From Bacillota bacterium (GTDB lineage Bacteria > Bacillota > Sulfobacillia > JAJZYS01 > JAJYTV01): DNA of 64,000 nt. A program made the translations under genes and the position numbers. Below, piece by piece: positions 1 through 64,000 of the stretch. Each line of letters opens with the position of its first letter. The first letter of the stretch is position 1. The stretch spans positions 46,923-110,922 of the forward strand of contig JAJYTE010000004.1 of assembly GCA_021793215.1 (NCBI GenBank), in the 5' to 3' direction. Under the pieces are notes generated by a model that saw only the letters and a program-made list of their open reading frames with translations, was not told where the DNA came from and did no database searches.

Positions 1-664
1 GGGGTCGGGAGCCCGGCGCCGCCGGCCGGCCGGGCGTGGGCGCGGTTGGTTGCGCGCGCATCCCTGGTCCGCCCGCCGCTTGGCCGGGACTCGGCCTTCC
101 GGGAAGGGAGCCCACGCCCGGGCGAGGAGTGCCCGGTGGGCGCTTTTGCGGCAGCGTCCCGAGTCCGGGGCGCTGTGCGGCCGCCGGCCTGGGGGCGCCC
201 GCCGGTCGGGGCAGGGAGCCGATGCCCTGCGGGGCCGCGGAGTCCCTCGTCGGGGACGGGCCGGGACTCGAGGGGTCGCCAGACGCGGGTCTTGGTCCCT
301 CTCGATGCAGGCGCGGCGCCTTCTCCTCTGCGGACGGGTCCTCCATGTGACGATCTACGCGGCGCTTCGGTCCCGGCGCCGTTCCGCCGGTCGGGCTGCC
401 GCCGGACGCCCGGAGCGGGTCGGTCGGAGGCTGTTCGACCTTCGGCGGCGACTTCACGATCTCCGTGACGCGCTCCACGACGTCCGGTTCCAGCGTCGAC
501 ATGTGGTTGCGCACCTCTACGCCCAGCCGGCGAAGGAGGTCTATCAGTCGCTTGCTGTCCAGGTCGAGCACCTTCGCGAGTTCGTACACCCGCTGGCGAC
601 TCGCGCCGCTCGCGCTGGTCGCGCTGTGTTCGCTGCTCGCGTTGCTTTCGGTCAGTGCGATCAC
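1..664 (-). CDS. infB: Translation initiation factor IF-2, N-terminal part (runs off window start)
   Basis: Manual translation gives RQRVYELAKVLDLDSKRLIDLLRRLGVEVRNHMSTLEPDVVERV (IF2_N domain) followed by a Pro/Ala/Gly-rich linker; position after nusA-ylxR-L7Ae. Start uncertain (GTG 664 or CTG 655). Confidence 0.9.
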   Translation of the reverse strand, partial: MIALTESNASSEHSATSASGASRQRVYELAKVLDLDSKRLIDLLRRLGVEVRNHMSTLEPDVVERVTEIVKSPPKVEQPPTDPLRASGGSPTGGTAPGPKRRVDRHMEDPSAEEKAPRLHREGPRPASGDPSSPGPSPTRDSAAPQGIGSLPRPAGAPRPAAAQRPGLGTLPQKRPPGTPRPGVGSLPGRPSPGQAAGGPGMRAQPTAPTPGRPAAPGSRP

Positions 665-968
665 CCCCGGTAAGACTCTCAATCTTGTCGACGGCCTCCA
701 GCAGCTTGCGCGCGAGGCCTGGGTCACGGATTCCGACGACTCCCGTGGGGCCGCGCCCGATCGCATCGCCGAGCGCTTCCATCGTGCCAGCGCGGTGTAC
801 TGGGCCCGCCATCGTCTCGGCGGAGCGCAGCGCGCGGGGAGCTGCGTCCACCGCCACCAGGATCAGCGCCATCGGGCTCTTGCGCGCTTCGACGCGCACC
901 GCGTCGAGACCGAACACCAGCGCCTGGGCTCGACGCGCCAGGCCGATCAACTCGTAGAAGCGGCTCAC
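661..968 (-). CDS. ylxQ: L7Ae/YlxQ (RulQ) family RNA-binding protein; no in-frame stop as sequenced, so the lower boundary is approximate
   Basis: GTG at 968 overlaps the ylxR stop; translation MSRFYELIGLARRAQALVFGLDAVR...ALILVAVDA...TMEALGDAIGRGPTGVVGIRDPGLARKLLE fits L7Ae; conserved synteny. Confidence 0.8.
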
Positions 969-1234
969 GTGAGCGCCGCCAGTCGGGCGCTGAGCGCGGC
1001 GATCGCCTCATCGGGCAGGTTCGCCTCTAGCGCGCGACCGAGCCGCTGGTTCTTCAGCGCCTTCTCGAGGCAGGCGGGATCCGGGCAGATGTAGGCGCCA
1101 CGGCCGTTCGCTTTGCCCGTCGGGTCAAGGGCGACCTCGCCCTCCGGACTGCGGACGACCCGCATCAGCTCGCGTTTCGGGCGCTGCTGGTTGCAGCCTA
1201 GGCATAGGCGCATCGGCTGCTTGCGGCGCTGCAT
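965..1234 (-). CDS. ylxR: YlxR/RnpM (DUF448) nucleic-acid-binding protein
   Basis: PMRLCLGC...KRELMRVVR...GRGAYICPDPAC motif; downstream of nusA; start trimmed to ATG 1234. Confidence 0.93.
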   Translation of the reverse strand: MQRRKQPMRLCLGCNQQRPKRELMRVVRSPEGEVALDPTGKANGRGAYICPDPACLEKALKNQRLGRALEANLPDEAIAALSARLAALT

Positions 1235-1239
1235 TCCCG

Positions 1240-2268
1240 TCAGGCCCCTTCCGCCTTGATGTCGATCTTGTACCCCGTAAGCCGGGCGGCGAGGCGTGCG
1301 TTCTGCCCCTCCTTGCCGATCGCCAGAGACAACTGGTACTCCGGCACGATGACGCGGGCCGTGCGCGTCTCTTCCTCGATGGTGACCCGAGTCACCTTGG
1401 CCGGTGCGAGCGCGTTGGCGACGAACTCCTCCGGGTCTTGGGAGAACCGCACGATGTCGACCTTCTCGCCGCGCAGCTCGTTGCCGATCGCGTGCACCCG
1501 CGCGCCCTTCGGCCCGATGCATGCGCCCTGCGCGTCAACGCCGTCCACCCGAGCCCACACGGCGACCTTCGAGCGGGAACCCGGCTCCCTGGCGATCGCC
1601 TTGAGTTCCACGGAACCGTCGTGCAACTCCGGAACCTCAAGCTCGAACAGGCGTTTCAAGAGCGCCGGATGCGTGCGCGAGAGCATGACCTGCGGCCCCT
1701 TCGGGGTCCTCTTGACCTCCAGCACGTAGCAGCGCAGGCGCTGCCCTGGTACACAGTTCTCGCCGGGGATCTGCTCCGAGATCGGCAGCATCGCCTCCGC
1801 GCGACCCAGGTCGCAGACCGCGAAGCGCGCCTCGTTCCTGCTGACGACAGCGGAGACGACGTCCCCTTCGCGACTTTGGAACTCCTCATAGATGATGCCG
1901 CGCTCGGCTTCGCGGATCCGCTGCATGACGACCTGCTTCGCCGTCTGGGCGGCGATGCGGCCGAAGTCCCGCGGCGTGACCTCGCGCTCCTTGGTGTCAC
2001 CGAGCTCCACGCTCGGGTCGTCCGCCTTCGCGTCCACGAGGGTGATCTGGGACCGCGTGTCGGTCACCTCGTCGACCACGGTCAAGAGCGCGAAGACGCG
2101 GAACTCGCCGCTCTGGCGGTCCACCTCCACGCGCACGTTCTGCGCCGACCCGAAGTTGCGGCGATACGCGGAGATGAGCGCCGCTTCGATCGCCTCGAAA
2201 AGCACGGTGCGCTCGATGCCCTTTTCCCGGGCCACATCCTCGATCGCCCGGATGAATTCGCTCGTCAT
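1240..2268 (-). CDS. nusA: Transcription termination/antitermination factor NusA
   Basis: FGRIAAQTAKQV, S1 and KH domains, LSLAIGKEGQNARLAARLTGYKIDI. Confidence 0.98.
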   Translation of the reverse strand: MTSEFIRAIEDVAREKGIERTVLFEAIEAALISAYRRNFGSAQNVRVEVDRQSGEFRVFALLTVVDEVTDTRSQITLVDAKADDPSVELGDTKEREVTPRDFGRIAAQTAKQVVMQRIREAERGIIYEEFQSREGDVVSAVVSRNEARFAVCDLGRAEAMLPISEQIPGENCVPGQRLRCYVLEVKRTPKGPQVMLSRTHPALLKRLFELEVPELHDGSVELKAIAREPGSRSKVAVWARVDGVDAQGACIGPKGARVHAIGNELRGEKVDIVRFSQDPEEFVANALAPAKVTRVTIEEETRTARVIVPEYQLSLAIGKEGQNARLAARLTGYKIDIKAEGA

Positions 2269-2278
2269 CGTTCGCTCC

Positions 2279-2743
2279 CTAGTTCATCTTCGGGTCCAGA
2301 TGCAGGTCGAGCACATCCGCCCACTGAACCCATCGGTTCTCTCCGTCCTCGGGACGAAGCAGCATCGCATCAGCCGCGACGTCCGCGATCTCACCGCGAA
2401 AGTTCCGCTGCCCTTCGACCTCGGGTCGTAGGCGCAGTCGCACGGTCGATCCCAAAAAGCGCCGACAGTCGTCCAGGTTGCGCAGTACCCGATCGAGGCC
2501 GGGCGACTCGCACTCCAGCGTGTAGGAACCGGCGATCGGATCGCGCTCGTCGAGGAGGCCGGAGAGCCGACGGGAGACGCGCTCCAAGAGGTCGAACGCA
2601 ACGCCGTCTGGATGCTCCACCGTCACTCGTACAACGCTCCGACCGCGTCCGCCGACGAGCCGCAGATCCCAGAGCTCTGCACCTTCGAGGCGACACGCCT
2701 CGGCGGCGAGCTCCTGCAGCACGGCCTTCACCGAGTCTCCCAA
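2279..2743 (-). CDS. rimP: Ribosome maturation factor RimP
   Basis: LERVSRRLSGLLDERDPIAGSYTLECESPGLDR motif; TTG start after a GGGGG SD; upstream of nusA. Confidence 0.92.
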   Translation of the reverse strand: MGDSVKAVLQELAAEACRLEGAELWDLRLVGGRGRSVVRVTVEHPDGVAFDLLERVSRRLSGLLDERDPIAGSYTLECESPGLDRVLRNLDDCRRFLGSTVRLRLRPEVEGQRNFRGEIADVAADAMLLRPEDGENRWVQWADVLDLHLDPKMN

Positions 2744-2765
2744 CCGGCGACCCCCTAGGAAATCC

Positions 2766-2809
2766 TTGGCCGCACCGTACACGGCCAAAGGAGTGGGCGT
2801 CCCCACTCC
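2766..2809 (-). promoter_or_regulatory. rimP leader hairpins
   Basis: GGAGTGGG-gacg-CCCACTCC hairpin (2790-2809), the conserved Firmicutes rimP-leader motif, plus a second hairpin TTGGCCG-N9-CGGCCAA (2766-2788). Confidence 0.75.
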
Positions 2810-2836
2810 AGCGCACGATCCACGATCAGCGTCACC

Positions 2837-2865
2837 ACTATAGCACGGTTTGGGCGCCCATGCCA
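2837..2865 (-). promoter_or_regulatory. Sigma-A promoter of the rimP-nusA-infB operon
   Basis: TGGCAT-N17-TATAGT with extended -10 (TGc). Confidence 0.65.
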
Positions 2866-3097
2866 CCAGCAAGGCGCGGCCTACGCCGATCCGCGCGCTG
2901 CGACAGCGAGCAGGTGGGCGACGGCTCGCGGTCGGCATAACGCCGAAGGCCCACCACGGTGAAACCCGGTGGTGGCGGTGTCCCGACGCCGGAATCCGCC
3001 GGCCGAAGGGCGGGACAGCCTCTCTCGCCACGCAGGGCGCAGGAACCGGCGATCGGCCGAAGTTTCCGGCGGGAGCGGGCGTCAGCTGCCCATTGGC

Positions 3098-4345
3098 CTA
3101 GCCCGGGACCGGGCTGGCCCACTTCCCACGGCGGAAGATCGCGACCTCCTTGCCCTCGCGCGTCGTCGCGTCGATGTCGAGCTCAGCCGAGCCGATCATG
3201 AAGTCGACGTGCATGTGGCTCGCGTTGCCGCCCTTCGCGAGAAGGTCCTCGTCGGAGTGGACGTCGCGTCCGTCCGTGAGGCAGGTCGGGTACGCGGCAC
3301 CGATCGCGAGGTGGCAGGACGCGTTCTCGTCGAAGAGCGTGTTGTGGAAGAGGATGCCGGACTGCGAGATCGGCGAGTCCACCGGCACGAGCGCCACCTC
3401 GCCAAGGTAGCGTGAACCCTCGTCGGTCTCGATGACCTGGCGCAGCGCGTCCTCGCCCACTTCGGCGTGGAACTCTGCGATCCGTCCCGCCTCGAAGCGG
3501 AGCGCGATGCCGTCGATCTGCTGGCCCATGAACGAGAGGCTCTTCGTGCTGCGCACGGTGCCGTCGACGCCAGTGCGCAGGGGAAGGGTGAACGCCTCCT
3601 CCGTCGGGATGTTGGGCGCCGTGACGTAACCCAGACCGCGCTCTTGGCCTGCGGCGACCCACCGGTGCGTGCGCGGAAGCTCGATCCGAAGGTCCGTGCC
3701 GGGAGAACGGTAGTGCAAGCGCTCGATCGCCAGGTCATTCAGCCAGTTGCGACGCACCTGCAGGTTGCCCATATGGGACTGCCACGCCGCGACCGGGTCT
3801 GGCCCGTCGGCCCGGCTCGTCCGCACGATCGCCTCCCAAAGCTTCGCCTCCGCCTCCTGCGCCGGAAGGTCCGGGAACACGAGCTTGGCCCACTCGGGCG
3901 ACGGCGCCGCGACGATCGACCAAGGGACCTTGTGCGACATGGTCATCTCTCGGTACGGCTGCATCGCCTCTTGGGCGGCGCGCATCGCGAGCCCGATGCG
4001 GTCCGGCGCCACCCCCGCGAACGCATGCGGGTCGCCCCCGAAGATCGAGAGGAAGGCGGCTCCGCCCTCGGCCTCCCGGATGAAGGCGTCGGCGAGCCAC
4101 CGCGGGAAGGCTCTGAGGCCGTCCTCCGGCGCCGCCTCCAGTGTGATCCGATCGCAGGCCTCGTCCCTGAAGATGACGTGCACGCGCTTCGCGCCAGCGG
4201 CGTAGGCCGCGCGAGACACAGCCCGCACAGGGGCGGCATCCGCCGCCTCAGCATGCACGACGAGGTTCTGCCCTGGCCGCAGGTTCACGCCGACCTTCAC
4301 CGCTAGTTCCGCCAGGGGCCGGAACTGGTCCTCGCTGACCGCCAT
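3098..4345 (-). CDS. ampS: Aminopeptidase II, peptidase M29 (AmpS/AmpT)
   Basis: NIPTEEAFT, RYLGEVALVP, LFDENASCHLAIG, HVDFMIGS motifs; ATG 4345 after a GAAGGGAG SD. Confidence 0.93.
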   Translation of the reverse strand: MAVSEDQFRPLAELAVKVGVNLRPGQNLVVHAEAADAAPVRAVSRAAYAAGAKRVHVIFRDEACDRITLEAAPEDGLRAFPRWLADAFIREAEGGAAFLSIFGGDPHAFAGVAPDRIGLAMRAAQEAMQPYREMTMSHKVPWSIVAAPSPEWAKLVFPDLPAQEAEAKLWEAIVRTSRADGPDPVAAWQSHMGNLQVRRNWLNDLAIERLHYRSPGTDLRIELPRTHRWVAAGQERGLGYVTAPNIPTEEAFTLPLRTGVDGTVRSTKSLSFMGQQIDGIALRFEAGRIAEFHAEVGEDALRQVIETDEGSRYLGEVALVPVDSPISQSGILFHNTLFDENASCHLAIGAAYPTCLTDGRDVHSDEDLLAKGGNASHMHVDFMIGSAELDIDATTREGKEVAIFRRGKWASPVPG

Positions 4346-4470
4346 GCCGATGCTCCCTTCACATACAACAACGCGTCGCGCGCGAGTCGACTGGAGTTCC
4401 GACATCGCCACAGGGGCGTTCGCCGGACGCGTTCTCTCCACCTGTCGCGAACGGCAGCGGGGCCACCCGA

Positions 4471-7400
4471 TCAGAAGAGCGTCATCTGGTCCGTTTCCGG
4501 CAAGCCGCCGAGTGCGCCCAGTTCGCGCAGCGCCTCGATCACCGGCCGCGGCGCGTGTCCGCGCCCGCGCAGGTCCGCGACCGAGCTGAACGGACGCTCG
4601 CTGCGCGCCTGCAGGATCTGCCTCGCTCCGTTCGGTCCGAGTCCGGCGATCGCACCGATCGGCGGAGCGATCGTGCCGTCCCGCGTCACGAGGTACAGCC
4701 GCTCATCTCCCGTCTGCAGGTCGAACGGAGAGAACCGGATGCCGCGCAGCAGCATCTCCCGGACCACCTCCAGGATCGTCGCAACGCTCTTGTCGCGGGA
4801 CGAGGCCTGGGCGCGATCCTGCTCCGCCGAGCGGATGCGCCGCTCCATCTCCTCCGCCGAGAGCAGCGTGAGCGCGAGATCGAACTCGCTCGCGCGCACG
4901 CTCAGGTACGTGGCGTAGAACGCTGCGGGGTGATGGACCTTGAAGTAGGCGATGCGCACGGCCATCATCACGTAGGCCGCCGCGTGCGCCTTCGGGAACA
5001 TGTATCCGATCTTCTGGCATGAGCCGATGTACCAATCGGGTACGCCAGCGCGCCGCATCTCCGCCTCCTGCTCCGGCAGGAGGCCGCCGCCCTTGCGCAC
5101 GCGCTCCGTGATCTGGAACGCGCGACTCGGCGTCAATCCGTAGCCGATCAGGTTCAGCAGGATGTCCTCCCGGGTCGCGATCACCTCGCGTAGCGTCGCC
5201 GTGCCGGAGCGGATCAGTTCGTCCGCGTTGCGCGTCCAAACATCGGTGCCGTGGGAGAGTCCGGAGATGCGCACGAGGTCCGCGAAGCTCGATGGGCGGG
5301 TCGCCTCGAGCATCTGGCGCACAAAGCGCGTGCCGAACTCGGGCAGGCCGAACGAGCCGACCGAGCTTCCGAGCTCGTCCTTCGAGAGCCCGAGCGCCTC
5401 GCAGCTTGAGAACAGGGAGAGCGCCATGGGGTCATCGCAGGGCACCGACAGGGCCGCGATGCCCGTGTACTGCTCGAGCAGGCGAAGAACCGTTGGATCG
5501 TCGTGTCCCAGGAGGTCGAGCTTCAGAAGGCGCGAGGAGATCGCGTGGTAGTCGAAGTGCGTCGTGACGATGTTCGAGTCGGTGTCGTCGGCCGGGCGCT
5601 GCAGCGGCGTGAAGCGATGCACGTCGTCGTGGACGGGCACGACCATCACACCCCCCGGATGCTGGCCGGTCGTGCGCTTGACACCGGTGATTCCCCGCGC
5701 CAGCCGCTCGAGTTCCGGCGCGCGCACCGAACGACCCGCGTCCTCGACGTAGCCCTTCGCGAGCCCGAACGCGGTGCGTTCCGCCACGGTCGCGATCGTG
5801 CCCGCGCGGTAGACCTGCCCGCCCAAGAGTTCCTCGGTGAAGCGGTGGATCTGCGGCTGGTAGTCCCCGGAGAAGTTGAGGTCGATGTCGGGTACCTTGT
5901 CGCCGTCAAACCCCATGAACGTCTCGAAGGGGATGTCCTGCCCATCGCGCGCCATCTCGACGCCGCAGCCCTCGCAGGTGCGGCGCGGCAGGTCGAAGCC
6001 GGAGCCGGTCCCCTCTCCGAACTCGCAGCGCCGGCACTGCGGACAGCGCCAGTGCGGCGCGAGTGGGTTCACCTCGGTGATGCCGACCAGGTACGCGACG
6101 AGGGAGGAGCCCACAGAACCCCGCGAGCCCACGAGGTAGCCGTCGTCCAGCGAGCGGCGGGTCAGGAGCTGCGCGATGCGGTAGATGCTGGCGAACCCGT
6201 TGCCGATGACCGCCTGCAGCTCACGCTCGAGCCGCGAGGCGATCGCCTCGGGCAGCGGATCGCCGTAGAGTTCCGCCGCGCGCGAGCGCGCGGCGCGCTC
6301 CACCTCCTCGGCCGCCTGCGGCAGCTCTGGCGCGGAGAGTTCATCCGGCACGGGCTGCACCTCGCCGACGCTGGCGACGAGCGCGTCGGGGGCGTCGAAG
6401 ACGATGCGCTCCGCGCGCTCCGCGCCGAGCCAGGAGAACTCGCGCAGCATCTCCGCCGCGCTGCGCAGGTGGACGGGCCGTTCGGCCTCCCCCGGCGCCT
6501 CGCGCCCCGCGCCGCGCAGTACGATGCGGCGCAGTTCCTGCTCCTCGGGCTCGAGGTAGTGCGCATCACCTACGGCGACGACCGGGATCCCGTGCTCCTG
6601 GGCGATCTCGAGCACCTGCTCCGCGTAGCGGCGCACTTCGTCCTCGCTGAACAGGTATCCCTCCGCACGCGCGTTCGGGAACGTGACGGAGGGGGGCTGA
6701 AGTTCGACGTAGTCGTAGTGCTGAATCATCTCGCGGAGCTCGGCCGGCGTCGCGCCCCGCAGGAAGGCTCGCCAGATCTCGCCCTGCAGGCAGCCGGCGG
6801 CGCCCAGCAGGGCACCGCCGCGCAGCGCCTGCACCTGACCCTCCAGAAGGCGCGGCACGCGGTGGAACTGGCGCAGATGGGCGTCTGTGACGGCGCGGTA
6901 CAGTTCGCGCAGCCCGTCCTGCGTTCGGACGAGCAGCGTCGCGTGGTAGGGTCGGCGCAGGTGCAGGGGCACCTCCGCGCCGAGGGCGACCAGTCCCGCG
7001 ATGTCGTGCGCGCCGCGCGAGCGCGCCTCGGCGAAGAGGCGCACGGCGATCCGGCCGGCAATCTCCGCGTCCGCCCCTGCGCGGTGGTGGGAGAAGTCTC
7101 CGAGTTCGAAGCGCTGGGCAAGGTCCTGCAGACGGTGGCTCCGCAGCGTCGGCACGAGCGCGCGTGAGAGCTCAAGCGTATCGATCACGCAGGGCTGCCA
7201 GAGGACCCCGCAGTGCGCGAGCGCCGTGCGCAGGTACCCCTCGTCGAAGCCGGCGTTGTGCGCGACTACCGGAAGTTCCCCGAGGAAGGCGGTGACCTCT
7301 GGAACGACGTCCTCGAAGGGACGCGCGCCGGCGAGGTCCTGCGGGCTCAGGCCCGTGATCTCCACGGTGCGCTGCGAGACCTGCCCCTTGGGACGAACGA

Positions 7401-8451
7401 GGGTGACGTACTCCTCGGCGGGTGCGCCGCCGCGGAAGCGCACCAGCGCGATCTCGATGATCTCCCCGCTCTGCGGCGAGAGCGACGTCGTCTCGACGTC
7501 GAGCGCGACGAAGTCCTCAGGCAGGTCCCCCGGTCCGGGTCGGATCACGGTGCGCGGGGTGTCCGGCACAACGTAGGCCTCGAGGCCGTAGAGGAGACGC
7601 ACCTTCGAGCGACGCGCGAGGTCCTGGGCCTCCGGGTAGGCCTGCAGGACACCGTGGTCGGTGACAGCGATCGCAGGCATCGCGAAGCGCTCCGCCGTCT
7701 CGACGGCGCGGGAGAGTTCGATCAGCCCGTCCATCTGCGACATCCGCGTGTGCAGGTGCAGTTCGGACCTGCCGCGCGGCGCCTCCTCGCCGCGCTTTCC
7801 CGCGCGCGCGATCTGCATCACGTCACGCGCCCAAACGATCGGCTCTCCGGAGCGTTCGTCGCTGCCCACGTTGCCTCGCAGCCTCACCCACATCCCGCTC
7901 GCGAACTCCACGCCGATCCGCGAGTTGCCGTCGAGCAGGAGCTTGGCGACGAGCCCGTCGTCGTGGTCCGACAGGGCGAGCGTCAGGATCTGTCCCCCGC
8001 CGCGCCGCGGGCGCGCGTCGACCGAGACGATCTCGGCCTCGACGACGACCCGGCTCAGGTCGATCGAGACCTCGCGCAGCGGCGTGGGCGCACCGGTGAA
8101 GGACTTGCCGAACACGAGACGCGCGGATGGGCGAGGTGGCGCCGACTGGGCAGCTGTCGGCGGCGGGGGCGCCGCGAGTTCCTGCGCTTCGACGGCTCTC
8201 GCCTCGATCCGAAGCGGAGCTCCCCACTGCCGCGAGAGTTCCTCCTCGAGGCGCTCTCGCACTGCGGCGTCCTGCAGGCGGGCGATGCCGAGCGCCTCGC
8301 CTGCCGTGGGCACCTCCACGAGGGCCTCCGCGCCGCGTAGTTCGACCTTCGCCCCGAGCAGCCAGCCGCGCAGCGTCACGGGTGCGGCCAGTTCGACCGC
8401 ACTGCGCCAGACCGCGGCGAAGTCCGCCTGCGGCGCGTTCTGTCTATCCGT
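4471..8451 (-). CDS. polC: DNA polymerase III PolC-type (start uncertain: ACG 8451 or GTG 8379)
   Basis: OB fold, PHP (ELHLHTRMSQMDG), embedded DEDDh exonuclease (DVETT), Zn finger (CPQC...CEGC), GSRGSVGSS, KVPDIDLNFSG, YMFPKAHAAAY. Confidence 0.97.
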   Translation of the reverse strand, partial: TDRQNAPQADFAAVWRSAVELAAPVTLRGWLLGAKVELRGAEALVEVPTAGEALGIARLQDAAVRERLEEELSRQWGAPLRIEARAVEAQELAAPPPPTAAQSAPPRPSARLVFGKSFTGAPTPLREVSIDLSRVVVEAEIVSVDARPRRGGGQILTLALSDHDDGLVAKLLLDGNSRIGVEFASGMWVRLRGNVGSDERSGEPIVWARDVMQIARAGKRGEEAPRGRSELHLHTRMSQMDGLIELSRAVETAERFAMPAIAVTDHGVLQAYPEAQDLARRSKVRLLYGLEAYVVPDTPRTVIRPGPGDLPEDFVALDVETTSLSPQSGEIIEIALVRFRGGAPAEEYVTLVRPKGQVSQRTVEITGLSPQDLAGARPFEDVVPEVTAFLGELPVVAHNAGFDEGYLRTALAHCGVLWQPCVIDTLELSRALVPTLRSHRLQDLAQRFELGDFSHHRAGADAEIAGRIAVRLFAEARSRGAHDIAGLVALGAEVPLHLRRPYHATLLVRTQDGLRELYRAVTDAHLRQFHRVPRLLEGQVQALRGGALLGAAGCLQGEIWRAFLRGATPAELREMIQHYDYVELQPPSVTFPNARAEGYLFSEDEVRRYAEQVLEIAQEHGIPVVAVGDAHYLEPEEQELRRIVLRGAGREAPGEAERPVHLRSAAEMLREFSWLGAERAERIVFDAPDALVASVGEVQPVPDELSAPELPQAAEEVERAARSRAAELYGDPLPEAIASRLERELQAVIGNGFASIYRIAQLLTRRSLDDGYLVGSRGSVGSSLVAYLVGITEVNPLAPHWRCPQCRRCEFGEGTGSGFDLPRRTCEGCGVEMARDGQDIPFETFMGFDGDKVPDIDLNFSGDYQPQIHRFTEELLGGQVYRAGTIATVAERTAFGLAKGYVEDAGRSVRAPELERLARGITGVKRTTGQHPGGVMVVPVHDDVHRFTPLQRPADDTDSNIVTTHFDYHAISSRLLKLDLLGHDDPTVLRLLEQYTGIAALSVPCDDPMALSLFSSCEALGLSKDELGSSVGSFGLPEFGTRFVRQMLEATRPSSFADLVRISGLSHGTDVWTRNADELIRSGTATLREVIATREDILLNLIGYGLTPSRAFQITERVRKGGGLLPEQEAEMRRAGVPDWYIGSCQKIGYMFPKAHAAAYVMMAVRIAYFKVHHPAAFYATYLSVRASEFDLALTLLSAEEMERRIRSAEQDRAQASSRDKSVATILEVVREMLLRGIRFSPFDLQTGDERLYLVTRDGTIAPPIGAIAGLGPNGARQILQARSERPFSSVADLRGRGHAPRPVIEALRELGALGGLPETDQMTLF

Positions 8452-8466
8452 GGCAAGCCCTCCGCT

Positions 8467-9132
8467 TCAGTCGCGAACCTTGTCCTTCGGCAGGTACTTG
8501 ACGATCTCCCAGTACATCTTCATGCGCGCGGCGAAGCCCTTGATCAGGCCGCGCTTCTCTTCCTTCATCCGGTGCGTCAGGTCGGCGAGCACGACCTCGC
8601 AGACGCTGCCGTGGTTGCGCCGCATGTAGCGCGTCAGCGCGACCTCGACGCCGTAGCCCGACTCGGTGATGTCGTCGAGGCTTGAGAGGACGCTGCGGTG
8701 CACGGCCCGCTGTCCGGAGAGAAAGGGGGCGATGGCCTGCGCGAAGTCGGTGGACGTGCGTCCACCCTCGAAGACGCCGATCGACATCTGCGAGGCGCCG
8801 TCGAGCACCGGACGCAGCATCGAATCGACGTGTTCCGGCCGCAGTCCGATCAGGTCCGCATCGAGGAAGAGCACGATCTCGGCGGACGTGGAACTGATCC
8901 CCGCGTGCATCGCGGCACCCTTGCCGACGTTCTCCGGCAGTTCCACGACGCGCGCACCGCAGGAACGCGCCACCTCCGCGGTGCGGTCGGTGGAGCCGTC
9001 GGAGACGACGACCACCTCGTCGACCTGCGGATGCCCTACGAGCACCGTGCAGACCTCGCCGATCGTCTCTTCCTCGTTGTAGGCCGGAACGACCACCACG
9101 ACACTGGGCTCTTTCACGTCCAAGTTCTCCAT
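8467..9132 (-). CDS. Glycosyltransferase family 2
   Basis: VVVPAYNEEETI, VVSDGSTD, GKGAA, LFLDADL motifs. Confidence 0.88.
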   Translation of the reverse strand: MENLDVKEPSVVVVVPAYNEEETIGEVCTVLVGHPQVDEVVVVSDGSTDRTAEVARSCGARVVELPENVGKGAAMHAGISSTSAEIVLFLDADLIGLRPEHVDSMLRPVLDGASQMSIGVFEGGRTSTDFAQAIAPFLSGQRAVHRSVLSSLDDITESGYGVEVALTRYMRRNHGSVCEVVLADLTHRMKEEKRGLIKGFAARMKMYWEIVKYLPKDKVRD

Positions 9133-9143
9133 CCGCCCCGGGA

Positions 9144-10598
9144 TCAGTAGGATCTCGCCCAAAGCGCAGAGTGCTTCGCGGGCTGGCCGCACACCGCGCA
9201 AGTTTCCACCGGGAGCCCCTCGAATGGGATATTGCGGATCGTCGCGCCCGTCTCCTCACGCACCTTCTGTTCGCACGCGGGATCACCGCAGAAGCCGCCG
9301 GCGGCGAAGCCGCGCCGCGCCGCGGCGATCTCTCCGATCTCGGCGATGCTCGTCACCGCCTGGGTGCTGTCGAGCACGCGCTGGCGGGAGCGGCGCAGTA
9401 AGTTGTCCTGTACTTCGCCAAGGAGTGCAAGTACCGTCCCCTCCAGCCCGTCCTGGGAGACGGAAGTCTTCTCGCCCGTGTCGCGCCGCACGAGCACGCA
9501 CTGCTGTTCGCGCAGGTCGCGCGGACCGAGCTCGAGACGCACGGGCACGCCGCGCAGCTCCCAATGGTTGAACTTGTAGCCGGGCGTGAACTCCTCGCGG
9601 TCGTCGAGCAGCACGCGGACCGCGTCGCCGAGCCGGTCCTTCAGTTGACGGGCGCGCGTACGCACCGCCTCCCCCTCTGCGCCCGTACCGATCGGCACGA
9701 TCACGACCTGGGTCGGGGCCATCTTCGGCGGCAGCACGAGCCCACGCGCGTCGCCGTGCACCATGATCAAGGCGCCGATCGCGCGCCACGAGAGTCCCCA
9801 GGACGTCGTGTGCGCGAACTGCAGTTGGCCCTCGCGGTCGAGGTAGCGGATCTCGTACGCCTTCGCGAAGTTCTGGCCGAGGTTGTGCGACGTCGCGCCC
9901 TGCAGGGCCCGGCCGTCGCCCATCAGCGCCTCGACGGAGTAGGTGTTCTGGGCACCGGGGAACTTCTCGCTCTCCGTCTTCTGGCCGGGGACGACCCAGA
10001 TGGCCATCTCGTTCTCGTAGAAGTCGCGGTACACCTCGAGCATGCGCAGCGTTTCCTCCTGCGCCTCCTCAGCGGTGGCATGGGCAGTGTGCCCCTCCTG
10101 CCAGAGGAACTCGGTCGTGCGCAGAAAGGGGCGCGTCGCCTTCTCCCAGCGCACCACGTTGCACCACTGGTTGATCAGGATGGGCAGATCGCGGTAGGAC
10201 TGGACCCATCGGCTGTACATCGGTCCGATGATCGCCTCGGACGTCGGGCGGATCGCGAGGCGCTCCTGCAGGAGCTCGTCGCCGCCCGTCGAGACCCAGA
10301 GCACCTCGGGCGTGAAGCCCTCCACGTGCTCGGACTCGCGCAGCAGGAAGCTCTCCGGAATGAGCAGCGGGAAGTAGGCGTTCTGGTGCCCCGTCGCCTT
10401 GAAGCGATGGTCAAGCGCGGCCTGCGTGCGCTCCCACAGGTTGTAGCCGTACGGCTTGAAGACGACGCAGCCCCGCACGGGAGCGTAGTCGACCAGGTCG
10501 GCCTTCGTCACGACGTCCACGTACCACTGGGCGAAGTCGACGCTGGGATCGGCGATCTCCTGTACGAAGGAGCCCTTCTCCTTACCGGCTTTCGGCAC
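9144..10598 (-). CDS. proS: Proline--tRNA ligase, archaeal/eukaryote-like type
   Basis: WYVDVVTKADLVDY, RPTSEAII, FLRTTEFLWQEGHT, GATSHNLGQNF, C-terminal Cys-containing domain ending ARSY; no editing insertion. Confidence 0.96.
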   Translation of the reverse strand: MPKAGKEKGSFVQEIADPSVDFAQWYVDVVTKADLVDYAPVRGCVVFKPYGYNLWERTQAALDHRFKATGHQNAYFPLLIPESFLLRESEHVEGFTPEVLWVSTGGDELLQERLAIRPTSEAIIGPMYSRWVQSYRDLPILINQWCNVVRWEKATRPFLRTTEFLWQEGHTAHATAEEAQEETLRMLEVYRDFYENEMAIWVVPGQKTESEKFPGAQNTYSVEALMGDGRALQGATSHNLGQNFAKAYEIRYLDREGQLQFAHTTSWGLSWRAIGALIMVHGDARGLVLPPKMAPTQVVIVPIGTGAEGEAVRTRARQLKDRLGDAVRVLLDDREEFTPGYKFNHWELRGVPVRLELGPRDLREQQCVLVRRDTGEKTSVSQDGLEGTVLALLGEVQDNLLRRSRQRVLDSTQAVTSIAEIGEIAAARRGFAAGGFCGDPACEQKVREETGATIRNIPFEGLPVETCAVCGQPAKHSALWARSY

Positions 10599-11676
10599 TC
10601 GCCTTGGCCTCCTCATCGAGCCGGCGCACCTCGTCCACGAGGCGGTCGACCATCTCTTCCTGGCTCACCTTGCCGGCGATCTCCCCGTTCTTGTAGAGGA
10701 AGCCGAAGCCGCGCCCGCCGGCGAGCCCGACATCCGACTCCTTCGCCTCGCCGGGGCCGTTCACGACGCAACCCATCACCGAGATGCGCAGCGGCACGGT
10801 GAACCCGGAGACACGCTGCTCCACTTCGGCTGCGACCTTCTGCAGGTCGATCTCGCAGCGGCCGCAGGTCGGGCACGCGTATACGGTGGGGCCGAACACG
10901 CGGCGATCGGTCGCGCGCAGGATCTCGCGCGCGACCTTCACTTCCTCCTCGGCGGGGCCGGAGAGGGAGACCCGGATCGTGTCCCCGATCCCCTCGCTGA
11001 GAAGGATGCCCAAGCCGACGGAAGAACGGATCGATCCGGACCAGACGGTGCCGGACTCCGTGATGCCCAGGTGCAGCGGGACATCGCTCTGGCGGGAGAA
11101 GAGCCGGTAGGCGTCCACCGTCAGGGCCACTTCCGGTGCCTTCAGCGAGATGATGACTTGGTCGAAGTTCAGGTCGTCGAGGATCTCGAGGTGGCGCATG
11201 CCGCTCTCGACCATGGCCTCGGGCGTCGGGTGTCCGTACTTCTCGATGAGGTCCTTCTCGAGCGAGCCCGCGTTGACGCCGATGCGGATTGGCACGCCGC
11301 GCGACTTCGCCTCGGTCACGACGGCGCGGACCCGCTCCGGCGAGCCGATGTTGCCCGGGTTCAGCCGGAGCTTTTGGACGCCGGACTGCAGCGCGATCAG
11401 CGCGAGCCGGTAGTCGAAGTGGATGTCGGCGACGATCGGGATGGGACTCGCCGCCTTGATCTTCGCGAGCGCCTCGGCGGCCTGCCTGTCGAGTACGGCG
11501 AGGCGAACCATCTCGCAGCCTGCCTGCACGAGTCGGAAAATTTCCTCAAGGGTCGCCGGCACATCGCGCGTGTCGGTCTTCGTCATCGTCTGGACGACGA
11601 TCGGATGATCGCCGCCGATCGTCAGCGCGTCGCCAATGTGCACTTCGCGCGTTACCCGCCTTGTCGGCATTGGCAT
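10582..11676 (-). CDS. ispG: HMB-PP synthase IspG
   Basis: VADIHFDY, RLNPGNIG, CPTCGRC...MGCVVNGPGE Fe-S motifs. Confidence 0.97.
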   Translation of the reverse strand: MPMPTRRVTREVHIGDALTIGGDHPIVVQTMTKTDTRDVPATLEEIFRLVQAGCEMVRLAVLDRQAAEALAKIKAASPIPIVADIHFDYRLALIALQSGVQKLRLNPGNIGSPERVRAVVTEAKSRGVPIRIGVNAGSLEKDLIEKYGHPTPEAMVESGMRHLEILDDLNFDQVIISLKAPEVALTVDAYRLFSRQSDVPLHLGITESGTVWSGSIRSSVGLGILLSEGIGDTIRVSLSGPAEEEVKVAREILRATDRRVFGPTVYACPTCGRCEIDLQKVAAEVEQRVSGFTVPLRISVMGCVVNGPGEAKESDVGLAGGRGFGFLYKNGEIAGKVSQEEMVDRLVDEVRRLDEEAKASAESR

Positions 11677-11724
11677 TGCACCCGCCCATGGGCAGCGGGG
11701 GCTCGGCCCCCCTTCTCCGGCACC

Positions 11725-12759
11725 TTACATGGAGCCGTACATGTGAACGATATCATGGTACGCCAAAACGGCTGCCAGCCCAAGTAGGATCATCATCCCG
11801 ATCGAGTTGACCATCGCCTCGCGCTGCGGGTCCAGCCGACGGCCGCGAATCCACTCGATCGCCAGTACCAACAGCCGTTCGCCGTCCAATGGAGGGAACG
11901 GCACGAGGTTGATCAGCCCGAGGTTGACCGAGAGGACCGCCGCCAGCAGGAGGATCTGCGCAAGCCCCGCCGCTTCGGCCTGCTGCACCGCGCCGTAGAT
12001 GCCTACGATGCCCGATACCGGCGGTGCCTGGCCGTGCGTCAGCGGCCCGACGATCGCCGAGACGAGGACGCCGGATGCGCTGGCTGTCTGCTTCGCACCT
12101 TGCCCGAGCCCGCTCAGGAGGGGCTGGCGCACGGTCTCCAGCATCGGCAGCACGCCGATGTGGCGCACGTTCGGATAGCTCGGGTCGAGCGTCGGCGCGA
12201 CGGCCACTTGGAAGCGGCGGCCGTGGCGCAGCACCGTGAAGACGATCGGCTTGCCCTTCGCGGCGGAGACCGTCTTCAGGAGAGCGTTCCAGGAATGAAG
12301 CGGTGCCCCGTTCGCGGCGACGAGCTCGTCGCCGCGCTGCAGACCCGCGCGCTGCGCGGGCATGTTCGCCTCGAGGCCGCCGATGCGCGGCGGCCCCGGG
12401 ACGAAGGACTGCACGCCGACCGCGCTAAATAGCGCCCAGAAGAGAACGACCGCCAGCAAAAGGTTCATCGCGGGACCGGCCGCGATCGTCAGGATGCGCC
12501 CGATCATCGGCCGGCTGTTGAAGCTGTCCGGCGTCTCCTCCTGGCCCGGCTCCATGCCGTAGAGGCGGACGTAGCCGCCCAAGAGAATCGGGCGGAAGCT
12601 GTACTCGGTGTCGCCGCGCCGCCAGCCGAACAGGCGCGGCCCGAACCCGACGGAGAACTCGTCGACGCGAACGCCCCACCACTTCGCCACGATGAAGTGG
12701 CCGAACTCGTGGATCACGACCAGGCCGACCAACAGCGCGACGAAGAGCAGTGCCGTCAC
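11725..12759 (-). CDS. rseP: RseP/RasP M50 site-2 protease with PDZ
   Basis: HEFGH zinc motif, FSVGFGP, AGPAMN, NLVPFPPLDG. Confidence 0.94.
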   Translation of the reverse strand: MTALLFVALLVGLVVIHEFGHFIVAKWWGVRVDEFSVGFGPRLFGWRRGDTEYSFRPILLGGYVRLYGMEPGQEETPDSFNSRPMIGRILTIAAGPAMNLLLAVVLFWALFSAVGVQSFVPGPPRIGGLEANMPAQRAGLQRGDELVAANGAPLHSWNALLKTVSAAKGKPIVFTVLRHGRRFQVAVAPTLDPSYPNVRHIGVLPMLETVRQPLLSGLGQGAKQTASASGVLVSAIVGPLTHGQAPPVSGIVGIYGAVQQAEAAGLAQILLLAAVLSVNLGLINLVPFPPLDGERLLVLAIEWIRGRRLDPQREAMVNSIGMMILLGLAAVLAYHDIVHMYGSM

Positions 12760-13880
12760 CGCGCTTCACTCCCCCGTAGAAGGACCTGCGCCTGCCGTCG
12801 CGCCCACGCGTCTGCGGCCTTGAGCGCTGCGAAGTCCGGCGAAACGACCACCTCATGTCGATCGAGCACTGAAGCGATCAACGGAACGATGGATCCGAAC
12901 CCGATCTCGCCCGAGAGGAACGCCTGAACGGCCACCTGGTCGACCGCCGTCAAGACGGCCGGCATCGTGCCGCCTATTGTACCCGCGTCGCGGCACAGCC
13001 GCAAGGAAGGATAGCGGAGCGCATCCGGCCGCGCGAAGCGCAGTTCCGACATGTCCTCGGGCTCGAGCGGCCTGAGCGCGCCCTCCGGAACGTCAGGGTA
13101 CGCCAGCGCCTGCTCGATCGGCAACCGCATGTCGGGCCTGGCGAGCGAGGCGTACAGTGCGCCGTCCACCGTCTCGCAGAGCGCGTGGACGATCTGCGTC
13201 GGATGGATCCAGACGTCGAGCCGCTCAAGCGGCAACCCGAACAGCACGTGCGCCTCGATCAGCTCGATCCCCTTGTTCATCAATGTGGCAGAATCGATCG
13301 TCACGAGCGGGCCCATGCTCCAGTTCGGATGGCGCAGCGCGTCCTCGGGCGTCGCGTCCGAAAGGCGTTCGAGCGGCCAGTCGCGCAACGCACCGCCGGA
13401 TGTCGTGATGATCAGCCGCCGCACCGTCTGCGGCGGCCTGCCGCCCAGGAGCTGGAAGGCTGCGGCGTGCTCCGAGTCGACGGGCACCAGCAGGCCACGC
13501 GCGACCGCATCGCGCAGGAGGTCACCGCCCGCGATGATGGCCTCCTTGGTCGCGGCCGCAACGCGACGCCCCGCTCCGACGGCCGCGAGCAACGGCGGCA
13601 AGCCGTCGAAGCCGGTGACGGCCAGTACGACGGTGTCGACCGTCGGCCAGAGCGCCAGCTCCGTCAAGGCGCTGGGCCCGGAGAGACGCCGCCCGAAGGC
13701 GGCCTCGCCGCTCCCCTCGTCGTAGGAGTACGCCTCGGGCCGAAACTCCTCCACCAGCTGCCAGAACTCTGGGCCCGCGCGGCGCGCCGCGAGCGCGACC
13801 ACACGGTCGCCGCGCCGGCGGGCTACGGCGAGCGTCTGGCGCCCGATCGATCCGGTCGCTCCGAGCACTGCGAGGTTCAT
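12756..13880 (-). CDS. dxr: 1-deoxy-D-xylulose 5-phosphate reductoisomerase
   Basis: LGATGSIG, PVDSEH, HPNWSMG, DSATLMNKGIELIEA. Confidence 0.96.
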   Translation of the reverse strand: MNLAVLGATGSIGRQTLAVARRRGDRVVALAARRAGPEFWQLVEEFRPEAYSYDEGSGEAAFGRRLSGPSALTELALWPTVDTVVLAVTGFDGLPPLLAAVGAGRRVAAATKEAIIAGGDLLRDAVARGLLVPVDSEHAAAFQLLGGRPPQTVRRLIITTSGGALRDWPLERLSDATPEDALRHPNWSMGPLVTIDSATLMNKGIELIEAHVLFGLPLERLDVWIHPTQIVHALCETVDGALYASLARPDMRLPIEQALAYPDVPEGALRPLEPEDMSELRFARPDALRYPSLRLCRDAGTIGGTMPAVLTAVDQVAVQAFLSGEIGFGSIVPLIASVLDRHEVVVSPDFAALKAADAWARRQAQVLLRGSEAR

Positions 13881-14842
13881 GTCTGGACCTCCCCGAGGTA
13901 GGCCGCCCAGGCCGTCGCGGCCAGGACGGGACCGACGGCCAATCCGACGGTACCAAAGAGATGCACTCCGATGTACATCGTGACAAGCGCGGCCAGCGGG
14001 TGCAACCCCATCTGGCCCCCGACCAGCCGCGGCTCGATGGTCGGGCGTACCGTAGCCGCGGCGATCAGCACCAGCACCAGCCGCAGCGCGAGCGAGTACT
14101 GCCCCAGAAGCGCCGCGCCCGCCGCCCAGGGTCCGAGCACCGTCGCGGGCCCGAGCGCGGGCGCGATGTCCAGAACGCCGACGGCGAGCGCTGCCAGGAT
14201 CGCGTACGGCGCCCCGACCAGCAGGAGTCCCAGCCCGGTGACGAGTGTCGTGAGGGAGGCGAGCAGCAGTTGCGCCTTCAGGTAGCGCACCGTGGCGACG
14301 AGCGCCACGCGGCCGATCCGCAGAGATGGCCGCGGGAGTATGGCGGGCAACTCACGCGCGATGCCGCGCCGCAGCTGCGGCAGATCCCGAGACACAATGT
14401 AGGCGCCGACTGCCGCGACCACGATGGCGAGGGCGGTGTCGGGCAGTTGCAGCGCGATGCGACCCGCGCCCGTCGTTAGCTGCGTGAACACGTGCACCGG
14501 CACGGAGGGCGCCGGTCCCAGGAGGTGCTGTGGCCAGATCTCGCTGATGCGCTGCGAGAGGATCTGCGCCTCGGCAGGAAGCCCATGCGCTATGCGCAGC
14601 GCCTCCTGCACTGCGGCGCGCACGACGAGCGCGAGCGCCACGAACATCAGCGTGCCTAGCCCGCCCAGTGCCAGGACGGCCGCGAGCGGCCTCGGCATGC
14701 CGCGCGCGCTCAGTCGCTCGACGATCGGCTCTACGCCGGCGGCGAGCAGCAGCGCGAGGAGAATCGGGTAGAGGTGCGGCAAGAGGTAGCGCGCCAATGC
14801 GTACCCCAGCACCAGGACCAAGAGACCGCGCGCTTGGGGCAC
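13877..14842 (-). CDS. AI-2E family transporter (YtvI-like)
   Basis: Multi-TM protein with IEPRLVGGQMGLHPL and GLAVGP motifs; position between cdsA and dxr. Confidence 0.85.
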   Translation of the reverse strand: MPQARGLLVLVLGYALARYLLPHLYPILLALLLAAGVEPIVERLSARGMPRPLAAVLALGGLGTLMFVALALVVRAAVQEALRIAHGLPAEAQILSQRISEIWPQHLLGPAPSVPVHVFTQLTTGAGRIALQLPDTALAIVVAAVGAYIVSRDLPQLRRGIARELPAILPRPSLRIGRVALVATVRYLKAQLLLASLTTLVTGLGLLLVGAPYAILAALAVGVLDIAPALGPATVLGPWAAGAALLGQYSLALRLVLVLIAAATVRPTIEPRLVGGQMGLHPLAALVTMYIGVHLFGTVGLAVGPVLAATAWAAYLGEVQT

Positions 14843-14863
14843 TCCCAGCCCCCCGCTTCCGAG

Positions 14864-15640
14864 CTATCTCAGGAGATAGTATAGAAGCGGCAGGGCGAAA
14901 AGAATGGAGTCGATGCGGTCCAAGAGACCGCCATGTCCCGGCATGAATGTCCCGGAGTCCTTCGTGTTGGCCCAGCGCTTGATCGCCGACTCCCCGAGAT
15001 CGCCGAGCACCGCGAGGAGGCCGGTCACGACGCCGACCCAGAGGCCGAACTGCACGCCTCTCCCGAGCATGGAGAGGGAGAGCACGACGCCGGCCACAGT
15101 CGCTAGCGCGACCCCGCCGACCATGCCCTCCCAGGACTTTCCGGGCGACAGGCGCGGGGAGATCTTATGCCGTCCGAGGCGCGACCCGACGAGATACGCC
15201 CCGATGTCCGCCGCCCAGACCATCAGCAGCGCGGCTGCGGCGGGGGCGAAGCCGTGCGAGCGCAGCAGGAAGAGGTACGCGAGCGGAAGCGCGATGTAGA
15301 CCTGGCCGAAAAGGTCCATGCCGATGGTGCCGCCCGAGAGGCCGATCAGCGGCGGGACGACGAGGTTCACCGCCATCAGCAGCGCCATCGCGGGCCACAA
15401 GAGCCACAGGTGGCCAGAGAAGGCGACGAAGAGGATCGGAAGACCGCCGAAGAAGTTTAGCCAGCTGACCGGCACGGAGCCGCCCTCCTGGCAGATGCGG
15501 CTCCACTCGTGGGCCCCCAGCAGGTAGAAGCCGAGGAGCCCGAAGAGCAGGTAGTAGCCGCCGAGGTAGACAAGCGCGAGCACCAGGGGGATGGCGACGA
15601 TGGTGCTCGCGGCTCGCAGGGCAAGGGCGCTCCGCTTCAT
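14864..15640 (-). CDS. cdsA: Phosphatidate cytidylyltransferase
   Basis: SPGKSWEG, GDLGESAIKR, KDSGTFMPGHGGLLDRIDS; start trimmed to ATG 15640. Confidence 0.95.
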   Translation of the reverse strand: MKRSALALRAASTIVAIPLVLALVYLGGYYLLFGLLGFYLLGAHEWSRICQEGGSVPVSWLNFFGGLPILFVAFSGHLWLLWPAMALLMAVNLVVPPLIGLSGGTIGMDLFGQVYIALPLAYLFLLRSHGFAPAAAALLMVWAADIGAYLVGSRLGRHKISPRLSPGKSWEGMVGGVALATVAGVVLSLSMLGRGVQFGLWVGVVTGLLAVLGDLGESAIKRWANTKDSGTFMPGHGGLLDRIDSILFALPLLYYLLR

Positions 15641-16332
15641 GCGTGCCCACCGTAGCGACGCTCCCGCTGCTCGAACTGCTCGAGGGCGCGACGCAGCTCG
15701 GACTCGTCGAAGTCGGGCCAGAGCACAGGCGTGACGTAGATCTCCGCGTACGCGCTCTGCCACAGTAGGAAGTTTGAGAGGCGCACCTCTCCGCTCGGGC
15801 GGATGACCAGGTCGGGATCCGGCATGCCCGCCGTGTCCAGGAGCTCGCCGAACGCCTCCTCGTCCAGCGACTTGAGGTTCTCTGGGTTCGCGAGGGCGCG
15901 GCGCACCGCGCGGACGATCTCGTCTCGCCCGCCGTAGTTCACCGCGATCGCCAGTACAAGTCCCTGGTTCTGGGCCGTGCGGCGCGCCGCTGTCTCCATC
16001 TCGCGGCGGCACCGCTCCGGCATGGCGCGCGCATCTCCCAGGAAGACGATCTTGACCTGCTCTCGATCGAGCTCGTCGACTTCACTGCGCAGGTACTCGA
16101 CCAAGAGGTCCATCAGCACCTCGACCTCTTCCGGCGGGCGCTTCCAGTTCTCGGTGGAGAACGCGAAGACGGAGAGGTACTCGACTCCGAGGCCGGGCGC
16201 CGCGCGGACGATGCGCCTGAGCGCCTCGACGCCCGCGCGGTGGCCATAGGGGCGCGGCTGACCGCGCGTTGCGGCCCATCGGCCGTTGCCGTCCATGATG
16301 ATCGCCACGTGGCGCGCGCCGTACGTCGTCAT
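15637..16332 (-). CDS. uppS: Undecaprenyl diphosphate synthase
   Basis: HVAIIMDGNGRWA, FSTENWKRP, RPSGEVRLSNFLLWQ. Confidence 0.97.
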   Translation of the reverse strand: MTTYGARHVAIIMDGNGRWAATRGQPRPYGHRAGVEALRRIVRAAPGLGVEYLSVFAFSTENWKRPPEEVEVLMDLLVEYLRSEVDELDREQVKIVFLGDARAMPERCRREMETAARRTAQNQGLVLAIAVNYGGRDEIVRAVRRALANPENLKSLDEEAFGELLDTAGMPDPDLVIRPSGEVRLSNFLLWQSAYAEIYVTPVLWPDFDESELRRALEQFEQRERRYGGHA

Positions 16333-16532
16333 GGTGTCGGATCCTGAGCAGTCCGGAACGACGCCACCAGGACCTCCACCGCCTTCTCACCTTGCCGTGC
16401 GCGGACGACGCGCAGTTGATCGCCAGTGAACTCGCGAGGCGGCCGCGTCTCGCGCACCACCAGAGCCAGTCCCTCCACACGGCAGATCTCCCGCGCCTCC
16501 TCCAGGGTACAGCCCACCAGGACCGCCATCAA
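16329..16532 (-). CDS. Small hypothetical protein (possibly PASTA-like)
   Basis: Fills the frr-uppS gap with overlapping start/stop codons at both ends; LVGCTLEEAREIC...LRVVR pattern. Confidence 0.65.
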   Translation of the reverse strand: MMAVLVGCTLEEAREICRVEGLALVVRETRPPREFTGDQLRVVRARQGEKAVEVLVASFRTAQDPTP

Positions 16533-17083
16533 ACGGAGAGGATCTCCTTCTCCTTCGCTGCCACGGCCTGGTCGATCTCGCCGATCGCGTTGTCGGTCAG
16601 CTTCTGAAGTTCGTCCTGCAAGCGGCGCAAGTCGTCCTCCGTGATGCTGGCCTGCTTCTGCTCCGCCTTCAGGTGGTCCACCGCGTCACGCCGCACGTTG
16701 CGCACCGCGACCTTCTCGTCCTCCGCCTTCCGGTGCAGCACGCGCACGAGTTCCTTGCGCCGCTCCTCGGTCAGCTGGGGGATCTGCAGCCGGATGACGT
16801 TGCCGTCGGACGCCGGAGAGAGTCCGAGTTCGCTCTTCAGGATCGCCTTCTCGATCACCGGCACGAGCTGCCGGTCCCACGGCTGGATCACCAGCAGGCG
16901 GGCTTCCGGTGCCGTGATCTGGGCGACCTGCTGCAGCGGCGTCGGCGTGCCGTAGTACTCCACCGACAGCTTCTCGACGAGCGCGGGCGTCGCCCGGCCG
17001 GCCCGCAGCGTCTGCAACTCCTCGTGCAGCACCGCCACCGACTTCTCCATCTTGTCCTTCGCCTGGTTCAGCAGGGCGTGCAT
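16529..17083 (-). CDS. frr: Ribosome recycling factor
   Basis: LRAGRATP, YYGTPTPL, PQLTEERRKELV, VRNVRRD. Confidence 0.97.
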   Translation of the reverse strand: MHALLNQAKDKMEKSVAVLHEELQTLRAGRATPALVEKLSVEYYGTPTPLQQVAQITAPEARLLVIQPWDRQLVPVIEKAILKSELGLSPASDGNVIRLQIPQLTEERRKELVRVLHRKAEDEKVAVRNVRRDAVDHLKAEQKQASITEDDLRRLQDELQKLTDNAIGEIDQAVAAKEKEILSV

Positions 17084-17084
17084 C

Positions 17085-18435
<1,351 letters not shown>

Positions 18436-18463
18436 ACCGTTTCCCTCCCATATTCGTGCGAAG

Positions 18464-18490
18464 GCGCCCCCGGTCTCATACCGGGGGCGC
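18464..18490 (-). terminator. rpsB-tsf intergenic hairpin (attenuator or stabiliser)
   Basis: GCGCCCCCGGT-N5-ACCGGGGGCGC, 11-bp stem. Confidence 0.6.
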
Positions 18491-18501
18491 AGAGAAGCCT
18501 C

Positions 18502-19200
<699 letters not shown>

Positions 19201-19308
19201 GAGATTCCTCCTATCGGTTTTGCCGCCGCGCGGCTCCTCTGCACCGAGAAACCCGGCTGCCCGGGCCACCGCCCAGCACATCACCGCGCGTGCGAAATTG
19301 CCTTCAGC

Positions 19309-19337
19309 AGTATACCACGGGCCAGATGAGGGCTCAA
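19309..19337 (-). promoter_or_regulatory. Sigma-A promoter of rpsB-tsf, followed by a ~100 nt leader (probable S2 autoregulatory leader)
   Basis: TTGAGC-N17-TATACT with extended TG. Confidence 0.7.
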
Positions 19338-19401
19338 TCAGTTCCAAGGACGCGCACGCGCGCTTCTGGGGCGCGCGCGGCGGCGAGATCCTAGATCTCT
19401 C

Positions 19402-19447
19402 TTGCGCGCGGCCGTCGCACGTGCTAGCATTCGTTCTCGTGAGAACG
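19402..19447 (+). promoter_or_regulatory. MarR-MFS promoter and operator
   Basis: TTGCGC-N17-TAGCAT (extended TG), followed by a perfect inverted repeat CGTTCTC-gt-GAGAACG (19432-19447). Confidence 0.7.
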
Positions 19448-19471
19448 TTTCGCGCAGAACGAGGTGATCGC

Positions 19472-20023
19472 TTGGAGGCTCCGGAGGTCGTCCTGCTGCA
19501 GTTGCTCAAGGCGTTGAACCAGCAGATGGTCACGCGGCTCCGCGCCGTCGCGTTCGACCACGACCTGCCCGGGTCGGGAATCGGCGTGCTGCATCAGGTG
19601 CGGGAGACTCCCGGTGCCACCGTCAGCGAGATCTCGCGCCAGACGCATGTCGCGAAGTCGCATGTATCCACCACGGTCGATGAACTGTGTCGCCAGGGTT
19701 TCCTGGAGAAACGGCCGGACGCCCAGGACCATCGGCTCGTCCGCCTGTACCAGTCCGAGAAGGCACATCAGATCAGCGAGGCAGTCCTCTCCGAGGTGAA
19801 GCGCGAACTGCGCGCGGTGCTCGACAGCGTCCCGTCCGAGACGCTCGCCTCGCTGATCGCTGGACTGGACGCATTGCTGGTTGCGTTCGAACAGGACACG
19901 GCTGACCGCCTGGGTGGGTCGCATGCCCACGTGGGCAACACAGGGCCGGAGTCGCGCCAACCAAGGGATTGCGAGGGGGACCACACAGTTGCAGAACGAG
20001 AGGGCGGAAGTCGCAGAGCGTAG
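19472..20023 (+). CDS. MarR family transcriptional regulator
   Basis: [43 protein letters not shown] winged HTH; TTG after a GAGGTGA SD. Confidence 0.9.
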
Positions 20024-21650
20024 GCGCACTGCGCGCCGCATGGTGCAGACGACCAATCAGATCACGGGCGAGCGGCGCTGGATCGCTCTCGCCGCCGTGA
20101 TGATCTCGATGTTCTTCTCCGCGCTCGACCAGACCGTCGTGTCGACCGCGATGCCGGTGATCATCAGCGAGCTCAAGGGCTTCAACGTGTACGCCTGGGT
20201 GTTCTCCGCGTACATCCTGGCGAGCGCCGTTTCGGTTCCGATCTACGGCCGCCTCTCCGACATGTACGGCCGCAAGCCGTTCTACATCTTCGGGCTCGCC
20301 GTCTTCCTGATCGGATCGGCCGTGAGCGGCATGTCCACATCGATCGGCATGCTGATCTTCGCGCGGGCGATCCAGGGCTTGGGCGCAGGTGCCATGATGA
20401 GCATGCCGCGGGCGACGATCGGCGACATCTTCAACCCGCGCGAGCGTGGGCGCTGGATGGGCCTGATCATGGGCGTCTACGGCCTCGCCACGATCATCGG
20501 TCCCGCACTCGGCGGTTGGCTGACGGACAGCCTCAGCTGGCGGTGGGTCTTCTACATCAACATGCCGATCGCGCTAATCGCGCTCGGGATGGTCATCTAC
20601 GCCCTGCCGACCGTCCGCACCGACCACCGCCACCGCATCGACTGGTCCGGCAGCATCCTGCTCGCCGCGTTCCTCGTGCCCGTGCTGCTCGGTGTGACGT
20701 GGGGCGGCTCGACCTACGCCTGGGGATCGTGGCAGGAGATCTCGGTGTTCGCCTTCTCGGCCGTGATGCTCGTCCTGTTCATCTGGAATGAGCGCAGGGC
20801 CGACGAGCCGATCATCGCGCTGGAGATGTTCAAGAACGGAACGTTCACCTCGGCGATGATCGTAACGGTGATGGTGGCGATGGCGATGTTCTCCTCGATG
20901 CTCGTCCTGCCGATCTTCGTCCAGGGCGTGCTCGGAATGTCGGCCGAGAACAGCGGCTACCTGATGACCCCCCTGATGCTGAGCTTCATCGTAGCGAGCG
21001 TCATCGGCGGGCAGATCATCACGCGCACCGGCAAGTACCGGGCCCTCAACATCATCGGAGGCGTGCTGCTCGTCCTTGGCAGCTTCCTGCTCACTCGACT
21101 CACGGCCACCTCGCAGTGGTCGACCGTGATCGTCGACATGGTCGTGATGGGCCTGGGCATCGGCAGCCTGATGCCGTCCATGGGCACGGTCGTGCAGAAC
21201 CTCTTCCCCTACCGCATGCTCGGCACCGTCAACGCGACGCAGCAGATGGGCAACACGCTCGGCGGCGCGATCGCCTCTCCGATCCTTGGTTCGATCCTCG
21301 CGACCACCTTCGCGAAGCAACTGCCGCTGCGCCTGCCGGCACAGCTCGCGAAGCTGTTCAGCGCGCTGCCCGCCGCGCAGCGCAAGGCACTCGAGGATCC
21401 CCAAGGCGTCGTCAGCGTCCCGGGACAGAACGCCTTGCACCACCAGTTCCTCACGATGGGACCGCGGGGCGAAGCGATCTACCAGAGCTTCATCCACGCG
21501 GTGAAACTCGCGCTGACGTCGTCGGTACTGGAGCTCTTCTGGGTTTCGCTCGGCTTCGCCATCCTGGCGCTGATCGCCACCTTCGCCGTCCGGCACGTGC
21601 GGCTGAGCCAGCAGGAGTTCTTCACGGAGGAGAGCCCCGCGGAGTCGTAA
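19989..21650 (+). CDS. DHA2/MDR family (EmrB/QacA) MFS efflux transporter
   Basis: ALDQTVVSTAMP, GRLSDMYGRK, RAIQGLGAG, WRWVFYINMP; start TTG 19989 (good SD) or ATG 20040. Confidence 0.92.
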   Translation: MQNERAEVAERRRTARRMVQTTNQITGERRWIALAAVMISMFFSALDQTVVSTAMPVIISELKGFNVYAWVFSAYILASAVSVPIYGRLSDMYGRKPFYIFGLAVFLIGSAVSGMSTSIGMLIFARAIQGLGAGAMMSMPRATIGDIFNPRERGRWMGLIMGVYGLATIIGPALGGWLTDSLSWRWVFYINMPIALIALGMVIYALPTVRTDHRHRIDWSGSILLAAFLVPVLLGVTWGGSTYAWGSWQEISVFAFSAVMLVLFIWNERRADEPIIALEMFKNGTFTSAMIVTVMVAMAMFSSMLVLPIFVQGVLGMSAENSGYLMTPLMLSFIVASVIGGQIITRTGKYRALNIIGGVLLVLGSFLLTRLTATSQWSTVIVDMVVMGLGIGSLMPSMGTVVQNLFPYRMLGTVNATQQMGNTLGGAIASPILGSILATTFAKQLPLRLPAQLAKLFSALPAAQRKALEDPQGVVSVPGQNALHHQFLTMGPRGEAIYQSFIHAVKLALTSSVLELFWVSLGFAILALIATFAVRHVRLSQQEFFTEESPAES

Positions 21651-21671
21651 TCCAACCTGCGGCGACGAGAG

Positions 21672-21708
21672 GGCGGCCCGCTCCCGACCAGACCCAGAGC
21701 GGGCCGCC
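21672..21708. terminator. Hairpin between convergent MFS and hslU
   Basis: GGCGGCCCGCTC-N13-GAGCGGGCCGCC, 12-bp stem. Confidence 0.6.
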
Positions 21709-21757
21709 TTGCGCATTGTACGCGGAGCGCTCGCACCGGACGCTGCGACGACAACGA

Positions 21758-23122
21758 CTACAAGATGTAGCGCGAGAGCTCGGGGTTCGACGCGACGCCG
21801 CCGAGTTGCTTCTCCACGTAGGCCCTATCCACCGTCAACTGCGTGAAGCCCTTCTCCGGAGCGCGGTAGAGAACGTCCTCGAGGCAACGCTCGAGAAGGG
21901 TGTGCAGGCGCCGCGCACCGATGTCCTCCGTCTCCTCGTTGATGCGGTGCGCGAACTCGGCGATCGCCAGCACTGCGTCGTCCGAGACGTCGAGCTGCAC
22001 GCCGTCGGTCTCGACCAGCGCCTGGTACTGGTGCACGAGCGCGTGCTCCGGCTCCACGAGGATGCGGCGTAGCTCGTCGACACCGAGCGAGCGCAGTTCC
22101 ACCCGGATCGGGAACCTCCCCTGCAGCTCCGGGATCAGGTCCTGCGGGCTCGCGATGTGGAAGGCACCGGCCGCGACGAACAGGATATGCTCCGTGCGGA
22201 CCGGGCCGTACTTCGTGGAGACGGTCGTGCCTTCCACGATCGGCAGGAGGTCGCGCTGCACACCCTCACGCGAGACGTCCGGGCCCTGCGCTCCGTGCGA
22301 TGCCACCTTGTCGATCTCGTCGAGGAACACGATGCCCGACTGCTCGGTGCGGCGCACCGCCTCCTGCGCGACCTTGTCCTGGTCGATCAGGCGGTCCGCC
22401 TCCTGCACGCGGACGATCGGACGCGCCTCACGCACCGACATGCGGCGCTTGCGCGTGCGCTTCGGCATCATCTGCTGCAGCATCTCCTGCATCTGGTTCT
22501 GCCCCTCGCCGAGGAACGGAAGGCCACCTCCCTGGTCCTCCACCTCGACCTCGACCAACTCGTCCTCGAGCTCACCGCGGCGCAGCTTCTCCCGCAGCGT
22601 GCGCCGCTTCTCCTGGCGTTCCGACTCCGACATGCGCTCCTGCTTCGGCTGCTGCTCCTGCCGGTTCTGCTGTCCGAAGCCGAAGATCGAGGCGAACGGG
22701 TTGCCGGGTTCCGGTGGTTCGCCCACCATCAAGTCCACGAGCCGCTCCTCGGCCTGCAGCGTCGCGTCGGGCTCGATCTGGCGCCGCATCTCTTCCCGCA
22801 CCAGGCGAACCGCCACCTCGACCAGGTCGCGGATGATCGACTCGACGTCGCGCCCCACGTAGCCGACCTCGGTGAACCGGGTGACCTCCACCTTGGTGAA
22901 GGGCGCGCCGACGAGTCGCGCGAGCCGCCGCGCGATCTCCGTCTTGCCGACCCCGGTCGGGCCGATCATCAGGATGTTCTTCGGGGTGACCTCCTCGCGC
23001 AGGGCGGGCTCGAGGCGCTCGCGGCGCTCGCGGTTGCGCAGCGCGATCGCGACCTTGCGCTTCGCCTCCTCCTGGCCGATCACGAAGCGGTTCAGCTCCC
23101 GGACGATCTCTGCGGCCGTCAC
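21758..23122 (-). CDS. hslU: HslU (ClpY) ATPase subunit
   Basis: PKNILMIGPTGVGKTEIARR, TEVGYVGRD, FLDEIDK, PELQGRFPIRV. Confidence 0.97.
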   Translation of the reverse strand: MTAAEIVRELNRFVIGQEEAKRKVAIALRNRERRERLEPALREEVTPKNILMIGPTGVGKTEIARRLARLVGAPFTKVEVTRFTEVGYVGRDVESIIRDLVEVAVRLVREEMRRQIEPDATLQAEERLVDLMVGEPPEPGNPFASIFGFGQQNRQEQQPKQERMSESERQEKRRTLREKLRRGELEDELVEVEVEDQGGGLPFLGEGQNQMQEMLQQMMPKRTRKRRMSVREARPIVRVQEADRLIDQDKVAQEAVRRTEQSGIVFLDEIDKVASHGAQGPDVSREGVQRDLLPIVEGTTVSTKYGPVRTEHILFVAAGAFHIASPQDLIPELQGRFPIRVELRSLGVDELRRILVEPEHALVHQYQALVETDGVQLDVSDDAVLAIAEFAHRINEETEDIGARRLHTLLERCLEDVLYRAPEKGFTQLTVDRAYVEKQLGGVASNPELSRYIL

Positions 23123-23676
23123 CTCGATTCACCTCCCAGTTCCTCGACGTGGATGCGATCGTTCGTGTAGACGCAGATCTCGCTCGCGATCTGGAGACTG
23201 CGCTGCGCGACCTCACCGGCGGGGAGCGTGGTCTCGCGCGTCAGCGCGCGCGCCGCCGCGAGGGCGAAGTTCCCGCCGGAGCCGATCGCGGCGATGCCGT
23301 CGTCCGGCTCGATCACCTCGCCGGAGCCTGCGAGCAGTAGGACGTTCTCGCGGTCGCAGACGAGCAGGAGCGCCTCCAGGCGTCGCAGCATGCGGTCCTG
23401 GCGCCAAGCCCGCACGAGCGAGGCGGCAGCCTGACGCAGTTGGCCGTGCTGCTCGCTGAGCTGGCGCTCGAACGCGTCGAAGAGCAGAAGGGCGTCCGCG
23501 ACCGAGCCCGCGAACCCGCCGAGCACCTTCCCGTCGTAGAGCCTGCGCAGCTTGCGTGCTCCGTGCTTGACGATCGTCGCCTCGCCCATCGTCACCTGTC
23601 CGTCAGCGGCCATCGCTGCCGTCCCGCCCTTGACCACCGCGATCACCGTCGTGGATCGAAACAGCGGCGTTTCCAT
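23119..23676 (-). CDS. hslV: HslV (ClpQ) protease subunit
   Basis: STTVIAV, ADGQVT, GFAGSVADA, AIGSGG, ICVYTN. Confidence 0.96.
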   Translation of the reverse strand: METPLFRSTTVIAVVKGGTAAMAADGQVTMGEATIVKHGARKLRRLYDGKVLGGFAGSVADALLLFDAFERQLSEQHGQLRQAAASLVRAWRQDRMLRRLEALLLVCDRENVLLLAGSGEVIEPDDGIAAIGSGGNFALAAARALTRETTLPAGEVAQRSLQIASEICVYTNDRIHVEELGGESR

Positions 23677-23725
23677 TGGCTTCTTCCTTTCGTATCCCGT
23701 ATCGCAGGCGCCGGGGCCCGGAACG

Positions 23726-24592
23726 CTAGGCGCGCGGGTGCGCTTTCCTGTAGACGGCGCGCATGCGGCCGGCCTGCACGTGCGTGTAGATCTGGGTCGA
23801 CGAAAGGCTGCGGTGGCCGAGCAGTTCCTGCACCGACCGGAGGTCCGCCCCGCCCTCCAGAAGGTGGGTCGCGAAGGTGTGGCGCAGGCTGTGCGGGCTG
23901 CGCCGCGCGAGTCCGGCCTGCATCTCGTAGCGCGCGAGGATGCGCCGCACGCTGCGTGTCGTCAGCCGCCCGCCCCGGCTGTTCAGAAACAACGCGGGCA
24001 AGGAGCGGGCGATGCGCGGGCGACCCCTCTCAAGGTACGCGGCGATGGCAGCCTGGGCGGCGTGTCCGAACAGCACAATGCGCTCGCGCCCGCCCTTGCC
24101 CATCACGCGCGCTTCCCGCCCGTCGATGTCGAGGTCGCCGACGTCGAGGCCGCAGGCCTCCGAAACGCGCAGGCCGCTTGCGTAGAGAAGCTCCAGCAGC
24201 GCGAGGTCGCGCAGGCCGAGCGGCCCGCTCTGGTCCGGGCTCGCGAGCAGCCGCGCCGTTTCCTCAACGCTGAAGAACTGCGGCAGCCGCTTCTCAAGAC
24301 GCGGCCCCCGCAGGGTGAACAGCCAGTCCGGAACGCTCTCGCGCGCCCGGGCCCGCGAGCGCCCGAGCGCCTTCAGCGCCGAGAGGGCACGTGCGATCGT
24401 GCGGCGTGCCCGCCCGTCTCGCTGCAGTTTCGCAAGGTACGCGCGCAGTCTGAGGTGGGTCAGCTCCTCGCCTTCCAGGAACGCGGCCACTTGCTCGAGG
24501 TCCTGGCGGTACGCGCGCAGCGTGTGCACCGACGCGCCGCGAAGGCGCAGTTCCTGCTCCAGGCGGTCGATCGCCGTCGCGTCGACGAGCAC
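23726..24592 (-). CDS. xerC: Tyrosine recombinase XerC (CodV)
   Basis: RDLALLELLYASGLRVSE, GKGGRER, HSLRHTFATH, LLGH, TQIYTH; between topA and hslV. Confidence 0.92.
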   Translation of the reverse strand: MLVDATAIDRLEQELRLRGASVHTLRAYRQDLEQVAAFLEGEELTHLRLRAYLAKLQRDGRARRTIARALSALKALGRSRARARESVPDWLFTLRGPRLEKRLPQFFSVEETARLLASPDQSGPLGLRDLALLELLYASGLRVSEACGLDVGDLDIDGREARVMGKGGRERIVLFGHAAQAAIAAYLERGRPRIARSLPALFLNSRGGRLTTRSVRRILARYEMQAGLARRSPHSLRHTFATHLLEGGADLRSVQELLGHRSLSSTQIYTHVQAGRMRAVYRKAHPRA

Positions 24593-24605
24593 GCGCAATC
24601 CCTCC

Positions 24606-26705
24606 CTACTGCGCTTCCTGCGACTCTGCCTCTCCCGACATCGGCCGCCGATAGCCGCACTCCTTGACGCAGACGAGCTCTCCCTTGCCGCCCTTGCGCG
24701 GATACTCCACCAGGAACGCCCCACAGCTCGGGCAGCTCTCCTTGGTCGGTTTGCGCCATGTGCTGAACGTGCAGCTCGGGTAGTTGGCGCAGCCGTAGAA
24801 GCTGCGTCCGCGCCGCGAGCGCCGGGCGACGATCTCCCCGCCGCACTCCGGGCAGTTGGCGCCCGTTGGTTCGCGCAGCGGCTTCGTGTTCTTGCACTCC
24901 GGGTAGCCCGGACAGGCGAGGAAGCGCCCGAAGCGCCCGCGCTTGATGACCATCATGCGACCGCAGTTCTCGCAAGCGACGTCCGACACTTCCTCGGGCT
25001 GCTCCACCTTCGCGATCGCGCCCTCGGCCCTCGCGAGGTCCTTGGAGAACGGCTCGTAGAAGTCGCGCAGAACGGTCTTCCAGGCTGCCTCGCCGTCCTC
25101 GATCCGGTCGAGCCGCGACTCGAGTTCCGCGGTGAACTCTGGATCCACGATCTCAGGGAAATGCTCGCGCAGCATCTGGTCGACGATCTCCCCGAGTTCG
25201 GTGGGGTACAGCCGGCGTTCGCGCCGCTCGACGTACTCCCGGTCCTGAATCGTCTGGATCGTCGGGGCGTACGTGCTCGGGCGGCCGATCCCGCGCTCCT
25301 CGAGGGCCTTGACGAGGGACGCCTCGGTGTAGCGCGCCGGCGGCTCCGTCTCGTGCTGCTCGCTGGAGGACTCGAGGCACGCGCAGCGCTCTCCTTCGGA
25401 GATCTTCGGCAGCTCGCCACCGCCCTCGCCGGCCTCGTCGTCCTGCGTCCCCTGCAGCGCCAGGAACCCCTTGAACACGAGGACACTGCCGGAAGCGCGG
25501 AACGGGTGCTCCCCCACCCGCAGGCGCACCGTCGTCAGGTCGTACTCCGCCGGGCTCATAGAGCTGCCGAGGAACCGCTGCCAGATCAGTCGGTAGAGTT
25601 GGAGCTGCTCGCGCGACAGCGACTTCGCCACGTCCTCCGGCCGGCGCAGCACGGAGGTCGGTCGGATCGCCTCGTGCGCGTCCTGCACGCCTGCGCGTCG
25701 ACGCTCCTTGCGCTCCGTCGGCTGGGCGAACTCCTCGCCGTAGCTCTCGCGGATGAACTCTTCGGCGGAGCGGCGCGCTTCGTCCGAGACTCGGGTCGAG
25801 TCGGTGCGGATGTAGGTCACGAGTCCGACATGACCCTCGCCCGCCAGTTCCAGCCCTTCGTAGAGCGCCTGGGCGATGGCCATCGTGCGTCGCACGGTGA
25901 ATCCGAGCCGGCGCGACGCCTCCTGCTGCAGCGTCGAGGTGGTGAACGGCGGCGGCGAGTTGCGGCGGCGCCGCTTGCGCTCGACCTCCTCGACCGCGAA
26001 CTCCTTCCCCTGCACTTCCTGGGGCAGGCGCTCGGCGAGCGCCGCGTCGAGGATGCGGTGCCCCATCTCGCCATCCTGCTGGTAGCGCGCCTCGAACGAT
26101 GCGCCCTCCGGGGTGCGCAGCGTGGCGGTGCACGTCCAGTACTGCACCGGCACGAACGCCCGGATCTCCTCCTCGCGCTCGACGATCATGTGCACCGCGG
26201 CCGACTGTACGCGGCCGGCCGAGAGACCTGGCCGTACCTTGCGCCATAGCAGCGGGGAGAGCTGGTAGCCGACGAGCCTGTCGAGGATCCGCCGGGTCTG
26301 CTGCGCGTCGACAAGGTCGCGGTCGATCCGGCGCGCGTGCTTCAGCGCGCCCTTCACCGCGTCCTTCGTGATCTCATGGAAGACGATGCGCACGGGGGCG
26401 GACTCATCGAGGCCGAGCGCCTCCGCCAGGTGCCAGGAGATCGCCTCTCCCTCACGGTCGGGGTCAGTGGCGAGGTAGACGCGGTCGGACTTCTTCGCCG
26501 CCTCGCGCAGCTCCTTGACGACATCACCCTTGCCGCGGATCGTGATGTAGCGCGGCGCGAAGTCGTCGTCGACCGACACGCCGAGTTGGCTCTTCGGGAG
26601 GTCCCGCACATGACCCTTCGAGGCGCGCACCGCGTAACTGCGGCCAAGGAACTTCTCGATGGTCTTCGCCTTCGCCGGGCTCTCTACAATGATCAACGGT
26701 CGCAA
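24606..26705 (-). CDS. topA: DNA topoisomerase I with C-terminal zinc ribbons
   Basis: IVESPAKAKTI, ATDPDREGE, SAGRVQS, TYIRTDS, GIGRPSTYA. Confidence 0.98.
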   Translation of the reverse strand: MRPLIIVESPAKAKTIEKFLGRSYAVRASKGHVRDLPKSQLGVSVDDDFAPRYITIRGKGDVVKELREAAKKSDRVYLATDPDREGEAISWHLAEALGLDESAPVRIVFHEITKDAVKGALKHARRIDRDLVDAQQTRRILDRLVGYQLSPLLWRKVRPGLSAGRVQSAAVHMIVEREEEIRAFVPVQYWTCTATLRTPEGASFEARYQQDGEMGHRILDAALAERLPQEVQGKEFAVEEVERKRRRRNSPPPFTTSTLQQEASRRLGFTVRRTMAIAQALYEGLELAGEGHVGLVTYIRTDSTRVSDEARRSAEEFIRESYGEEFAQPTERKERRRAGVQDAHEAIRPTSVLRRPEDVAKSLSREQLQLYRLIWQRFLGSSMSPAEYDLTTVRLRVGEHPFRASGSVLVFKGFLALQGTQDDEAGEGGGELPKISEGERCACLESSSEQHETEPPARYTEASLVKALEERGIGRPSTYAPTIQTIQDREYVERRERRLYPTELGEIVDQMLREHFPEIVDPEFTAELESRLDRIEDGEAAWKTVLRDFYEPFSKDLARAEGAIAKVEQPEEVSDVACENCGRMMVIKRGRFGRFLACPGYPECKNTKPLREPTGANCPECGGEIVARRSRRGRSFYGCANYPSCTFSTWRKPTKESCPSCGAFLVEYPRKGGKGELVCVKECGYRRPMSGEAESQEAQ

Positions 26706-26754
26706 AGTTTGGCCTCCCAGTATTCAATCGGGCCGACGCCGGGCCGCTTGCCGT

Positions 26755-26784
26755 AGGATACTGCTGCAGGCTCGCCGGGCGCAA
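26755..26784 (-). promoter_or_regulatory. Putative sigma-A promoter of topA
   Basis: TTGCGC-N18-TATCCT. Confidence 0.45.
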
Positions 26785-26842
26785 TTCGCGTGAGGTTAAA
26801 CTATTTCCTCCCAGGGAACAATGACAGGCAGCGATTGACTCA

Positions 26843-26871
26843 TCGACAGCATTTCCTCAACCGAGTAAGAT
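26843..26871 (+). promoter_or_regulatory. Putative sigma-A promoter upstream of the riboswitch
   Basis: TCGACA-N17-TAAGAT ending a few nt before the aptamer. Confidence 0.6.
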
Positions 26872-26875
26872 GGAT

Positions 26876-27023
26876 CCATGCTGAATCGCCGCACGAGCGG
26901 CGTACGGGGGAACCGACCCTGCCATGGCGTAAAGCTTATGGCCGCCGGGTGAATCGCGCAAGCGACGGGCATTTCCCTTCTGCCCGAACCCAGAGCTAAC
27001 CCCGGAAGCGTTCTGAGGGGGTC
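26876..27023 (+). ncRNA. c-di-AMP riboswitch (ydaO/yuaA leader)
   Basis: Hallmark blocks GCTGAATC...GTACGGGGGAACC...GGGTGAATC...GGGC...GCCCGAACCC.GAGCTAACCCCGGAAGCG; lies upstream of a cell-wall hydrolase, a typical target. Confidence 0.92.
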
Positions 27024-27029
27024 ATTGGG

Positions 27030-27917
27030 TTGACGTTTCCGTGGAGCAGCAGCCGCCTCCGCCAACTGTTGATCGGCGGTGCGATGCTCGCAGTGTTCCT
27101 TCCACCTGGTATGTCTCATGCCTCCTATGGCCAAGAGGTCCTGCGGCAAGGCACGTCGGATCACACCGACGTCAGAGTCCTCCAGACGGTACTCGACCGC
27201 CTCGGCTACGGAATCACCGTAGACGGCGTCTTCGGACCGGGGACGCGCTACGCGGTGGAGTCTTTCCAGCGGGCCCACCACGTCACGGCGGACGGTGTCG
27301 TGGGCAACCTGACCTTCGTCGCGCTGGCGCAAGCGATGACCGGCGCGAGCCGCGGCGGTGACGCGCGTGGTGTCGCGTACACGGTGCAGAGCGGCGACAC
27401 GATGGGCAGCATCGCGGCCAAAGAGGGCGTTTCACTCATCGCCCTCGAGCAAGCGAACCCCCGCGTGAATGCAGCGAAGCTTCAGGTCGGCGTGACGCTG
27501 GTGATCCCGTCAGCCTCCGCCGCGACAAACCTTCCGTCTCCCTCCTCGCTCGGTCAGAAGCTCGTGGACGTCGTGATGAAGCTCGGCGGTGTACGCTACC
27601 TCTACGGCGGCGCCAGCCCGTCGATCGGCTTCGACTGCTCCGGCCTCGTATACTACGCCGCGCACCTCGTCGGCATCGATCTACCTCGAACGGCGAGCGA
27701 GCAGTACAATGCGGGCGTTCCTGTGCCGGCGGGCGACCTTCAGCCCGGAGACCTCGTCTTCTTCAACACGGACGGGTACGCAAGCCACGTCGGCGTCTAC
27801 ATCGGCGACGGCAGGTTCGTCCAGGCGGAGACGACCGGTACCGTGGTGCACGTCACGAGCCTCTCCCAGCCCTACTGGGCGAACAGTTTCATCGGCGCTC
27901 GGCGCATCTACAACTAG
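27030..27917 (+). CDS. Secreted cell-wall endopeptidase: PG-binding + LysM + NlpC/P60
   Basis: Signal-like N-terminus, VDGVFGPGT...FQR...ADGVVG, YTVQSGDTMGSIA, GFDCSGL...HVGVY. Confidence 0.93.
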   Translation: MTFPWSSSRLRQLLIGGAMLAVFLPPGMSHASYGQEVLRQGTSDHTDVRVLQTVLDRLGYGITVDGVFGPGTRYAVESFQRAHHVTADGVVGNLTFVALAQAMTGASRGGDARGVAYTVQSGDTMGSIAAKEGVSLIALEQANPRVNAAKLQVGVTLVIPSASAATNLPSPSSLGQKLVDVVMKLGGVRYLYGGASPSIGFDCSGLVYYAAHLVGIDLPRTASEQYNAGVPVPAGDLQPGDLVFFNTDGYASHVGVYIGDGRFVQAETTGTVVHVTSLSQPYWANSFIGARRIYN

Positions 27918-27929
27918 CGCGAAGGATCC

Positions 27930-27957
27930 GGGGCGGGCCGCAGCTGCGGCCCGCCCC
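27930..27957. terminator. Hairpin between convergent NlpC/P60 and rnhB
   Basis: GGGGCGGGCCGC-agct-GCGGCCGCCCC (one bulged base). Confidence 0.5.
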
Positions 27958-27964
27958 ATTCGCA

Positions 27965-28600
27965 TTACCCCTCGGCGCGCTCGGCCCCAAGCTCCCGGCA
28001 GAAGCTTCGTCGGTGCCACGGTGAGAGGCCGTGCGCGGCGATCGCCGCGAGATGCTCCCCTGCGCCGTACCCCTTGTTGCGCTCCCACCCGTACCACGGC
28101 CACTCCTGCGCGATCCGCTGCATCAACGCGTCGCGCTCGACCTTCGCGACGATCGAGGCGGCAGCGATCTCCGCGTAGAGTCGATCGCCCTTCGCGATCG
28201 CGATCTGCGGCAGGTCGCTGTCGGGCAACGCGAAGGCGTCGACCAGCAGGTGGTCGGGCCGCACGCCGAGGCGACCCAGCGCGCGACGCATCGCGCGCTG
28301 GGTCGCGCGGACGATGCCGATCCGATCGATCTCGCGCGGCGCGGCGTAGCCGACGGCAACGGCGACGGCGCGTGCCCGGATCCGCGGCGCGAGGCGGCGC
28401 CGCTGCAGCGGCGTGAGGCGCTTCGAGTCGTCGACCCCAAGGATGTCGAGGGGCTCGCGCAGGACGACCGCTCCGGCCGCGACCGGTCCCGCGAGGGCGC
28501 CCCGGCCCACCTCATCGACGCCGCAGAGCAGGTGGTAGCCCCACGCGCGCAGCTCCGCGCTGCGCGCAGTCTGTAGCGCCAAGCGTTCCTCAGGGCGCAT
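27965..28600 (-). CDS. rnhB: Ribonuclease HII
   Basis: GVDEVGRGALAGPV, DDSKRL, LVDA, AAASIVAKV, NKGY, HRRSF. Confidence 0.95.
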   Translation of the reverse strand: MRPEERLALQTARSAELRAWGYHLLCGVDEVGRGALAGPVAAGAVVLREPLDILGVDDSKRLTPLQRRRLAPRIRARAVAVAVGYAAPREIDRIGIVRATQRAMRRALGRLGVRPDHLLVDAFALPDSDLPQIAIAKGDRLYAEIAAASIVAKVERDALMQRIAQEWPWYGWERNKGYGAGEHLAAIAAHGLSPWHRRSFCRELGAERAEG

Positions 28601-29351
28601 CGGGGGGCCACTCCAGTTGCGCGGGCCGCAGTCGACCCGCGCGCAGATCCTGCAGTACGGTGCGGGCTGCGCGGACGAAGTCGAGTTCCCCGCCGCGCAC
28701 GAGCAGGTGCTGGCGCCTGGCGACCGCCTCCAAGGGGTCCTCCCCACCGACGGTCACGCCGTAGCGCGCCGCGGCCGGTCCCGGCACGGCAGCGAGCACG
28801 GCGCGCGCCGTCTCGTCCTCGTCGTAGTCCGCGTCGGGCACCAGCCCGATCGCGGCGGCGAACAGTGACGGACGGCGTGGCAGAATGCCAGGCAAGTCCA
28901 GCAGCGCCAGATCCCCCCGGCGGATCCACTGCTCCGCGCGCGTGACGCCAGGCTTCGCGCCGACGGCGGCGGAGCGGGTGCCCACCAGCCGGTTGACCAG
29001 CGTCGACTTGCCGACGTTCGGCATGCCGGCGATGAACAGGCGCAGGGGCGGCCGGCCCGTCTGACCCTCCAGCCATCGCAGGAGCGCCGCGGGCGGCGCC
29101 GTGAGCGCGTTCGTCACGAAGCACGGCTGCTCCAGCGCGCGGCTCCACGCGGCGGCGGCGGACCGGTCGGCGAGGTCCGCGTGGGTCAGGACGAGCGCCG
29201 CGGGTACGCTCTGCAGGAGATGTCTCAGGCGCGGCAAGCGCGACGAGGCCGGCGCACGGGCGTCCGCCACCTCGATCCACGCGTCGAGGTGGTGGCGCGC
29301 CTCCCGCAGCACGCTCTCCGCGCGCTGCATGTGCACCGGCATGCCGGTCAT
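28590..29351 (-). CDS. rbgA: Ribosome biogenesis GTPase RbgA/YlqF (divergent)
   Basis: EVADARAP, GMPNVGKSTL, PGVTRAEQW, DLPG; position between lepB and rnhB. Confidence 0.85.
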   Translation of the reverse strand: MTGMPVHMQRAESVLREARHHLDAWIEVADARAPASSRLPRLRHLLQSVPAALVLTHADLADRSAAAAWSRALEQPCFVTNALTAPPAALLRWLEGQTGRPPLRLFIAGMPNVGKSTLVNRLVGTRSAAVGAKPGVTRAEQWIRRGDLALLDLPGILPRRPSLFAAAIGLVPDADYDEDETARAVLAAVPGPAAARYGVTVGGEDPLEAVARRQHLLVRGGELDFVRAARTVLQDLRAGRLRPAQLEWPPDAP

Positions 29352-29887
29352 CGTGGGATGGAACCGAACCGGTTCAGCGGCCAGATCACCCAGAAGGCGA
29401 CGCCCTGCACGGCCTTTATGCTCACGGGCCCGAAGTAGCGGCTGTCCTCGCTCGCGGCGCGATGGTCGCCGAGCACGAAGATGTCGCCCTTCGGTATCTT
29501 GAGCGGCGGCATGTTCCAGTGATCCTCCGTGCTGACGCCGCCATCCGTGAGGTAGGGTTGGGCCATCTTCTTCCCGTTGACGTACACCTGCCCGTTGACC
29601 ATCGAGACGGTCTGTCCACCGGTCGCGATCACGCGCTTGACGTAGGGCGGCTGGCCGGGGATGGGTGGCTGGAAGACGATGATCTCACCGTAGCGCAGGG
29701 GGCTCAGGCGGTACCACAACTTGTTGACGAGCAGGCGCTCGCCGTTCTGCAGCGTGTTCTGCATGGAGAAGCCGTCGACGATGTAGGGCTCGACGACGAA
29801 CGACCGGATCACAAGGGCTAGCACGACGGCCACGATGACCGTCTCGAGCGTATCGCGCAGCGCCTTGCGGGGCTCACGTCCGAACAA
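29348..29887 (-). CDS. lepB: Signal peptidase I (copy 2)
   Basis: GFSMQNTL (catalytic Ser), YVKRVI (Lys), GDHR...DSRYFG. Confidence 0.94.
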   Translation of the reverse strand: MFGREPRKALRDTLETVIVAVVLALVIRSFVVEPYIVDGFSMQNTLQNGERLLVNKLWYRLSPLRYGEIIVFQPPIPGQPPYVKRVIATGGQTVSMVNGQVYVNGKKMAQPYLTDGGVSTEDHWNMPPLKIPKGDIFVLGDHRAASEDSRYFGPVSIKAVQGVAFWVIWPLNRFGSIPR

Positions 29888-29914
29888 ACGTCCACCTCCC
29901 GCTTCGCGCGTGCC

Positions 29915-30481
29915 TCAGTTCGTGGGGAGCGGCCCGAACTGACTGAGCGGCCAGATCACCCAGAAGGCGACGCCCTTGACGGCACTCGTCTTGACTGGGC
30001 CGAAGTAGCGGCTGTCGCGGCTCACGGCCCGGTGGTCTCCCAGCACGTAGATGTCGCCCTTCGGCACCTTCGTCGGTGGCATGTTCCATTGGTCCTCGGT
30101 GCTGACGCCATGGCGCAGTAGGTACGGCTGCGGCATCTTCTTCCCGTCGACGAACACCTGTCCGTCCACCATCGAGATCGTCTGCCCGCCCGTCGCGATC
30201 ACGCGCTTCACGTAGAGCGGCTGCCCGGGGATCGGCGGCTGGAAGATGACGATCTCGCCGTAGTGCAGCGGCCCGAACGGCAAGCCGAGCTTGTCGACGA
30301 GCAGCCGCTCGTGGTTCTGCAGGGTGTTCTGCATCGAGATGCCCTCGACCAGGAAGGGCTCGATCAGCCACGTCCGGATCACGAGAGCCAGAACGACCGC
30401 GACGACCAGTGTCTGCACGGTATCCCACAGCGCGCTGCGGGGCTGTCGCCGGAACAAACCGCCACCTCGCCTTCGCCGCAC
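29915..30481 (-). CDS. lepB: Signal peptidase I (copy 1)
   Basis: GISMQNTL, YVKRVI, GDHR...DSRYFG. Confidence 0.94.
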   Translation of the reverse strand: MRRRRGGGLFRRQPRSALWDTVQTLVVAVVLALVIRTWLIEPFLVEGISMQNTLQNHERLLVDKLGLPFGPLHYGEIVIFQPPIPGQPLYVKRVIATGGQTISMVDGQVFVDGKKMPQPYLLRHGVSTEDQWNMPPTKVPKGDIYVLGDHRAVSRDSRYFGPVKTSAVKGVAFWVIWPLSQFGPLPTN

Positions 30482-30532
30482 GGTACTCTCGCACGTGGGG
30501 CGAGGACGACCCTGCCGTCCTCGCCCCGCTCC

Positions 30533-30874
30533 CTACCGCCGCTCGCGGATGCGGGCGGCCTTGCCCGAAAGCCCGCGCAGGTAGTACAGCTTCGCGCGCC
30601 GCACCACGCCGCGCCGCGCGACCTCGATGCGGTCGATGCGCGGCGAGTGCAGGAGGAAGGTCCGCTCCACACCGACGCCGTAGGTGACGCGTCGCACCGT
30701 GAAGGTTTCGCGCAGGCCTCCGTGCTTGCGGGCGATCACCACGCCTTCGTAGGCCTGGATGCGCTCGCGGTTGCCTTCGACGACCTTCACGTGCACGCGC
30801 ACCGTGTCCCCCGGACGGAACTCCGGGATGTCCGAGCGCATCTGCTCCTCCTCGATCCTCTTCAACTCATCCAT
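30533..30874 (-). CDS. rplS: 50S ribosomal protein L19
   Basis: [34 protein letters not shown]. Confidence 0.98.
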
Positions 30875-30906
30875 GTCAGCACCTCCTCGTCGGCAAAGCT
30901 GCGGAT

Positions 30907-31578
30907 CTACTCGCCCCCGCCCAGCTTCCTGCGCGTGCGCTCCTCGGACGTTCGCCTGCGATGGAGGGCGATGGCGCCGTGGTCGCCGGAGCGCAGGATC
31001 TCGGGCACCTCGAGGGCCTGGAAGACAGGTGGTCTCGTGTACTGCGGGGCCTCGAGGAGACCTCCGTCGAAGGATTCCTCGCTGAGCGAGGCCTCCTTCA
31101 GAACGCCGGGCACGAGGCGCGATACCGCGTCCACGATCGCCCAGGCGGCCGGTTCCCCCCCGGTGAGCACGAAGTCGCCAAGCGACAGGGTGCAGTCGAC
31201 GAAGTGCCTTATGCGGGCATCGAAGCCCTCGTAGTGGCCGCACAGCAGGATCAGGTGCCGCTGCGAGGCGAGTTCTCGCGCGATCCCCTGGTGGAATCTT
31301 GCCCCATCCGCGGAGAGCAGGATCACTACGCTGTCCGGGCGGCGCAGGTCCCGAAGCGCCCGCAGGACGGGCTCGGGCTTCAGCAGCATCCCCGCGCCGC
31401 CGCCGTACGGTTCGTCGTCGAGCGTCTGGTGGCGATCCACCGCGTACTCGCGCAGCTGCACGCCGCGTACCGCCACGAGGCCGCGCTCCTGGGCACGTCC
31501 CACGATGCTGCGCCGCAGCGCCGCGCCGACGGAGTCGGGGAAGAGTCCGACAAGGTCAACCAGCAGCGTCCGGGCCAA
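30907..31578 (-). CDS. trmD: tRNA (guanine-N1)-methyltransferase
   Basis: [38 protein letters not shown]. Confidence 0.96.
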
Positions 31579-32056
31579 GCACTCCGCCCCCTCGCACCGT
31601 GATGCGGCGCCCTTCTAGGTCGACCGCGAGCACCGTGGCGCGGACCGCGGGGATCAGGTAGCGCCCTTTCGGGCCCTTGGCGATCCAGAGGTCCTGGGCC
31701 GGCTTGGGCTCGACGTCCTGCAGCGTGCCGAGGAGGTCCCCCTGTTCATCGAACACAGCGCAGCCTACGAGTTCGTGGACGTAGTAGCGTTCGCTCTGCA
31801 GCGCCGGCGCCTGCGACGTCTCACCGTAGAGGCGCTTTCCGGCGACGCGCTCGGCCTCGGTGCGAGAGGTCATCCCGGCGAGCGCGAGGATCGCGCCGGC
31901 CCTCCATCCCTTCACGCCGAGTACTGCGCGCGGCTGCTCCTCCCCCTCGAGGTAGAGCTCGCGACCCAGCAGCGGGATGTCTCCATCCCACAGCTCGACG
32001 CGCACCTCCCCGCGGATGCCGTGGGCCGCCGCGATTCGGCCCACCTCCAGCTTCAC
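31556..32056 (-). CDS. rimM: Ribosome maturation factor RimM
   Basis: VGRIAAAHGIRGEV, YYVHELVG, YLIP; synteny. Confidence 0.93.
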   Translation of the reverse strand: MKLEVGRIAAAHGIRGEVRVELWDGDIPLLGRELYLEGEEQPRAVLGVKGWRAGAILALAGMTSRTEAERVAGKRLYGETSQAPALQSERYYVHELVGCAVFDEQGDLLGTLQDVEPKPAQDLWIAKGPKGRYLIPAVRATVLAVDLEGRRITVRGGGVLGPDAAG

Positions 32057-32283
32057 TTGACCTCGACGACCACCTGTCGACCTTCGCGGTCACCCGCGGC
32101 GCGCATCACCGCGCGCAGCGACTTGGCGATCCGGCCGTTGCGGCCGACGACGCGGCCGACGTCGCTCGGATCCACCGAGACGACGAACAGCAGTCGGCGT
32201 CCTTCGTCATGGCGCTCGATGCGCACGGCGTCGGGTGACTTCACCAGCGCGCGCACGAGCACTTCGAGTGCCTCGTCCATCAC
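32053..32283 (-). CDS. khpA: KH-domain RNA-binding protein KhpA
   Basis: [17 protein letters not shown]; between rpsP and rimM. Confidence 0.92.
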
Positions 32284-32555
32284 TTGGCTCCATCCTCTTT
32301 GCCCGGGGACACTCCTGCCTTGCGGAGGATGTCACGGACAGTCTGCGATGGCTGCGCTCCGCAGCTCAGCCAGTAGCTGGCGCGCTCGGCCTTCACCTGC
32401 ACGACGGCGGGCTGCTTCTTCGGGTCGTAGTAACCGATCTCCTCGATGAATGCCCCGTCGCGCGGGGAACGGCTCTCGGCCACGACGATGCGGTAGAAGG
32501 GGTTCTTCTTCGCACCCATGCGGCGCAGGCGGATCTTGACGGCCAGTTCGCTCAC
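32280..32555 (-). CDS. rpsP: 30S ribosomal protein S16
   Basis: [29 protein letters not shown]. Confidence 0.98.
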
Positions 32556-33877
32556 CTCCTCTCAAGTGGCGGCATCTGCGGCATCTTGCCGCGCATGCCC
32601 TTCATCGCTTTCGCCATCCGACGCATCTCCTCGAACTGACGCAGCATCCGGTTGACATCTGCGACGCTCGTACCCGAGCCCTTCGCGATGCGTCGCCGGC
32701 GGCTGGCGTCCAGGAGGCGCGGGTCTCGGCGCTCTTGGCGCGTCATCGACTGGAGGACGGCGAGGTTCCTGCCGATCTGCTTCTCGTCGACGTTCTGCTC
32801 CTTGACCTTGCGCCCTACCCCCGGGATCATGCCGAGGATCTCGCGCACGCTGCCCATCTTGCGCACCGTCTGCAGCTGCGCCATCAGGTCGTCGAGCGTG
32901 ACCTGACCCTTGAACAGGCGCTGCTCCATCTCGCGGGCGTCGACGCCCTCGGTGTGCGCCTGGGCGCGCTCGATCAAGCCCATCACGTCACCCATGCCGA
33001 GGATCCGCTGCGCCATGCGGTCCGGGCTGAAGGGTTCGAGTTGCTCGGGCCGCTCGCCCGTCGATGCGAAGAGGATCGGCTTGCCGGTCGCGGCGCGCAC
33101 CGAAAGCGCCGCCCCACCTCGCGCGTCGCCGTCCACCTTCGAGAGCACCACGCCGTCGACACCCACGTCGCGGGCGAACGCCTCGGCTGTTCCGAGCGCG
33201 GCCTGGCCGGTCATCGCGTCCAGCACGAGGATCGTCGCTGCGGGGTCGATGGCGCGATGGATCGCCTGCAGCTCGGCCATGAGCTCCTGATCGACTTCCT
33301 GGCGGCCCGCGGTGTCGATGAGCACGATGTCCTGCCCGTCCCGGCGCGCGCGGTCCATACCGGCGCGCGCCGCCCGCACTGGGTCCGACGTCTCCGGGCG
33401 CTGCACCGGCACGCCGATGCGCTCCCCGAGGACGGCGAGCTGCTCGATCGCGGCCGGTCGCTTGAGGTCGCAGGCGACGAGCAGCGGCCAATGCTGCTCT
33501 TGCTTCATGCGCAGCGCGAGCTTCGCCGCGAACGTCGTCTTGCCGGCACCTTGCAGGCCCAGGAGCAGCACGGCGTGCGGCGCCTTGCCGCGCAGCCTGA
33601 GCGGCTGAACGTCCCCGCCCAAGAGTGCGCGCAGGGCGTCGTGGACGTGCTTCACGACGGTCTGACCCGGGGTGAGGCTCGACATGACGTCCTCGCCGAG
33701 GAGCTTCGGTTCGAGCTGCGCGACGAAGTCGCGGGCGACGGCGAAGTGGACGTCCGCGTCGAGGAGCGCGATGCGCACCTCGCGAAGCGCCTTCTTGATG
33801 TCGTCCGGCGTCAGCTTGCCGCGTCCGCGCAGTCTATCGAAGGTCTGCCGCAGTCGCTCCTGCAGCTGCTCAAACAT
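32552..33877 (-). CDS. ffh: Signal recognition particle protein Ffh
   Basis: [31 protein letters not shown] domain [10 protein letters not shown]. Confidence 0.97.
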
Positions 33878-34205
33878 CTGCTTCCAGCTCCCTCAGTCTT
33901 GCGTCGGCCGCCGACACGGCGGCCTCGGGATCGCCCTGCCGAAGCGCTTCGCGGACCGCGTGCAGGACCGAAACCTCCGCTTCATGCTGCGCGATCGCGC
34001 CGATCGCCCGATCCATCTCCTCCATCGCGCGCTCCGCGCGTCGCACGAGGAGAAGCGCCGCTGGGCGGCTGCAAGAGAGTTCCTCAGCGCACTCGGCGAG
34101 CGACAGATCCTCGAGGTGGTGCAGTTCGAACGCCCTGCGCTGCCGTTCGCGCAGCGCGGCGCCGTAGAAGTCGTAGAGCAGCGCGCGCCGCGCCAGTGGA
34201 TCCAA
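33870..34205 (-). CDS. ylxM: YlxM family putative DNA-binding protein
   Basis: LLYDFYGAAL...QR...DLSLAECAEEL; immediately upstream of ffh; TTG 34205 after a GAGGTG SD. Confidence 0.9.
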   Translation of the reverse strand: MDPLARRALLYDFYGAALRERQRRAFELHHLEDLSLAECAEELSCSRPAALLLVRRAERAMEEMDRAIGAIAQHEAEVSVLHAVREALRQGDPEAAVSAADARLRELEADV

Positions 34206-34219
34206 CGGCAGCACCTCGG

Positions 34220-34270
34220 TGTTAAGACTCAACGTTAACAGAGATTACAGGTGGTGGGGCGGAACGTCAA
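34220..34270 (-). promoter_or_regulatory. ylxM-ffh promoter and downstream inverted repeat
   Basis: TTGACG-N17-TAATCT (34270-34242); TGTTAA-N9-TTAACA palindrome at 34220-34240. Confidence 0.65.
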
Positions 34271-34469
34271 GCGCGCGGTTTCGGCCGCCCTAGGTTCGGT
34301 CGTCGCGCCGGTAAAACCGTGGACAGTTGCGGCCCGCGCTCGCCCGCTGCGCGCGTCGAGTGTCATGACACCGAGGCGATCGCCGTTGCAGCTTCGCGAA
34401 CTGTTGAGACTCCTTGTGGTCCGTCTGCTCAGCCCCGTGGAACAGCCCGAGATCGTCACCCAGGCCGAA

Positions 34470-34500
34470 TCGGCGACCCCCTTCCGACAGGGATCGCCGA
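34470..34500 (-). terminator. Hairpin downstream of the surface-protein gene
   Basis: TCGGCGACCCC...GGGATCGCCGA, an 11-bp stem with one G-U pair on the minus-strand RNA. Confidence 0.5.
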
Positions 34501-34549
34501 CCGTTTGATCCGGGTCACTCCGCGGAGCTAGCCGGCGCCCACCGGCGCG

Positions 34550-37500
34550 TCAGTGCGAAGGAGCGTCGAGCACCTTCGCAAGGACTGCAGCCGCCTCGGC
34601 CCTGGTCACGGCCGAAAGTGGCCGGAACGTGCCGTCCGCGTAGCCCTTCATGTAGCCCCCAGCCACGACCTGCGCCACGTAGATCCGCACCCAAGCGGCG
34701 ATCCGTCCCGCATCCGTGAAGGTAAGGGATGTCGTCTTGGTCAGCTTGAGCGCCCTCGCAAGGATCGCGGCCATCGCCTCCCGTGTGATCGTAGCGTTGG
34801 GTGCGAACGAGCTGCTGGTGACGCCTTCGACGATGCCCAGCGACGCCGCCCGCGCGACGAAGGGAGCGTACCAGTCGTCGGTCGGTACGTCCGCGAACGC
34901 CGTTTGCCCACTCGCAGCCGGCTTTTGACCCAGGGCAAGGACCAGCATCTTGACGAACTGCGCGCGAGTGACCGGGGCGCCGGGTCGGAAGGTGCCGTCC
35001 GGGAAGCCGACCGTCACCCCTGCGGTGACGAGCTGCTGGATCGCCCCGTAGGCCCACTCGTTCGCCGCGACATCGGAGAACGTGGTCGCCGCAGGCGGGG
35101 TGTAGCTGAAGCGATCCGCCGTGGCTACATGGCTCGTTCCTGCTGGACCTGTCACGCTGACGTCGACGGTCCCCTGACCTGCGGGCGAGACGGCGGTGAT
35201 CTCGCTCTCCGAATCCACCGTGAAGCTCGTCGCCGGCGTGCTGCCGAACTCCACCCCCGTCGCGCCGCTGAACCCGGAACCGGTGATGCGTACGGTCGTA
35301 CCTCCCGCGGCGGGTCCAGCGGCCGGACTGACGTCCTGGACGGACGGGCCTGTGGTCGCGTCGCCACCGCCCCCGCCACCACCCGAGACGCTCACAGGCG
35401 GCGCGGCCGCGACGGCGAACGGGGTTCCGGTGAGCGCCGCGAGGCTCGGGCTCGTCGCAGACGTGAGCGCCACGGAAAGGCAGCCCGTCCCGGGGTCGTA
35501 GGTCGGCGCCGGGGAGACTTGCGACCAAACCGAACCGCTCCACCAGTAGAGTGTCTGCGATGAACTGGCTCCGCTGCACTGTGCGATCGTGAGCGATGCT
35601 CCGCTCGTCAGCGTGGCGTCAGCGAGCTGCACGTCAACGTAGCCGGTCGCGGACGCGAAGGCGCCTGCCACGGGATCTGGGGCCGACCCGTACTGTGCCG
35701 CGGTGAGCGCACCCGTAATGCCCGTCACGGTGACCTTGGTCAGCGTCACTCCGTTCGACGCGAGATCCAGCGTCTGCGTGCCACTGGTCACTTCGAGACC
35801 CGCGGCATGCGTCACGTCGCTGCCGGCGGGTGGTACGAACAGGACGTAGCTGCCCGTGACGGCGGGCGACGCCGTCGTCGCCACCACCAGCACTGAGGTC
35901 GTCGTGGCAGGCACCTGGAACGAAGCGCTGTAGGTCCCGCCGCTACCGGTCTGTACACTGCTCTGCTGGATCGTCGATCCATCCGCGGCGACGTAGCTCA
36001 AGTCGAACGGCAGGTTGGGAATCGGGTTCGAGAAGGCGTCCAGGGTCCTCACGGTCAGCGTGACGCTTTGGGCGGACTCCGCCCAGGGGGACGGCGCGGT
36101 CACGGCTAGGCTGGCCAGTTGGGCCGGGGACACGACCAGTGCCGCCGTCTGCGTCAGCACGACGCCGTCCACCTGCAGCGTGAGCGTCTGGGTCGCGCCG
36201 GCGTCGGCGCCCTCGTCTGTGACCACGACCGCATAGGTGCCGGGCGACGTCTCCGTCACGCTCACGGGCGTCAGTGTGCCGACGCTTGGGTCGCTGGAGG
36301 TCACGACGAAGTCGTTCTCCTGCAGTCCCGTGTAGGTGTTCCCATGCTGGTCGACGACTCCGACCTGCAGGGTCACGTCTCCCGATCCCGCCGTCACACT
36401 GGAGGGGCCGGCGACAGTGCTTGCCGAAGGACTGGCGGCATCCGCCTTGACGGAGAGCGACGCGTGGCCCTCGATCAGCGACGTCGTCGTGGCGGTGAGG
36501 TTGACGGTTCCCGTGGAAGATGGGGCAGTGTAGCTCGTGGAAAACGAACCGTCGGCCAACGTCGCCAGGTTCGTAGAGCCGAAGCTCCCACCCGAAGCGC
36601 CATCGGAGAGGGTTACGCCAACTCCCGTCACCGGGTTGCCAAAGGCGTCGAGCACCGTTCCCTTCAGCGTCACGGAAGCGCCGGTCGCCGCAACGCTGGG
36701 CAGGGCGGCCAGGGTCACCTGGTCTGGCGCGGCCGGTGCTACCGTCGCGCCCGTCGGGTTGAGCGCCACCCCTTCGACGACGACGGTGATGTTCTGCGCG
36801 TTACCGCCGTCCGCATCGGTGTCGCTGACGACGATGCTGTACGTGCCGGGCGTCGTCTCCGCGACGCCCAGCGGCGTCAGCGTCCCGACCTTCGGGTCGC
36901 TGGAGACGACGGAGAAGTCACTCGCGACGAGCCCCGTCACCGCGTTTTGGTGGGAGTCCTCCACCGAGGTGGTCAGCGTCAGGTTCGCATTCCCCGCCGT
37001 CACCGGATGGGACGGCCCGGAGATGGCGCTGTAGCCGGGGTCTGGCGGCCCTGCCGTCACCGTGAGGGGGGAACTCTGGTGCGGGGACGAGGTCGCCAAC
37101 TGGGCGGTAATGCTGACCGTGCCTCGAAGCGTCGGCGCAGTGTAGGTCGTGGCGTATGATCCGTCAGGGCCGGTCTGGACGTAGCCCGACGCCGCGAAGG
37201 TGCCTCCCGCGCCGTTGTCCGACAGATCGACCCCTACGCCCGGTACGCCCTGACCGCTTGCGTCCGTGACTTCCCCTGTGACCGAGATCTGCCCGCCGGC
37301 CGTGACCGACGCGGCGCCGAAGGAGACGCTGACTGCGGAGGGAGCCTCGGCCACGTTGAAGGGGTCGGAGGTGGCGGCCAGGCCGTTGTCCGTTGCCGTA
37401 AGCGTGTACCCCATGCCCGCGGTGTCGATCGCAAGGCTGGTGAAGACGACCTCGCCCGGGTAGAAGGGGTTGAGGTTTTCGTTGAAGTCGCCGCCGAGCG

Positions 37501-39196
37501 CAGCTGCTTTTGCACCGGTCCCGGGCGTGATGGCCATCGTGATGGCTCTATACGGGCTGAGGGCCGACGTGGATGTGATGATGTTGCCGAACGCGTCCTC
37601 CACCGCCAACCAGGGCTGGACACCGAACGCGTTCGTCGCCACGGCGGCGCCTGGCTCCTGGACGAATCCCAGCTTCCCCGGCGGGCCAGGCTGCGTGGTG
37701 ACGGAAAGGGTCGCCGCGGCGAGACCGGTCGCGCGCGCAACGACGGTCCAACTTCCGGCTGTGGTGTCGCCGTAGTAGAACGGCGCGGAGCTCTGGCCGG
37801 CCGGGATCGTGAGGGACGTCGTCTCACCCCCTCCTGCCGTGGCGGAGAACTCCCCGGTCGTCGAGTCGCTGGAGAGGTTCACCGTGATGTTGCCCGCCTG
37901 CGCAACGAGGTTGCCGTACGCGTCCTCTACCGTTGCCACGATTGGCCCGAGGTTTGCGGTGGAGCCTACGGGGCCGGTGACGGCCGTTCCCAGCGCGAGG
38001 GTGGACGCCGGCCCCGACGTGAAGGTGAGACCAGCGGAAGGTGACGTAGGAACGACGTCCGACGACGTCGCCACGGAGACACGGGAGGCTGCGTACGTCC
38101 CGATCCCCGGGTTGGTGACGCCGCTCACGACGACGCTCACCTGGGTCCCTCCATACACGGACTGGGGAACCGTGATGGTGGCATCTGCGCCGCTTGCGGA
38201 CACCTGGCTGGCCACAACGCCATCCACCTGGTAGGCGGTGGCCGCAGACGGGAACGTCGTCCCCGAGGGCGCCGCGATGCTGATCGTGCCAGCGTTCTGT
38301 GCAAGGGCGCTTGTGGTGGTGAACTGGGCCGTCCATTGGGCGTTCGTGTCGTTCCCAAAGAGCGGGCTGACGCTGATGCCGACGCCCGAGACCATCGTCA
38401 GTACCGTGAGCGTCTTGGCGGCGCTAGACGGGCTCGCGGCCGCCGCTGTTGCAGTCAGCGCGGCGGCTCCACCCTGCGGACCTGCGGTGTACACGGTTGC
38501 GAACCCGCCACCGGAGTCGGTCGTCGTCGATGCGGGGGCGAAGCTTCCTCCGGCACCGCCGTCGGAGAAGGTTACCGTCGTGCCGGCTAGGGCTCCGCTC
38601 GTCCCGTAGACCGCACCCGTGACAGAGACCTGATCGCCCGCGTGGGCCTCAGACGCCCCGAGCGACAGTTCGACACCGCTGAGAATGACGTTCCCGCTGA
38701 GGCAGCCACTGGACCCGTCGTCGACGCAGAAGGCGGACCCTGGGTAGGACCCAGCCGGCGGATTGGTGACCCCGGTGATGTACACCCGGTAGTCGTCCGA
38801 GGTGGAGTTCGGTTGCCCAGGCGCGTCGATCGTGACCGTGTTTCCGTTGGGGCCCACCTGGAGTCCGGAGCAGGTGCCGTTGCAATCGCTGGCGGTGGAA
38901 GCGTCCTCCACGTTGTAGGCTCCCACGGCGCTGGGGAACACGGTTCCCGTCGGCGCCGTGATGGTGATCGGGTGTCCGCTGGGCCAGGTGCTCCCGGGGT
39001 TGAAGTTGATCTCCCAGTTCGAGGTCTGCCCTCCCCCCTGCGGGGTCATGCCCCACTCTGGAGCCCCTCCTCCGACGTTCGTCAGGGTGGCCGCCCGGAC
39101 GAGGGGCGCTGGAGAAACCACCGCCGTTCCGAGCGTACCGACGCAGAAGAGAAGCAGGATTCCGAGAACGTACCCATGCCGCACATGCAGCCGCAA
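34550..39196 (-). CDS. Large secreted Ig-like/invasin-repeat surface protein with IPT/TIG and three C-terminal SLH domains (~1548 aa)
   Basis: TTG after a GGAGGG SD; signal peptide (LGILLLFCVGTLG...VRA); repeated Big_1-like units; IPT (VSPAAGPAAGGTTVRITGSGF); SLH repeats (FSDV..W...GFPDGTFRPGAPVTRAQF, FAPNATITREAMA, GYADGTFRPLSAVTRAEA). Confidence 0.9.
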   Translation of the reverse strand: MRLHVRHGYVLGILLLFCVGTLGTAVVSPAPLVRAATLTNVGGGAPEWGMTPQGGGQTSNWEINFNPGSTWPSGHPITITAPTGTVFPSAVGAYNVEDASTASDCNGTCSGLQVGPNGNTVTIDAPGQPNSTSDDYRVYITGVTNPPAGSYPGSAFCVDDGSSGCLSGNVILSGVELSLGASEAHAGDQVSVTGAVYGTSGALAGTTVTFSDGGAGGSFAPASTTTDSGGGFATVYTAGPQGGAAALTATAAAASPSSAAKTLTVLTMVSGVGISVSPLFGNDTNAQWTAQFTTTSALAQNAGTISIAAPSGTTFPSAATAYQVDGVVASQVSASGADATITVPQSVYGGTQVSVVVSGVTNPGIGTYAASRVSVATSSDVVPTSPSAGLTFTSGPASTLALGTAVTGPVGSTANLGPIVATVEDAYGNLVAQAGNITVNLSSDSTTGEFSATAGGGETTSLTIPAGQSSAPFYYGDTTAGSWTVVARATGLAAATLSVTTQPGPPGKLGFVQEPGAAVATNAFGVQPWLAVEDAFGNIITSTSALSPYRAITMAITPGTGAKAAALGGDFNENLNPFYPGEVVFTSLAIDTAGMGYTLTATDNGLAATSDPFNVAEAPSAVSVSFGAASVTAGGQISVTGEVTDASGQGVPGVGVDLSDNGAGGTFAASGYVQTGPDGSYATTYTAPTLRGTVSITAQLATSSPHQSSPLTVTAGPPDPGYSAISGPSHPVTAGNANLTLTTSVEDSHQNAVTGLVASDFSVVSSDPKVGTLTPLGVAETTPGTYSIVVSDTDADGGNAQNITVVVEGVALNPTGATVAPAAPDQVTLAALPSVAATGASVTLKGTVLDAFGNPVTGVGVTLSDGASGGSFGSTNLATLADGSFSTSYTAPSSTGTVNLTATTTSLIEGHASLSVKADAASPSASTVAGPSSVTAGSGDVTLQVGVVDQHGNTYTGLQENDFVVTSSDPSVGTLTPVSVTETSPGTYAVVVTDEGADAGATQTLTLQVDGVVLTQTAALVVSPAQLASLAVTAPSPWAESAQSVTLTVRTLDAFSNPIPNLPFDLSYVAADGSTIQQSSVQTGSGGTYSASFQVPATTTSVLVVATTASPAVTGSYVLFVPPAGSDVTHAAGLEVTSGTQTLDLASNGVTLTKVTVTGITGALTAAQYGSAPDPVAGAFASATGYVDVQLADATLTSGASLTIAQCSGASSSQTLYWWSGSVWSQVSPAPTYDPGTGCLSVALTSATSPSLAALTGTPFAVAAAPPVSVSGGGGGGGDATTGPSVQDVSPAAGPAAGGTTVRITGSGFSGATGVEFGSTPATSFTVDSESEITAVSPAGQGTVDVSVTGPAGTSHVATADRFSYTPPAATTFSDVAANEWAYGAIQQLVTAGVTVGFPDGTFRPGAPVTRAQFVKMLVLALGQKPAASGQTAFADVPTDDWYAPFVARAASLGIVEGVTSSSFAPNATITREAMAAILARALKLTKTTSLTFTDAGRIAAWVRIYVAQVVAGGYMKGYADGTFRPLSAVTRAEAAAVLAKVLDAPSH

Positions 39197-39304
39197 TCGC
39201 TTTCCCTCCACACGCCAAAGCTGGCGCCGGCTCCCGGCTCTCCCCTGCCAGGCGAGAGCGCACGTATCGGCGTCACTCCCACCTTCGGGCATGGCGGCGC
39301 GGGT

Positions 39305-39327
39305 GACATCCGTGCGTCTCACGGATC
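39305..39327. promoter_or_regulatory. Palindromic operator, copy 1 (putative LuxR-STAND binding site)
   Basis: GAC-ATCCGTG-cgtct-CACGGAT-C; arms and flanks identical to the copy at 42478-42500. Confidence 0.75.
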
Positions 39328-39405
39328 TATGGGTGGCGCGGGAGGAGGACACCGCCTTCGCCTGGGCGAAGTCGGGGCCCCAGCAATGCAGCAGGGGGAC
39401 GCTCG

Positions 39406-42351
39406 ATGGATCTGGAGAAGAGCAGCCGCACGTCCCGCGCAGCGAAGTCCGCGGGACACCTTGGCGCGCCAAGCGGCCCGTCCGCGGACGGGCCGGCCGC
39501 CGTCCCCATCCTGGGCCGAACCGCAGAACTGGCGAGGATCAAGGACTGCCTGGAAGGTGTCGGGCTCCACGGTGCCCAGATCCTCCTCCTCGAGGGCGAA
39601 CCCGGCATCGGCAAGAGTACGCTTGCCGCAGAGACCAAGCGCTTGGCCGACTCCATGGCGTTTCGAACGCTCGCCGCGCGGACGGACGAGCTGGCGGAGC
39701 ACCGACCCCTTGGACTGGTTGCCGACCTGTTGCAGGCGGCAGGCACCAACCTAGCGAAGGGCACACGCTCCCTCCTGGGGGTGGGCGAGGCACGCCGCGG
39801 CGCCGACATGACATTTCGGGCCAGCGAGGTGCTCATCGAGACGTGCGATCGCCTGTGCGCCGAAGCGCCGCTCGCCTTGGTCTTGGAAGACCTGCACTGG
39901 TCCGATGCGGCGTCCGTGTTCGCGCTGCGCCGCATCATCCGGCACGGCGCCTCACTGCCGCTGGCGGTGGTGGCCACCCTTCGCCCGCTTCCGCGGCCAT
40001 CCGAGCTCTCATCGCTCATCGCGGACCTCGATCCGGGGAGCCATCAGATGCTCGGTCCGATGGAGGAAGCCGCGATCGATCGGCTGGCCGCCCGCTTCCT
40101 CGGTGCAGCCCCGGGTCCGGAGTTGCGCGTCCAAATCGCGATGGCGGGCGGCAACCCGCTCTTCGTGCTCGAGCTTCTGGACGAGCTGCAGGCAGAGGGC
40201 GCGCTGTCGCGACGGCCCACGGCGAGTTCGGATGCTCCCGCAGTCGACGTCGCACGCACCGTCCAGTTGCCTTCTCTCGGGCTGACCGTGCTTCGCCGCC
40301 TCAGCTTCCTCTCTCCCGACACGCTCCGTTGCCTCGGGCTGGCCGCCGTACTCGGCGTACGCTTTCGGGCGAGCGCGCTTGCGGCGCTCTCTGGACGGAT
40401 CTCGGCAGATCTCGTGGGTCCGATCAGGGAGGCGCTCGCGGCGGGCCTGCTCGTAGAGGACGACGAGCAGCTCCGCTTCCGACACGAGCTCGTGCGCGAA
40501 GCGCTCTACAGCGACCTCCCCGCTGCGCTGCGACGTGGCCTGCACAGAGATGCGGCCCGCATCCTCCGCGAGGCGGGAGAGGAGGCGGGAGTATGGGTAG
40601 AGCACCTCCTGCGCGGACCACAGGCCCTCTCCCGAGAGGTCGCCTCGCAGCTGCGCGAAGCGGCAAGCGACCTTGTGGTCACCTTGCCGTCTGAGGCGGT
40701 ACGGTTGCTGGAGCAAGCGATCCTTGCAGCCGGATCGGACCAGGTCCTTCGAGCGAACCTGATGGCTGAGCGCAGCATGGGTCTGCTGCTGGCCGGACGG
40801 CTCCCGGAGGGCGAAGCCGCCTGCCGCGAGGCGCTCACCGTCTTGAAGGACCCCTCCCTTCGGCTCTTGCTGCGCGACGCGCTGGCGCAATCGCTGCTCG
40901 ACCGCGGCGATCCCCTGGCTGCACTGCGAGAGGCCGAAGACGGGCTGCGCGATCCGGCGCTCGACGGGATGTCGCGCGCTTGGCTGCACAGTCGCTCCGC
41001 CATGGCACGGCTCTTCATCGGGGACTTCAGAGGTTCGCACCACGCGATTCGGCAGGCCGAGGAGGGCGTAGGAGACAGCGGGAACGCCCTTCGGGTCTGT
41101 CTGCTCGGAGTGAGGACGCTCTTGGCGGCGCAAGAGGGGCAGATCGCAGAGGCCGCGCGCATCGGGGGCGAGGCCGTGGCGCTCGCGGAGGCGGAACCCT
41201 CGCGTGCCATCTACGACTCTGTCCCGCACATCACCTGGGCGACCAGTCTCATCGACACCGACCGCTTCGACGACGCCGCGGCAGTGCTTGCGCGCGGCTG
41301 CGAAGCCCAAGAGTTCTTCGGGGCGCGCCGCAAACTGCCCGTCCACCATGTCGGACTCGGCTTCACCTACTTCTGGACAGGCAAGTGGGACGAGGCCGTG
41401 GCCGAGATCGAGACGGGGATCAACCTCGCGGAGGAGACCGGGGCCGGTTGGCGCGCCGCCGCTCGCGGCCTCAGGGCCGTGGTGGCCGCCTGCCGTGGTG
41501 ACGGCGCGACGGCCGCCAGGTGGCTTAGGGCCGGTGAGGAGGGTCTGGCCGCCGGCGAGGCAGGCTACCGCACGGAGTGGCTCGCGTGGGCCCGTGTCCT
41601 GTGTCTTGAACTGGCCGAGCCCTCGACCCCTCCTGGAAATCTTCTTGACGCCATCACGCAGCAGGGGTCGGCGTCCTGGATGCCTGGCTTCTCGTTCGCG
41701 ACCGTCGGCCCTACCGTCGCGCGGCTCGCCCTGGCTTCAGGCAGAGAGCGGCTGGTGGAAGAGGTACAGGAGCGGCTCGACACCCTGGCGGCGGAGAACC
41801 CGGGCGTGCTGGGCGTCACCGCCGCCCGTGACATGGTGCGGGCGCTGCGCGCGGGGGATCCTGCGCGACTCCGGCTGGCGACCGACACCTATCGGCAGGC
41901 AGAAAGACCCCTCGAGGCTGGAGGCGCGGCCGAGGAAGCGGCCGTGCTCGCCGCACGCGCAGGAGACCGCGAGGCGGCGGCAAAACTCTTCGCGGCGGCT
42001 CGCCAGCTCTACGGCGGACTCGGTGCGACAGCGCTCGCCGGGCGGATGGCCCGACGCCTTCGGGCGGCGGGGGTCGGGCCTGACCGCGCTCCGATCGCAC
42101 GTGCCCGACCCGGCCACGGATGGGATTCCCTGACCGCGATGGAGCGGCAGATCCTACGGCTGATCGTCGAACGGCGGTCCAACCCCGAGATCGCGGGTGT
42201 CTTCGTCATCTCCCGACGGACGGTCGAGACCCATGTCTCCCACATCCTGACCAAGGTCGGTCTTCGCTCGCGGGTTGAGCTCGCCCGGGCCGCAGCCGAG
42301 CATTTCGGCTGGCGACTTCGGCTCGAGGAGTTCTCCCAGTCGAGCGAGTAG
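39406..42351 (+). CDS. Large ATP-binding LuxR-family regulator (STAND AAA_16 ATPase + TPR-like + LuxR HTH)
   Basis: Walker A GEPGIGKS, Walker B LVLEDLHWSD, GGNPLF, FRHELVREALY, helical repeats, C-terminal LTAMERQIL...SNPEIA...ISRRTVETHVSHIL. Confidence 0.95.
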   Translation: MDLEKSSRTSRAAKSAGHLGAPSGPSADGPAAVPILGRTAELARIKDCLEGVGLHGAQILLLEGEPGIGKSTLAAETKRLADSMAFRTLAARTDELAEHRPLGLVADLLQAAGTNLAKGTRSLLGVGEARRGADMTFRASEVLIETCDRLCAEAPLALVLEDLHWSDAASVFALRRIIRHGASLPLAVVATLRPLPRPSELSSLIADLDPGSHQMLGPMEEAAIDRLAARFLGAAPGPELRVQIAMAGGNPLFVLELLDELQAEGALSRRPTASSDAPAVDVARTVQLPSLGLTVLRRLSFLSPDTLRCLGLAAVLGVRFRASALAALSGRISADLVGPIREALAAGLLVEDDEQLRFRHELVREALYSDLPAALRRGLHRDAARILREAGEEAGVWVEHLLRGPQALSREVASQLREAASDLVVTLPSEAVRLLEQAILAAGSDQVLRANLMAERSMGLLLAGRLPEGEAACREALTVLKDPSLRLLLRDALAQSLLDRGDPLAALREAEDGLRDPALDGMSRAWLHSRSAMARLFIGDFRGSHHAIRQAEEGVGDSGNALRVCLLGVRTLLAAQEGQIAEAARIGGEAVALAEAEPSRAIYDSVPHITWATSLIDTDRFDDAAAVLARGCEAQEFFGARRKLPVHHVGLGFTYFWTGKWDEAVAEIETGINLAEETGAGWRAAARGLRAVVAACRGDGATAARWLRAGEEGLAAGEAGYRTEWLAWARVLCLELAEPSTPPGNLLDAITQQGSASWMPGFSFATVGPTVARLALASGRERLVEEVQERLDTLAAENPGVLGVTAARDMVRALRAGDPARLRLATDTYRQAERPLEAGGAAEEAAVLAARAGDREAAAKLFAAARQLYGGLGATALAGRMARRLRAAGVGPDRAPIARARPGHGWDSLTAMERQILRLIVERRSNPEIAGVFVISRRTVETHVSHILTKVGLRSRVELARAAAEHFGWRLRLEEFSQSSE

Positions 42352-42447
42352 GCCCAGCCAGCCCGAGAAGGGCAACACCTCACCAGCATGTTCCCAGAGT
42401 TCGCCTGTCAGAGGCGTCAGGCCCTTGACCTCGATGGTGATGCGCAT
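42154..42447 (-). CDS. Small hypothetical protein (97 aa), probably leaderless, antisense-overlapping the LuxR 3' end
   Basis: ATG 6 nt after a TATGCT -10; N-terminal ~45 aa (MRITIEV...PLTGEL...PFSGWLGLLARLGELL) looks like beta strands plus an amphipathic helix; the tail is the antisense of the LuxR HTH. Confidence 0.6.
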   Translation of the reverse strand: MRITIEVKGLTPLTGELWEHAGEVLPFSGWLGLLARLGELLEPKSPAEMLGCGPGELNPRAKTDLGQDVGDMGLDRPSGDDEDTRDLGVGPPFDDQP

Positions 42448-42453
42448 GCAGCG

Positions 42454-42500
42454 AGCATAGTCGTCACAGGCGCGCACGACATCCGTGGGCTGCACGGATC
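42454..42500 (-). promoter_or_regulatory. Palindromic operator, copy 2, plus -10 element
   Basis: GAC-ATCCGTG-ggctg-CACGGAT-C (42478-42500) centred 43 nt upstream of ATG 42447; TATGCT at 42459-42454. Confidence 0.75.
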
Positions 42501-42505
42501 CGACA

Positions 42506-42551
42506 CGTGAGTCCACGCCACGTTGGCGGAGCCCCGTGGCGCGGACTCACG
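42506..42551 (-). terminator. 17-bp hairpin downstream of the YggT gene
   Basis: CGTGAGTCCACGCCACG-N12-CGTGGCGCGGACTCACG; the single mismatch is a G-U pair on the minus-strand RNA; no U-tract. Confidence 0.6.
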
Positions 42552-42617
42552 CCTGGGACGGCTTGGCTTCGTACACCTGCCGTGTCTAGCGATCGACCGC
42601 CGGATGCTCGCCTGCGT

Positions 42618-42941
42618 CTACCTGTGCTCGGGCCGGGTGATCATCACGAGGCGCACGAGCCCGACGCCGATCAGCCAGTACACGGCCATCGCAACGAGCG
42701 TGCCGAGTTCGAGCCGCGAGATGCCGTAGGCGACTTGGTACCCGAAGAGAGAGAAGAAGGGTTCCACGAACGGAACCGACAGCGAGTAGACGAAGTTCGC
42801 GAACGCGTTCGCCGGATTCGCCCCCAGAAGAGCGAGTACGAAACGAAACGCGAGCAGGACGAGAAGTACCCTGTCCACGTAGGAGATCACCCGGGCGGCC
42901 AGTTTCTGACCGCTGGGCTGCTGCGTCTGAGACAACCCCAT
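42618..42941 (-). CDS. YggT family membrane protein
   Basis: LLAFRFVLALLGANPANAFANFVYSLSVPFVEPFFSLF pattern; start trimmed to ATG 42941. Confidence 0.8.
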   Translation of the reverse strand: MGLSQTQQPSGQKLAARVISYVDRVLLVLLAFRFVLALLGANPANAFANFVYSLSVPFVEPFFSLFGYQVAYGISRLELGTLVAMAVYWLIGVGLVRLVMITRPEHR

Positions 42942-43098
42942 CACCCTTCCCAGGCGTGGGCAGGTAACTTCGGATGCCTTCGCCCGACCGCCTACGCTAT
43001 AAGGATTCGCATTTCGGGCCTGAGTTCTGCCAGGGACTGTCGGTAGAACAAGCAAGGCGCCTTCTGCCGCAGGCGCCGGAGGTTTCGCTGATGGTCTT

Positions 43099-44001
43099 CT
43101 ACCTGCCGCCGATCTCCGCCCAGTTCGGCGCCATCGCCTGAACGTACTCCTCGGGAGAGAAGACCACGAGGTCCTCGATGCCCTCCCCAAGGCCCACGAG
43201 CTTCACGGGCAGGGAGAGCGCCTCGCGTACCGCGAGCAGGGAGCCTCCCTTCGCCGCCCCATCGAGCTTCGTTACGCAGATGCCCGTCAGAGGCGCCGCG
43301 CCCATGAAGCCCTGCGCCTGCGCGACGGCGTTCTGGCCCGTCGCGCCGTCAACGACGAGCAGCACCTCGTGCGGCGCGCCGGGGAGGGCGCGCGCCGTCG
43401 CGCGCGCGATCTTGCCGAGTTCGTCCAAAAGCCCCTGGCGGTTATGCAGGCGTCCGGCGGTGTCGACGAGCACCAGGCCCGCCCCCTTCGCCTTCCCCCG
43501 TTCGATCGCTTGGTACGCGACGCTCGCGGGGTCCTGACGCTCCGCACCGCGCACGATCTCCGCGCCGGCGCGTTCCGCCCATACGGCGATCTGGGCCGTC
43601 GCGGCCGCACGGTAGGTGTCCGCCGCTGCGATCACGACGCTTTTCCCCATCGCCTTGGCCATCATCGCGAGCTTGCCGGCGGTCGTCGTCTTGCCGGCGC
43701 CGTTCACCCCGACGAGCAGCCAGACCGTCAGGCCGTCCTCCGCCCACCGCAGCGGCTCTTGAGGACCGGCGATCCGCATCATCGCCTCCGCGAACGCCTG
43801 CGGCATATCCTCCGGTGCTCGCCGTTCCAGTGCCCGGCGGACGTCTGCCGCCACCTTGAGCCCGCAGTCCGCGAGAAGGAGCGCCTCCTCGACGGCGTCG
43901 AGCACCTCCTCGCGCTCCGCTCCGCGTCCGAGCCCGCGCAGGCGCGAGCCCAGCGCATTGCGCGTGCGCTCAAGACCCTTGCGCCACCTGTCCCAGATCA
44001 T
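43099..44001 (-). CDS. ftsY: SRP receptor FtsY
   Basis: GVNGAGKTTT, AADTYRAAA, DTAGRL, TKLDGAAKGG. Confidence 0.96.
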   Translation of the reverse strand: MIWDRWRKGLERTRNALGSRLRGLGRGAEREEVLDAVEEALLLADCGLKVAADVRRALERRAPEDMPQAFAEAMMRIAGPQEPLRWAEDGLTVWLLVGVNGAGKTTTAGKLAMMAKAMGKSVVIAAADTYRAAATAQIAVWAERAGAEIVRGAERQDPASVAYQAIERGKAKGAGLVLVDTAGRLHNRQGLLDELGKIARATARALPGAPHEVLLVVDGATGQNAVAQAQGFMGAAPLTGICVTKLDGAAKGGSLLAVREALSLPVKLVGLGEGIEDLVVFSPEEYVQAMAPNWAEIGGR

Positions 44002-47000
44002 CGCTCGGCTCCCCTTCCAGTCGGACGGCCGCCAGCAGCGTGATGCCCCTCTCCTGCATCGTCGTCCCGATCAGCTGGTCCGCCGCCTCCATCGTCGGCC
44101 GCTGGTGCGTCACGACGATCAGCTGGCGTCCGGCCTGTCGCCGAAGGAACTGCGCGAAGCGCTCGACGTTGCGCTCGTCGAGGCTGGCCTCGATCTCGTC
44201 CAGTAGGTAGAAGGGCGGCGGCCGCAGTGCGGAGAGGGCGAAGAGGAAGGCGATCGCCGTGAGCGCCCGTTCCCCGCCCGAAAGCCAGTTGAGGCGCACG
44301 GCCTCCTTGCCAGGCAGCTCGACCTCGATGTCGATCCCCTGTGCGACCGCGACGAGGCGCGCCTTCGCGCCCTCGCCGAACAGCGCGGCCGCCATCGCGG
44401 TAAAGCGTTCCCCCACGACCCGCATCCCGTGCTGCAGCCGGTCGGCGACAGCGCGGTCAGCCTGGGCCAGCACCTCCACGAGGGTCGCCTTGGCTGCCGA
44501 GAGGTCGGCAAGGCGCTCCTGCAGCTGCGAGAAGCGGTCCTCCGCCTCGCGCAGCCGCTCGGGCGCATCCGGCGGCGCCCCGCCCATCTCCTGTAGGTCC
44601 CGGCGCGCCTTGGCGAGCGCCTCCTCCGCCTGCGAGGGCATGGGTGCGACGGCGCGCGTGAGCGCGTCGGCCCCGTGCCCCTCGCGCAGCGCGCGCTCCG
44701 CTTCCCGGATCTCCTCCGCGACGCGCACGGCCTCCTCGCGCAGCCGCACAGCCTGCTCCTCTGCGCCCGCCGAGGCGGCGGCGACCTGACGCATAGCCCG
44801 CTCGACCAGCCGCTCGAGGGTCCGCAGCGTGACGTCGAGGCGCTGGCCCCTGCGCCGCTGCGCCGTGATCACATCGCGCCAAGCAGCTGCGGACTCCCGC
44901 AGTCCGCGAGCGCTCTCGGCCTCGCGCCGTGCGGTCTCAAGGCTGCCTTCCGCCGTTTCCGCCGATGCCCGCAACTCAGCGAGCACCTCGGAGCCCTGCG
45001 AGAGCTCCGCCGCGAGGCGGCGCGTCTCCTCCTGGGCCACGGCCTGCACAAGGCTCGCCTGTTGGGCGGCCTGGGCGTGCTGTCCCGGCGCGAGCGCCTT
45101 CGCCTGCGCAAACTCCTCAAGGAGTCGCTCCCGCTCCGCGCGCGCGGACTCCACGCGCGCGAGCACCTGCTCGTGGTCCCTGCGGGCCGCCTGCGCGGCG
45201 CCGGCCGCCCGCTCCAGGGCGCGAAGCGCCTCCTCCTGGGCTCCGGCCGCCTGCCGCTCGCGCGACAGCGCTTCCGTCAGCGCCGCTCCTGCAGCGCGCA
45301 GCGAGGCCTCGCGCTCCGCGAACTCCGCACGGGCGGCGCGAACCGCGTCGGGCGGCGGCGCCGCCGCCGCGACCTGTACCGCCTGCCCGCCCGTCAGGGC
45401 GCCGCCCACCTGCACGACCTGCCCGTCGAGCGTGACGACCCGAAGGCGCCGACCGGTGGCCTCCGCCGCGCGCTGCGCCGCGCCGAGATCCTCCGCCACG
45501 AGAGTGCGGCCCAGCCGCAGGCGAACGGCGTCCTCGATCGCCGCAGGGTAATCGCAGAGCGACGAGAGTACTCCCAGACAGCCTGTCACGCGGGGAGCCG
45601 CCGCGGTCTCCGCCGGGCTGAGGGCGCCGAGTGGCAGGAAGGTCGCCCGCCCCGCGGAGGCCCTGCGCAGCCACTCGATGCCCTGACGCGCCACGGCCTC
45701 CCCTTCGACGACGATATCTGACGCTGCACCGCCGAGGGCAGTCGCGAGCGCCAGCGCGAGCCTTGGCTCCTTCGGCTGCACGAGCCGCCCAAGCGTTCCA
45801 AGAACACCCTCGATCCGTCCAGCCTCCGACTCGCGCAGGAAGGCTCTCACGGCGGCAGGCGCATGTCGTTCCGCGGCCCGCACGGCGTCTTCGAACGCCG
45901 CCTCCCTGCGCTCCGCCGCTTCGTACGCCTGACGCGCCTCCTGCTCCGCCGCCCGTGCGGCCGAAGCCGAAGTGTGGCAGGAGAGTTCGGCCTCCCGCGC
46001 CGCCTGCAGGGCGTCGGCGGCGGCGCCCGCTTCCTGCTCACGCACCGCGCGCACCCCGGAGAGCTCCGCGGCACGCGGCTCGAGGTCGGCGGCGTCGCGC
46101 GAGGCCGCAGCGAGGGCCGCCTCGATCTGCGGCATGCGGGCGAGGGCGCGCATCGCCTCCGCACCGGCGGCGCCCGCCTCGCGCAGTTCCGATTCGGCCT
46201 GCGAGAGCTGAAGGCTCGCGGCCGCGTACGCGGACTGGTGGGCCTCGTGGGTCTCCTCGGCCCGGCGCAGGCGCTCCTGCGACTCGCCGTGGCGCGTGAG
46301 GGCGGACCTCTCACGCTCCGACGCCGCCGCAGCCTGGGCGGCCGCCGCGTGCAGGCGGTCCTCGACGGAAGCGGCAAGCGCCTCGCGTCGCGCCCCGCGT
46401 GCCGCCGTACCCTCGAGCGCAGTGGCGATGCGCGCGGAGAGGGCCTCGTAGCGGCCGATCGCCTGCGCCCCTGACCTGCTGCTCTCACCGGCCGCCGCCT
46501 CGCGCTCCGTCGCGCGCTGCAGCTGCGCGCGCAGCCGCTCGATCCTGCGGTGCCCAAGTCCGATCTCCAGCGTGGCGATGCGCGCGCGCAGTTCCGACGC
46601 CGCGCTCGCGAGGCGGGCATCGCGTCGAAGGTCCGGCATCTGGGCCTCGAGTTCCTCGAGGCGCGCGCGCTCGATCTCCGCCTCCTGGTCGCCGCGCGCC
46701 AGTTCGTGCACCGCCTCGCGACGGCGCTCGCGGTAGACGAAGGCGCCGGAGGCATCCTCGAGCAGGCGCCGCCGGCCGTTCGGGTCCTGGCTCACCACTT
46801 CCTCGACGCGCCCCTGGCCGATCCAGGCGTACCCCTCCGCCAGGCCAAGGTGCGCGATCAGCCGCTCGACGTCGCGGGCGCGGCAGGTGACGCCCTGCAG
46901 CCGGTACTCCGTGTCGCCTTGGCGGTAGAGTCGTCGGACGATCTCCACTTCCTCGGCCTCCAGCGGCAGCTGGCGGTCGTGGTTGTCGAACGTCAGGCGC

Positions 47001-47239
47001 ACCTCGCAAAGGCCCGCCGCGCGCCGCGTCGGACTGCCGGCGAACAACACCTCGTCGCGGCGCTCGGCCCGTCCGTCGGCGAGGCGGCCCGTCGAGAGCG
47101 CCCAGCGCACCGCGTCGGTGAGGTTCGACTTGCCAGTCCCGTTCGGGCCCACAACCGCCGTGAACGACGGCGCAAGCTGCACCGTCGTTGGTTCGCCGAA
47201 CGATTTGAACCCGGACAGGTAGATTTCCTTGAGGTACAG
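43970..47239 (-). CDS. smc: Chromosome segregation protein SMC (start CTG 47239 or GTG 47299)
   Basis: YLKEIYLSGFKSF, GPNGTGKSN, hinge GRATFLPL and VTLDG, LSGGE, LLDEIEASLD, IVVTH. Confidence 0.95.
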   Translation of the reverse strand: MYLKEIYLSGFKSFGEPTTVQLAPSFTAVVGPNGTGKSNLTDAVRWALSTGRLADGRAERRDEVLFAGSPTRRAAGLCEVRLTFDNHDRQLPLEAEEVEIVRRLYRQGDTEYRLQGVTCRARDVERLIAHLGLAEGYAWIGQGRVEEVVSQDPNGRRRLLEDASGAFVYRERRREAVHELARGDQEAEIERARLEELEAQMPDLRRDARLASAASELRARIATLEIGLGHRRIERLRAQLQRATEREAAAGESSRSGAQAIGRYEALSARIATALEGTAARGARREALAASVEDRLHAAAAQAAAASERERSALTRHGESQERLRRAEETHEAHQSAYAAASLQLSQAESELREAGAAGAEAMRALARMPQIEAALAAASRDAADLEPRAAELSGVRAVREQEAGAAADALQAAREAELSCHTSASAARAAEQEARQAYEAAERREAAFEDAVRAAERHAPAAVRAFLRESEAGRIEGVLGTLGRLVQPKEPRLALALATALGGAASDIVVEGEAVARQGIEWLRRASAGRATFLPLGALSPAETAAAPRVTGCLGVLSSLCDYPAAIEDAVRLRLGRTLVAEDLGAAQRAAEATGRRLRVVTLDGQVVQVGGALTGGQAVQVAAAAPPPDAVRAARAEFAEREASLRAAGAALTEALSRERQAAGAQEEALRALERAAGAAQAARRDHEQVLARVESARAERERLLEEFAQAKALAPGQHAQAAQQASLVQAVAQEETRRLAAELSQGSEVLAELRASAETAEGSLETARREAESARGLRESAAAWRDVITAQRRRGQRLDVTLRTLERLVERAMRQVAAASAGAEEQAVRLREEAVRVAEEIREAERALREGHGADALTRAVAPMPSQAEEALAKARRDLQEMGGAPPDAPERLREAEDRFSQLQERLADLSAAKATLVEVLAQADRAVADRLQHGMRVVGERFTAMAAALFGEGAKARLVAVAQGIDIEVELPGKEAVRLNWLSGGERALTAIAFLFALSALRPPPFYLLDEIEASLDERNVERFAQFLRRQAGRQLIVVTHQRPTMEAADQLIGTTMQERGITLLAAVRLEGEPSDDLGQVAQGS

Positions 47240-47295
47240 ACGCGTGGGTCCTTTCCGGCGCAGAGTCGCAGATTGCAAGTTCTTCGCCGGGAGGA

Positions 47296-48714
47296 TCACG
47301 CTTCCTGCTCAGCTCGGCGGCGCGGGCGCACGAACAGGTAGACGATCAGGAAGAGGGCGGTAACCGCGACACCAAGGCCGAGCGACAGCATCTGGTGCGG
47401 TGCCAGCGGGGCCGTCGCGATGATCGCGACCAGCACCACGATCTCGAGGATGCTGATCCAGGGGTGCCACGGCACCTTGAGGCGCAGGCGCTCGGGATGC
47501 TCCTTGACGAGGTGGCGGCGGTAGTAGATCTGTGTCAGGACGATCAGCACCCAGATGAACAGCGCCTGGAAGCCCGTTGCCGTGACGAGGTAGAGGAACG
47601 CGGTCTTCGGCAGGAAGTAGGTGAGGAGAGTCACCGCGACCAGCAGCACTCCCGTCGCGGCATTCGCAGCGCGCGGCGGGCTGTCCCCCTTCTCCTCGAA
47701 CCAGTGCGGAGCGTCCTTCGCCTTGGAGAGCCCTGCCAGCACGCGGTCGGTGGCGAATAGGCCTGCGTTCATCGCCGAGAGGACCGCGAGCAGGATCACG
47801 CCGTTGAAGATCTGGCCCACGGCCGGCCAGGGCGCCTTGTGCAGCGCCGCGAGGAAGGGGCTCACTCCACTCGTCGGAACCTGGTTCCAGGGGATGACCG
47901 CGGTGATCGCCAGGGCGGAGCCGATGTACAGGAAGTAGACCATGGCGGCGCTATTGTGCACCGCGGGCCCGATGGTCCGCTCCGGGTTGCGCACGCTCGC
48001 GGCCGCGAGGCCGAGCACCCCGGTGCCGGCCATCGAGAACATCACGAGGATCATCGCCGCCGCGACGCCGCGAAGGCCCATGGGGAAGAACCCTCCGGCA
48101 CTGCTCCAGCTCGCGGTGCCGTTGCCAAGGTGCACGGGCCAACCCACGAACACGATCAGTGCGAACAGGACGATGAACAGGGCGATCGCCGTGACCTTGA
48201 TCACCGCCATGCCGGACTCCACTTCGCTGAAGCCCCTCACCGTCAGGAAGTTGATGCCCACGATGATCAGGGCGAACGCCGTCGAGATGACCCAGGTGGG
48301 CAGGTGCGGCAGCCAGACGTGCGTGAAGATGCCGGCCGCCGTCGCCTCGGCGGCGAGGTTCAGGACGCTCGAGAACCAGAAGATCCACCCTCCGACGAAC
48401 GTGAAGCCTGGCCCGAGCGCCCTGCGGGAGTAGACGAGGAACGATCCCTTCTCCGGATCCGCCGCCGACATCTCGGCGAGCGCCGTGACCTCGATCGCCA
48501 TCACCGTCGCGCCGATCAGGTATGCGAGGATGACGCCGGGGCCGGCGAGCCGGATCGCCTGACCGCTGGCGAGGAACAGGCCGGATCCGATGATGCCCCC
48601 GACGGTCATCATGGTGAGCTGCGGCGTCCGAAGATCCTTCCCCTGGACTTCCTTGCCAGCGTACCGCTTGGACAGATGGCTTTGCGTGGCGCGTTCGCGC
48701 GTGAAAATTCCCAT
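47296..48714 (-). CDS. Amino acid permease (APC superfamily)
   Basis: VGGIIGSGLFLASG, ALAEMS, multiple TM segments, SPF and NGVILLAVLSAMN; exact start uncertain. Confidence 0.9.
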   Translation of the reverse strand: MGIFTRERATQSHLSKRYAGKEVQGKDLRTPQLTMMTVGGIIGSGLFLASGQAIRLAGPGVILAYLIGATVMAIEVTALAEMSAADPEKGSFLVYSRRALGPGFTFVGGWIFWFSSVLNLAAEATAAGIFTHVWLPHLPTWVISTAFALIIVGINFLTVRGFSEVESGMAVIKVTAIALFIVLFALIVFVGWPVHLGNGTASWSSAGGFFPMGLRGVAAAMILVMFSMAGTGVLGLAAASVRNPERTIGPAVHNSAAMVYFLYIGSALAITAVIPWNQVPTSGVSPFLAALHKAPWPAVGQIFNGVILLAVLSAMNAGLFATDRVLAGLSKAKDAPHWFEEKGDSPPRAANAATGVLLVAVTLLTYFLPKTAFLYLVTATGFQALFIWVLIVLTQIYYRRHLVKEHPERLRLKVPWHPWISILEIVVLVAIIATAPLAPHQMLSLGLGVAVTALFLIVYLFVRPRRRAEQEA

Positions 48715-48862
48715 GCCCTTCAGTTGCCCCGTTCGGCCAGCTCGCATGCGATCTCCTGGCGCTGCGCACGGCTGAAGCAAACGCGTACACTGGACAAGGG
48801 CGGCTATGCCGTGCAAGAAAGCAAGCAAAGGGGGTCCTCCCCGGCGCCACGCCGGGGCTCAC

Positions 48863-50557
<1,695 letters not shown>

Positions 50558-50560
50558 GGC

Positions 50561-50600
50561 AGGAGGGCGGTGCCCGGCTGAGGCCGTGCACCGCCCTCCT
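50561..50600 (+). terminator. Hairpin after hutU
   Basis: AGGAGGGCGGTGC...GCACCGCCCTCCT, 13-bp outer stem. Confidence 0.65.
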
Positions 50601-50624
50601 CATTCAAAATGACCCAAGCAATGT

Positions 50625-50646
50625 CCCAAACTGTATACACGTTGGG
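50625..50646. promoter_or_regulatory. Palindrome upstream of the HTH/S24-like regulator
   Basis: CCCAA-ac-TGTATACA-cg-TTGGG, overlapping a TATACA -10-like hexamer. Confidence 0.5.
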
Positions 50647-50685
50647 CAAAGGAAGCCTCGGCCAGTCGGGGAAACGCCCTGACAT

Positions 50686-51210
50686 ATGGATCGCCAAGGG
50701 ATCGACCCAGTTGCCCGCATGGCACAACTTGTCCGACAGCGCCCGACGATCTCCGGACGGGAACTCGCGTCCAGTTGCGGGTTCGCCGAACCGAAGAGTC
50801 TGTACTACCACCTGCGCAAGCATGGCTACCGTGGCTTGAACCACTTCAAGGAGAGCGTGCTGCGTCCTCCGGACCAGACGCTTCAGCTGGCGGAGGACGC
50901 GGCCGCCTACGCCGGCGAAGAGGCGCCTTGGCCTCCGACCGACGTCGCGTTCGCGTACCGCTGGTTCACGCTGGACGCCATGCCGTTCGTCTCGCCCGGA
51001 GACCTCGTGTTGGGCAACGCGATGAGGCCGTGGCGCGAGGGGGAGTTGCTGCTCTACCGCGAAGAGGGACGGCTGCGCCTCGCGCATTACTATGAGGACG
51101 ACAGCGCCCCGCGCTACGCGCCGCTCGGGCGCGCGCCGGGGCTGCGAGAAGGAGAGCCTCCCGGCCTGATCGGCCGTGTGACGGGGATCTTTCGCCTTAC
51201 TGCTCCCTGA
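50686..51210 (+). CDS. Putative transcriptional regulator: N-terminal HTH plus degenerate S24/LexA-like C-terminal domain
   Basis: TISGRELASSCGFAEPKSLYYHLRKHGYRGLNHFK HTH; AFAYR...DAMPFVSPGDLVL...GELLL...LIGRVTGIFR resembles the S24 fold. Confidence 0.7.
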   Translation: MDRQGIDPVARMAQLVRQRPTISGRELASSCGFAEPKSLYYHLRKHGYRGLNHFKESVLRPPDQTLQLAEDAAAYAGEEAPWPPTDVAFAYRWFTLDAMPFVSPGDLVLGNAMRPWREGELLLYREEGRLRLAHYYEDDSAPRYAPLGRAPGLREGEPPGLIGRVTGIFRLTAP

Positions 51211-51835
51211 GGAATCGGTAGGCGGCGGCGGCGGCATGCGCCGTCGCTTCCTGCTTGCTTGGGCCGGCGCCGCGCCCGCGCTCCGCGCCGTCCACGAGGG
51301 CCGCCATGGTGAAGGTTGGGTGATGCGGCGGGCCCTCCTGGCCAACCAGGAGGAACTTGACGTCGAGGCCCCTTTCTTGCGCCAGTTCATGCAGGCGTGA
51401 GCGCGCGTCGCGTAGCGGCAGCGGCGGGTTCTCGAGGAACGGCGCGAACACCTGGCGCACCCATTCTCGCGTTCGCTGTAGACCATGCTCCAGGTAGTGC
51501 GCGCCGACGACCGCCTCGAACGCATCCGCGAGCAGCGATGGCTTCTCGCGGCCCCCGGTCAGCTCCTCGCCGCGTCCCAGCCGCAGCTGCTCGCCGAGGC
51601 CGTGCTCCTTCGCCAGCTGCGCCAGCGACTCCTCGCAGACCATCGCCGCGCGGCGCATGGTCAGTTCGCCTTCCGGCAGATCTGGAAAGCGCTCGTAGAG
51701 GAGCTCAGCCACGAATAGGCCGAGCACTGCGTCCCCGAGGAACTCGAGGCGCTGGTTGGTCTCCTGCAACCCCTGCTCGCTGGCGTACGACGGGTGCGTC
51801 AGCGCGAGGCGCAGGAGCGGCGAGGGATCAGGCAT
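51197..51835 (-). CDS. rnc: Ribonuclease III
   Basis: ALTHPSY, NQRLEFLGDAVL, ADAFEAVVGA, dsRBD. Confidence 0.96.
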   Translation of the reverse strand: MPDPSPLLRLALTHPSYASEQGLQETNQRLEFLGDAVLGLFVAELLYERFPDLPEGELTMRRAAMVCEESLAQLAKEHGLGEQLRLGRGEELTGGREKPSLLADAFEAVVGAHYLEHGLQRTREWVRQVFAPFLENPPLPLRDARSRLHELAQERGLDVKFLLVGQEGPPHHPTFTMAALVDGAERGRGAGPSKQEATAHAAAAAYRFLREQ

Positions 51836-53069
51836 CCGCGCGCCTCAGGGCGAGCGTGACGTTCTGGCCGCCGAAGCCGAAGGAGTTCGTCAGGGCGACT
51901 TCGGTCTGCTGATGGCGTGCTTCGTTCGGTACGCAGTCGAGGTCGACCTCGGGGTCGAGATGCTGCAGGTTGATGGTCGGCGGCAGCACGCCCTCGTGTA
52001 GCGCCAGCACCGTGAAGATGGCCTCGACGGCGCCGGCCGCGCCCAGGAGGTGCCCGGTCATCGACTTGGTGGAGCTCACGGCGAGGTTCTTCGCGTGCGT
52101 GCCGAACACGGCGCGTAGCGCGCGTGCCTCGCCGATGTCGCCCTTGGGCGTCGCGGTCGCGTGGGCGTTCACGTAGCCGACGCGCTCCGGCGCGATGTCG
52201 CCATCCTTGAGGGCGGCGCGCATGGCGCGGGCGGCGCCGTCGCCGTCCGGAGCGGGTTCGACCATGTGGTACGCGTCAGCCGTCATGCCGTAGCCGACCA
52301 CCTCCGCGTAGATGTGCGCGCCGCGCGCCAGCGCGCGCTCGCGCTCCTCGAAGACCAGCATGCCGGCGCCCTCGCCCATCACGAACCCGTCTCGGCTTTC
52401 GTCGAAGGGCCGCGATGCGGCCGCCGGATCGTCGTTGCGCTGCGAGAGCGCCTTCATGTTGATGAAGCCGGCGAAGCACAGGGGGAGCAGAACTGCTTCC
52501 CCGCCGCCCGCCAGCATCAGCTCCGCTTCTCCGTACTGGATGCGGCGGAAGGCCTCGCCCAGGGCGTGGGCCGACGACGCGCAGGCTGTAACCGTCGTCA
52601 TGTTCGGTCCGCGCATATCGAAGCGGATGGCCACCTGGGCAGCGGCCATGTTCGCGATCATCATCGGGATGAAGAGCGGTGAGACGCGGTCTGGGCCGCG
52701 TTCCAGCAGGATCTGGTGCTGCTCCGTGAGGGTGATGATGCCCCCGATGCCCGTGCCGCAGCTGACGCCCGCTTCGTCCGGGTCGTAGTCCCCCTTGGCG
52801 AGCCCGGCGTCGGCCATCGCCTGATCCGCCGCTGCCACAGCCAGCTGCACGAAGCGGTCGGTGCGGCGCACCTCGCGACGGTCGAGGTACTCACCCGGGT
52901 CGAACCCGCGCACCTCTCCGCCGAAGCGGACGCTGAGACCCGATGTGTCGAAGCTTTCCAAAGGAGCAATTCCAGACTTCCCCGCGACCGCACTGCCCCA
53001 CGACTCCCGGACAGAGAGTCCAAGCGGCGTCAGCGCGCCCATTCCAGTGATGACGACTCGGTGCGGCAA
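51828..53069 (-). CDS. fabF: Beta-ketoacyl-ACP synthase II
   Basis: RVVITGMG, TACASS, NAHATATP, GHLLGAAG, NSFGFGG; TTG start 53069. Confidence 0.97.
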   Translation of the reverse strand: MPHRVVITGMGALTPLGLSVRESWGSAVAGKSGIAPLESFDTSGLSVRFGGEVRGFDPGEYLDRREVRRTDRFVQLAVAAADQAMADAGLAKGDYDPDEAGVSCGTGIGGIITLTEQHQILLERGPDRVSPLFIPMMIANMAAAQVAIRFDMRGPNMTTVTACASSAHALGEAFRRIQYGEAELMLAGGGEAVLLPLCFAGFINMKALSQRNDDPAAASRPFDESRDGFVMGEGAGMLVFEERERALARGAHIYAEVVGYGMTADAYHMVEPAPDGDGAARAMRAALKDGDIAPERVGYVNAHATATPKGDIGEARALRAVFGTHAKNLAVSSTKSMTGHLLGAAGAVEAIFTVLALHEGVLPPTINLQHLDPEVDLDCVPNEARHQQTEVALTNSFGFGGQNVTLALRRADA

Positions 53070-53087
53070 CTTTATGGCCCCCCAATG

Positions 53088-53119
53088 GACCGACGGGGAG
53101 CCTAGGCTCCCCGTCGGTC
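53088..53119. repeat. Perfect 32-bp palindrome between acpP and fabF
   Basis: GACCGACGGGGAGCCT|AGGCTCCCCGTCGGTC. Confidence 0.85.
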
Positions 53120-53127
53120 GGCGCGTT

Positions 53128-53370
53128 CTAGGCGCGCTCCTTGATGTAATCCACGGCGTCTTGCACCGTGCTGATCTTCTCTGCGTCTTCGTCCGGAATG
53201 TCGAGATCGAATTCTTCTTCAAAGGCCATGATCAGCTCGACGATGTCGAGCGAGTCCGCGCCCAGGTCGTCGATGAATGACGCTTCCGACGTCACCTGCG
53301 CCGCCTCCACGCCGAGCTGGTCGACAATGATGCCACGAACCTTCTCCAGAACCTCGCTTGCGTCGGCCAT
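53128..53370 (-). CDS. acpP: Acyl carrier protein
   Basis: [21 protein letters not shown]. Confidence 0.98.
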
Positions 53371-53386
53371 CTGCTCACCCCCTTTC

Positions 53387-54124
53387 CTAGCCTGCAGTCA
53401 GCCCACCGTCGACGGGAAGCGTAACCCCTGTGATGTAGGCGGCCTCCGGCCTAGCCAGGAAGGCCACGGCGGCGGCGACGTCCTCCGGCGTGCCCGCCCG
53501 GCCCAGCGGTATGCTGGCCACGAGCGCCTCACGCCCCTTGATGTCCGAGGACATCTCCGTGTCGATCAGGCCTGGTGCCACGGCGTTCACGGTGATGTTC
53601 CGCGACGCCACCTCCTTCGCCACCGAGCGCGTCAGCCCCAGCATCCCCGCCTTCGCGGCGGAGTAGTTCGCTTGGCCGGGGTTCCCGACGAGCCCTGCGA
53701 TCGAGGAGATGTTGATGATCCGGCCGTAGCGCTGGCGCAGCATCGGTTTGAGCGCCGCCCGTACGAGGCGGAACGCGCCCGCGAGGTTCGTCGCCAACAC
53801 GTCGTCGAAGTCGGCGTCCGACATCCGCAGCACAAGGTTATCGCGGGTGATGCCGGCGTTATTCACGAGGACGTCAATCCGGCCGAACGCCTGAGTGACG
53901 GCTTGAACGAGGTGTTCAGCCTCGCCGGGGACGCCGACGTCACCCTGCAGGGCGACGGCATTCCCTCCCGCATCCGCGATCTCCTGCACCACGGCCTCTG
54001 CTTGGGCCGATCCTTGGCGGTAGTTCACCGCGACGTGGAAGCCTTCCTTCGCGAGCGCGAGCGCACAGGCTCGTCCGATCCCACGACTGGCACCGGTGAC
54101 CAATGCGGCCGAAGCAGGCATCAT
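53387..54124 (-). CDS. fabG: 3-oxoacyl-ACP reductase
   Basis: [21 protein letters not shown]; fab operon context. Confidence 0.96.
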
Positions 54125-54125
54125 C

Positions 54126-55055
54126 CTAGCAAACCTCCTTGGTCCAATCAAGCACGGCAGCAAGATCGGCCAGATTGTCGGTCGTGTGGAACGAAACCGA
54201 TCGGTCGATGCGGCGCAGGAAGCCGACTTGGGAGCGACCTGGACCTACCTCGACGAACTGGTCGAACCCCTCTCCGAGCAGGTACGAGAGCGAGTCCGAG
54301 AAGCGCACCGGCCGGTAGACCTGCTGCGCCAGCGTCTCGACAACACCCTCCATCTCCGTCGGCCGGGCCGTCATGTTGGCGACGACAGGAAAGCGCGGCG
54401 CACCCCAGTGCAAGCGCTCGAGGGCCGGGCGAAGCGCGGCACCCGCAGGTTCGAGGAGGGAACTGTGGAAGGGGGCCGAGACCGAGAGGCGCACACTGCG
54501 CGCGCCGCGCTCGGAGACCTTCTCCGCCATCCAGTCGAGCGCCGCAGGGCGGCCCGCTACGACGACTTGACCCGGCGCGTTGTAGTTCGCCGGCTCCAGT
54601 GGTGCGGGCGCCTCCCGGCAGAGGGCCTCTACCTCCACGTCGTCGAGGCCGAGCACGGCCAGCATGCCGCCAGTGCCCTCCGGGACCGCATCCTGCATGA
54701 GCTTGCCGCGCAAATGCACGAGCGGCAGCGCTTCCTGCCAGGCGAGACTGCCGGCCGCGACGTGCGCGCCGTACTCGCCGAGCGAGAGGCCAAGGGCTGC
54801 CTGCGCCCTCAGACCTCCCGCCTCGAGCACCTTCCAGGTGGCCACCGACACGGTCAGGATGGCTGGCTGCGTCCATTCTGTGCGGCGCAGTTCCTCGTGC
54901 GTGCCCTCGAAGCAGATGCGGCGCAGCGGCAACGAGACGATCTCCTCCGCCTCCAAGAACAGCTCTCGCGCCTCGGGGTAGGCGTCGTAGATCTCCTTGC
55001 CCATGCCGGGGTACTGGGCACCCTGGCCAGCGAACAGCAGTGCGGTCCCGCTCAT
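54126..55055 (-). CDS. fabD: Malonyl-CoA:ACP transacylase
   Basis: FAGQGAQ, GLSLGEY, SAPFHS. Confidence 0.96.
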   Translation of the reverse strand: MSGTALLFAGQGAQYPGMGKEIYDAYPEARELFLEAEEIVSLPLRRICFEGTHEELRRTEWTQPAILTVSVATWKVLEAGGLRAQAALGLSLGEYGAHVAAGSLAWQEALPLVHLRGKLMQDAVPEGTGGMLAVLGLDDVEVEALCREAPAPLEPANYNAPGQVVVAGRPAALDWMAEKVSERGARSVRLSVSAPFHSSLLEPAGAALRPALERLHWGAPRFPVVANMTARPTEMEGVVETLAQQVYRPVRFSDSLSYLLGEGFDQFVEVGPGRSQVGFLRRIDRSVSFHTTDNLADLAAVLDWTKEVC

Positions 55056-56044
55056 CCCCGTCCCTCCTGCAGTGCACCTTCCATGCGGCGCACCGCGCCG
55101 CACTGCACGTACTCGCTGGCGACGCGTACTCCGTTGTGCACCGCGAGCGCGCGCGAGCTGCCGTGGCACTTGATCACTGGCCCGCGCACGCCGAAGAGCG
55201 GTGCGCCGCCGTAGGTAGCGTAGTCGAGGGTGCTCGCGACGGCGCGCAGGCGCTGGCGCACGAGCACGCTGCCGAGCTTCGTCTGGAAGCCGCGCGCGAG
55301 TTCCTCGCGCAGCAGTGCGAAGATTCCGATGCCGAGACCCTCGACCGTCTTGAGCAGCACGTTGCCGACGAACCCGTCACAGACGATCACTTGAACGTCT
55401 CCCGACAGGGCCTCGCGCGCCTCGACGTTGCCCGCGAACCGGATCGGCAATTCCTTGAGGAGCGCATAGGCGGCGCGCACGAGGTCGTTGCCCTTCGTCT
55501 CCTCGACGCCGATGTTCAGGAGCGCCACCTGCGGGTTCGGTAGGTGCAGCACGTGCTCCGCGTAGAGGCTGCCGGCCAGCGCGTACTCCACTAGGTCCTC
55601 AGGGCGCGCCTCGACCGACGCTCCAGCGTCCAGCAGCAGCACCGGTCGGTGGGCGAACGTCGGTAGCACGGCCCCTAGCGCCGGCCGGCGCATGATCTTG
55701 CCGAGCCCCAGCAGCGACGCGGTCATCAGGGCACCGGTGTTGCCGGCACTGACGAACGCGTCGCAGCGCCCCTCACTGACCTGGGCGATGCCGACGACGA
55801 TCGAGGAGAGCCGCTTCTGCCGCACGGCCTGCGCGGGCCTTTCATCGGAGCCGATCGCCTCGAGGGCCTCAACGACTGCGTAGTCGGCGCCCGCCGTTGC
55901 CTCGTCCGTCAGGAGCGGAGCGAGAGCGTCCTGGCGCCCGACGAGCGCGATGGGAATGCCGTGCTGGCGCGACGCGTCCAGGGCACCGCGCACGATGTCC
56001 GCTGGCGCGTGGTCCCCGCCCATCGCGTCCACTGCGATCCGCAA
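55052..56044 (-). CDS. plsX: Phosphate acyltransferase PlsX
   Basis: IAVDAMGGDHAP, SAGNTGA, LLNIGVEETKG, CDGFVGNVLLK, KCHGSS. Confidence 0.96.
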   Translation of the reverse strand: MRIAVDAMGGDHAPADIVRGALDASRQHGIPIALVGRQDALAPLLTDEATAGADYAVVEALEAIGSDERPAQAVRQKRLSSIVVGIAQVSEGRCDAFVSAGNTGALMTASLLGLGKIMRRPALGAVLPTFAHRPVLLLDAGASVEARPEDLVEYALAGSLYAEHVLHLPNPQVALLNIGVEETKGNDLVRAAYALLKELPIRFAGNVEAREALSGDVQVIVCDGFVGNVLLKTVEGLGIGIFALLREELARGFQTKLGSVLVRQRLRAVASTLDYATYGGAPLFGVRGPVIKCHGSSRALAVHNGVRVASEYVQCGAVRRMEGALQEGRG

Positions 56045-56046
56045 CC

Positions 56047-56595
56047 CTACGCCCCCTCGCCCAGTACCTCGAACTTGCCGCGAAAGACTTCGTCCCCTCC
56101 TGCCCGCACGAGGGCGAGAACGACCTGCCGGCCAAGGCTGCGACGGATCACCTGTGCCTTGGCGATCAACGTCTCTCCGACCTGCACGCCGCGCCGGAAC
56201 TTGACGCGGGCAAGAACGATCTTCGCTCCCTCGATGTCGACGACGGCCAAAGCGAGCGTCTCCGCCTGGGCGTAGAGGAAATGTCCCTGCACCTCGTCTG
56301 TGCCCGAGAACGCGAGCTCGCGGGAGGTGGAGATGCGGCTGATCGCCTGCTCCCCTGGCTCAAGGTCGACGAGTTCGCCGAAGACCTGGTGCGCCGTCAG
56401 GAGGCGCGCCGAGCCGTACGCGCGCTCTGCCACGTCGAGCGCCCGCACCCGCATCTCCGGGATCCCTAGCGCCAGACGGTCGAGCCGGATCGTCTGGACA
56501 CTGACGGATAGTTTGCTGGCAAGGTCCCGGTCGGTCACGAACGGATCGGCGAGCAGTGCCTCGTGCACCTGCGAGCGGCGATGTTTTCGATCCAC
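56047..56595 (-). CDS. fapR: Fatty acid biosynthesis regulator FapR
   Basis: DPFVTDRDLA...VSVQTIRLDRLALGIPEMRVR; hot-dog domain GHFLYAQA; first gene of the plsX operon. Confidence 0.93.
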   Translation of the reverse strand: MDRKHRRSQVHEALLADPFVTDRDLASKLSVSVQTIRLDRLALGIPEMRVRALDVAERAYGSARLLTAHQVFGELVDLEPGEQAISRISTSRELAFSGTDEVQGHFLYAQAETLALAVVDIEGAKIVLARVKFRRGVQVGETLIAKAQVIRRSLGRQVVLALVRAGGDEVFRGKFEVLGEGA

Positions 56596-56605
56596 GTCGG
56601 CCCTT

Positions 56606-56655
56606 CCTACCTAGTATTAGCACCTAGTATAGCAAGGGGCTGTCTACGGTGGCAA
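56606..56655 (-). promoter_or_regulatory. fapR operon promoter with FapR operator-like sites
   Basis: TTGCCA-N18-TATACT (extended TG); TTAGCACCTAGTATAG resembles the FapR box; ACCTAGTAT repeated at 56609 and 56622. Confidence 0.7.
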
Positions 56656-56677
56656 CAGGACCATCATCGCCGAAGGA

Positions 56678-56714
56678 CAGTAGAGGACCCCGGCTCCGCC
56701 GGGGTCCTCTACTG
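56678..56714 (-). terminator. Hairpin after rpmF
   Basis: CAGTAGAGGACCCCGGC-tcc-GCCGGGGTCCTCTACTG, 17-bp stem. Confidence 0.75.
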
Positions 56715-56723
56715 GTGCAAATC

Positions 56724-56900
56724 TCAGTCCACGTGGACGGCCTCGCGCCCGTCGTAGTACCCGCAGTTCTGGCAGGCGTGGTGCGGTACCCGAAGCTTTT
56801 TGCATTGGGGGCACGGGGTCAAGGTCAGGGGCGAAAGCTTCCAGTTGGCGCGGCGCGAGTCGCGCCGGGCCTTGGAGTGCCTACGCTTGGGGACGGCCAT
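56724..56900 (-). CDS. rpmF: 50S ribosomal protein L32 (Zn-binding form); not in the ORF track
   Basis: Manual translation MAVPKRRHSKARRDSRRANWKLSPLTLTPCPQCKKLRVPHHACQNCGYYDGREAVHVD. Confidence 0.97.
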   Translation of the reverse strand: MAVPKRRHSKARRDSRRANWKLSPLTLTPCPQCKKLRVPHHACQNCGYYDGREAVHVD

Positions 56901-57398
56901 CTACGATCGCTTCTCCTCTCCGGACCCAAGAAACTCTTTGAGCCGCTCCAGCCGCGGGTCGATCTCGTCATCGCGACACTCGCAAGGACCCTCGTTCAAG
57001 TCCTTTCCGCAGGTCGGGCAGATCCCTTTGCAGTCCTGGCGGCACAGCACGCGCAACGGCTCCTCCAGCAGGACGGCTTCGCTGACCAGCGGTTCGACAT
57101 CGAGCGTGTCCTCGACGACGGAGGGCCACGGACCCGTCAGCGCGTACGTCTCCTCGACGCGCGCGTCTACCGGCAGCGTCACCGGCGCGAGGCACCGCGC
57201 GCATTCCCGCTGCGCTGTCCCTTCGACTCCGATCGCAGCTTCAATCCCCTGCGCCCCGAGGTTCGTCAACGTTCCGAAAACCTGCAGGTCGCCCGCAAGC
57301 CCGAGTTGCGGCAGATCCGCCGGCGTGACGCGAAGGTTGATCTCTTCCTGGGCCCCGACATCGTGGCGCCTGAGTGCGCCGACACTTACGCCGAGCAT
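56901..57398 (-). CDS. YceD/YlbN (DUF177) protein
   Basis: ECARCL, LCRQDCKGICPTCGKDLNEGPCEC, DPRL; upstream of rpmF. Confidence 0.92.
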   Translation of the reverse strand: MLGVSVGALRRHDVGAQEEINLRVTPADLPQLGLAGDLQVFGTLTNLGAQGIEAAIGVEGTAQRECARCLAPVTLPVDARVEETYALTGPWPSVVEDTLDVEPLVSEAVLLEEPLRVLCRQDCKGICPTCGKDLNEGPCECRDDEIDPRLERLKEFLGSGEEKRS

Positions 57399-57419
57399 GG
57401 CACCACCTCGACTCCGCCT

Positions 57420-57448
57420 AGTATACGGTTCGCCCCGGAGAGCGTCAA
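57420..57448 (-). promoter_or_regulatory. Sigma-A promoter of yceD-rpmF
   Basis: TTGACG-N17-TATACT; the -35 contains the stop codon of the upstream gene. Confidence 0.75.
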
Positions 57449-58359
57449 CTTGAGCCGCCCGCGGTTCCCCCGAGCACCAGTTGCATCCGGCGCGCGAGCT
57501 CCTGACTCTCCTGGATGACCTGGCGCAACCGCTGCAGGTTCTGCGTTAGCTCCTGGCTGAACTCCGCCTGCGCCTGCGCGATGAGTTCGGCTTGCGATTG
57601 GGCGTCCATCACCGTACCCGCGTGGCGGTGGGCGCGCTTCGCGAGTTTACGCAGCGTAGAGCCTGTCGAGCCAGAGGACTGGTCGCCTTGGCTCTGGCTG
57701 CTCTGGCTCTGGTCGCCTTGGCTCTGCCCGCTCTGGCTCTGCTGGCCTTGGCTCTGCCCGCTCTGGCTCTGCTGGCCTTGGCTCTGCCCGCTCTGGCTCT
57801 GCTGGCCTTGGCTCTGCCCGCTCTGGCTCTGCTGGCCTGATGAGCTGGTCTGCTGCGAGGACTGTTGCCCACTCGACGCCTGGCTCTGGCTTTGCATTGC
57901 GGCCAAGTTCTCCCGCAGCAGCTTGGCGAGTTCCTGACTGATCTGACTTTGCCCCGAACCACCGCCCGAGGATGATCCCTGGCTCTGTCCAGAGCCTGCT
58001 CCCGAGGACCCCTGGCTCTGGTCCTGGCTTTGGCTCGGGCCGGATGAGCCCCCGCTCTGGCCAGAACTGCTGCCCGACTGTTGACTTTGTCCCGAGTTGC
58101 CGCCCTGGCTTTGCCCCTGGGCTTGCCGGACAGACTGCGAGAGGGCCTGCGAGAGAGCCTGCAGGACCACGGCCACTTCCTGCTGAGACGGCGCCGACTG
58201 GGGACTGGACCCTCCCTGCCCGGACTGGCCCTGGCCGCCTTGGGATTGGCCCCCCGAGCCCGAGTGCTGCGCAGCCGCTTGACCTGAGGGCCCGGACAGC
58301 AGACGCTGCAGTTCCTGCTGCACGATCGATTGCACGCTCTGTGGTGTCATCTCTGACAT
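57445..58359 (-). CDS. Q/S/G-rich low-complexity hypothetical protein (304 aa)
   Basis: ATG after a strong GGAGGTGG SD; amphipathic helices separated by Q/S/G tracts; C-terminal coiled coil. Confidence 0.8.
   Translation of the reverse strand: MSEMTPQSVQSIVQQELQRLLSGPSGQAAAQHSGSGGQSQGGQGQSGQGGSSPQSAPSQQEVAVVLQALSQALSQSVRQAQGQSQGGNSGQSQQSGSSSGQSGGSSGPSQSQDQSQGSSGAGSGQSQGSSSGGGSGQSQISQELAKLLRENLAAMQSQSQASSGQQSSQQTSSSGQQSQSGQSQGQQSQSGQSQGQQSQSGQSQGQQSQSGQSQGDQSQSSQSQGDQSSGSTGSTLRKLAKRAHRHAGTVMDAQSQAELIAQAQAEFSQELTQNLQRLRQVIQESQELARRMQLVLGGTAGGSS
57680..57838. repeat. 30-bp tandem repeat (~5 copies) encoding QQSQSGQSQG
   Basis: Unit GCTCTGCCCGCTCTGGCTCTGCTGGCCTTG perfect x3, one near-perfect and one degenerate copy. 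Confidence 0.95.
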
Positions 58360-58396
58360 CGGCGTCCCCCACCTCCTGGGTCGGCGCCGACAACGG

Positions 58397-59413
58397 CTAG
58401 TGGCGTTGAAGCGCTGCCATCGCCTGCGCCAGTGTTCCCACAGGTATGATGCGCAGTTTTCCCGCGATGCCGACTGCCTTCGCTTCCTGGACGGCGTCCG
58501 AGTAGTCGCCCTTCGGCACGATGAAGATCTTGGCTCCAGCGTCGTAGACGGTGAGGACCTTCTCCTTGATCCCTCCGATCGCGCCGACGTTGCCGCTCGC
58601 GTCGATCGTCCCTGTGCCCGCGACGGTGAGCCCCTTGGTGAGGTCAAGCTGCGGCTTCAGGTGGTCGATGATCGAGAGGCTGAACATCATGCCCGCCGAG
58701 GGTCCGGAGATGTCCCCCGTGCGGATCTTGATATTCACGGGGATGTCGTAGTTCGGCTTGTAGGTGAAGATCTCCACTCCGAGCTCCGCGTGGTTCTTCG
58801 TCGCCGTGCTCTTGATCGTCCCAACCTGCAGCGAGGTGGTCTGCTTCTGGCGCAGCACCCTGAGCGTCAGCGTCTGGCCAGGCGTGACGTGGCCCATGTA
58901 GTTGAGCAGGCTCTGCGCCGTGGTCACACGCGTGCCGTCGACCGACTCGATCACGTCGCCGGCCTTCAAGTGGCCGGCGGCCGGCGTATGCTTCACCACC
59001 TGGTACACGTAAACGCCCTGGCCGATCTCCGTCGCCTTGTACCCGAGTTGGCGCAGCGCCGCCACCTTCGCGTCGAGGTGGCTCTGGGTCATCAGTTCCA
59101 TGTTGGCCTGCTGGTACTGCTGCTCGTTGCCCGTCGGACCCAGCAGTTCCTGGGCGGGTACGACTTCTCCGTACGGGGTGTACTTGCCCACGAGATAGTA
59201 GAAAAGGTTTGCGGGCTCCACATCCACCGCCACCATCAGCATCTTGCCACGGGGCAGCTTACTCGCTGCGCTAGGCACGCTGACGATGCGGTTCAGGTTC
59301 TCGGTGATACCCGGCAGGATCACGTAGTCGCTCGTTGGCGTCCACCAGAGCACGGCGGCCGCGATCACCAGCACCGCGAGAACGCCGAGTACCCACCGCA
59401 CCCATCTAACCAC
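58397..59413 (-). CDS. YlbL-like membrane-anchored PDZ/Lon-type S16 protease
   Basis: N-terminal TM, PDZ, GPSAG (Ser), AGTGTI, GGIKEK (Lys). Confidence 0.9.
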   Translation of the reverse strand: MVRWVRWVLGVLAVLVIAAAVLWWTPTSDYVILPGITENLNRIVSVPSAASKLPRGKMLMVAVDVEPANLFYYLVGKYTPYGEVVPAQELLGPTGNEQQYQQANMELMTQSHLDAKVAALRQLGYKATEIGQGVYVYQVVKHTPAAGHLKAGDVIESVDGTRVTTAQSLLNYMGHVTPGQTLTLRVLRQKQTTSLQVGTIKSTATKNHAELGVEIFTYKPNYDIPVNIKIRTGDISGPSAGMMFSLSIIDHLKPQLDLTKGLTVAGTGTIDASGNVGAIGGIKEKVLTVYDAGAKIFIVPKGDYSDAVQEAKAVGIAGKLRIIPVGTLAQAMAALQRH

Positions 59414-60197
59414 GCCACGCCACCTCCCGGGAGAAGAGCCTGCGGATCTCGTCGATCCGCGCCAGGGCGGCACTGCGGCCCGCCTCGATCAGGGCTGCCG
59501 CCTGCCCCGGCCCGGTGCCCTCCGGCGCCACGGGCTCGACGAGCACATCCGCCGTCACCGCGCGCTCGGCGGCGAGTGCTCGCTGCATGATGCTGAACGA
59601 CTGGTTGATCACGTCAAAGAGGTGCCGAACCGGCACGCGTTGCCCGTCGGGGGTGCCGCCGAGTGCGACGGCCAACACGCGGTCGGCGCCAAGCGCACGC
59701 GCCGTGTCGACCGGAACCCGTTCTAGCAGCGCACCGTCGACGAGTAGGCTCTCGCCAACGCGAACCGGGCTGAAGATGCCTGGCACGGCGCCCGAGGCGT
59801 GGGCCGCAACCGCCGCAGGCCCGCGTGTGAAGATGACCTTGCGGCTACGCTCGATGTCGGTGGCTACCACCGCGAGCGGCGGCTCGAGGTCCTCGAGCCT
59901 GCGGTCCCGCGTCAGGAGCCGCAGCACGCCCTCGAGCCTCTGTCCGCTCACGACGCCCATGCGGGTCATCGTCACGTCGAGCCAATGGCTGCGGCGGAGG
60001 TGCGTCGCGAGGGACTCCAGTTGGCGCGACGAGAGACCTGCGCCGTACAGCGCCCCGATCACTGCGCCGATCGAGCAGCCGACCACGAAATCTGGCAGCA
60101 GGGCATTCTCCTCCAGCACCTGGAGAACTCCGATGTGAGCGTAGCCGTAGACTCCCCCCGCGCCCAGCGCCAGGGCGACCTTTGGTCTCTTTGCCAT
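59406..60197 (-). CDS. Patatin-like phospholipase (YlbK-like)
   Basis: GAGGVYG, GCSIG, DGA motifs. Confidence 0.9.
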   Translation of the reverse strand: MAKRPKVALALGAGGVYGYAHIGVLQVLEENALLPDFVVGCSIGAVIGALYGAGLSSRQLESLATHLRRSHWLDVTMTRMGVVSGQRLEGVLRLLTRDRRLEDLEPPLAVVATDIERSRKVIFTRGPAAVAAHASGAVPGIFSPVRVGESLLVDGALLERVPVDTARALGADRVLAVALGGTPDGQRVPVRHLFDVINQSFSIMQRALAAERAVTADVLVEPVAPEGTGPGQAAALIEAGRSAALARIDEIRRLFSREVAWRG

Positions 60198-60290
60198 CAG
60201 ATCTGACCGCCTCGGCGACGGTGCAGTCCCTCCCCTCGGCAGGGGGCCACCATCATTGCGCATCCTATCCTTCAGCCAACGCTCAAAGAT

Positions 60291-60776
60291 CTATCCCCGG
60301 TTCGCGGAGAGTCGGCGAAGCGCCTGCGCGACCGCCGGGGTGACGAAATCGTCGAGCGGCGCGTCGAACTGCGCGAGCTGCTTCACAAGCGAAGAGCTGA
60401 TGTAGGCGAAGCGGCTCTTCGTGAGCAGGAAGAAGGTCTCCACGCCCGGCTCGAGGTGTCGGTTCATCATCGCGGTCTGCACCTCGTAGTCGAAGTCCAG
60501 CACAGCGCGCAGGCCGCGCAGGATGACCTGCGCTCCCTGGCGCTTCGCGCACTCGACGGTGAGACCGCCGAAGCGCAGCACATCGACGTTGGGGATCTCG
60601 CGCAGGCCGTCCTTCAGCAGCTCAACGCGCTCCACAGCGCTGAACGCAGGCGTCTTCGAAGGGTTCTCAAGTACCGCCACCGTCACCCGGTCGAAGATGC
60701 GGCTGGCACGCTGCACGACATCCAAGTGCCCGCGGTGCACCGGGTCGAAGCTGCCGGGGTAGAGTGCGTGCGACAA
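60291..60776 (-). CDS. coaD: Phosphopantetheine adenylyltransferase
   Basis: YPGSFDPVHRGH, RGLRAVLDFDYE, ISSSLVK. Confidence 0.97.
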   Translation of the reverse strand: MSHALYPGSFDPVHRGHLDVVQRASRIFDRVTVAVLENPSKTPAFSAVERVELLKDGLREIPNVDVLRFGGLTVECAKRQGAQVILRGLRAVLDFDYEVQTAMMNRHLEPGVETFFLLTKSRFAYISSSLVKQLAQFDAPLDDFVTPAVAQALRRLSANRG

Positions 60777-60779
60777 CTG

Positions 60780-61325
60780 CTAACCGCCGTCCCTTCGCAG
60801 GATGCTGACCGAGGTCTGTCCATACTTGACCACTCGCAGCGACTCGAAGCCCGGACGCGGGCCGACCGGCAGGCGGGACGCGTGTTCGCAGACGGCGAGG
60901 CCGTCTCGCGCAAGGAGCGCGCGAAGTCCGTCGAGCAGCGCATCCCACGGTGCCTCGGCGTACGGCGGGTCGATGAGCGCCAAGTCGTACGGCGCGTCGC
61001 CCTCGAGTGCGGCGAGGCCCCCCGGCAGGCGCAGGCGGCGCACGTCGGCTGCGCCGCCCAGTCGAGTGCGCTCCAGGTTCTCGCGCAGCACCCGCAGCGC
61101 CCGTTCCTCAGCGTCGACGAACTGGCACGACAGGGCACCGCGGCTGAGCGCCTCGATGCCGAGCGCCCCCGTTCCGGCGTACAAGTCGAGGACCCGGGCA
61201 CCAGTGAGGCGCGGCGCCAGGATCGCGAAGAGCGACTCCCGCACGCGGTCAAGCGTCGGACGCGTCGCGACTCCGGGAACGGTGGTGAGAGTGAGCCCCC
61301 CGGCCGTTCCCGCGATCACGCGCAC
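60780..61325 (-). CDS. rsmD: 16S rRNA m2G966 methyltransferase
   Basis: MRVIAG, TRPTLDRVRESLF, LDLYAGTGALGIEALSRG, DPPY. Confidence 0.95.
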   Translation of the reverse strand: MRVIAGTAGGLTLTTVPGVATRPTLDRVRESLFAILAPRLTGARVLDLYAGTGALGIEALSRGALSCQFVDAEERALRVLRENLERTRLGGAADVRRLRLPGGLAALEGDAPYDLALIDPPYAEAPWDALLDGLRALLARDGLAVCEHASRLPVGPRPGFESLRVVKYGQTSVSILRRDGG

Positions 61326-61344
61326 CCGCTCCACCTCATGGCGG

Positions 61345-61353
61345 ATTATACCA
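61345..61353 (-). promoter_or_regulatory. Extended -10 promoter of rsmD-coaD
   Basis: TGgTATAAT about 20 nt upstream of the start. Confidence 0.65.
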
Positions 61354-61359
61354 CAGGCC

Positions 61360-62184
61360 CTAGATCGCGCCGTCCTTGTCCGCCTCGGGCAGGACGTAGC
61401 GGAGCGTGTCGGCGCGCAGCCCACGCCGCAGCGCCTCAAGCGCCAGGATCTCCTGCGGTGGCACGTTGCCGAGGCTGACGTTGCTGCCGAAGCGGCGAAT
61501 CAGCTCCTGCTGCTGCGACTTGAGCGGCGCCTCCCAGATCAGGCGGTGGATGTCTCCCGCCGCGCGCACCATCTTGAGCAGTTCCTCCTCGGCCACCTCG
61601 CCGTCCGCGTCGTAGATGCCGACTCCTTTGCCGCTCTCTCGTCCCTCCACGATGATCCGCTCCGCACCCGCGGCGATGTCCTCGACGATCGTCCGATGGA
61701 CCTGCAGCGCACTGAGGCGCTGCGCGGGGTCCTTGCGTCCCACCTCTGTCAGCACCGTGAGCCCGCGTGCGCGCGCGAGGCGGATCGCCTTGCTGCGTTC
61801 CGCGAGCGTAAGATCGATGGTACCGTCGCTGACCTCGATCGCGTCGAACCCAAGGTCTACCGCCCGATCGACGAACGCCTCGAGCTGTCCCTGCAGGTGG
61901 GCGATCTCAAGGAACGTGCCGCCGGGGTAGCACGAGACGCCCGCCGAAACGACCGCCTGGATCTTGCGGCGTAGGACTTCCGTGGGGTAGACCGACGACG
62001 TGCCGAACGGAAGCTTCCAGAAATCGATGTGGGACGCCGCGATCTCCAAGAGCCCCTGCGTCTCGCCGACGCCCATGCCCTTGTCGATCACCATCGTCAG
62101 CCCTTCGCGCCGCGGCTTCTGCGTCCGCTCACCGAGCGGATCGGCGACAATGCCGCGGAATGCGCCTTCCTGCGCCGCCACCAC
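61360..62184 (-). CDS. comA: Phosphosulfolactate synthase (ComA/YitD family)
   Basis: KPRREGLTMVIDKG, KLPFGTS, GGTFLE, IEVSDG, EVGRK, VEGRESG, WEAP, LEALRRGLRADT. Confidence 0.93.
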   Translation of the reverse strand: MVAAQEGAFRGIVADPLGERTQKPRREGLTMVIDKGMGVGETQGLLEIAASHIDFWKLPFGTSSVYPTEVLRRKIQAVVSAGVSCYPGGTFLEIAHLQGQLEAFVDRAVDLGFDAIEVSDGTIDLTLAERSKAIRLARARGLTVLTEVGRKDPAQRLSALQVHRTIVEDIAAGAERIIVEGRESGKGVGIYDADGEVAEEELLKMVRAAGDIHRLIWEAPLKSQQQELIRRFGSNVSLGNVPPQEILALEALRRGLRADTLRYVLPEADKDGAI

Positions 62185-62244
62185 CGCACCCCCTCCTTCA
62201 CGCTCGCCAGCGTATGAGGCGGTGCACCGGGAGGTTCTGGCGCG

Positions 62245-63519
62245 CTACTGGCTCTCGCGCGGGCGTGGACGAGGGGCGAACGCGATCACGTACTTGTCCC
62301 GTTCGTCCCCGCCGGCCTCCTTGCCGAGCACCTGCTGCAGGTCCAGGAACATGAACACGAGGACCGCGGTTGCGCCCAAGAGGCCGGCGGCCGTCAGGAA
62401 GAGCGGCGCCGTCCCCTGCTTGAGCAGCCACCCGAACGTCGGGGGGCCGAGTGCGACGCCGATGAAGCGTACGCCTCCGTAGAGCGAGGTGACCATGCCG
62501 CGCTCACTTGGCTCCGTCGCCGAGGTGAAGAGCAGCGTCAGCGTCGGCAGGACGAAGCCTCCGCCGAACCCCATCAGCGAGATCGCGGCGAAGAGCACCC
62601 AGCGGTCGACGAAGAACGCGTTGACGAGCATGACTGCGCCCACCAGCAGCGTACCGCTGATGATCACGAGCTTCGCGTACTTCGCGCGCTTCGCGAGGTA
62701 GTTGCCGACGAGCAGCGAGGTGCCGGCCATCGCGCCGACCGGCAGTGCCAGCACGAACCCGGAGCTGAGGTTCGACATGCCGTAGTTCTTCTCCAGCACC
62801 TCGGAGAGGTAGAAGAGCGTGCCGAACAGGATGAACAGCACGGTTGTGCCGCTGAGGAGAAGCGCACCCAGGGACAGTCCCTTCGTCGCGAACACGTTCT
62901 TGAACCCGGCGTAGTACTGGGAAAACGGCTGCTTCTTGCCCGCGCCCTTCGGTTCGCGGACGAGCAGCCAGAGCAGGATGCCCTCCGGGATGGAAAGCGC
63001 CGCGAACAGGTAGAAGGGAAGCAGCCAGAGCACGATGCCGGCAACCGCGCCGGCGATCGGGCTGATCACTTTGCCAAGCCCGTTGGCGGCCTCCAGTTGC
63101 CCCATCACCTTGGCGCGCTGGCCGCCCTTGAATATGTCGGCAGAGAGCGCCATCGCGAGTTGCGCCATGCCCGCGGCGCCGAAACCCTGGATGATCCGGC
63201 CGACGATCAGGCCGGCGTAGGCCAGTGGGCCGAGGAATGAGAGCGAGAGCCCGGCGACGAGCGCGCCGAAGCCGAAGATGACGAGCGCCGGCGCCATCAC
63301 CGGCTTGCGCCCGAAGCGGTCCGATAGGTATCCGGCGATCGGGATCAGGAGGCCTGCCGGAATCGAGAAGGCTGTGACGATCAAGGACGTTTGAAAGCCC
63401 GAGAGGTGCAGTTCCGACTGGAGCTTCGGGAAGATCGGGAACAGCATCGAATTGCCCAGCACCATGAGGAACGGTACGGCTGCGAGCAGGCCGAACGACA
63501 GCCGCAGCTGCGGTTTCAA
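62245..63519 (-). CDS. MFS transporter (YitG-like)
   Basis: MVLGNSMLFP, GYLSDRFGRK, GRIIQG, NGLGKVISP, RFIGVALGPP. Confidence 0.88.
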   Translation of the reverse strand: MKPQLRLSFGLLAAVPFLMVLGNSMLFPIFPKLQSELHLSGFQTSLIVTAFSIPAGLLIPIAGYLSDRFGRKPVMAPALVIFGFGALVAGLSLSFLGPLAYAGLIVGRIIQGFGAAGMAQLAMALSADIFKGGQRAKVMGQLEAANGLGKVISPIAGAVAGIVLWLLPFYLFAALSIPEGILLWLLVREPKGAGKKQPFSQYYAGFKNVFATKGLSLGALLLSGTTVLFILFGTLFYLSEVLEKNYGMSNLSSGFVLALPVGAMAGTSLLVGNYLAKRAKYAKLVIISGTLLVGAVMLVNAFFVDRWVLFAAISLMGFGGGFVLPTLTLLFTSATEPSERGMVTSLYGGVRFIGVALGPPTFGWLLKQGTAPLFLTAAGLLGATAVLVFMFLDLQQVLGKEAGGDERDKYVIAFAPRPRPRESQ

Positions 63520-63615
63520 CGCGCCACCTCCCAGGATGTTAGCGTTGCCGCTGGCGCACCGGGCTAGGTTTCTAAATTGTGGCCGCGTTGCGTAACCTCC
63601 GTCGGGAGGACCGCC

Positions 63616-64000
63616 GTGAGCAGGGAAATCGCAGTCATCCTGGTGGTCCTGGCGCTCGGCGTCTTCGGGCGCAACACAGTGATCGCCGCCTCAGCGCTCG
63701 TCACCCTGGTGCTCATGCTGCCGCCGTTTCGGGCCCTTCTGCCGCTCGCGTCCGACTACGGCATCCGAGCCGGCTTGACGATGCTGATGATCGCGGTGCT
63801 CGCGGAACTCGCCCTCGGTCGCGTGCCAATCGGCGACCTGACGAAACAGATTTGGAGCATCGACGGCCTGTTCGCCGTTGTCGGCGGACTGATCGCGTCG
63901 TGGATGAGCACGCGCGGCGTCACGTTGCTTGCGCAACGGCCCCAGGTCACCATCGGACTCGTCGTCGGTTCGATCATGGCCGCGAGCTTCCTCGGGGGCG
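63616..64000 (+). CDS. DUF441 (YtwI-like) membrane protein, runs off window end
   Basis: GTG after a GGGAGG SD; manual translation ...LGVFGRNTVIAAS...GLTMLMIAVL...RGVTLLAQRPQVTIGLVVGSIMA. Confidence 0.8.
   Translation, partial: MSREIAVILVVLALGVFGRNTVIAASALVTLVLMLPPFRALLPLASDYGIRAGLTMLMIAVLAELALGRVPIGDLTKQIWSIDGLFAVVGGLIASWMSTRGVTLLAQRPQVTIGLVVGSIMAASFLGG

Follow-up and report, generated by a model that had tools for sequence, protein, structure and literature searches.

A STAND-LuxR regulator gene bracketed by two copies of a palindromic box, with a small gene of a previously undescribed family, in a Bacillota genome

The window analyzed here, a 64,000-nucleotide stretch of a Bacillota genome, contains a LAL/MalT-type regulator gene of known kind together with a small gene of a previously undescribed protein family and the palindromic box that precedes it. 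On balance, and with appreciable doubt, we favor a model in which an insert in this chromosome encodes a LAL/MalT-type STAND factor and two local targets that the factor would control through a shared dyad. The features concerned are the following.

33870..34232, minus strand: ylxM (UPF0122), flanking gene (Pfam PF04297, 1.1e-11; synteny), then ffh at 32552-33877
34252..42617, strand not applicable: insert between the YggT-like gene/ftsY and ylxM-ffh, labelled species-specific (blastn against genome G003)
34550..39196, minus strand: giant surface protein gene, 1548 aa, with a putative hydrophobic leader, Ig-like repeats, TIG, Big_1 and three C-terminal SLH domains (Pfam)
39281..39286, minus strand: putative -10 element GAAGGT of the giant-gene promoter (from the small-gene layout)
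39305..39327, plus strand: Box 1, GACATCCGTGcgtctCACGGATC, dyad core 39308-39326, between the divergently oriented giant and regulator genes (sequence scans)
39406..42351, plus strand: LAL/MalT-type STAND regulator gene, 981 aa, with an AAA_16 NTPase, a TPR-like middle and a GerE/LuxR HTH (Pfam, motifs, homologues, tree)
42154..42447, minus strand: small gene, an open frame of 97 codons, with a conserved beta-beta-beta-alpha domain at 42307-42447 and a tail, 42154-42351, antisense to the regulator gene (phmmer, alignments, profile, structure model)
42454..42459, minus strand: putative -10 element TATGCT, 6 nt before ATG 42447, with no Shine-Dalgarno sequence (from the layout)
42478..42500, plus strand: Box 2, GACATCCGTGggctgCACGGATC, dyad core 42481-42499, its centre 43 nt 5' of ATG 42447 (sequence scans)
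42618..42941 (end approximate), minus strand: YggT-like membrane protein gene, flanking gene, conserved after ftsY in the genus (Pfam YGGT; synteny with G003)

All three genes of the original prediction are present: they encode a 1548-aa protein with SLH, TIG and Big_1 domains, a 981-aa protein with AAA_16 and GerE domains, and, on the minus strand, the product of a small ORF. The AAA_16 domain of the regulator (PF13191, residues 35-189; 1.6e-17, 65 bits, cut-off 32.6) has the Walker A motif GEPGIGKS at residue 64 and the motif LVLEDLHW, as expected of a P-loop STAND NTPase, and its GerE domain (PF00196, residues 907-963; 1.4e-13, 50.7 bits, cut-off 23.5) is a LuxR-type HTH. The middle region gives only a TPR_12 match at 19 bits, below the cut-off of 30.1; homologues, which are 41-51% identical, carry PF17874 (TPR_MalT)/PF13424 in this region. 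In a phylogenetic tree the regulator branches among Actinomycetota-type sequences, inside a 25-row clade (support 100/99), and the five LAL genes from its own genus up to its own class fall outside that clade. A locus scan of genome contigs with the regulator protein gave one Amycolatopsis locus, at 30% identity, and the first metagenome locus scan gave no locus. PADLOC matched the regulator at the level of the HTH only (7.1e-5, residues 908-951) and gave no defence model for the small or the giant protein. The giant gene has a TTG start at 39196, 6 nt behind GGAGGG, and the N-terminus that follows is, by eye, basic and then hydrophobic. Its product has an SLH triplet at the C-terminus (PF00395, 2.9e-38, three stretches) in addition to TIG (1.9e-10) and Big_1 (1.2e-9) matches, and over its last 470 aa it shares 47-56% identity with SLH proteins from the same family and order.

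The claim that both flanking genes are preceded by the same element holds, with two exact copies that are unique in 2.74 Mb. The sequence GACATCCGTG-N5-CACGGATC occurs at 39305-39327 and 42478-42500, both on the plus strand, and 100 shuffles give an expectation of zero copies. Its core, ATCCGTG-N5-CACGGAT, is a perfect 7-5-7 dyad at both places, like the ~20-bp dyads of lux-box-like sites. When the entire assembly (2,744,402 bases in 87 contigs, 97.66% complete) was scanned, this core was found at exactly two places at up to one mismatch, and a control pattern was found nowhere. Spacer variants of 2-9 nt give no further matches assembly-wide at 0 or 1 mismatch, and the matches with two mismatches, 6 with the 5-nt spacer against 2-9 for other spacers, are at the same level. 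The two intergenic regions are alike over 32 bp only, GGCGCG-N3-GACATCCGTG-N5-CACGGATC, and the two boxes bracket the genome's only gene of this regulator subfamily, 3.17 kb apart.

That bracketing, the shared orientation of the copies and the compensatory variation of the arms between loci are also what RNA hairpins, or scars of recombination or insertion, might leave behind; we nevertheless regard such an origin, in place of protein-binding sites, as extremely unlikely. Neither hairpin has a U-run behind it, the promoter/terminator scan found no terminator at the palindromes, and an Rfam E-value scan of 33800-43300 gave no match. Only one of the 5 positions agrees between the 5-nt spacers of Box 1 and Box 2. 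With 4 of 5 positions different, a crossover core is improbable, and on this ground we rejected a reading of the palindromes as a target-site duplication or recombination site. At other loci, moreover, the box is usually present in one copy, at a fixed distance from the start codon and with a -10-like hexamer between the two.

This fixed position before small-gene homologues bears out the palindrome as a conserved operator-like box. Under a strict criterion, which asks for 6 or more of 7 pairs, ATC/GAT ends and a spacer of 4-5, the box starts at -54 to -50 from the start codon in 9 of 24 loci, where 0.023 would be expected; these nine are the window and 8 further loci with related dyads. Degenerate boxes are recognizable by eye at the same position in four more (L145, L151, L156 and L158). 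There is no box at the convergent locus L146 or at the GerE-linked loci L152, L157 and L159. Two-site layouts recur, since at L147 additional boxes precede the operon with its regulator gene. Before the small gene an nAnnnT hexamer lies at -12 to -7 and the dyad centre lies -42 to -43 from the start codon. Box and hexamer together suggest a leaderless, class-II-type promoter, and the spacing is such that transcription of the small gene seems to begin at about its start codon. The giant gene has the same box in the same geometry, a link found in one genome only: its hexamer GAAGGT lies 18 nt after GGATGTC, which equals the spacing at the small gene, and would place the giant-gene transcription start near 39274.

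The sign of regulation could also be the opposite one, with the regulator a repressor or roadblock that covers the -35 region of both minus-strand promoters and, at Box 2, halts smc-ftsY-yggT read-through into the antisense strand of the regulator gene. The box spans about -52 to -34, a classic occlusion position; the co-directional gene upstream of Box 2 ends 118 nt before it; and PMC9628970 puts on record a LAL protein, SCO6993, that represses via palindromes. We consider repression unlikely, however. No -35-like hexamer to hide is apparent and the consensus scan gives no sigma-70 promoter at the palindromes, which fits activator-dependent promoters better. At L155 and L156, in addition, the box lies 5' of an operon of the small gene and the regulator, and a roadblock would leave unexplained why the distance from box to start codon is fixed across orientations.

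Box half-sites co-vary with the GerE recognition helices of the regulators, in a set of few lineages, some of them close kin. The helix RRTVETH(V/L)S(H/N) is paired with the half-site ATCCGTG (window, L141, L038 and L142), TVQTH with ATCCGCC (L032 and L156), TVATHVEH with ATCGGTC (L033), YVSRRTVETHLTH with ATCGTGG (L145 and L150, which are sisters in the regulator tree), KHTVQTH with ATCCCTC (L155), and KRTVETHIAH with ATCCGTA (L147). The closest relative with examined DNA, L031, is 48% identical and has the recognition helix ISRRTVETHVSHIL; no such palindrome is present within 7 kb of it at up to three mismatches.

These pairings bear on whether the small protein, rather than the LAL regulator, binds the box, as an autoregulatory DNA-binding protein with a regulator neighbor that is there for other reasons. 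Dimers of small proteins built of beta-strands and a helix can bind DNA, the box always accompanies the small gene, and L151 and L158 have box and small gene with no STAND gene within the 8-10 kb of locus examined. We still find this very unlikely, since half-site changes follow changes in the GerE recognition helix and Box 1 precedes a different gene. At the four loci where the STAND protein lacks GerE, furthermore, none (0/4) has the box, and the small genes there have direct GAAC repeats in its place. Recognition of the box by the regulator's HTH remains our preferred reading.

Its homologues show that the small ORF is a genuine gene, whose start most likely lies not at GTG 42516 as first outlined (42154-42516) but at ATG 42447, so that Box 2 lies upstream of the gene and not inside it. 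Its first 45 codons prove, on sequence comparison, to represent a widespread family without prior description or family model. A phmmer search with the small protein gave 31 matches among 1.84 billion representatives, it matches the family profile at 6.1e-20, and G15, F27, G29, W30, L33 and L37 are invariant in 17 of 17 aligned sequences. The family comprises 605 database clusters at E<=1e-3, all named 'hypothetical'. None of the 17 members matches Pfam at E<=0.1, NCBIfam gives them only single chance-level rows at 0.05-0.07, and the precomputed Pfam entry is '-' for all 137 small-protein matches listed. Structure prediction for the first 45 codons gives a beta-beta-beta-alpha model with a pLDDT of 90.8, for which Foldseek finds no PDB chain at E<=0.001 (best VIA wide Z 4.5) and the ESM Atlas gives weak leads (0.81-0.83) to Actinomycetota clusters. 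The N-terminus, MRITIEVKG..., forms a beta-strand of this predicted domain and has no hydrophobic leader of the kind expected of RRNPP secreted propeptides. A word-index search, which is a weak one, found the domain in no protein longer than 227 aa, and an apparent N-terminal fusion of the domain to the regulator at L156 was ruled out, as the two lie in different frames.

The last 198 nt of the small gene overlap the 3' end of the regulator gene on the opposite strand, and annotation pipelines miss small genes of this type because of that overlap. The tail, 42154-42351, which is antisense to the HTH-coding end, is probably dispensable; the L033 homologue ends after 46 codons. It could be argued that the small ORF is untranslated here, that transcription from Box 2 yields an RNA antisense to the regulator 3' end, and that the frame is a high-GC shadow of the HTH strand. 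Codon-position G+C in the overlap (0.82/0.45/0.68) does mirror that of the sense gene, C-terminal similarity among homologues is due to the conserved HTH encoded opposite, and the ORF is absent from the protein collection at either start tried. Codons 1-45, however, lie outside the regulator coding sequence and keep invariant W and F codons, unlike a G+C-rich antisense frame, a confident fold is predicted for the domain, and the domain recurs in tandem, non-overlapping homologues (L140, L143, L144 and L148) with a Shine-Dalgarno sequence before the same start position. An untranslated ORF is therefore highly improbable in our view. Antisense transcription is compatible with translation of the small gene and can be part of the mechanism.

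The original prediction had named in advance, as the result that would count against it, a lack of linkage between small-ORF homologues and LuxR-STAND genes, and such linkage was found when the test was run. We picked loci by small-protein homology alone, in a sample of 401 genomes from the phylum to which an Amycolatopsis record belongs. Of the 23 best places there, two in unpublished genomes were set aside, as was one partial match, which left 20 loci. At 16 of these 20 an AAA_16 or NB-ARC protein is encoded within 3.5 kb, in 12 of the 16 with GerE, and the loci without a STAND gene are L148, L151, L153 and L158. Five Actinomycetota genomes of the sample have 19-36 AAA_16 matches per 2.6-5.6 Mb, and by a rough estimate the probability of chance adjacency of small gene and STAND gene is below 10%. 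The layout is convergent in ten loci (window, L032, L033, L038, L141, L142, L145, L146, L147 and L150), with the regulator stop 39-173 nt after the small-gene start. With the small-protein profile, only the genome of the window (G000) was convincing among 401 genomes of its own phylum, and 27 of 401 genomes of the other phylum, three of them unpublished, were found. What recurs is the unit of regulator, box and small gene. Its neighbors differ from locus to locus (FG-GAP protein, acyl-CoA dehydrogenase, DUF6351/lipase, cyclase), and L031 has neither box nor small gene nor giant protein; the three-part arrangement with the giant protein is thus not a conserved one.

The insert of 8.4 kb, 34252-42617, is absent from the same-genus genome G003 (L024), where blastn homology covers 42618-44092 and 33847-34251 and ends exactly at the insert edges; at the same chromosomal site G003 has a CRISPR-Cas locus. 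We found no flanking repeats of at least 11 nt at the edges and no mobility genes inside, and the G+C content of 0.69 is the same as that of the flanks, with no shift in composition. The proposal that the block interrupts the normally adjacent ftsY and ylxM-ffh stands as far as the insertion relative to G003 is concerned. Normal adjacency does not, since the gap between ftsY and ylxM ranges from 0.7 to 15.2 kb in related genomes (0.7-1.8 kb in four sister-genus genomes, 11.4 kb in a fifth and 15.2 kb in the same-genus genome). Neither does the block directly abut ftsY, as the conserved YggT-like gene intervenes; its match to Pfam YGGT is weak and sub-threshold (1.3e-4, 22.8 bits against a cut-off of 27), and G003 has the same gene. 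That the block was acquired, as had been proposed, agrees with its presence as an insert relative to G003 and with the branching of the regulator among Actinomycetota-type sequences. By these comparisons the cassette was likely transferred across phyla into a variable chromosomal site, one that holds CRISPR-Cas in the sister species. After transfer it was apparently coupled to a giant SLH surface protein typical of the lineage through a second copy of the box.

In the mechanism that we favor, a dimer of the GerE-type HTH would recognize the dyad ATCCGTG-N5-CACGGAT. Box 2 would sit at the class II activator position for the leaderless small gene, and Box 1, in the same orientation and with the same 18-nt spacing to a minus-strand nAnnnT hexamer, would do so upstream of the giant gene. 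Given this shared orientation and spacing, a STAND sensor switched on by ATP and a ligand would be expected to fire both minus-strand promoters. Because the family of the ~45-residue small protein is linked genetically to AAA_16/TPR STAND proteins, this protein most likely works on the regulator or together with it, and in the convergent layout transcription of the small gene antisense into the regulator 3' end would offer a second possible route of feedback. A further idea, which we put forward tentatively as a possibility, is that the small protein is an intracellular protein ligand or co-factor of one AAA_16/TPR STAND subfamily, induced by its regulator from the leaderless promoter, so that the whole would be a mobile auto-loop to which any cargo gene could be wired by adding one box. 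If true, the loop would pass from phylum to phylum, would parallel receptor-peptide pairs but work in the cytoplasm, and would represent a STAND transcription switch of a new, protein-gated class.

Regulators of the LAL/MalT-type STAND kind are numerous (each of the five Actinomycetota genomes counted has 19-36 AAA_16 genes), and for most of them we know of neither a DNA site nor a signal. One subfamily now gains a predicted operator with a correspondence between helix and half-site, a predicted leaderless, class-II-like promoter architecture, and a conserved unannotated small partner of 605 clusters without a family model.

In its dyad the box resembles that of LuxR of Vibrio fischeri, where a dimer of the GerE-type HTH binds a ~20-bp dyad near -42.5 that replaces the -35 element; here the centre of the dyad, counted from the start codon, falls at -42 to -43, and the putative transcription start is placed by spacing. 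LuxR senses through an acyl-homoserine-lactone-binding domain, whereas the sensor here is a STAND ATPase, and the half-site sequence differs. In architecture the regulator is like MalT of E. coli and the actinobacterial LAL proteins PikD and SCO6993, which have the same P-loop STAND NTPase (AAA_16) and C-terminal GerE/LuxR HTH in ~950-1000 aa, and between them a TPR-type middle that relatives suggest for the present regulator too. The known MalT antagonists, MalK, MalY and Aes, are enzymes or transport proteins encoded elsewhere, and the literature searched, in journals open without subscription, held no paper on an adjacent small partner gene or a position-fixed box for MalT/LAL proteins. PMC9628970 reports palindrome binding, including at their own promoters, by LuxR-family and LAL proteins, SCO6993 among them, and describes MalT boxes as short asymmetric hexamers, in contrast to the 7-5-7 dyad here.

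A model for a small feedback component is offered by TraR-TraM and other small anti-activators of LuxR-type receptors; PMC13043044 describes how such a protein touches its LuxR-type activator directly and thereby controls it. No likeness of fold or sequence was found between TraM, which is absent from the fold-search rows, and the beta-beta-beta-alpha domain. Adjacent genes for a repeat-containing HTH receptor and a small partner are described for RRNPP systems in PMC10075063. The two-gene layout here resembles these. The RRNPP regulator differs from the present one, which has an NTPase and whose HTH is C-terminal and of the GerE type. In PlcR/PapR a palindromic receptor box before the small gene gives an auto-loop. 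The small protein here is probably intracellular, because it lacks a signal-peptide-like N-terminus and has a predicted folded domain, unlike an RRNPP propeptide. Finally, in work by Hansmeier and colleagues from 2006, a surface-layer gene, cspB, reportedly belongs to a small island specific to a strain and is controlled by an activator of the LuxR type; that regulator is said to be small, not of the STAND type and not encoded on the island, and cspB to be without SLH domains, whereas here a STAND regulator lies inside the insert and the giant protein bears SLH domains.

On one side of the gene block lie smc, ftsY and a YggT-like gene, on the other ylxM and ffh, each of them a minus-strand gene; the block itself contains the following open frames:

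34550-39196, minus strand: giant protein gene, 1548 aa, with three C-terminal SLH domains (2.9e-38), TIG and Big_1
39406-42351, plus strand: regulator gene, 981 aa, with AAA_16 (1.6e-17) and GerE (1.4e-13)
42154-42516, minus strand: small ORF, an open frame without a Pfam match

The regulator is, by its sequence, a LAL/MalT-type STAND regulator; it shows the NTPase and HTH features of that family, including a Walker A motif (GEPGIGKS) and VLEDLHW. The start of the giant gene is placed at TTG 39196, 6 nt behind GGAGGG. Metagenome runs containing this stretch are labelled mine tailings and aquifer, and run X3, from a different sample, holds a copy of the insert that is ~97% identical (a 7.9-kb contig with 239 differences, aligned to 34490-43015). 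We also note small indels in the X3 copy at 39196/39198, the proposed TTG start, and at 39364.

The block had been described in the original prediction as interrupting normally adjacent ftsY and ylxM genes, and it is indeed an insert relative to the same-genus genome G003: blastn homology stops exactly at the YggT-like stop (42618) and at 34251, 19 bp upstream of ylxM. At exactly the same site, the yggT-ylxM gap, G003 carries 14.7 kb with a CRISPR-Cas locus (L024, G003:C2:60400-77000, about 6250-16060) that encodes a Cas3 with an HD domain, GSU0053/GSU0054-type Cas proteins and a Cas4-Cas1 fusion. "Normally adjacent" was overstated, as the ftsY-ylxM distance is 8.9 kb here, 15.2 kb in G003, 11.4 kb in G004 (sister genus) and 0.7-1.8 kb in four sister-genus genomes. 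Both this variation across the family and the CRISPR-Cas locus indicate that the gap is a variable hot spot. The insert edges have no flanking repeats of at least 11 nt, no mobility gene was seen inside, and its G+C equals that of the surroundings. Elsewhere in the window, downstream of rplS, two very similar tandem minus-strand ORFs (29348-29887 and 29915-30481; 179 and 188 aa) resemble, by eye, duplicated signal peptidase I genes.

Conserved across homologues, the small ORF is in our reading a real gene. Queried with the 120-codon frame, phmmer returned 31 matches at E<=1e-3 (best 2.5e-15) from a collection of 1.84 billion representatives, and 6 of 16 aligned homologues start at query residue 24, which is ATG 42447. 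Alignment of the C-terminal half arises solely from antisense reading of the conserved GerE helix, but the N-terminal 45 residues are conserved though they lie outside the regulator's coding sequence. Their pattern is MxIxIxV..PPxGxV....G...PFxGWLxLLxxL, with six residues (G15, F27, G29, W30, L33 and L37) invariant in 17 sequences; a G+C-rich antisense shadow would not be expected to give the invariant TGG and TTY codons. The homologue at L033 ends after 46 codons, so the 50-codon tail in the window is probably just a side effect of the antisense frame being open. The small domain is confidently predicted to fold into three strands plus one helix (mean pLDDT 90.8, pTM 0.67). With a small-domain profile, 605 clusters (23-83 aa) are recovered; every one is unnamed or labelled "hypothetical protein", and Pfam domains are absent from all of them. 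Neither Pfam nor NCBIfam has a model for the family. The window's own ORF is absent from the protein collection at both starts tried and thus was probably never called.

At L032, L033 and L038 the small gene is convergent to the regulator, a biased sample since these loci were fetched by regulator homology. An unbiased sample came from running the profile against 401 genomes from the phylum to which an Amycolatopsis record belongs; it matched in 27 of them at E<=0.01 (three flagged unpublished). Of the 23 best places 20 were fetched, the three dropped being a partial match and two places in unpublished genomes. Within 3.5 kb of the small gene, 16 of the 20 loci encode a 940-1140 aa protein with AAA_16 or NB-ARC, and 12 of these 16 STAND proteins have GerE, so the predicted linkage to LuxR-STAND genes is borne out.

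Position of the small gene in the 20 loci
Convergent, regulator stop 87-161 nt past the small-gene start (six): L141, L142, L145, L146, L147, L150
Directly downstream of STAND, same strand (six): L140, L143, L144, L154 (STAND without GerE); L152, L157 (with GerE)
Directly upstream of the regulator (two): L155, L156
STAND gene nearby (two): L149, L159
No STAND gene in the fetched stretch (four): L148, L151, L153, L158

Counted in five of these genomes, AAA_16 matches amount to 19-36 per genome; a rough estimate puts adjacency by chance at less than one in ten. There are only one or two small genes per genome, which argues that the partner belongs to particular STAND genes. At L141 (G471:C28, about 2570-5330) the convergent regulator is split over two frames (a 466-aa NTPase portion and a 521-aa TPR/HTH portion), reflecting either a frameshift or an assembly error.

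The element described as common to both flanks of the regulator, GACATCCGTG-N5-CACGGATC, is present on the plus strand at 39305-39327 (box 1, between giant gene and regulator) and 42478-42500 (box 2, before the small gene); none is expected from 100 shuffles. Across all 2.74 Mb of the assembly (87 contigs, completeness 97.66%) the dyad core ATCCGTG-N5-CACGGAT with at most one mismatch is confined to these two places; a reversed control pattern has no match anywhere in the assembly, and spacers of 2-9 nt at 0 or 1 mismatch add none. Two-mismatch dyads with the 5-nt spacer number six, the same level as other spacers (2-9). The two intergenic regions are alike over 32 bp only, GGCGCG-N3-GACATCCGTG-N5-CACGGATC, and their 5-nt spacers differ at four of five positions. 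Dyads of this build also lie upstream of the small genes at L032 (ATCCGCC-N5-GGCGGAT), L033 (ATCGGTCA-N2-TGACCGAT, two copies) and L038 (TCCGTGA-N2-TCACGGA).

When 24 loci are aligned by start codon, an aACATCCG...CGGATGTt box is seen by eye from -52 plus or minus 1 in 13. Under a strict rule (at least 6/7 complementary pairs, ATC/GAT ends, spacer 4-5) it begins at -54 to -50 in 9 of the 24, where the density of boxes in these loci would predict 0.023. Its centre is -42 to -43 from the start codon, an nAnnnT hexamer (TATGCT, GACGAT, GATGAT, GAGAAT and so on) occupies -12 to -7, and boxed small genes have no preceding Shine-Dalgarno sequence; the gene is thus read as leaderless, its start codon the putative transcription start. 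The lux box is centred at -42.5, and if start codon and transcription start coincide, the box can be read as occupying a class II activator position.

At the four loci with a GerE-less STAND, no box precedes the small gene; it is preceded instead by direct repeats of GAAC type and, ahead of the same start position, by a Shine-Dalgarno sequence, which independently supports translation and the chosen start. At L140, L143 and L144 (AAA_16/TPR STANDs) TGAACGC-type direct repeats ~21 nt apart lie with the Shine-Dalgarno sequence in the 60 nt upstream, and L148, where the DNA fetched shows no STAND gene, has the same. These features suggest that DNA is bound in a second, different way in the GerE-less branch.

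Across loci, GerE recognition helices and box half-sites change together.

Recognition helix, half-site and loci
RRTVETH(V/L)S(H/N), ATCCGTG: window, L141, L038, L142
TVQTH, ATCCGCC: L032, L156
TVATHVEH, ATCGGTC: L033
YVSRRTVETHLTH, ATCGTGG: L145, L150
KHTVQTH, ATCCCTC: L155
KRTVETHIAH, ATCCGTA: L147

This co-variation, in lineages that are few and in part sisters (L145 and L150 in the tree), points to the regulator's HTH as the predicted box binder. L031, a 48% relative with nearly the same helix, has neither box nor small gene within 7 kb; L146, L152, L157 and L159 have a GerE regulator and no such box, and at L151 and L158 the box is present and the DNA fetched contains no STAND gene.

On the minus strand box 1 reads GATCCGTG-agacg-CACGGATGTC, then 18 nt, then GAAGGT (39286-39281), and box 2 reads GATCCGTG-cagcc-CACGGATGTC, then 18 nt, then TATGCT. 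The two sites agree in orientation, in spacing and in their asymmetric flank (GTC and CGCGCC). Both point to minus-strand transcription, and the giant gene is predicted to start near 39274 with a 78-nt leader containing its Shine-Dalgarno sequence. Box 1 lacks an nAnnnT hexamer at the corresponding distance on the plus strand, which makes it less clear that this box directly controls the regulator's own gene. Two-site layouts recur: L147 has extra boxes before the operon holding its regulator, and at L155 and L156 a box precedes small gene and regulator.

Over its C-terminal 470 residues the giant protein shares 47-56% identity with SLH proteins from the same bacterial family and order, and it thus appears native to this lineage. 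Unrelated LAL genes (28-29% identity to the window's regulator) adjoin large SLH proteins in two genomes of the family, one of 913 aa with Big_1/Invasin_D3 (L168, G001:C338) and one of 1109 aa with NHL/TIG (L167, G004:C37). This hints at a lineage habit of placing variable surface proteins under STAND-LuxR control, a lead only, as SLH proteins are numerous there.

The regulator is, on present comparisons, without close kin in its own lineage: its best match among 40 relatives is 29% identical, and 400 other genomes of its phylum give no match at E<=1e-60. Homologues in a large protein collection are 41-51% identical, one cluster including a protein named from an Acidimicrobiales MAG. A maximum-likelihood tree, rooted at midpoint only, was built from 32 hand-chosen rows, other database matches being left out (the window's regulator, five LAL genes ranging from its own genus to its class, 13 regulators of the fetched loci and 13 proteins from the database). 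The window's regulator falls in a 10-row clade (100/100) nested in a 25-row clade (100/99) that holds the small-gene-linked regulators and proteins labelled Thermoleophilaceae, Actinomycetia, Streptosporangiaceae and Actinomadura; the five own-lineage regulators form a separate group (100/99). The small-domain profile is convincing in one of 401 genomes of the phylum, the window's own (6.1e-20), two further rows at 0.007-0.008 looking like noise. Regulator and small gene look imported.

We propose that the STAND sensor would bind the two dyads through a GerE dimer and activate two genes, the leaderless small one and the one for the giant SLH protein. In this model the small protein is a putative dedicated partner of this STAND subfamily. 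Given the convergent layout, small-gene transcription into the regulator's 3′ end could add antisense feedback.

Neither the box nor the cassette nor the family of small proteins is described in the literature searched. The small partner recalls the TraM-type anti-activators (PMC13043044), and the two-gene logic of regulator and partner recalls RRNPP systems (PMC10075063). The window's small protein shares neither fold evidence nor export signal with them. In its operator logic the cassette is similar to LuxR and the lux box. A precedent is reportedly found in Corynebacterium glutamicum, whose S-layer gene is said to lie on a small island under a LuxR-type activator.
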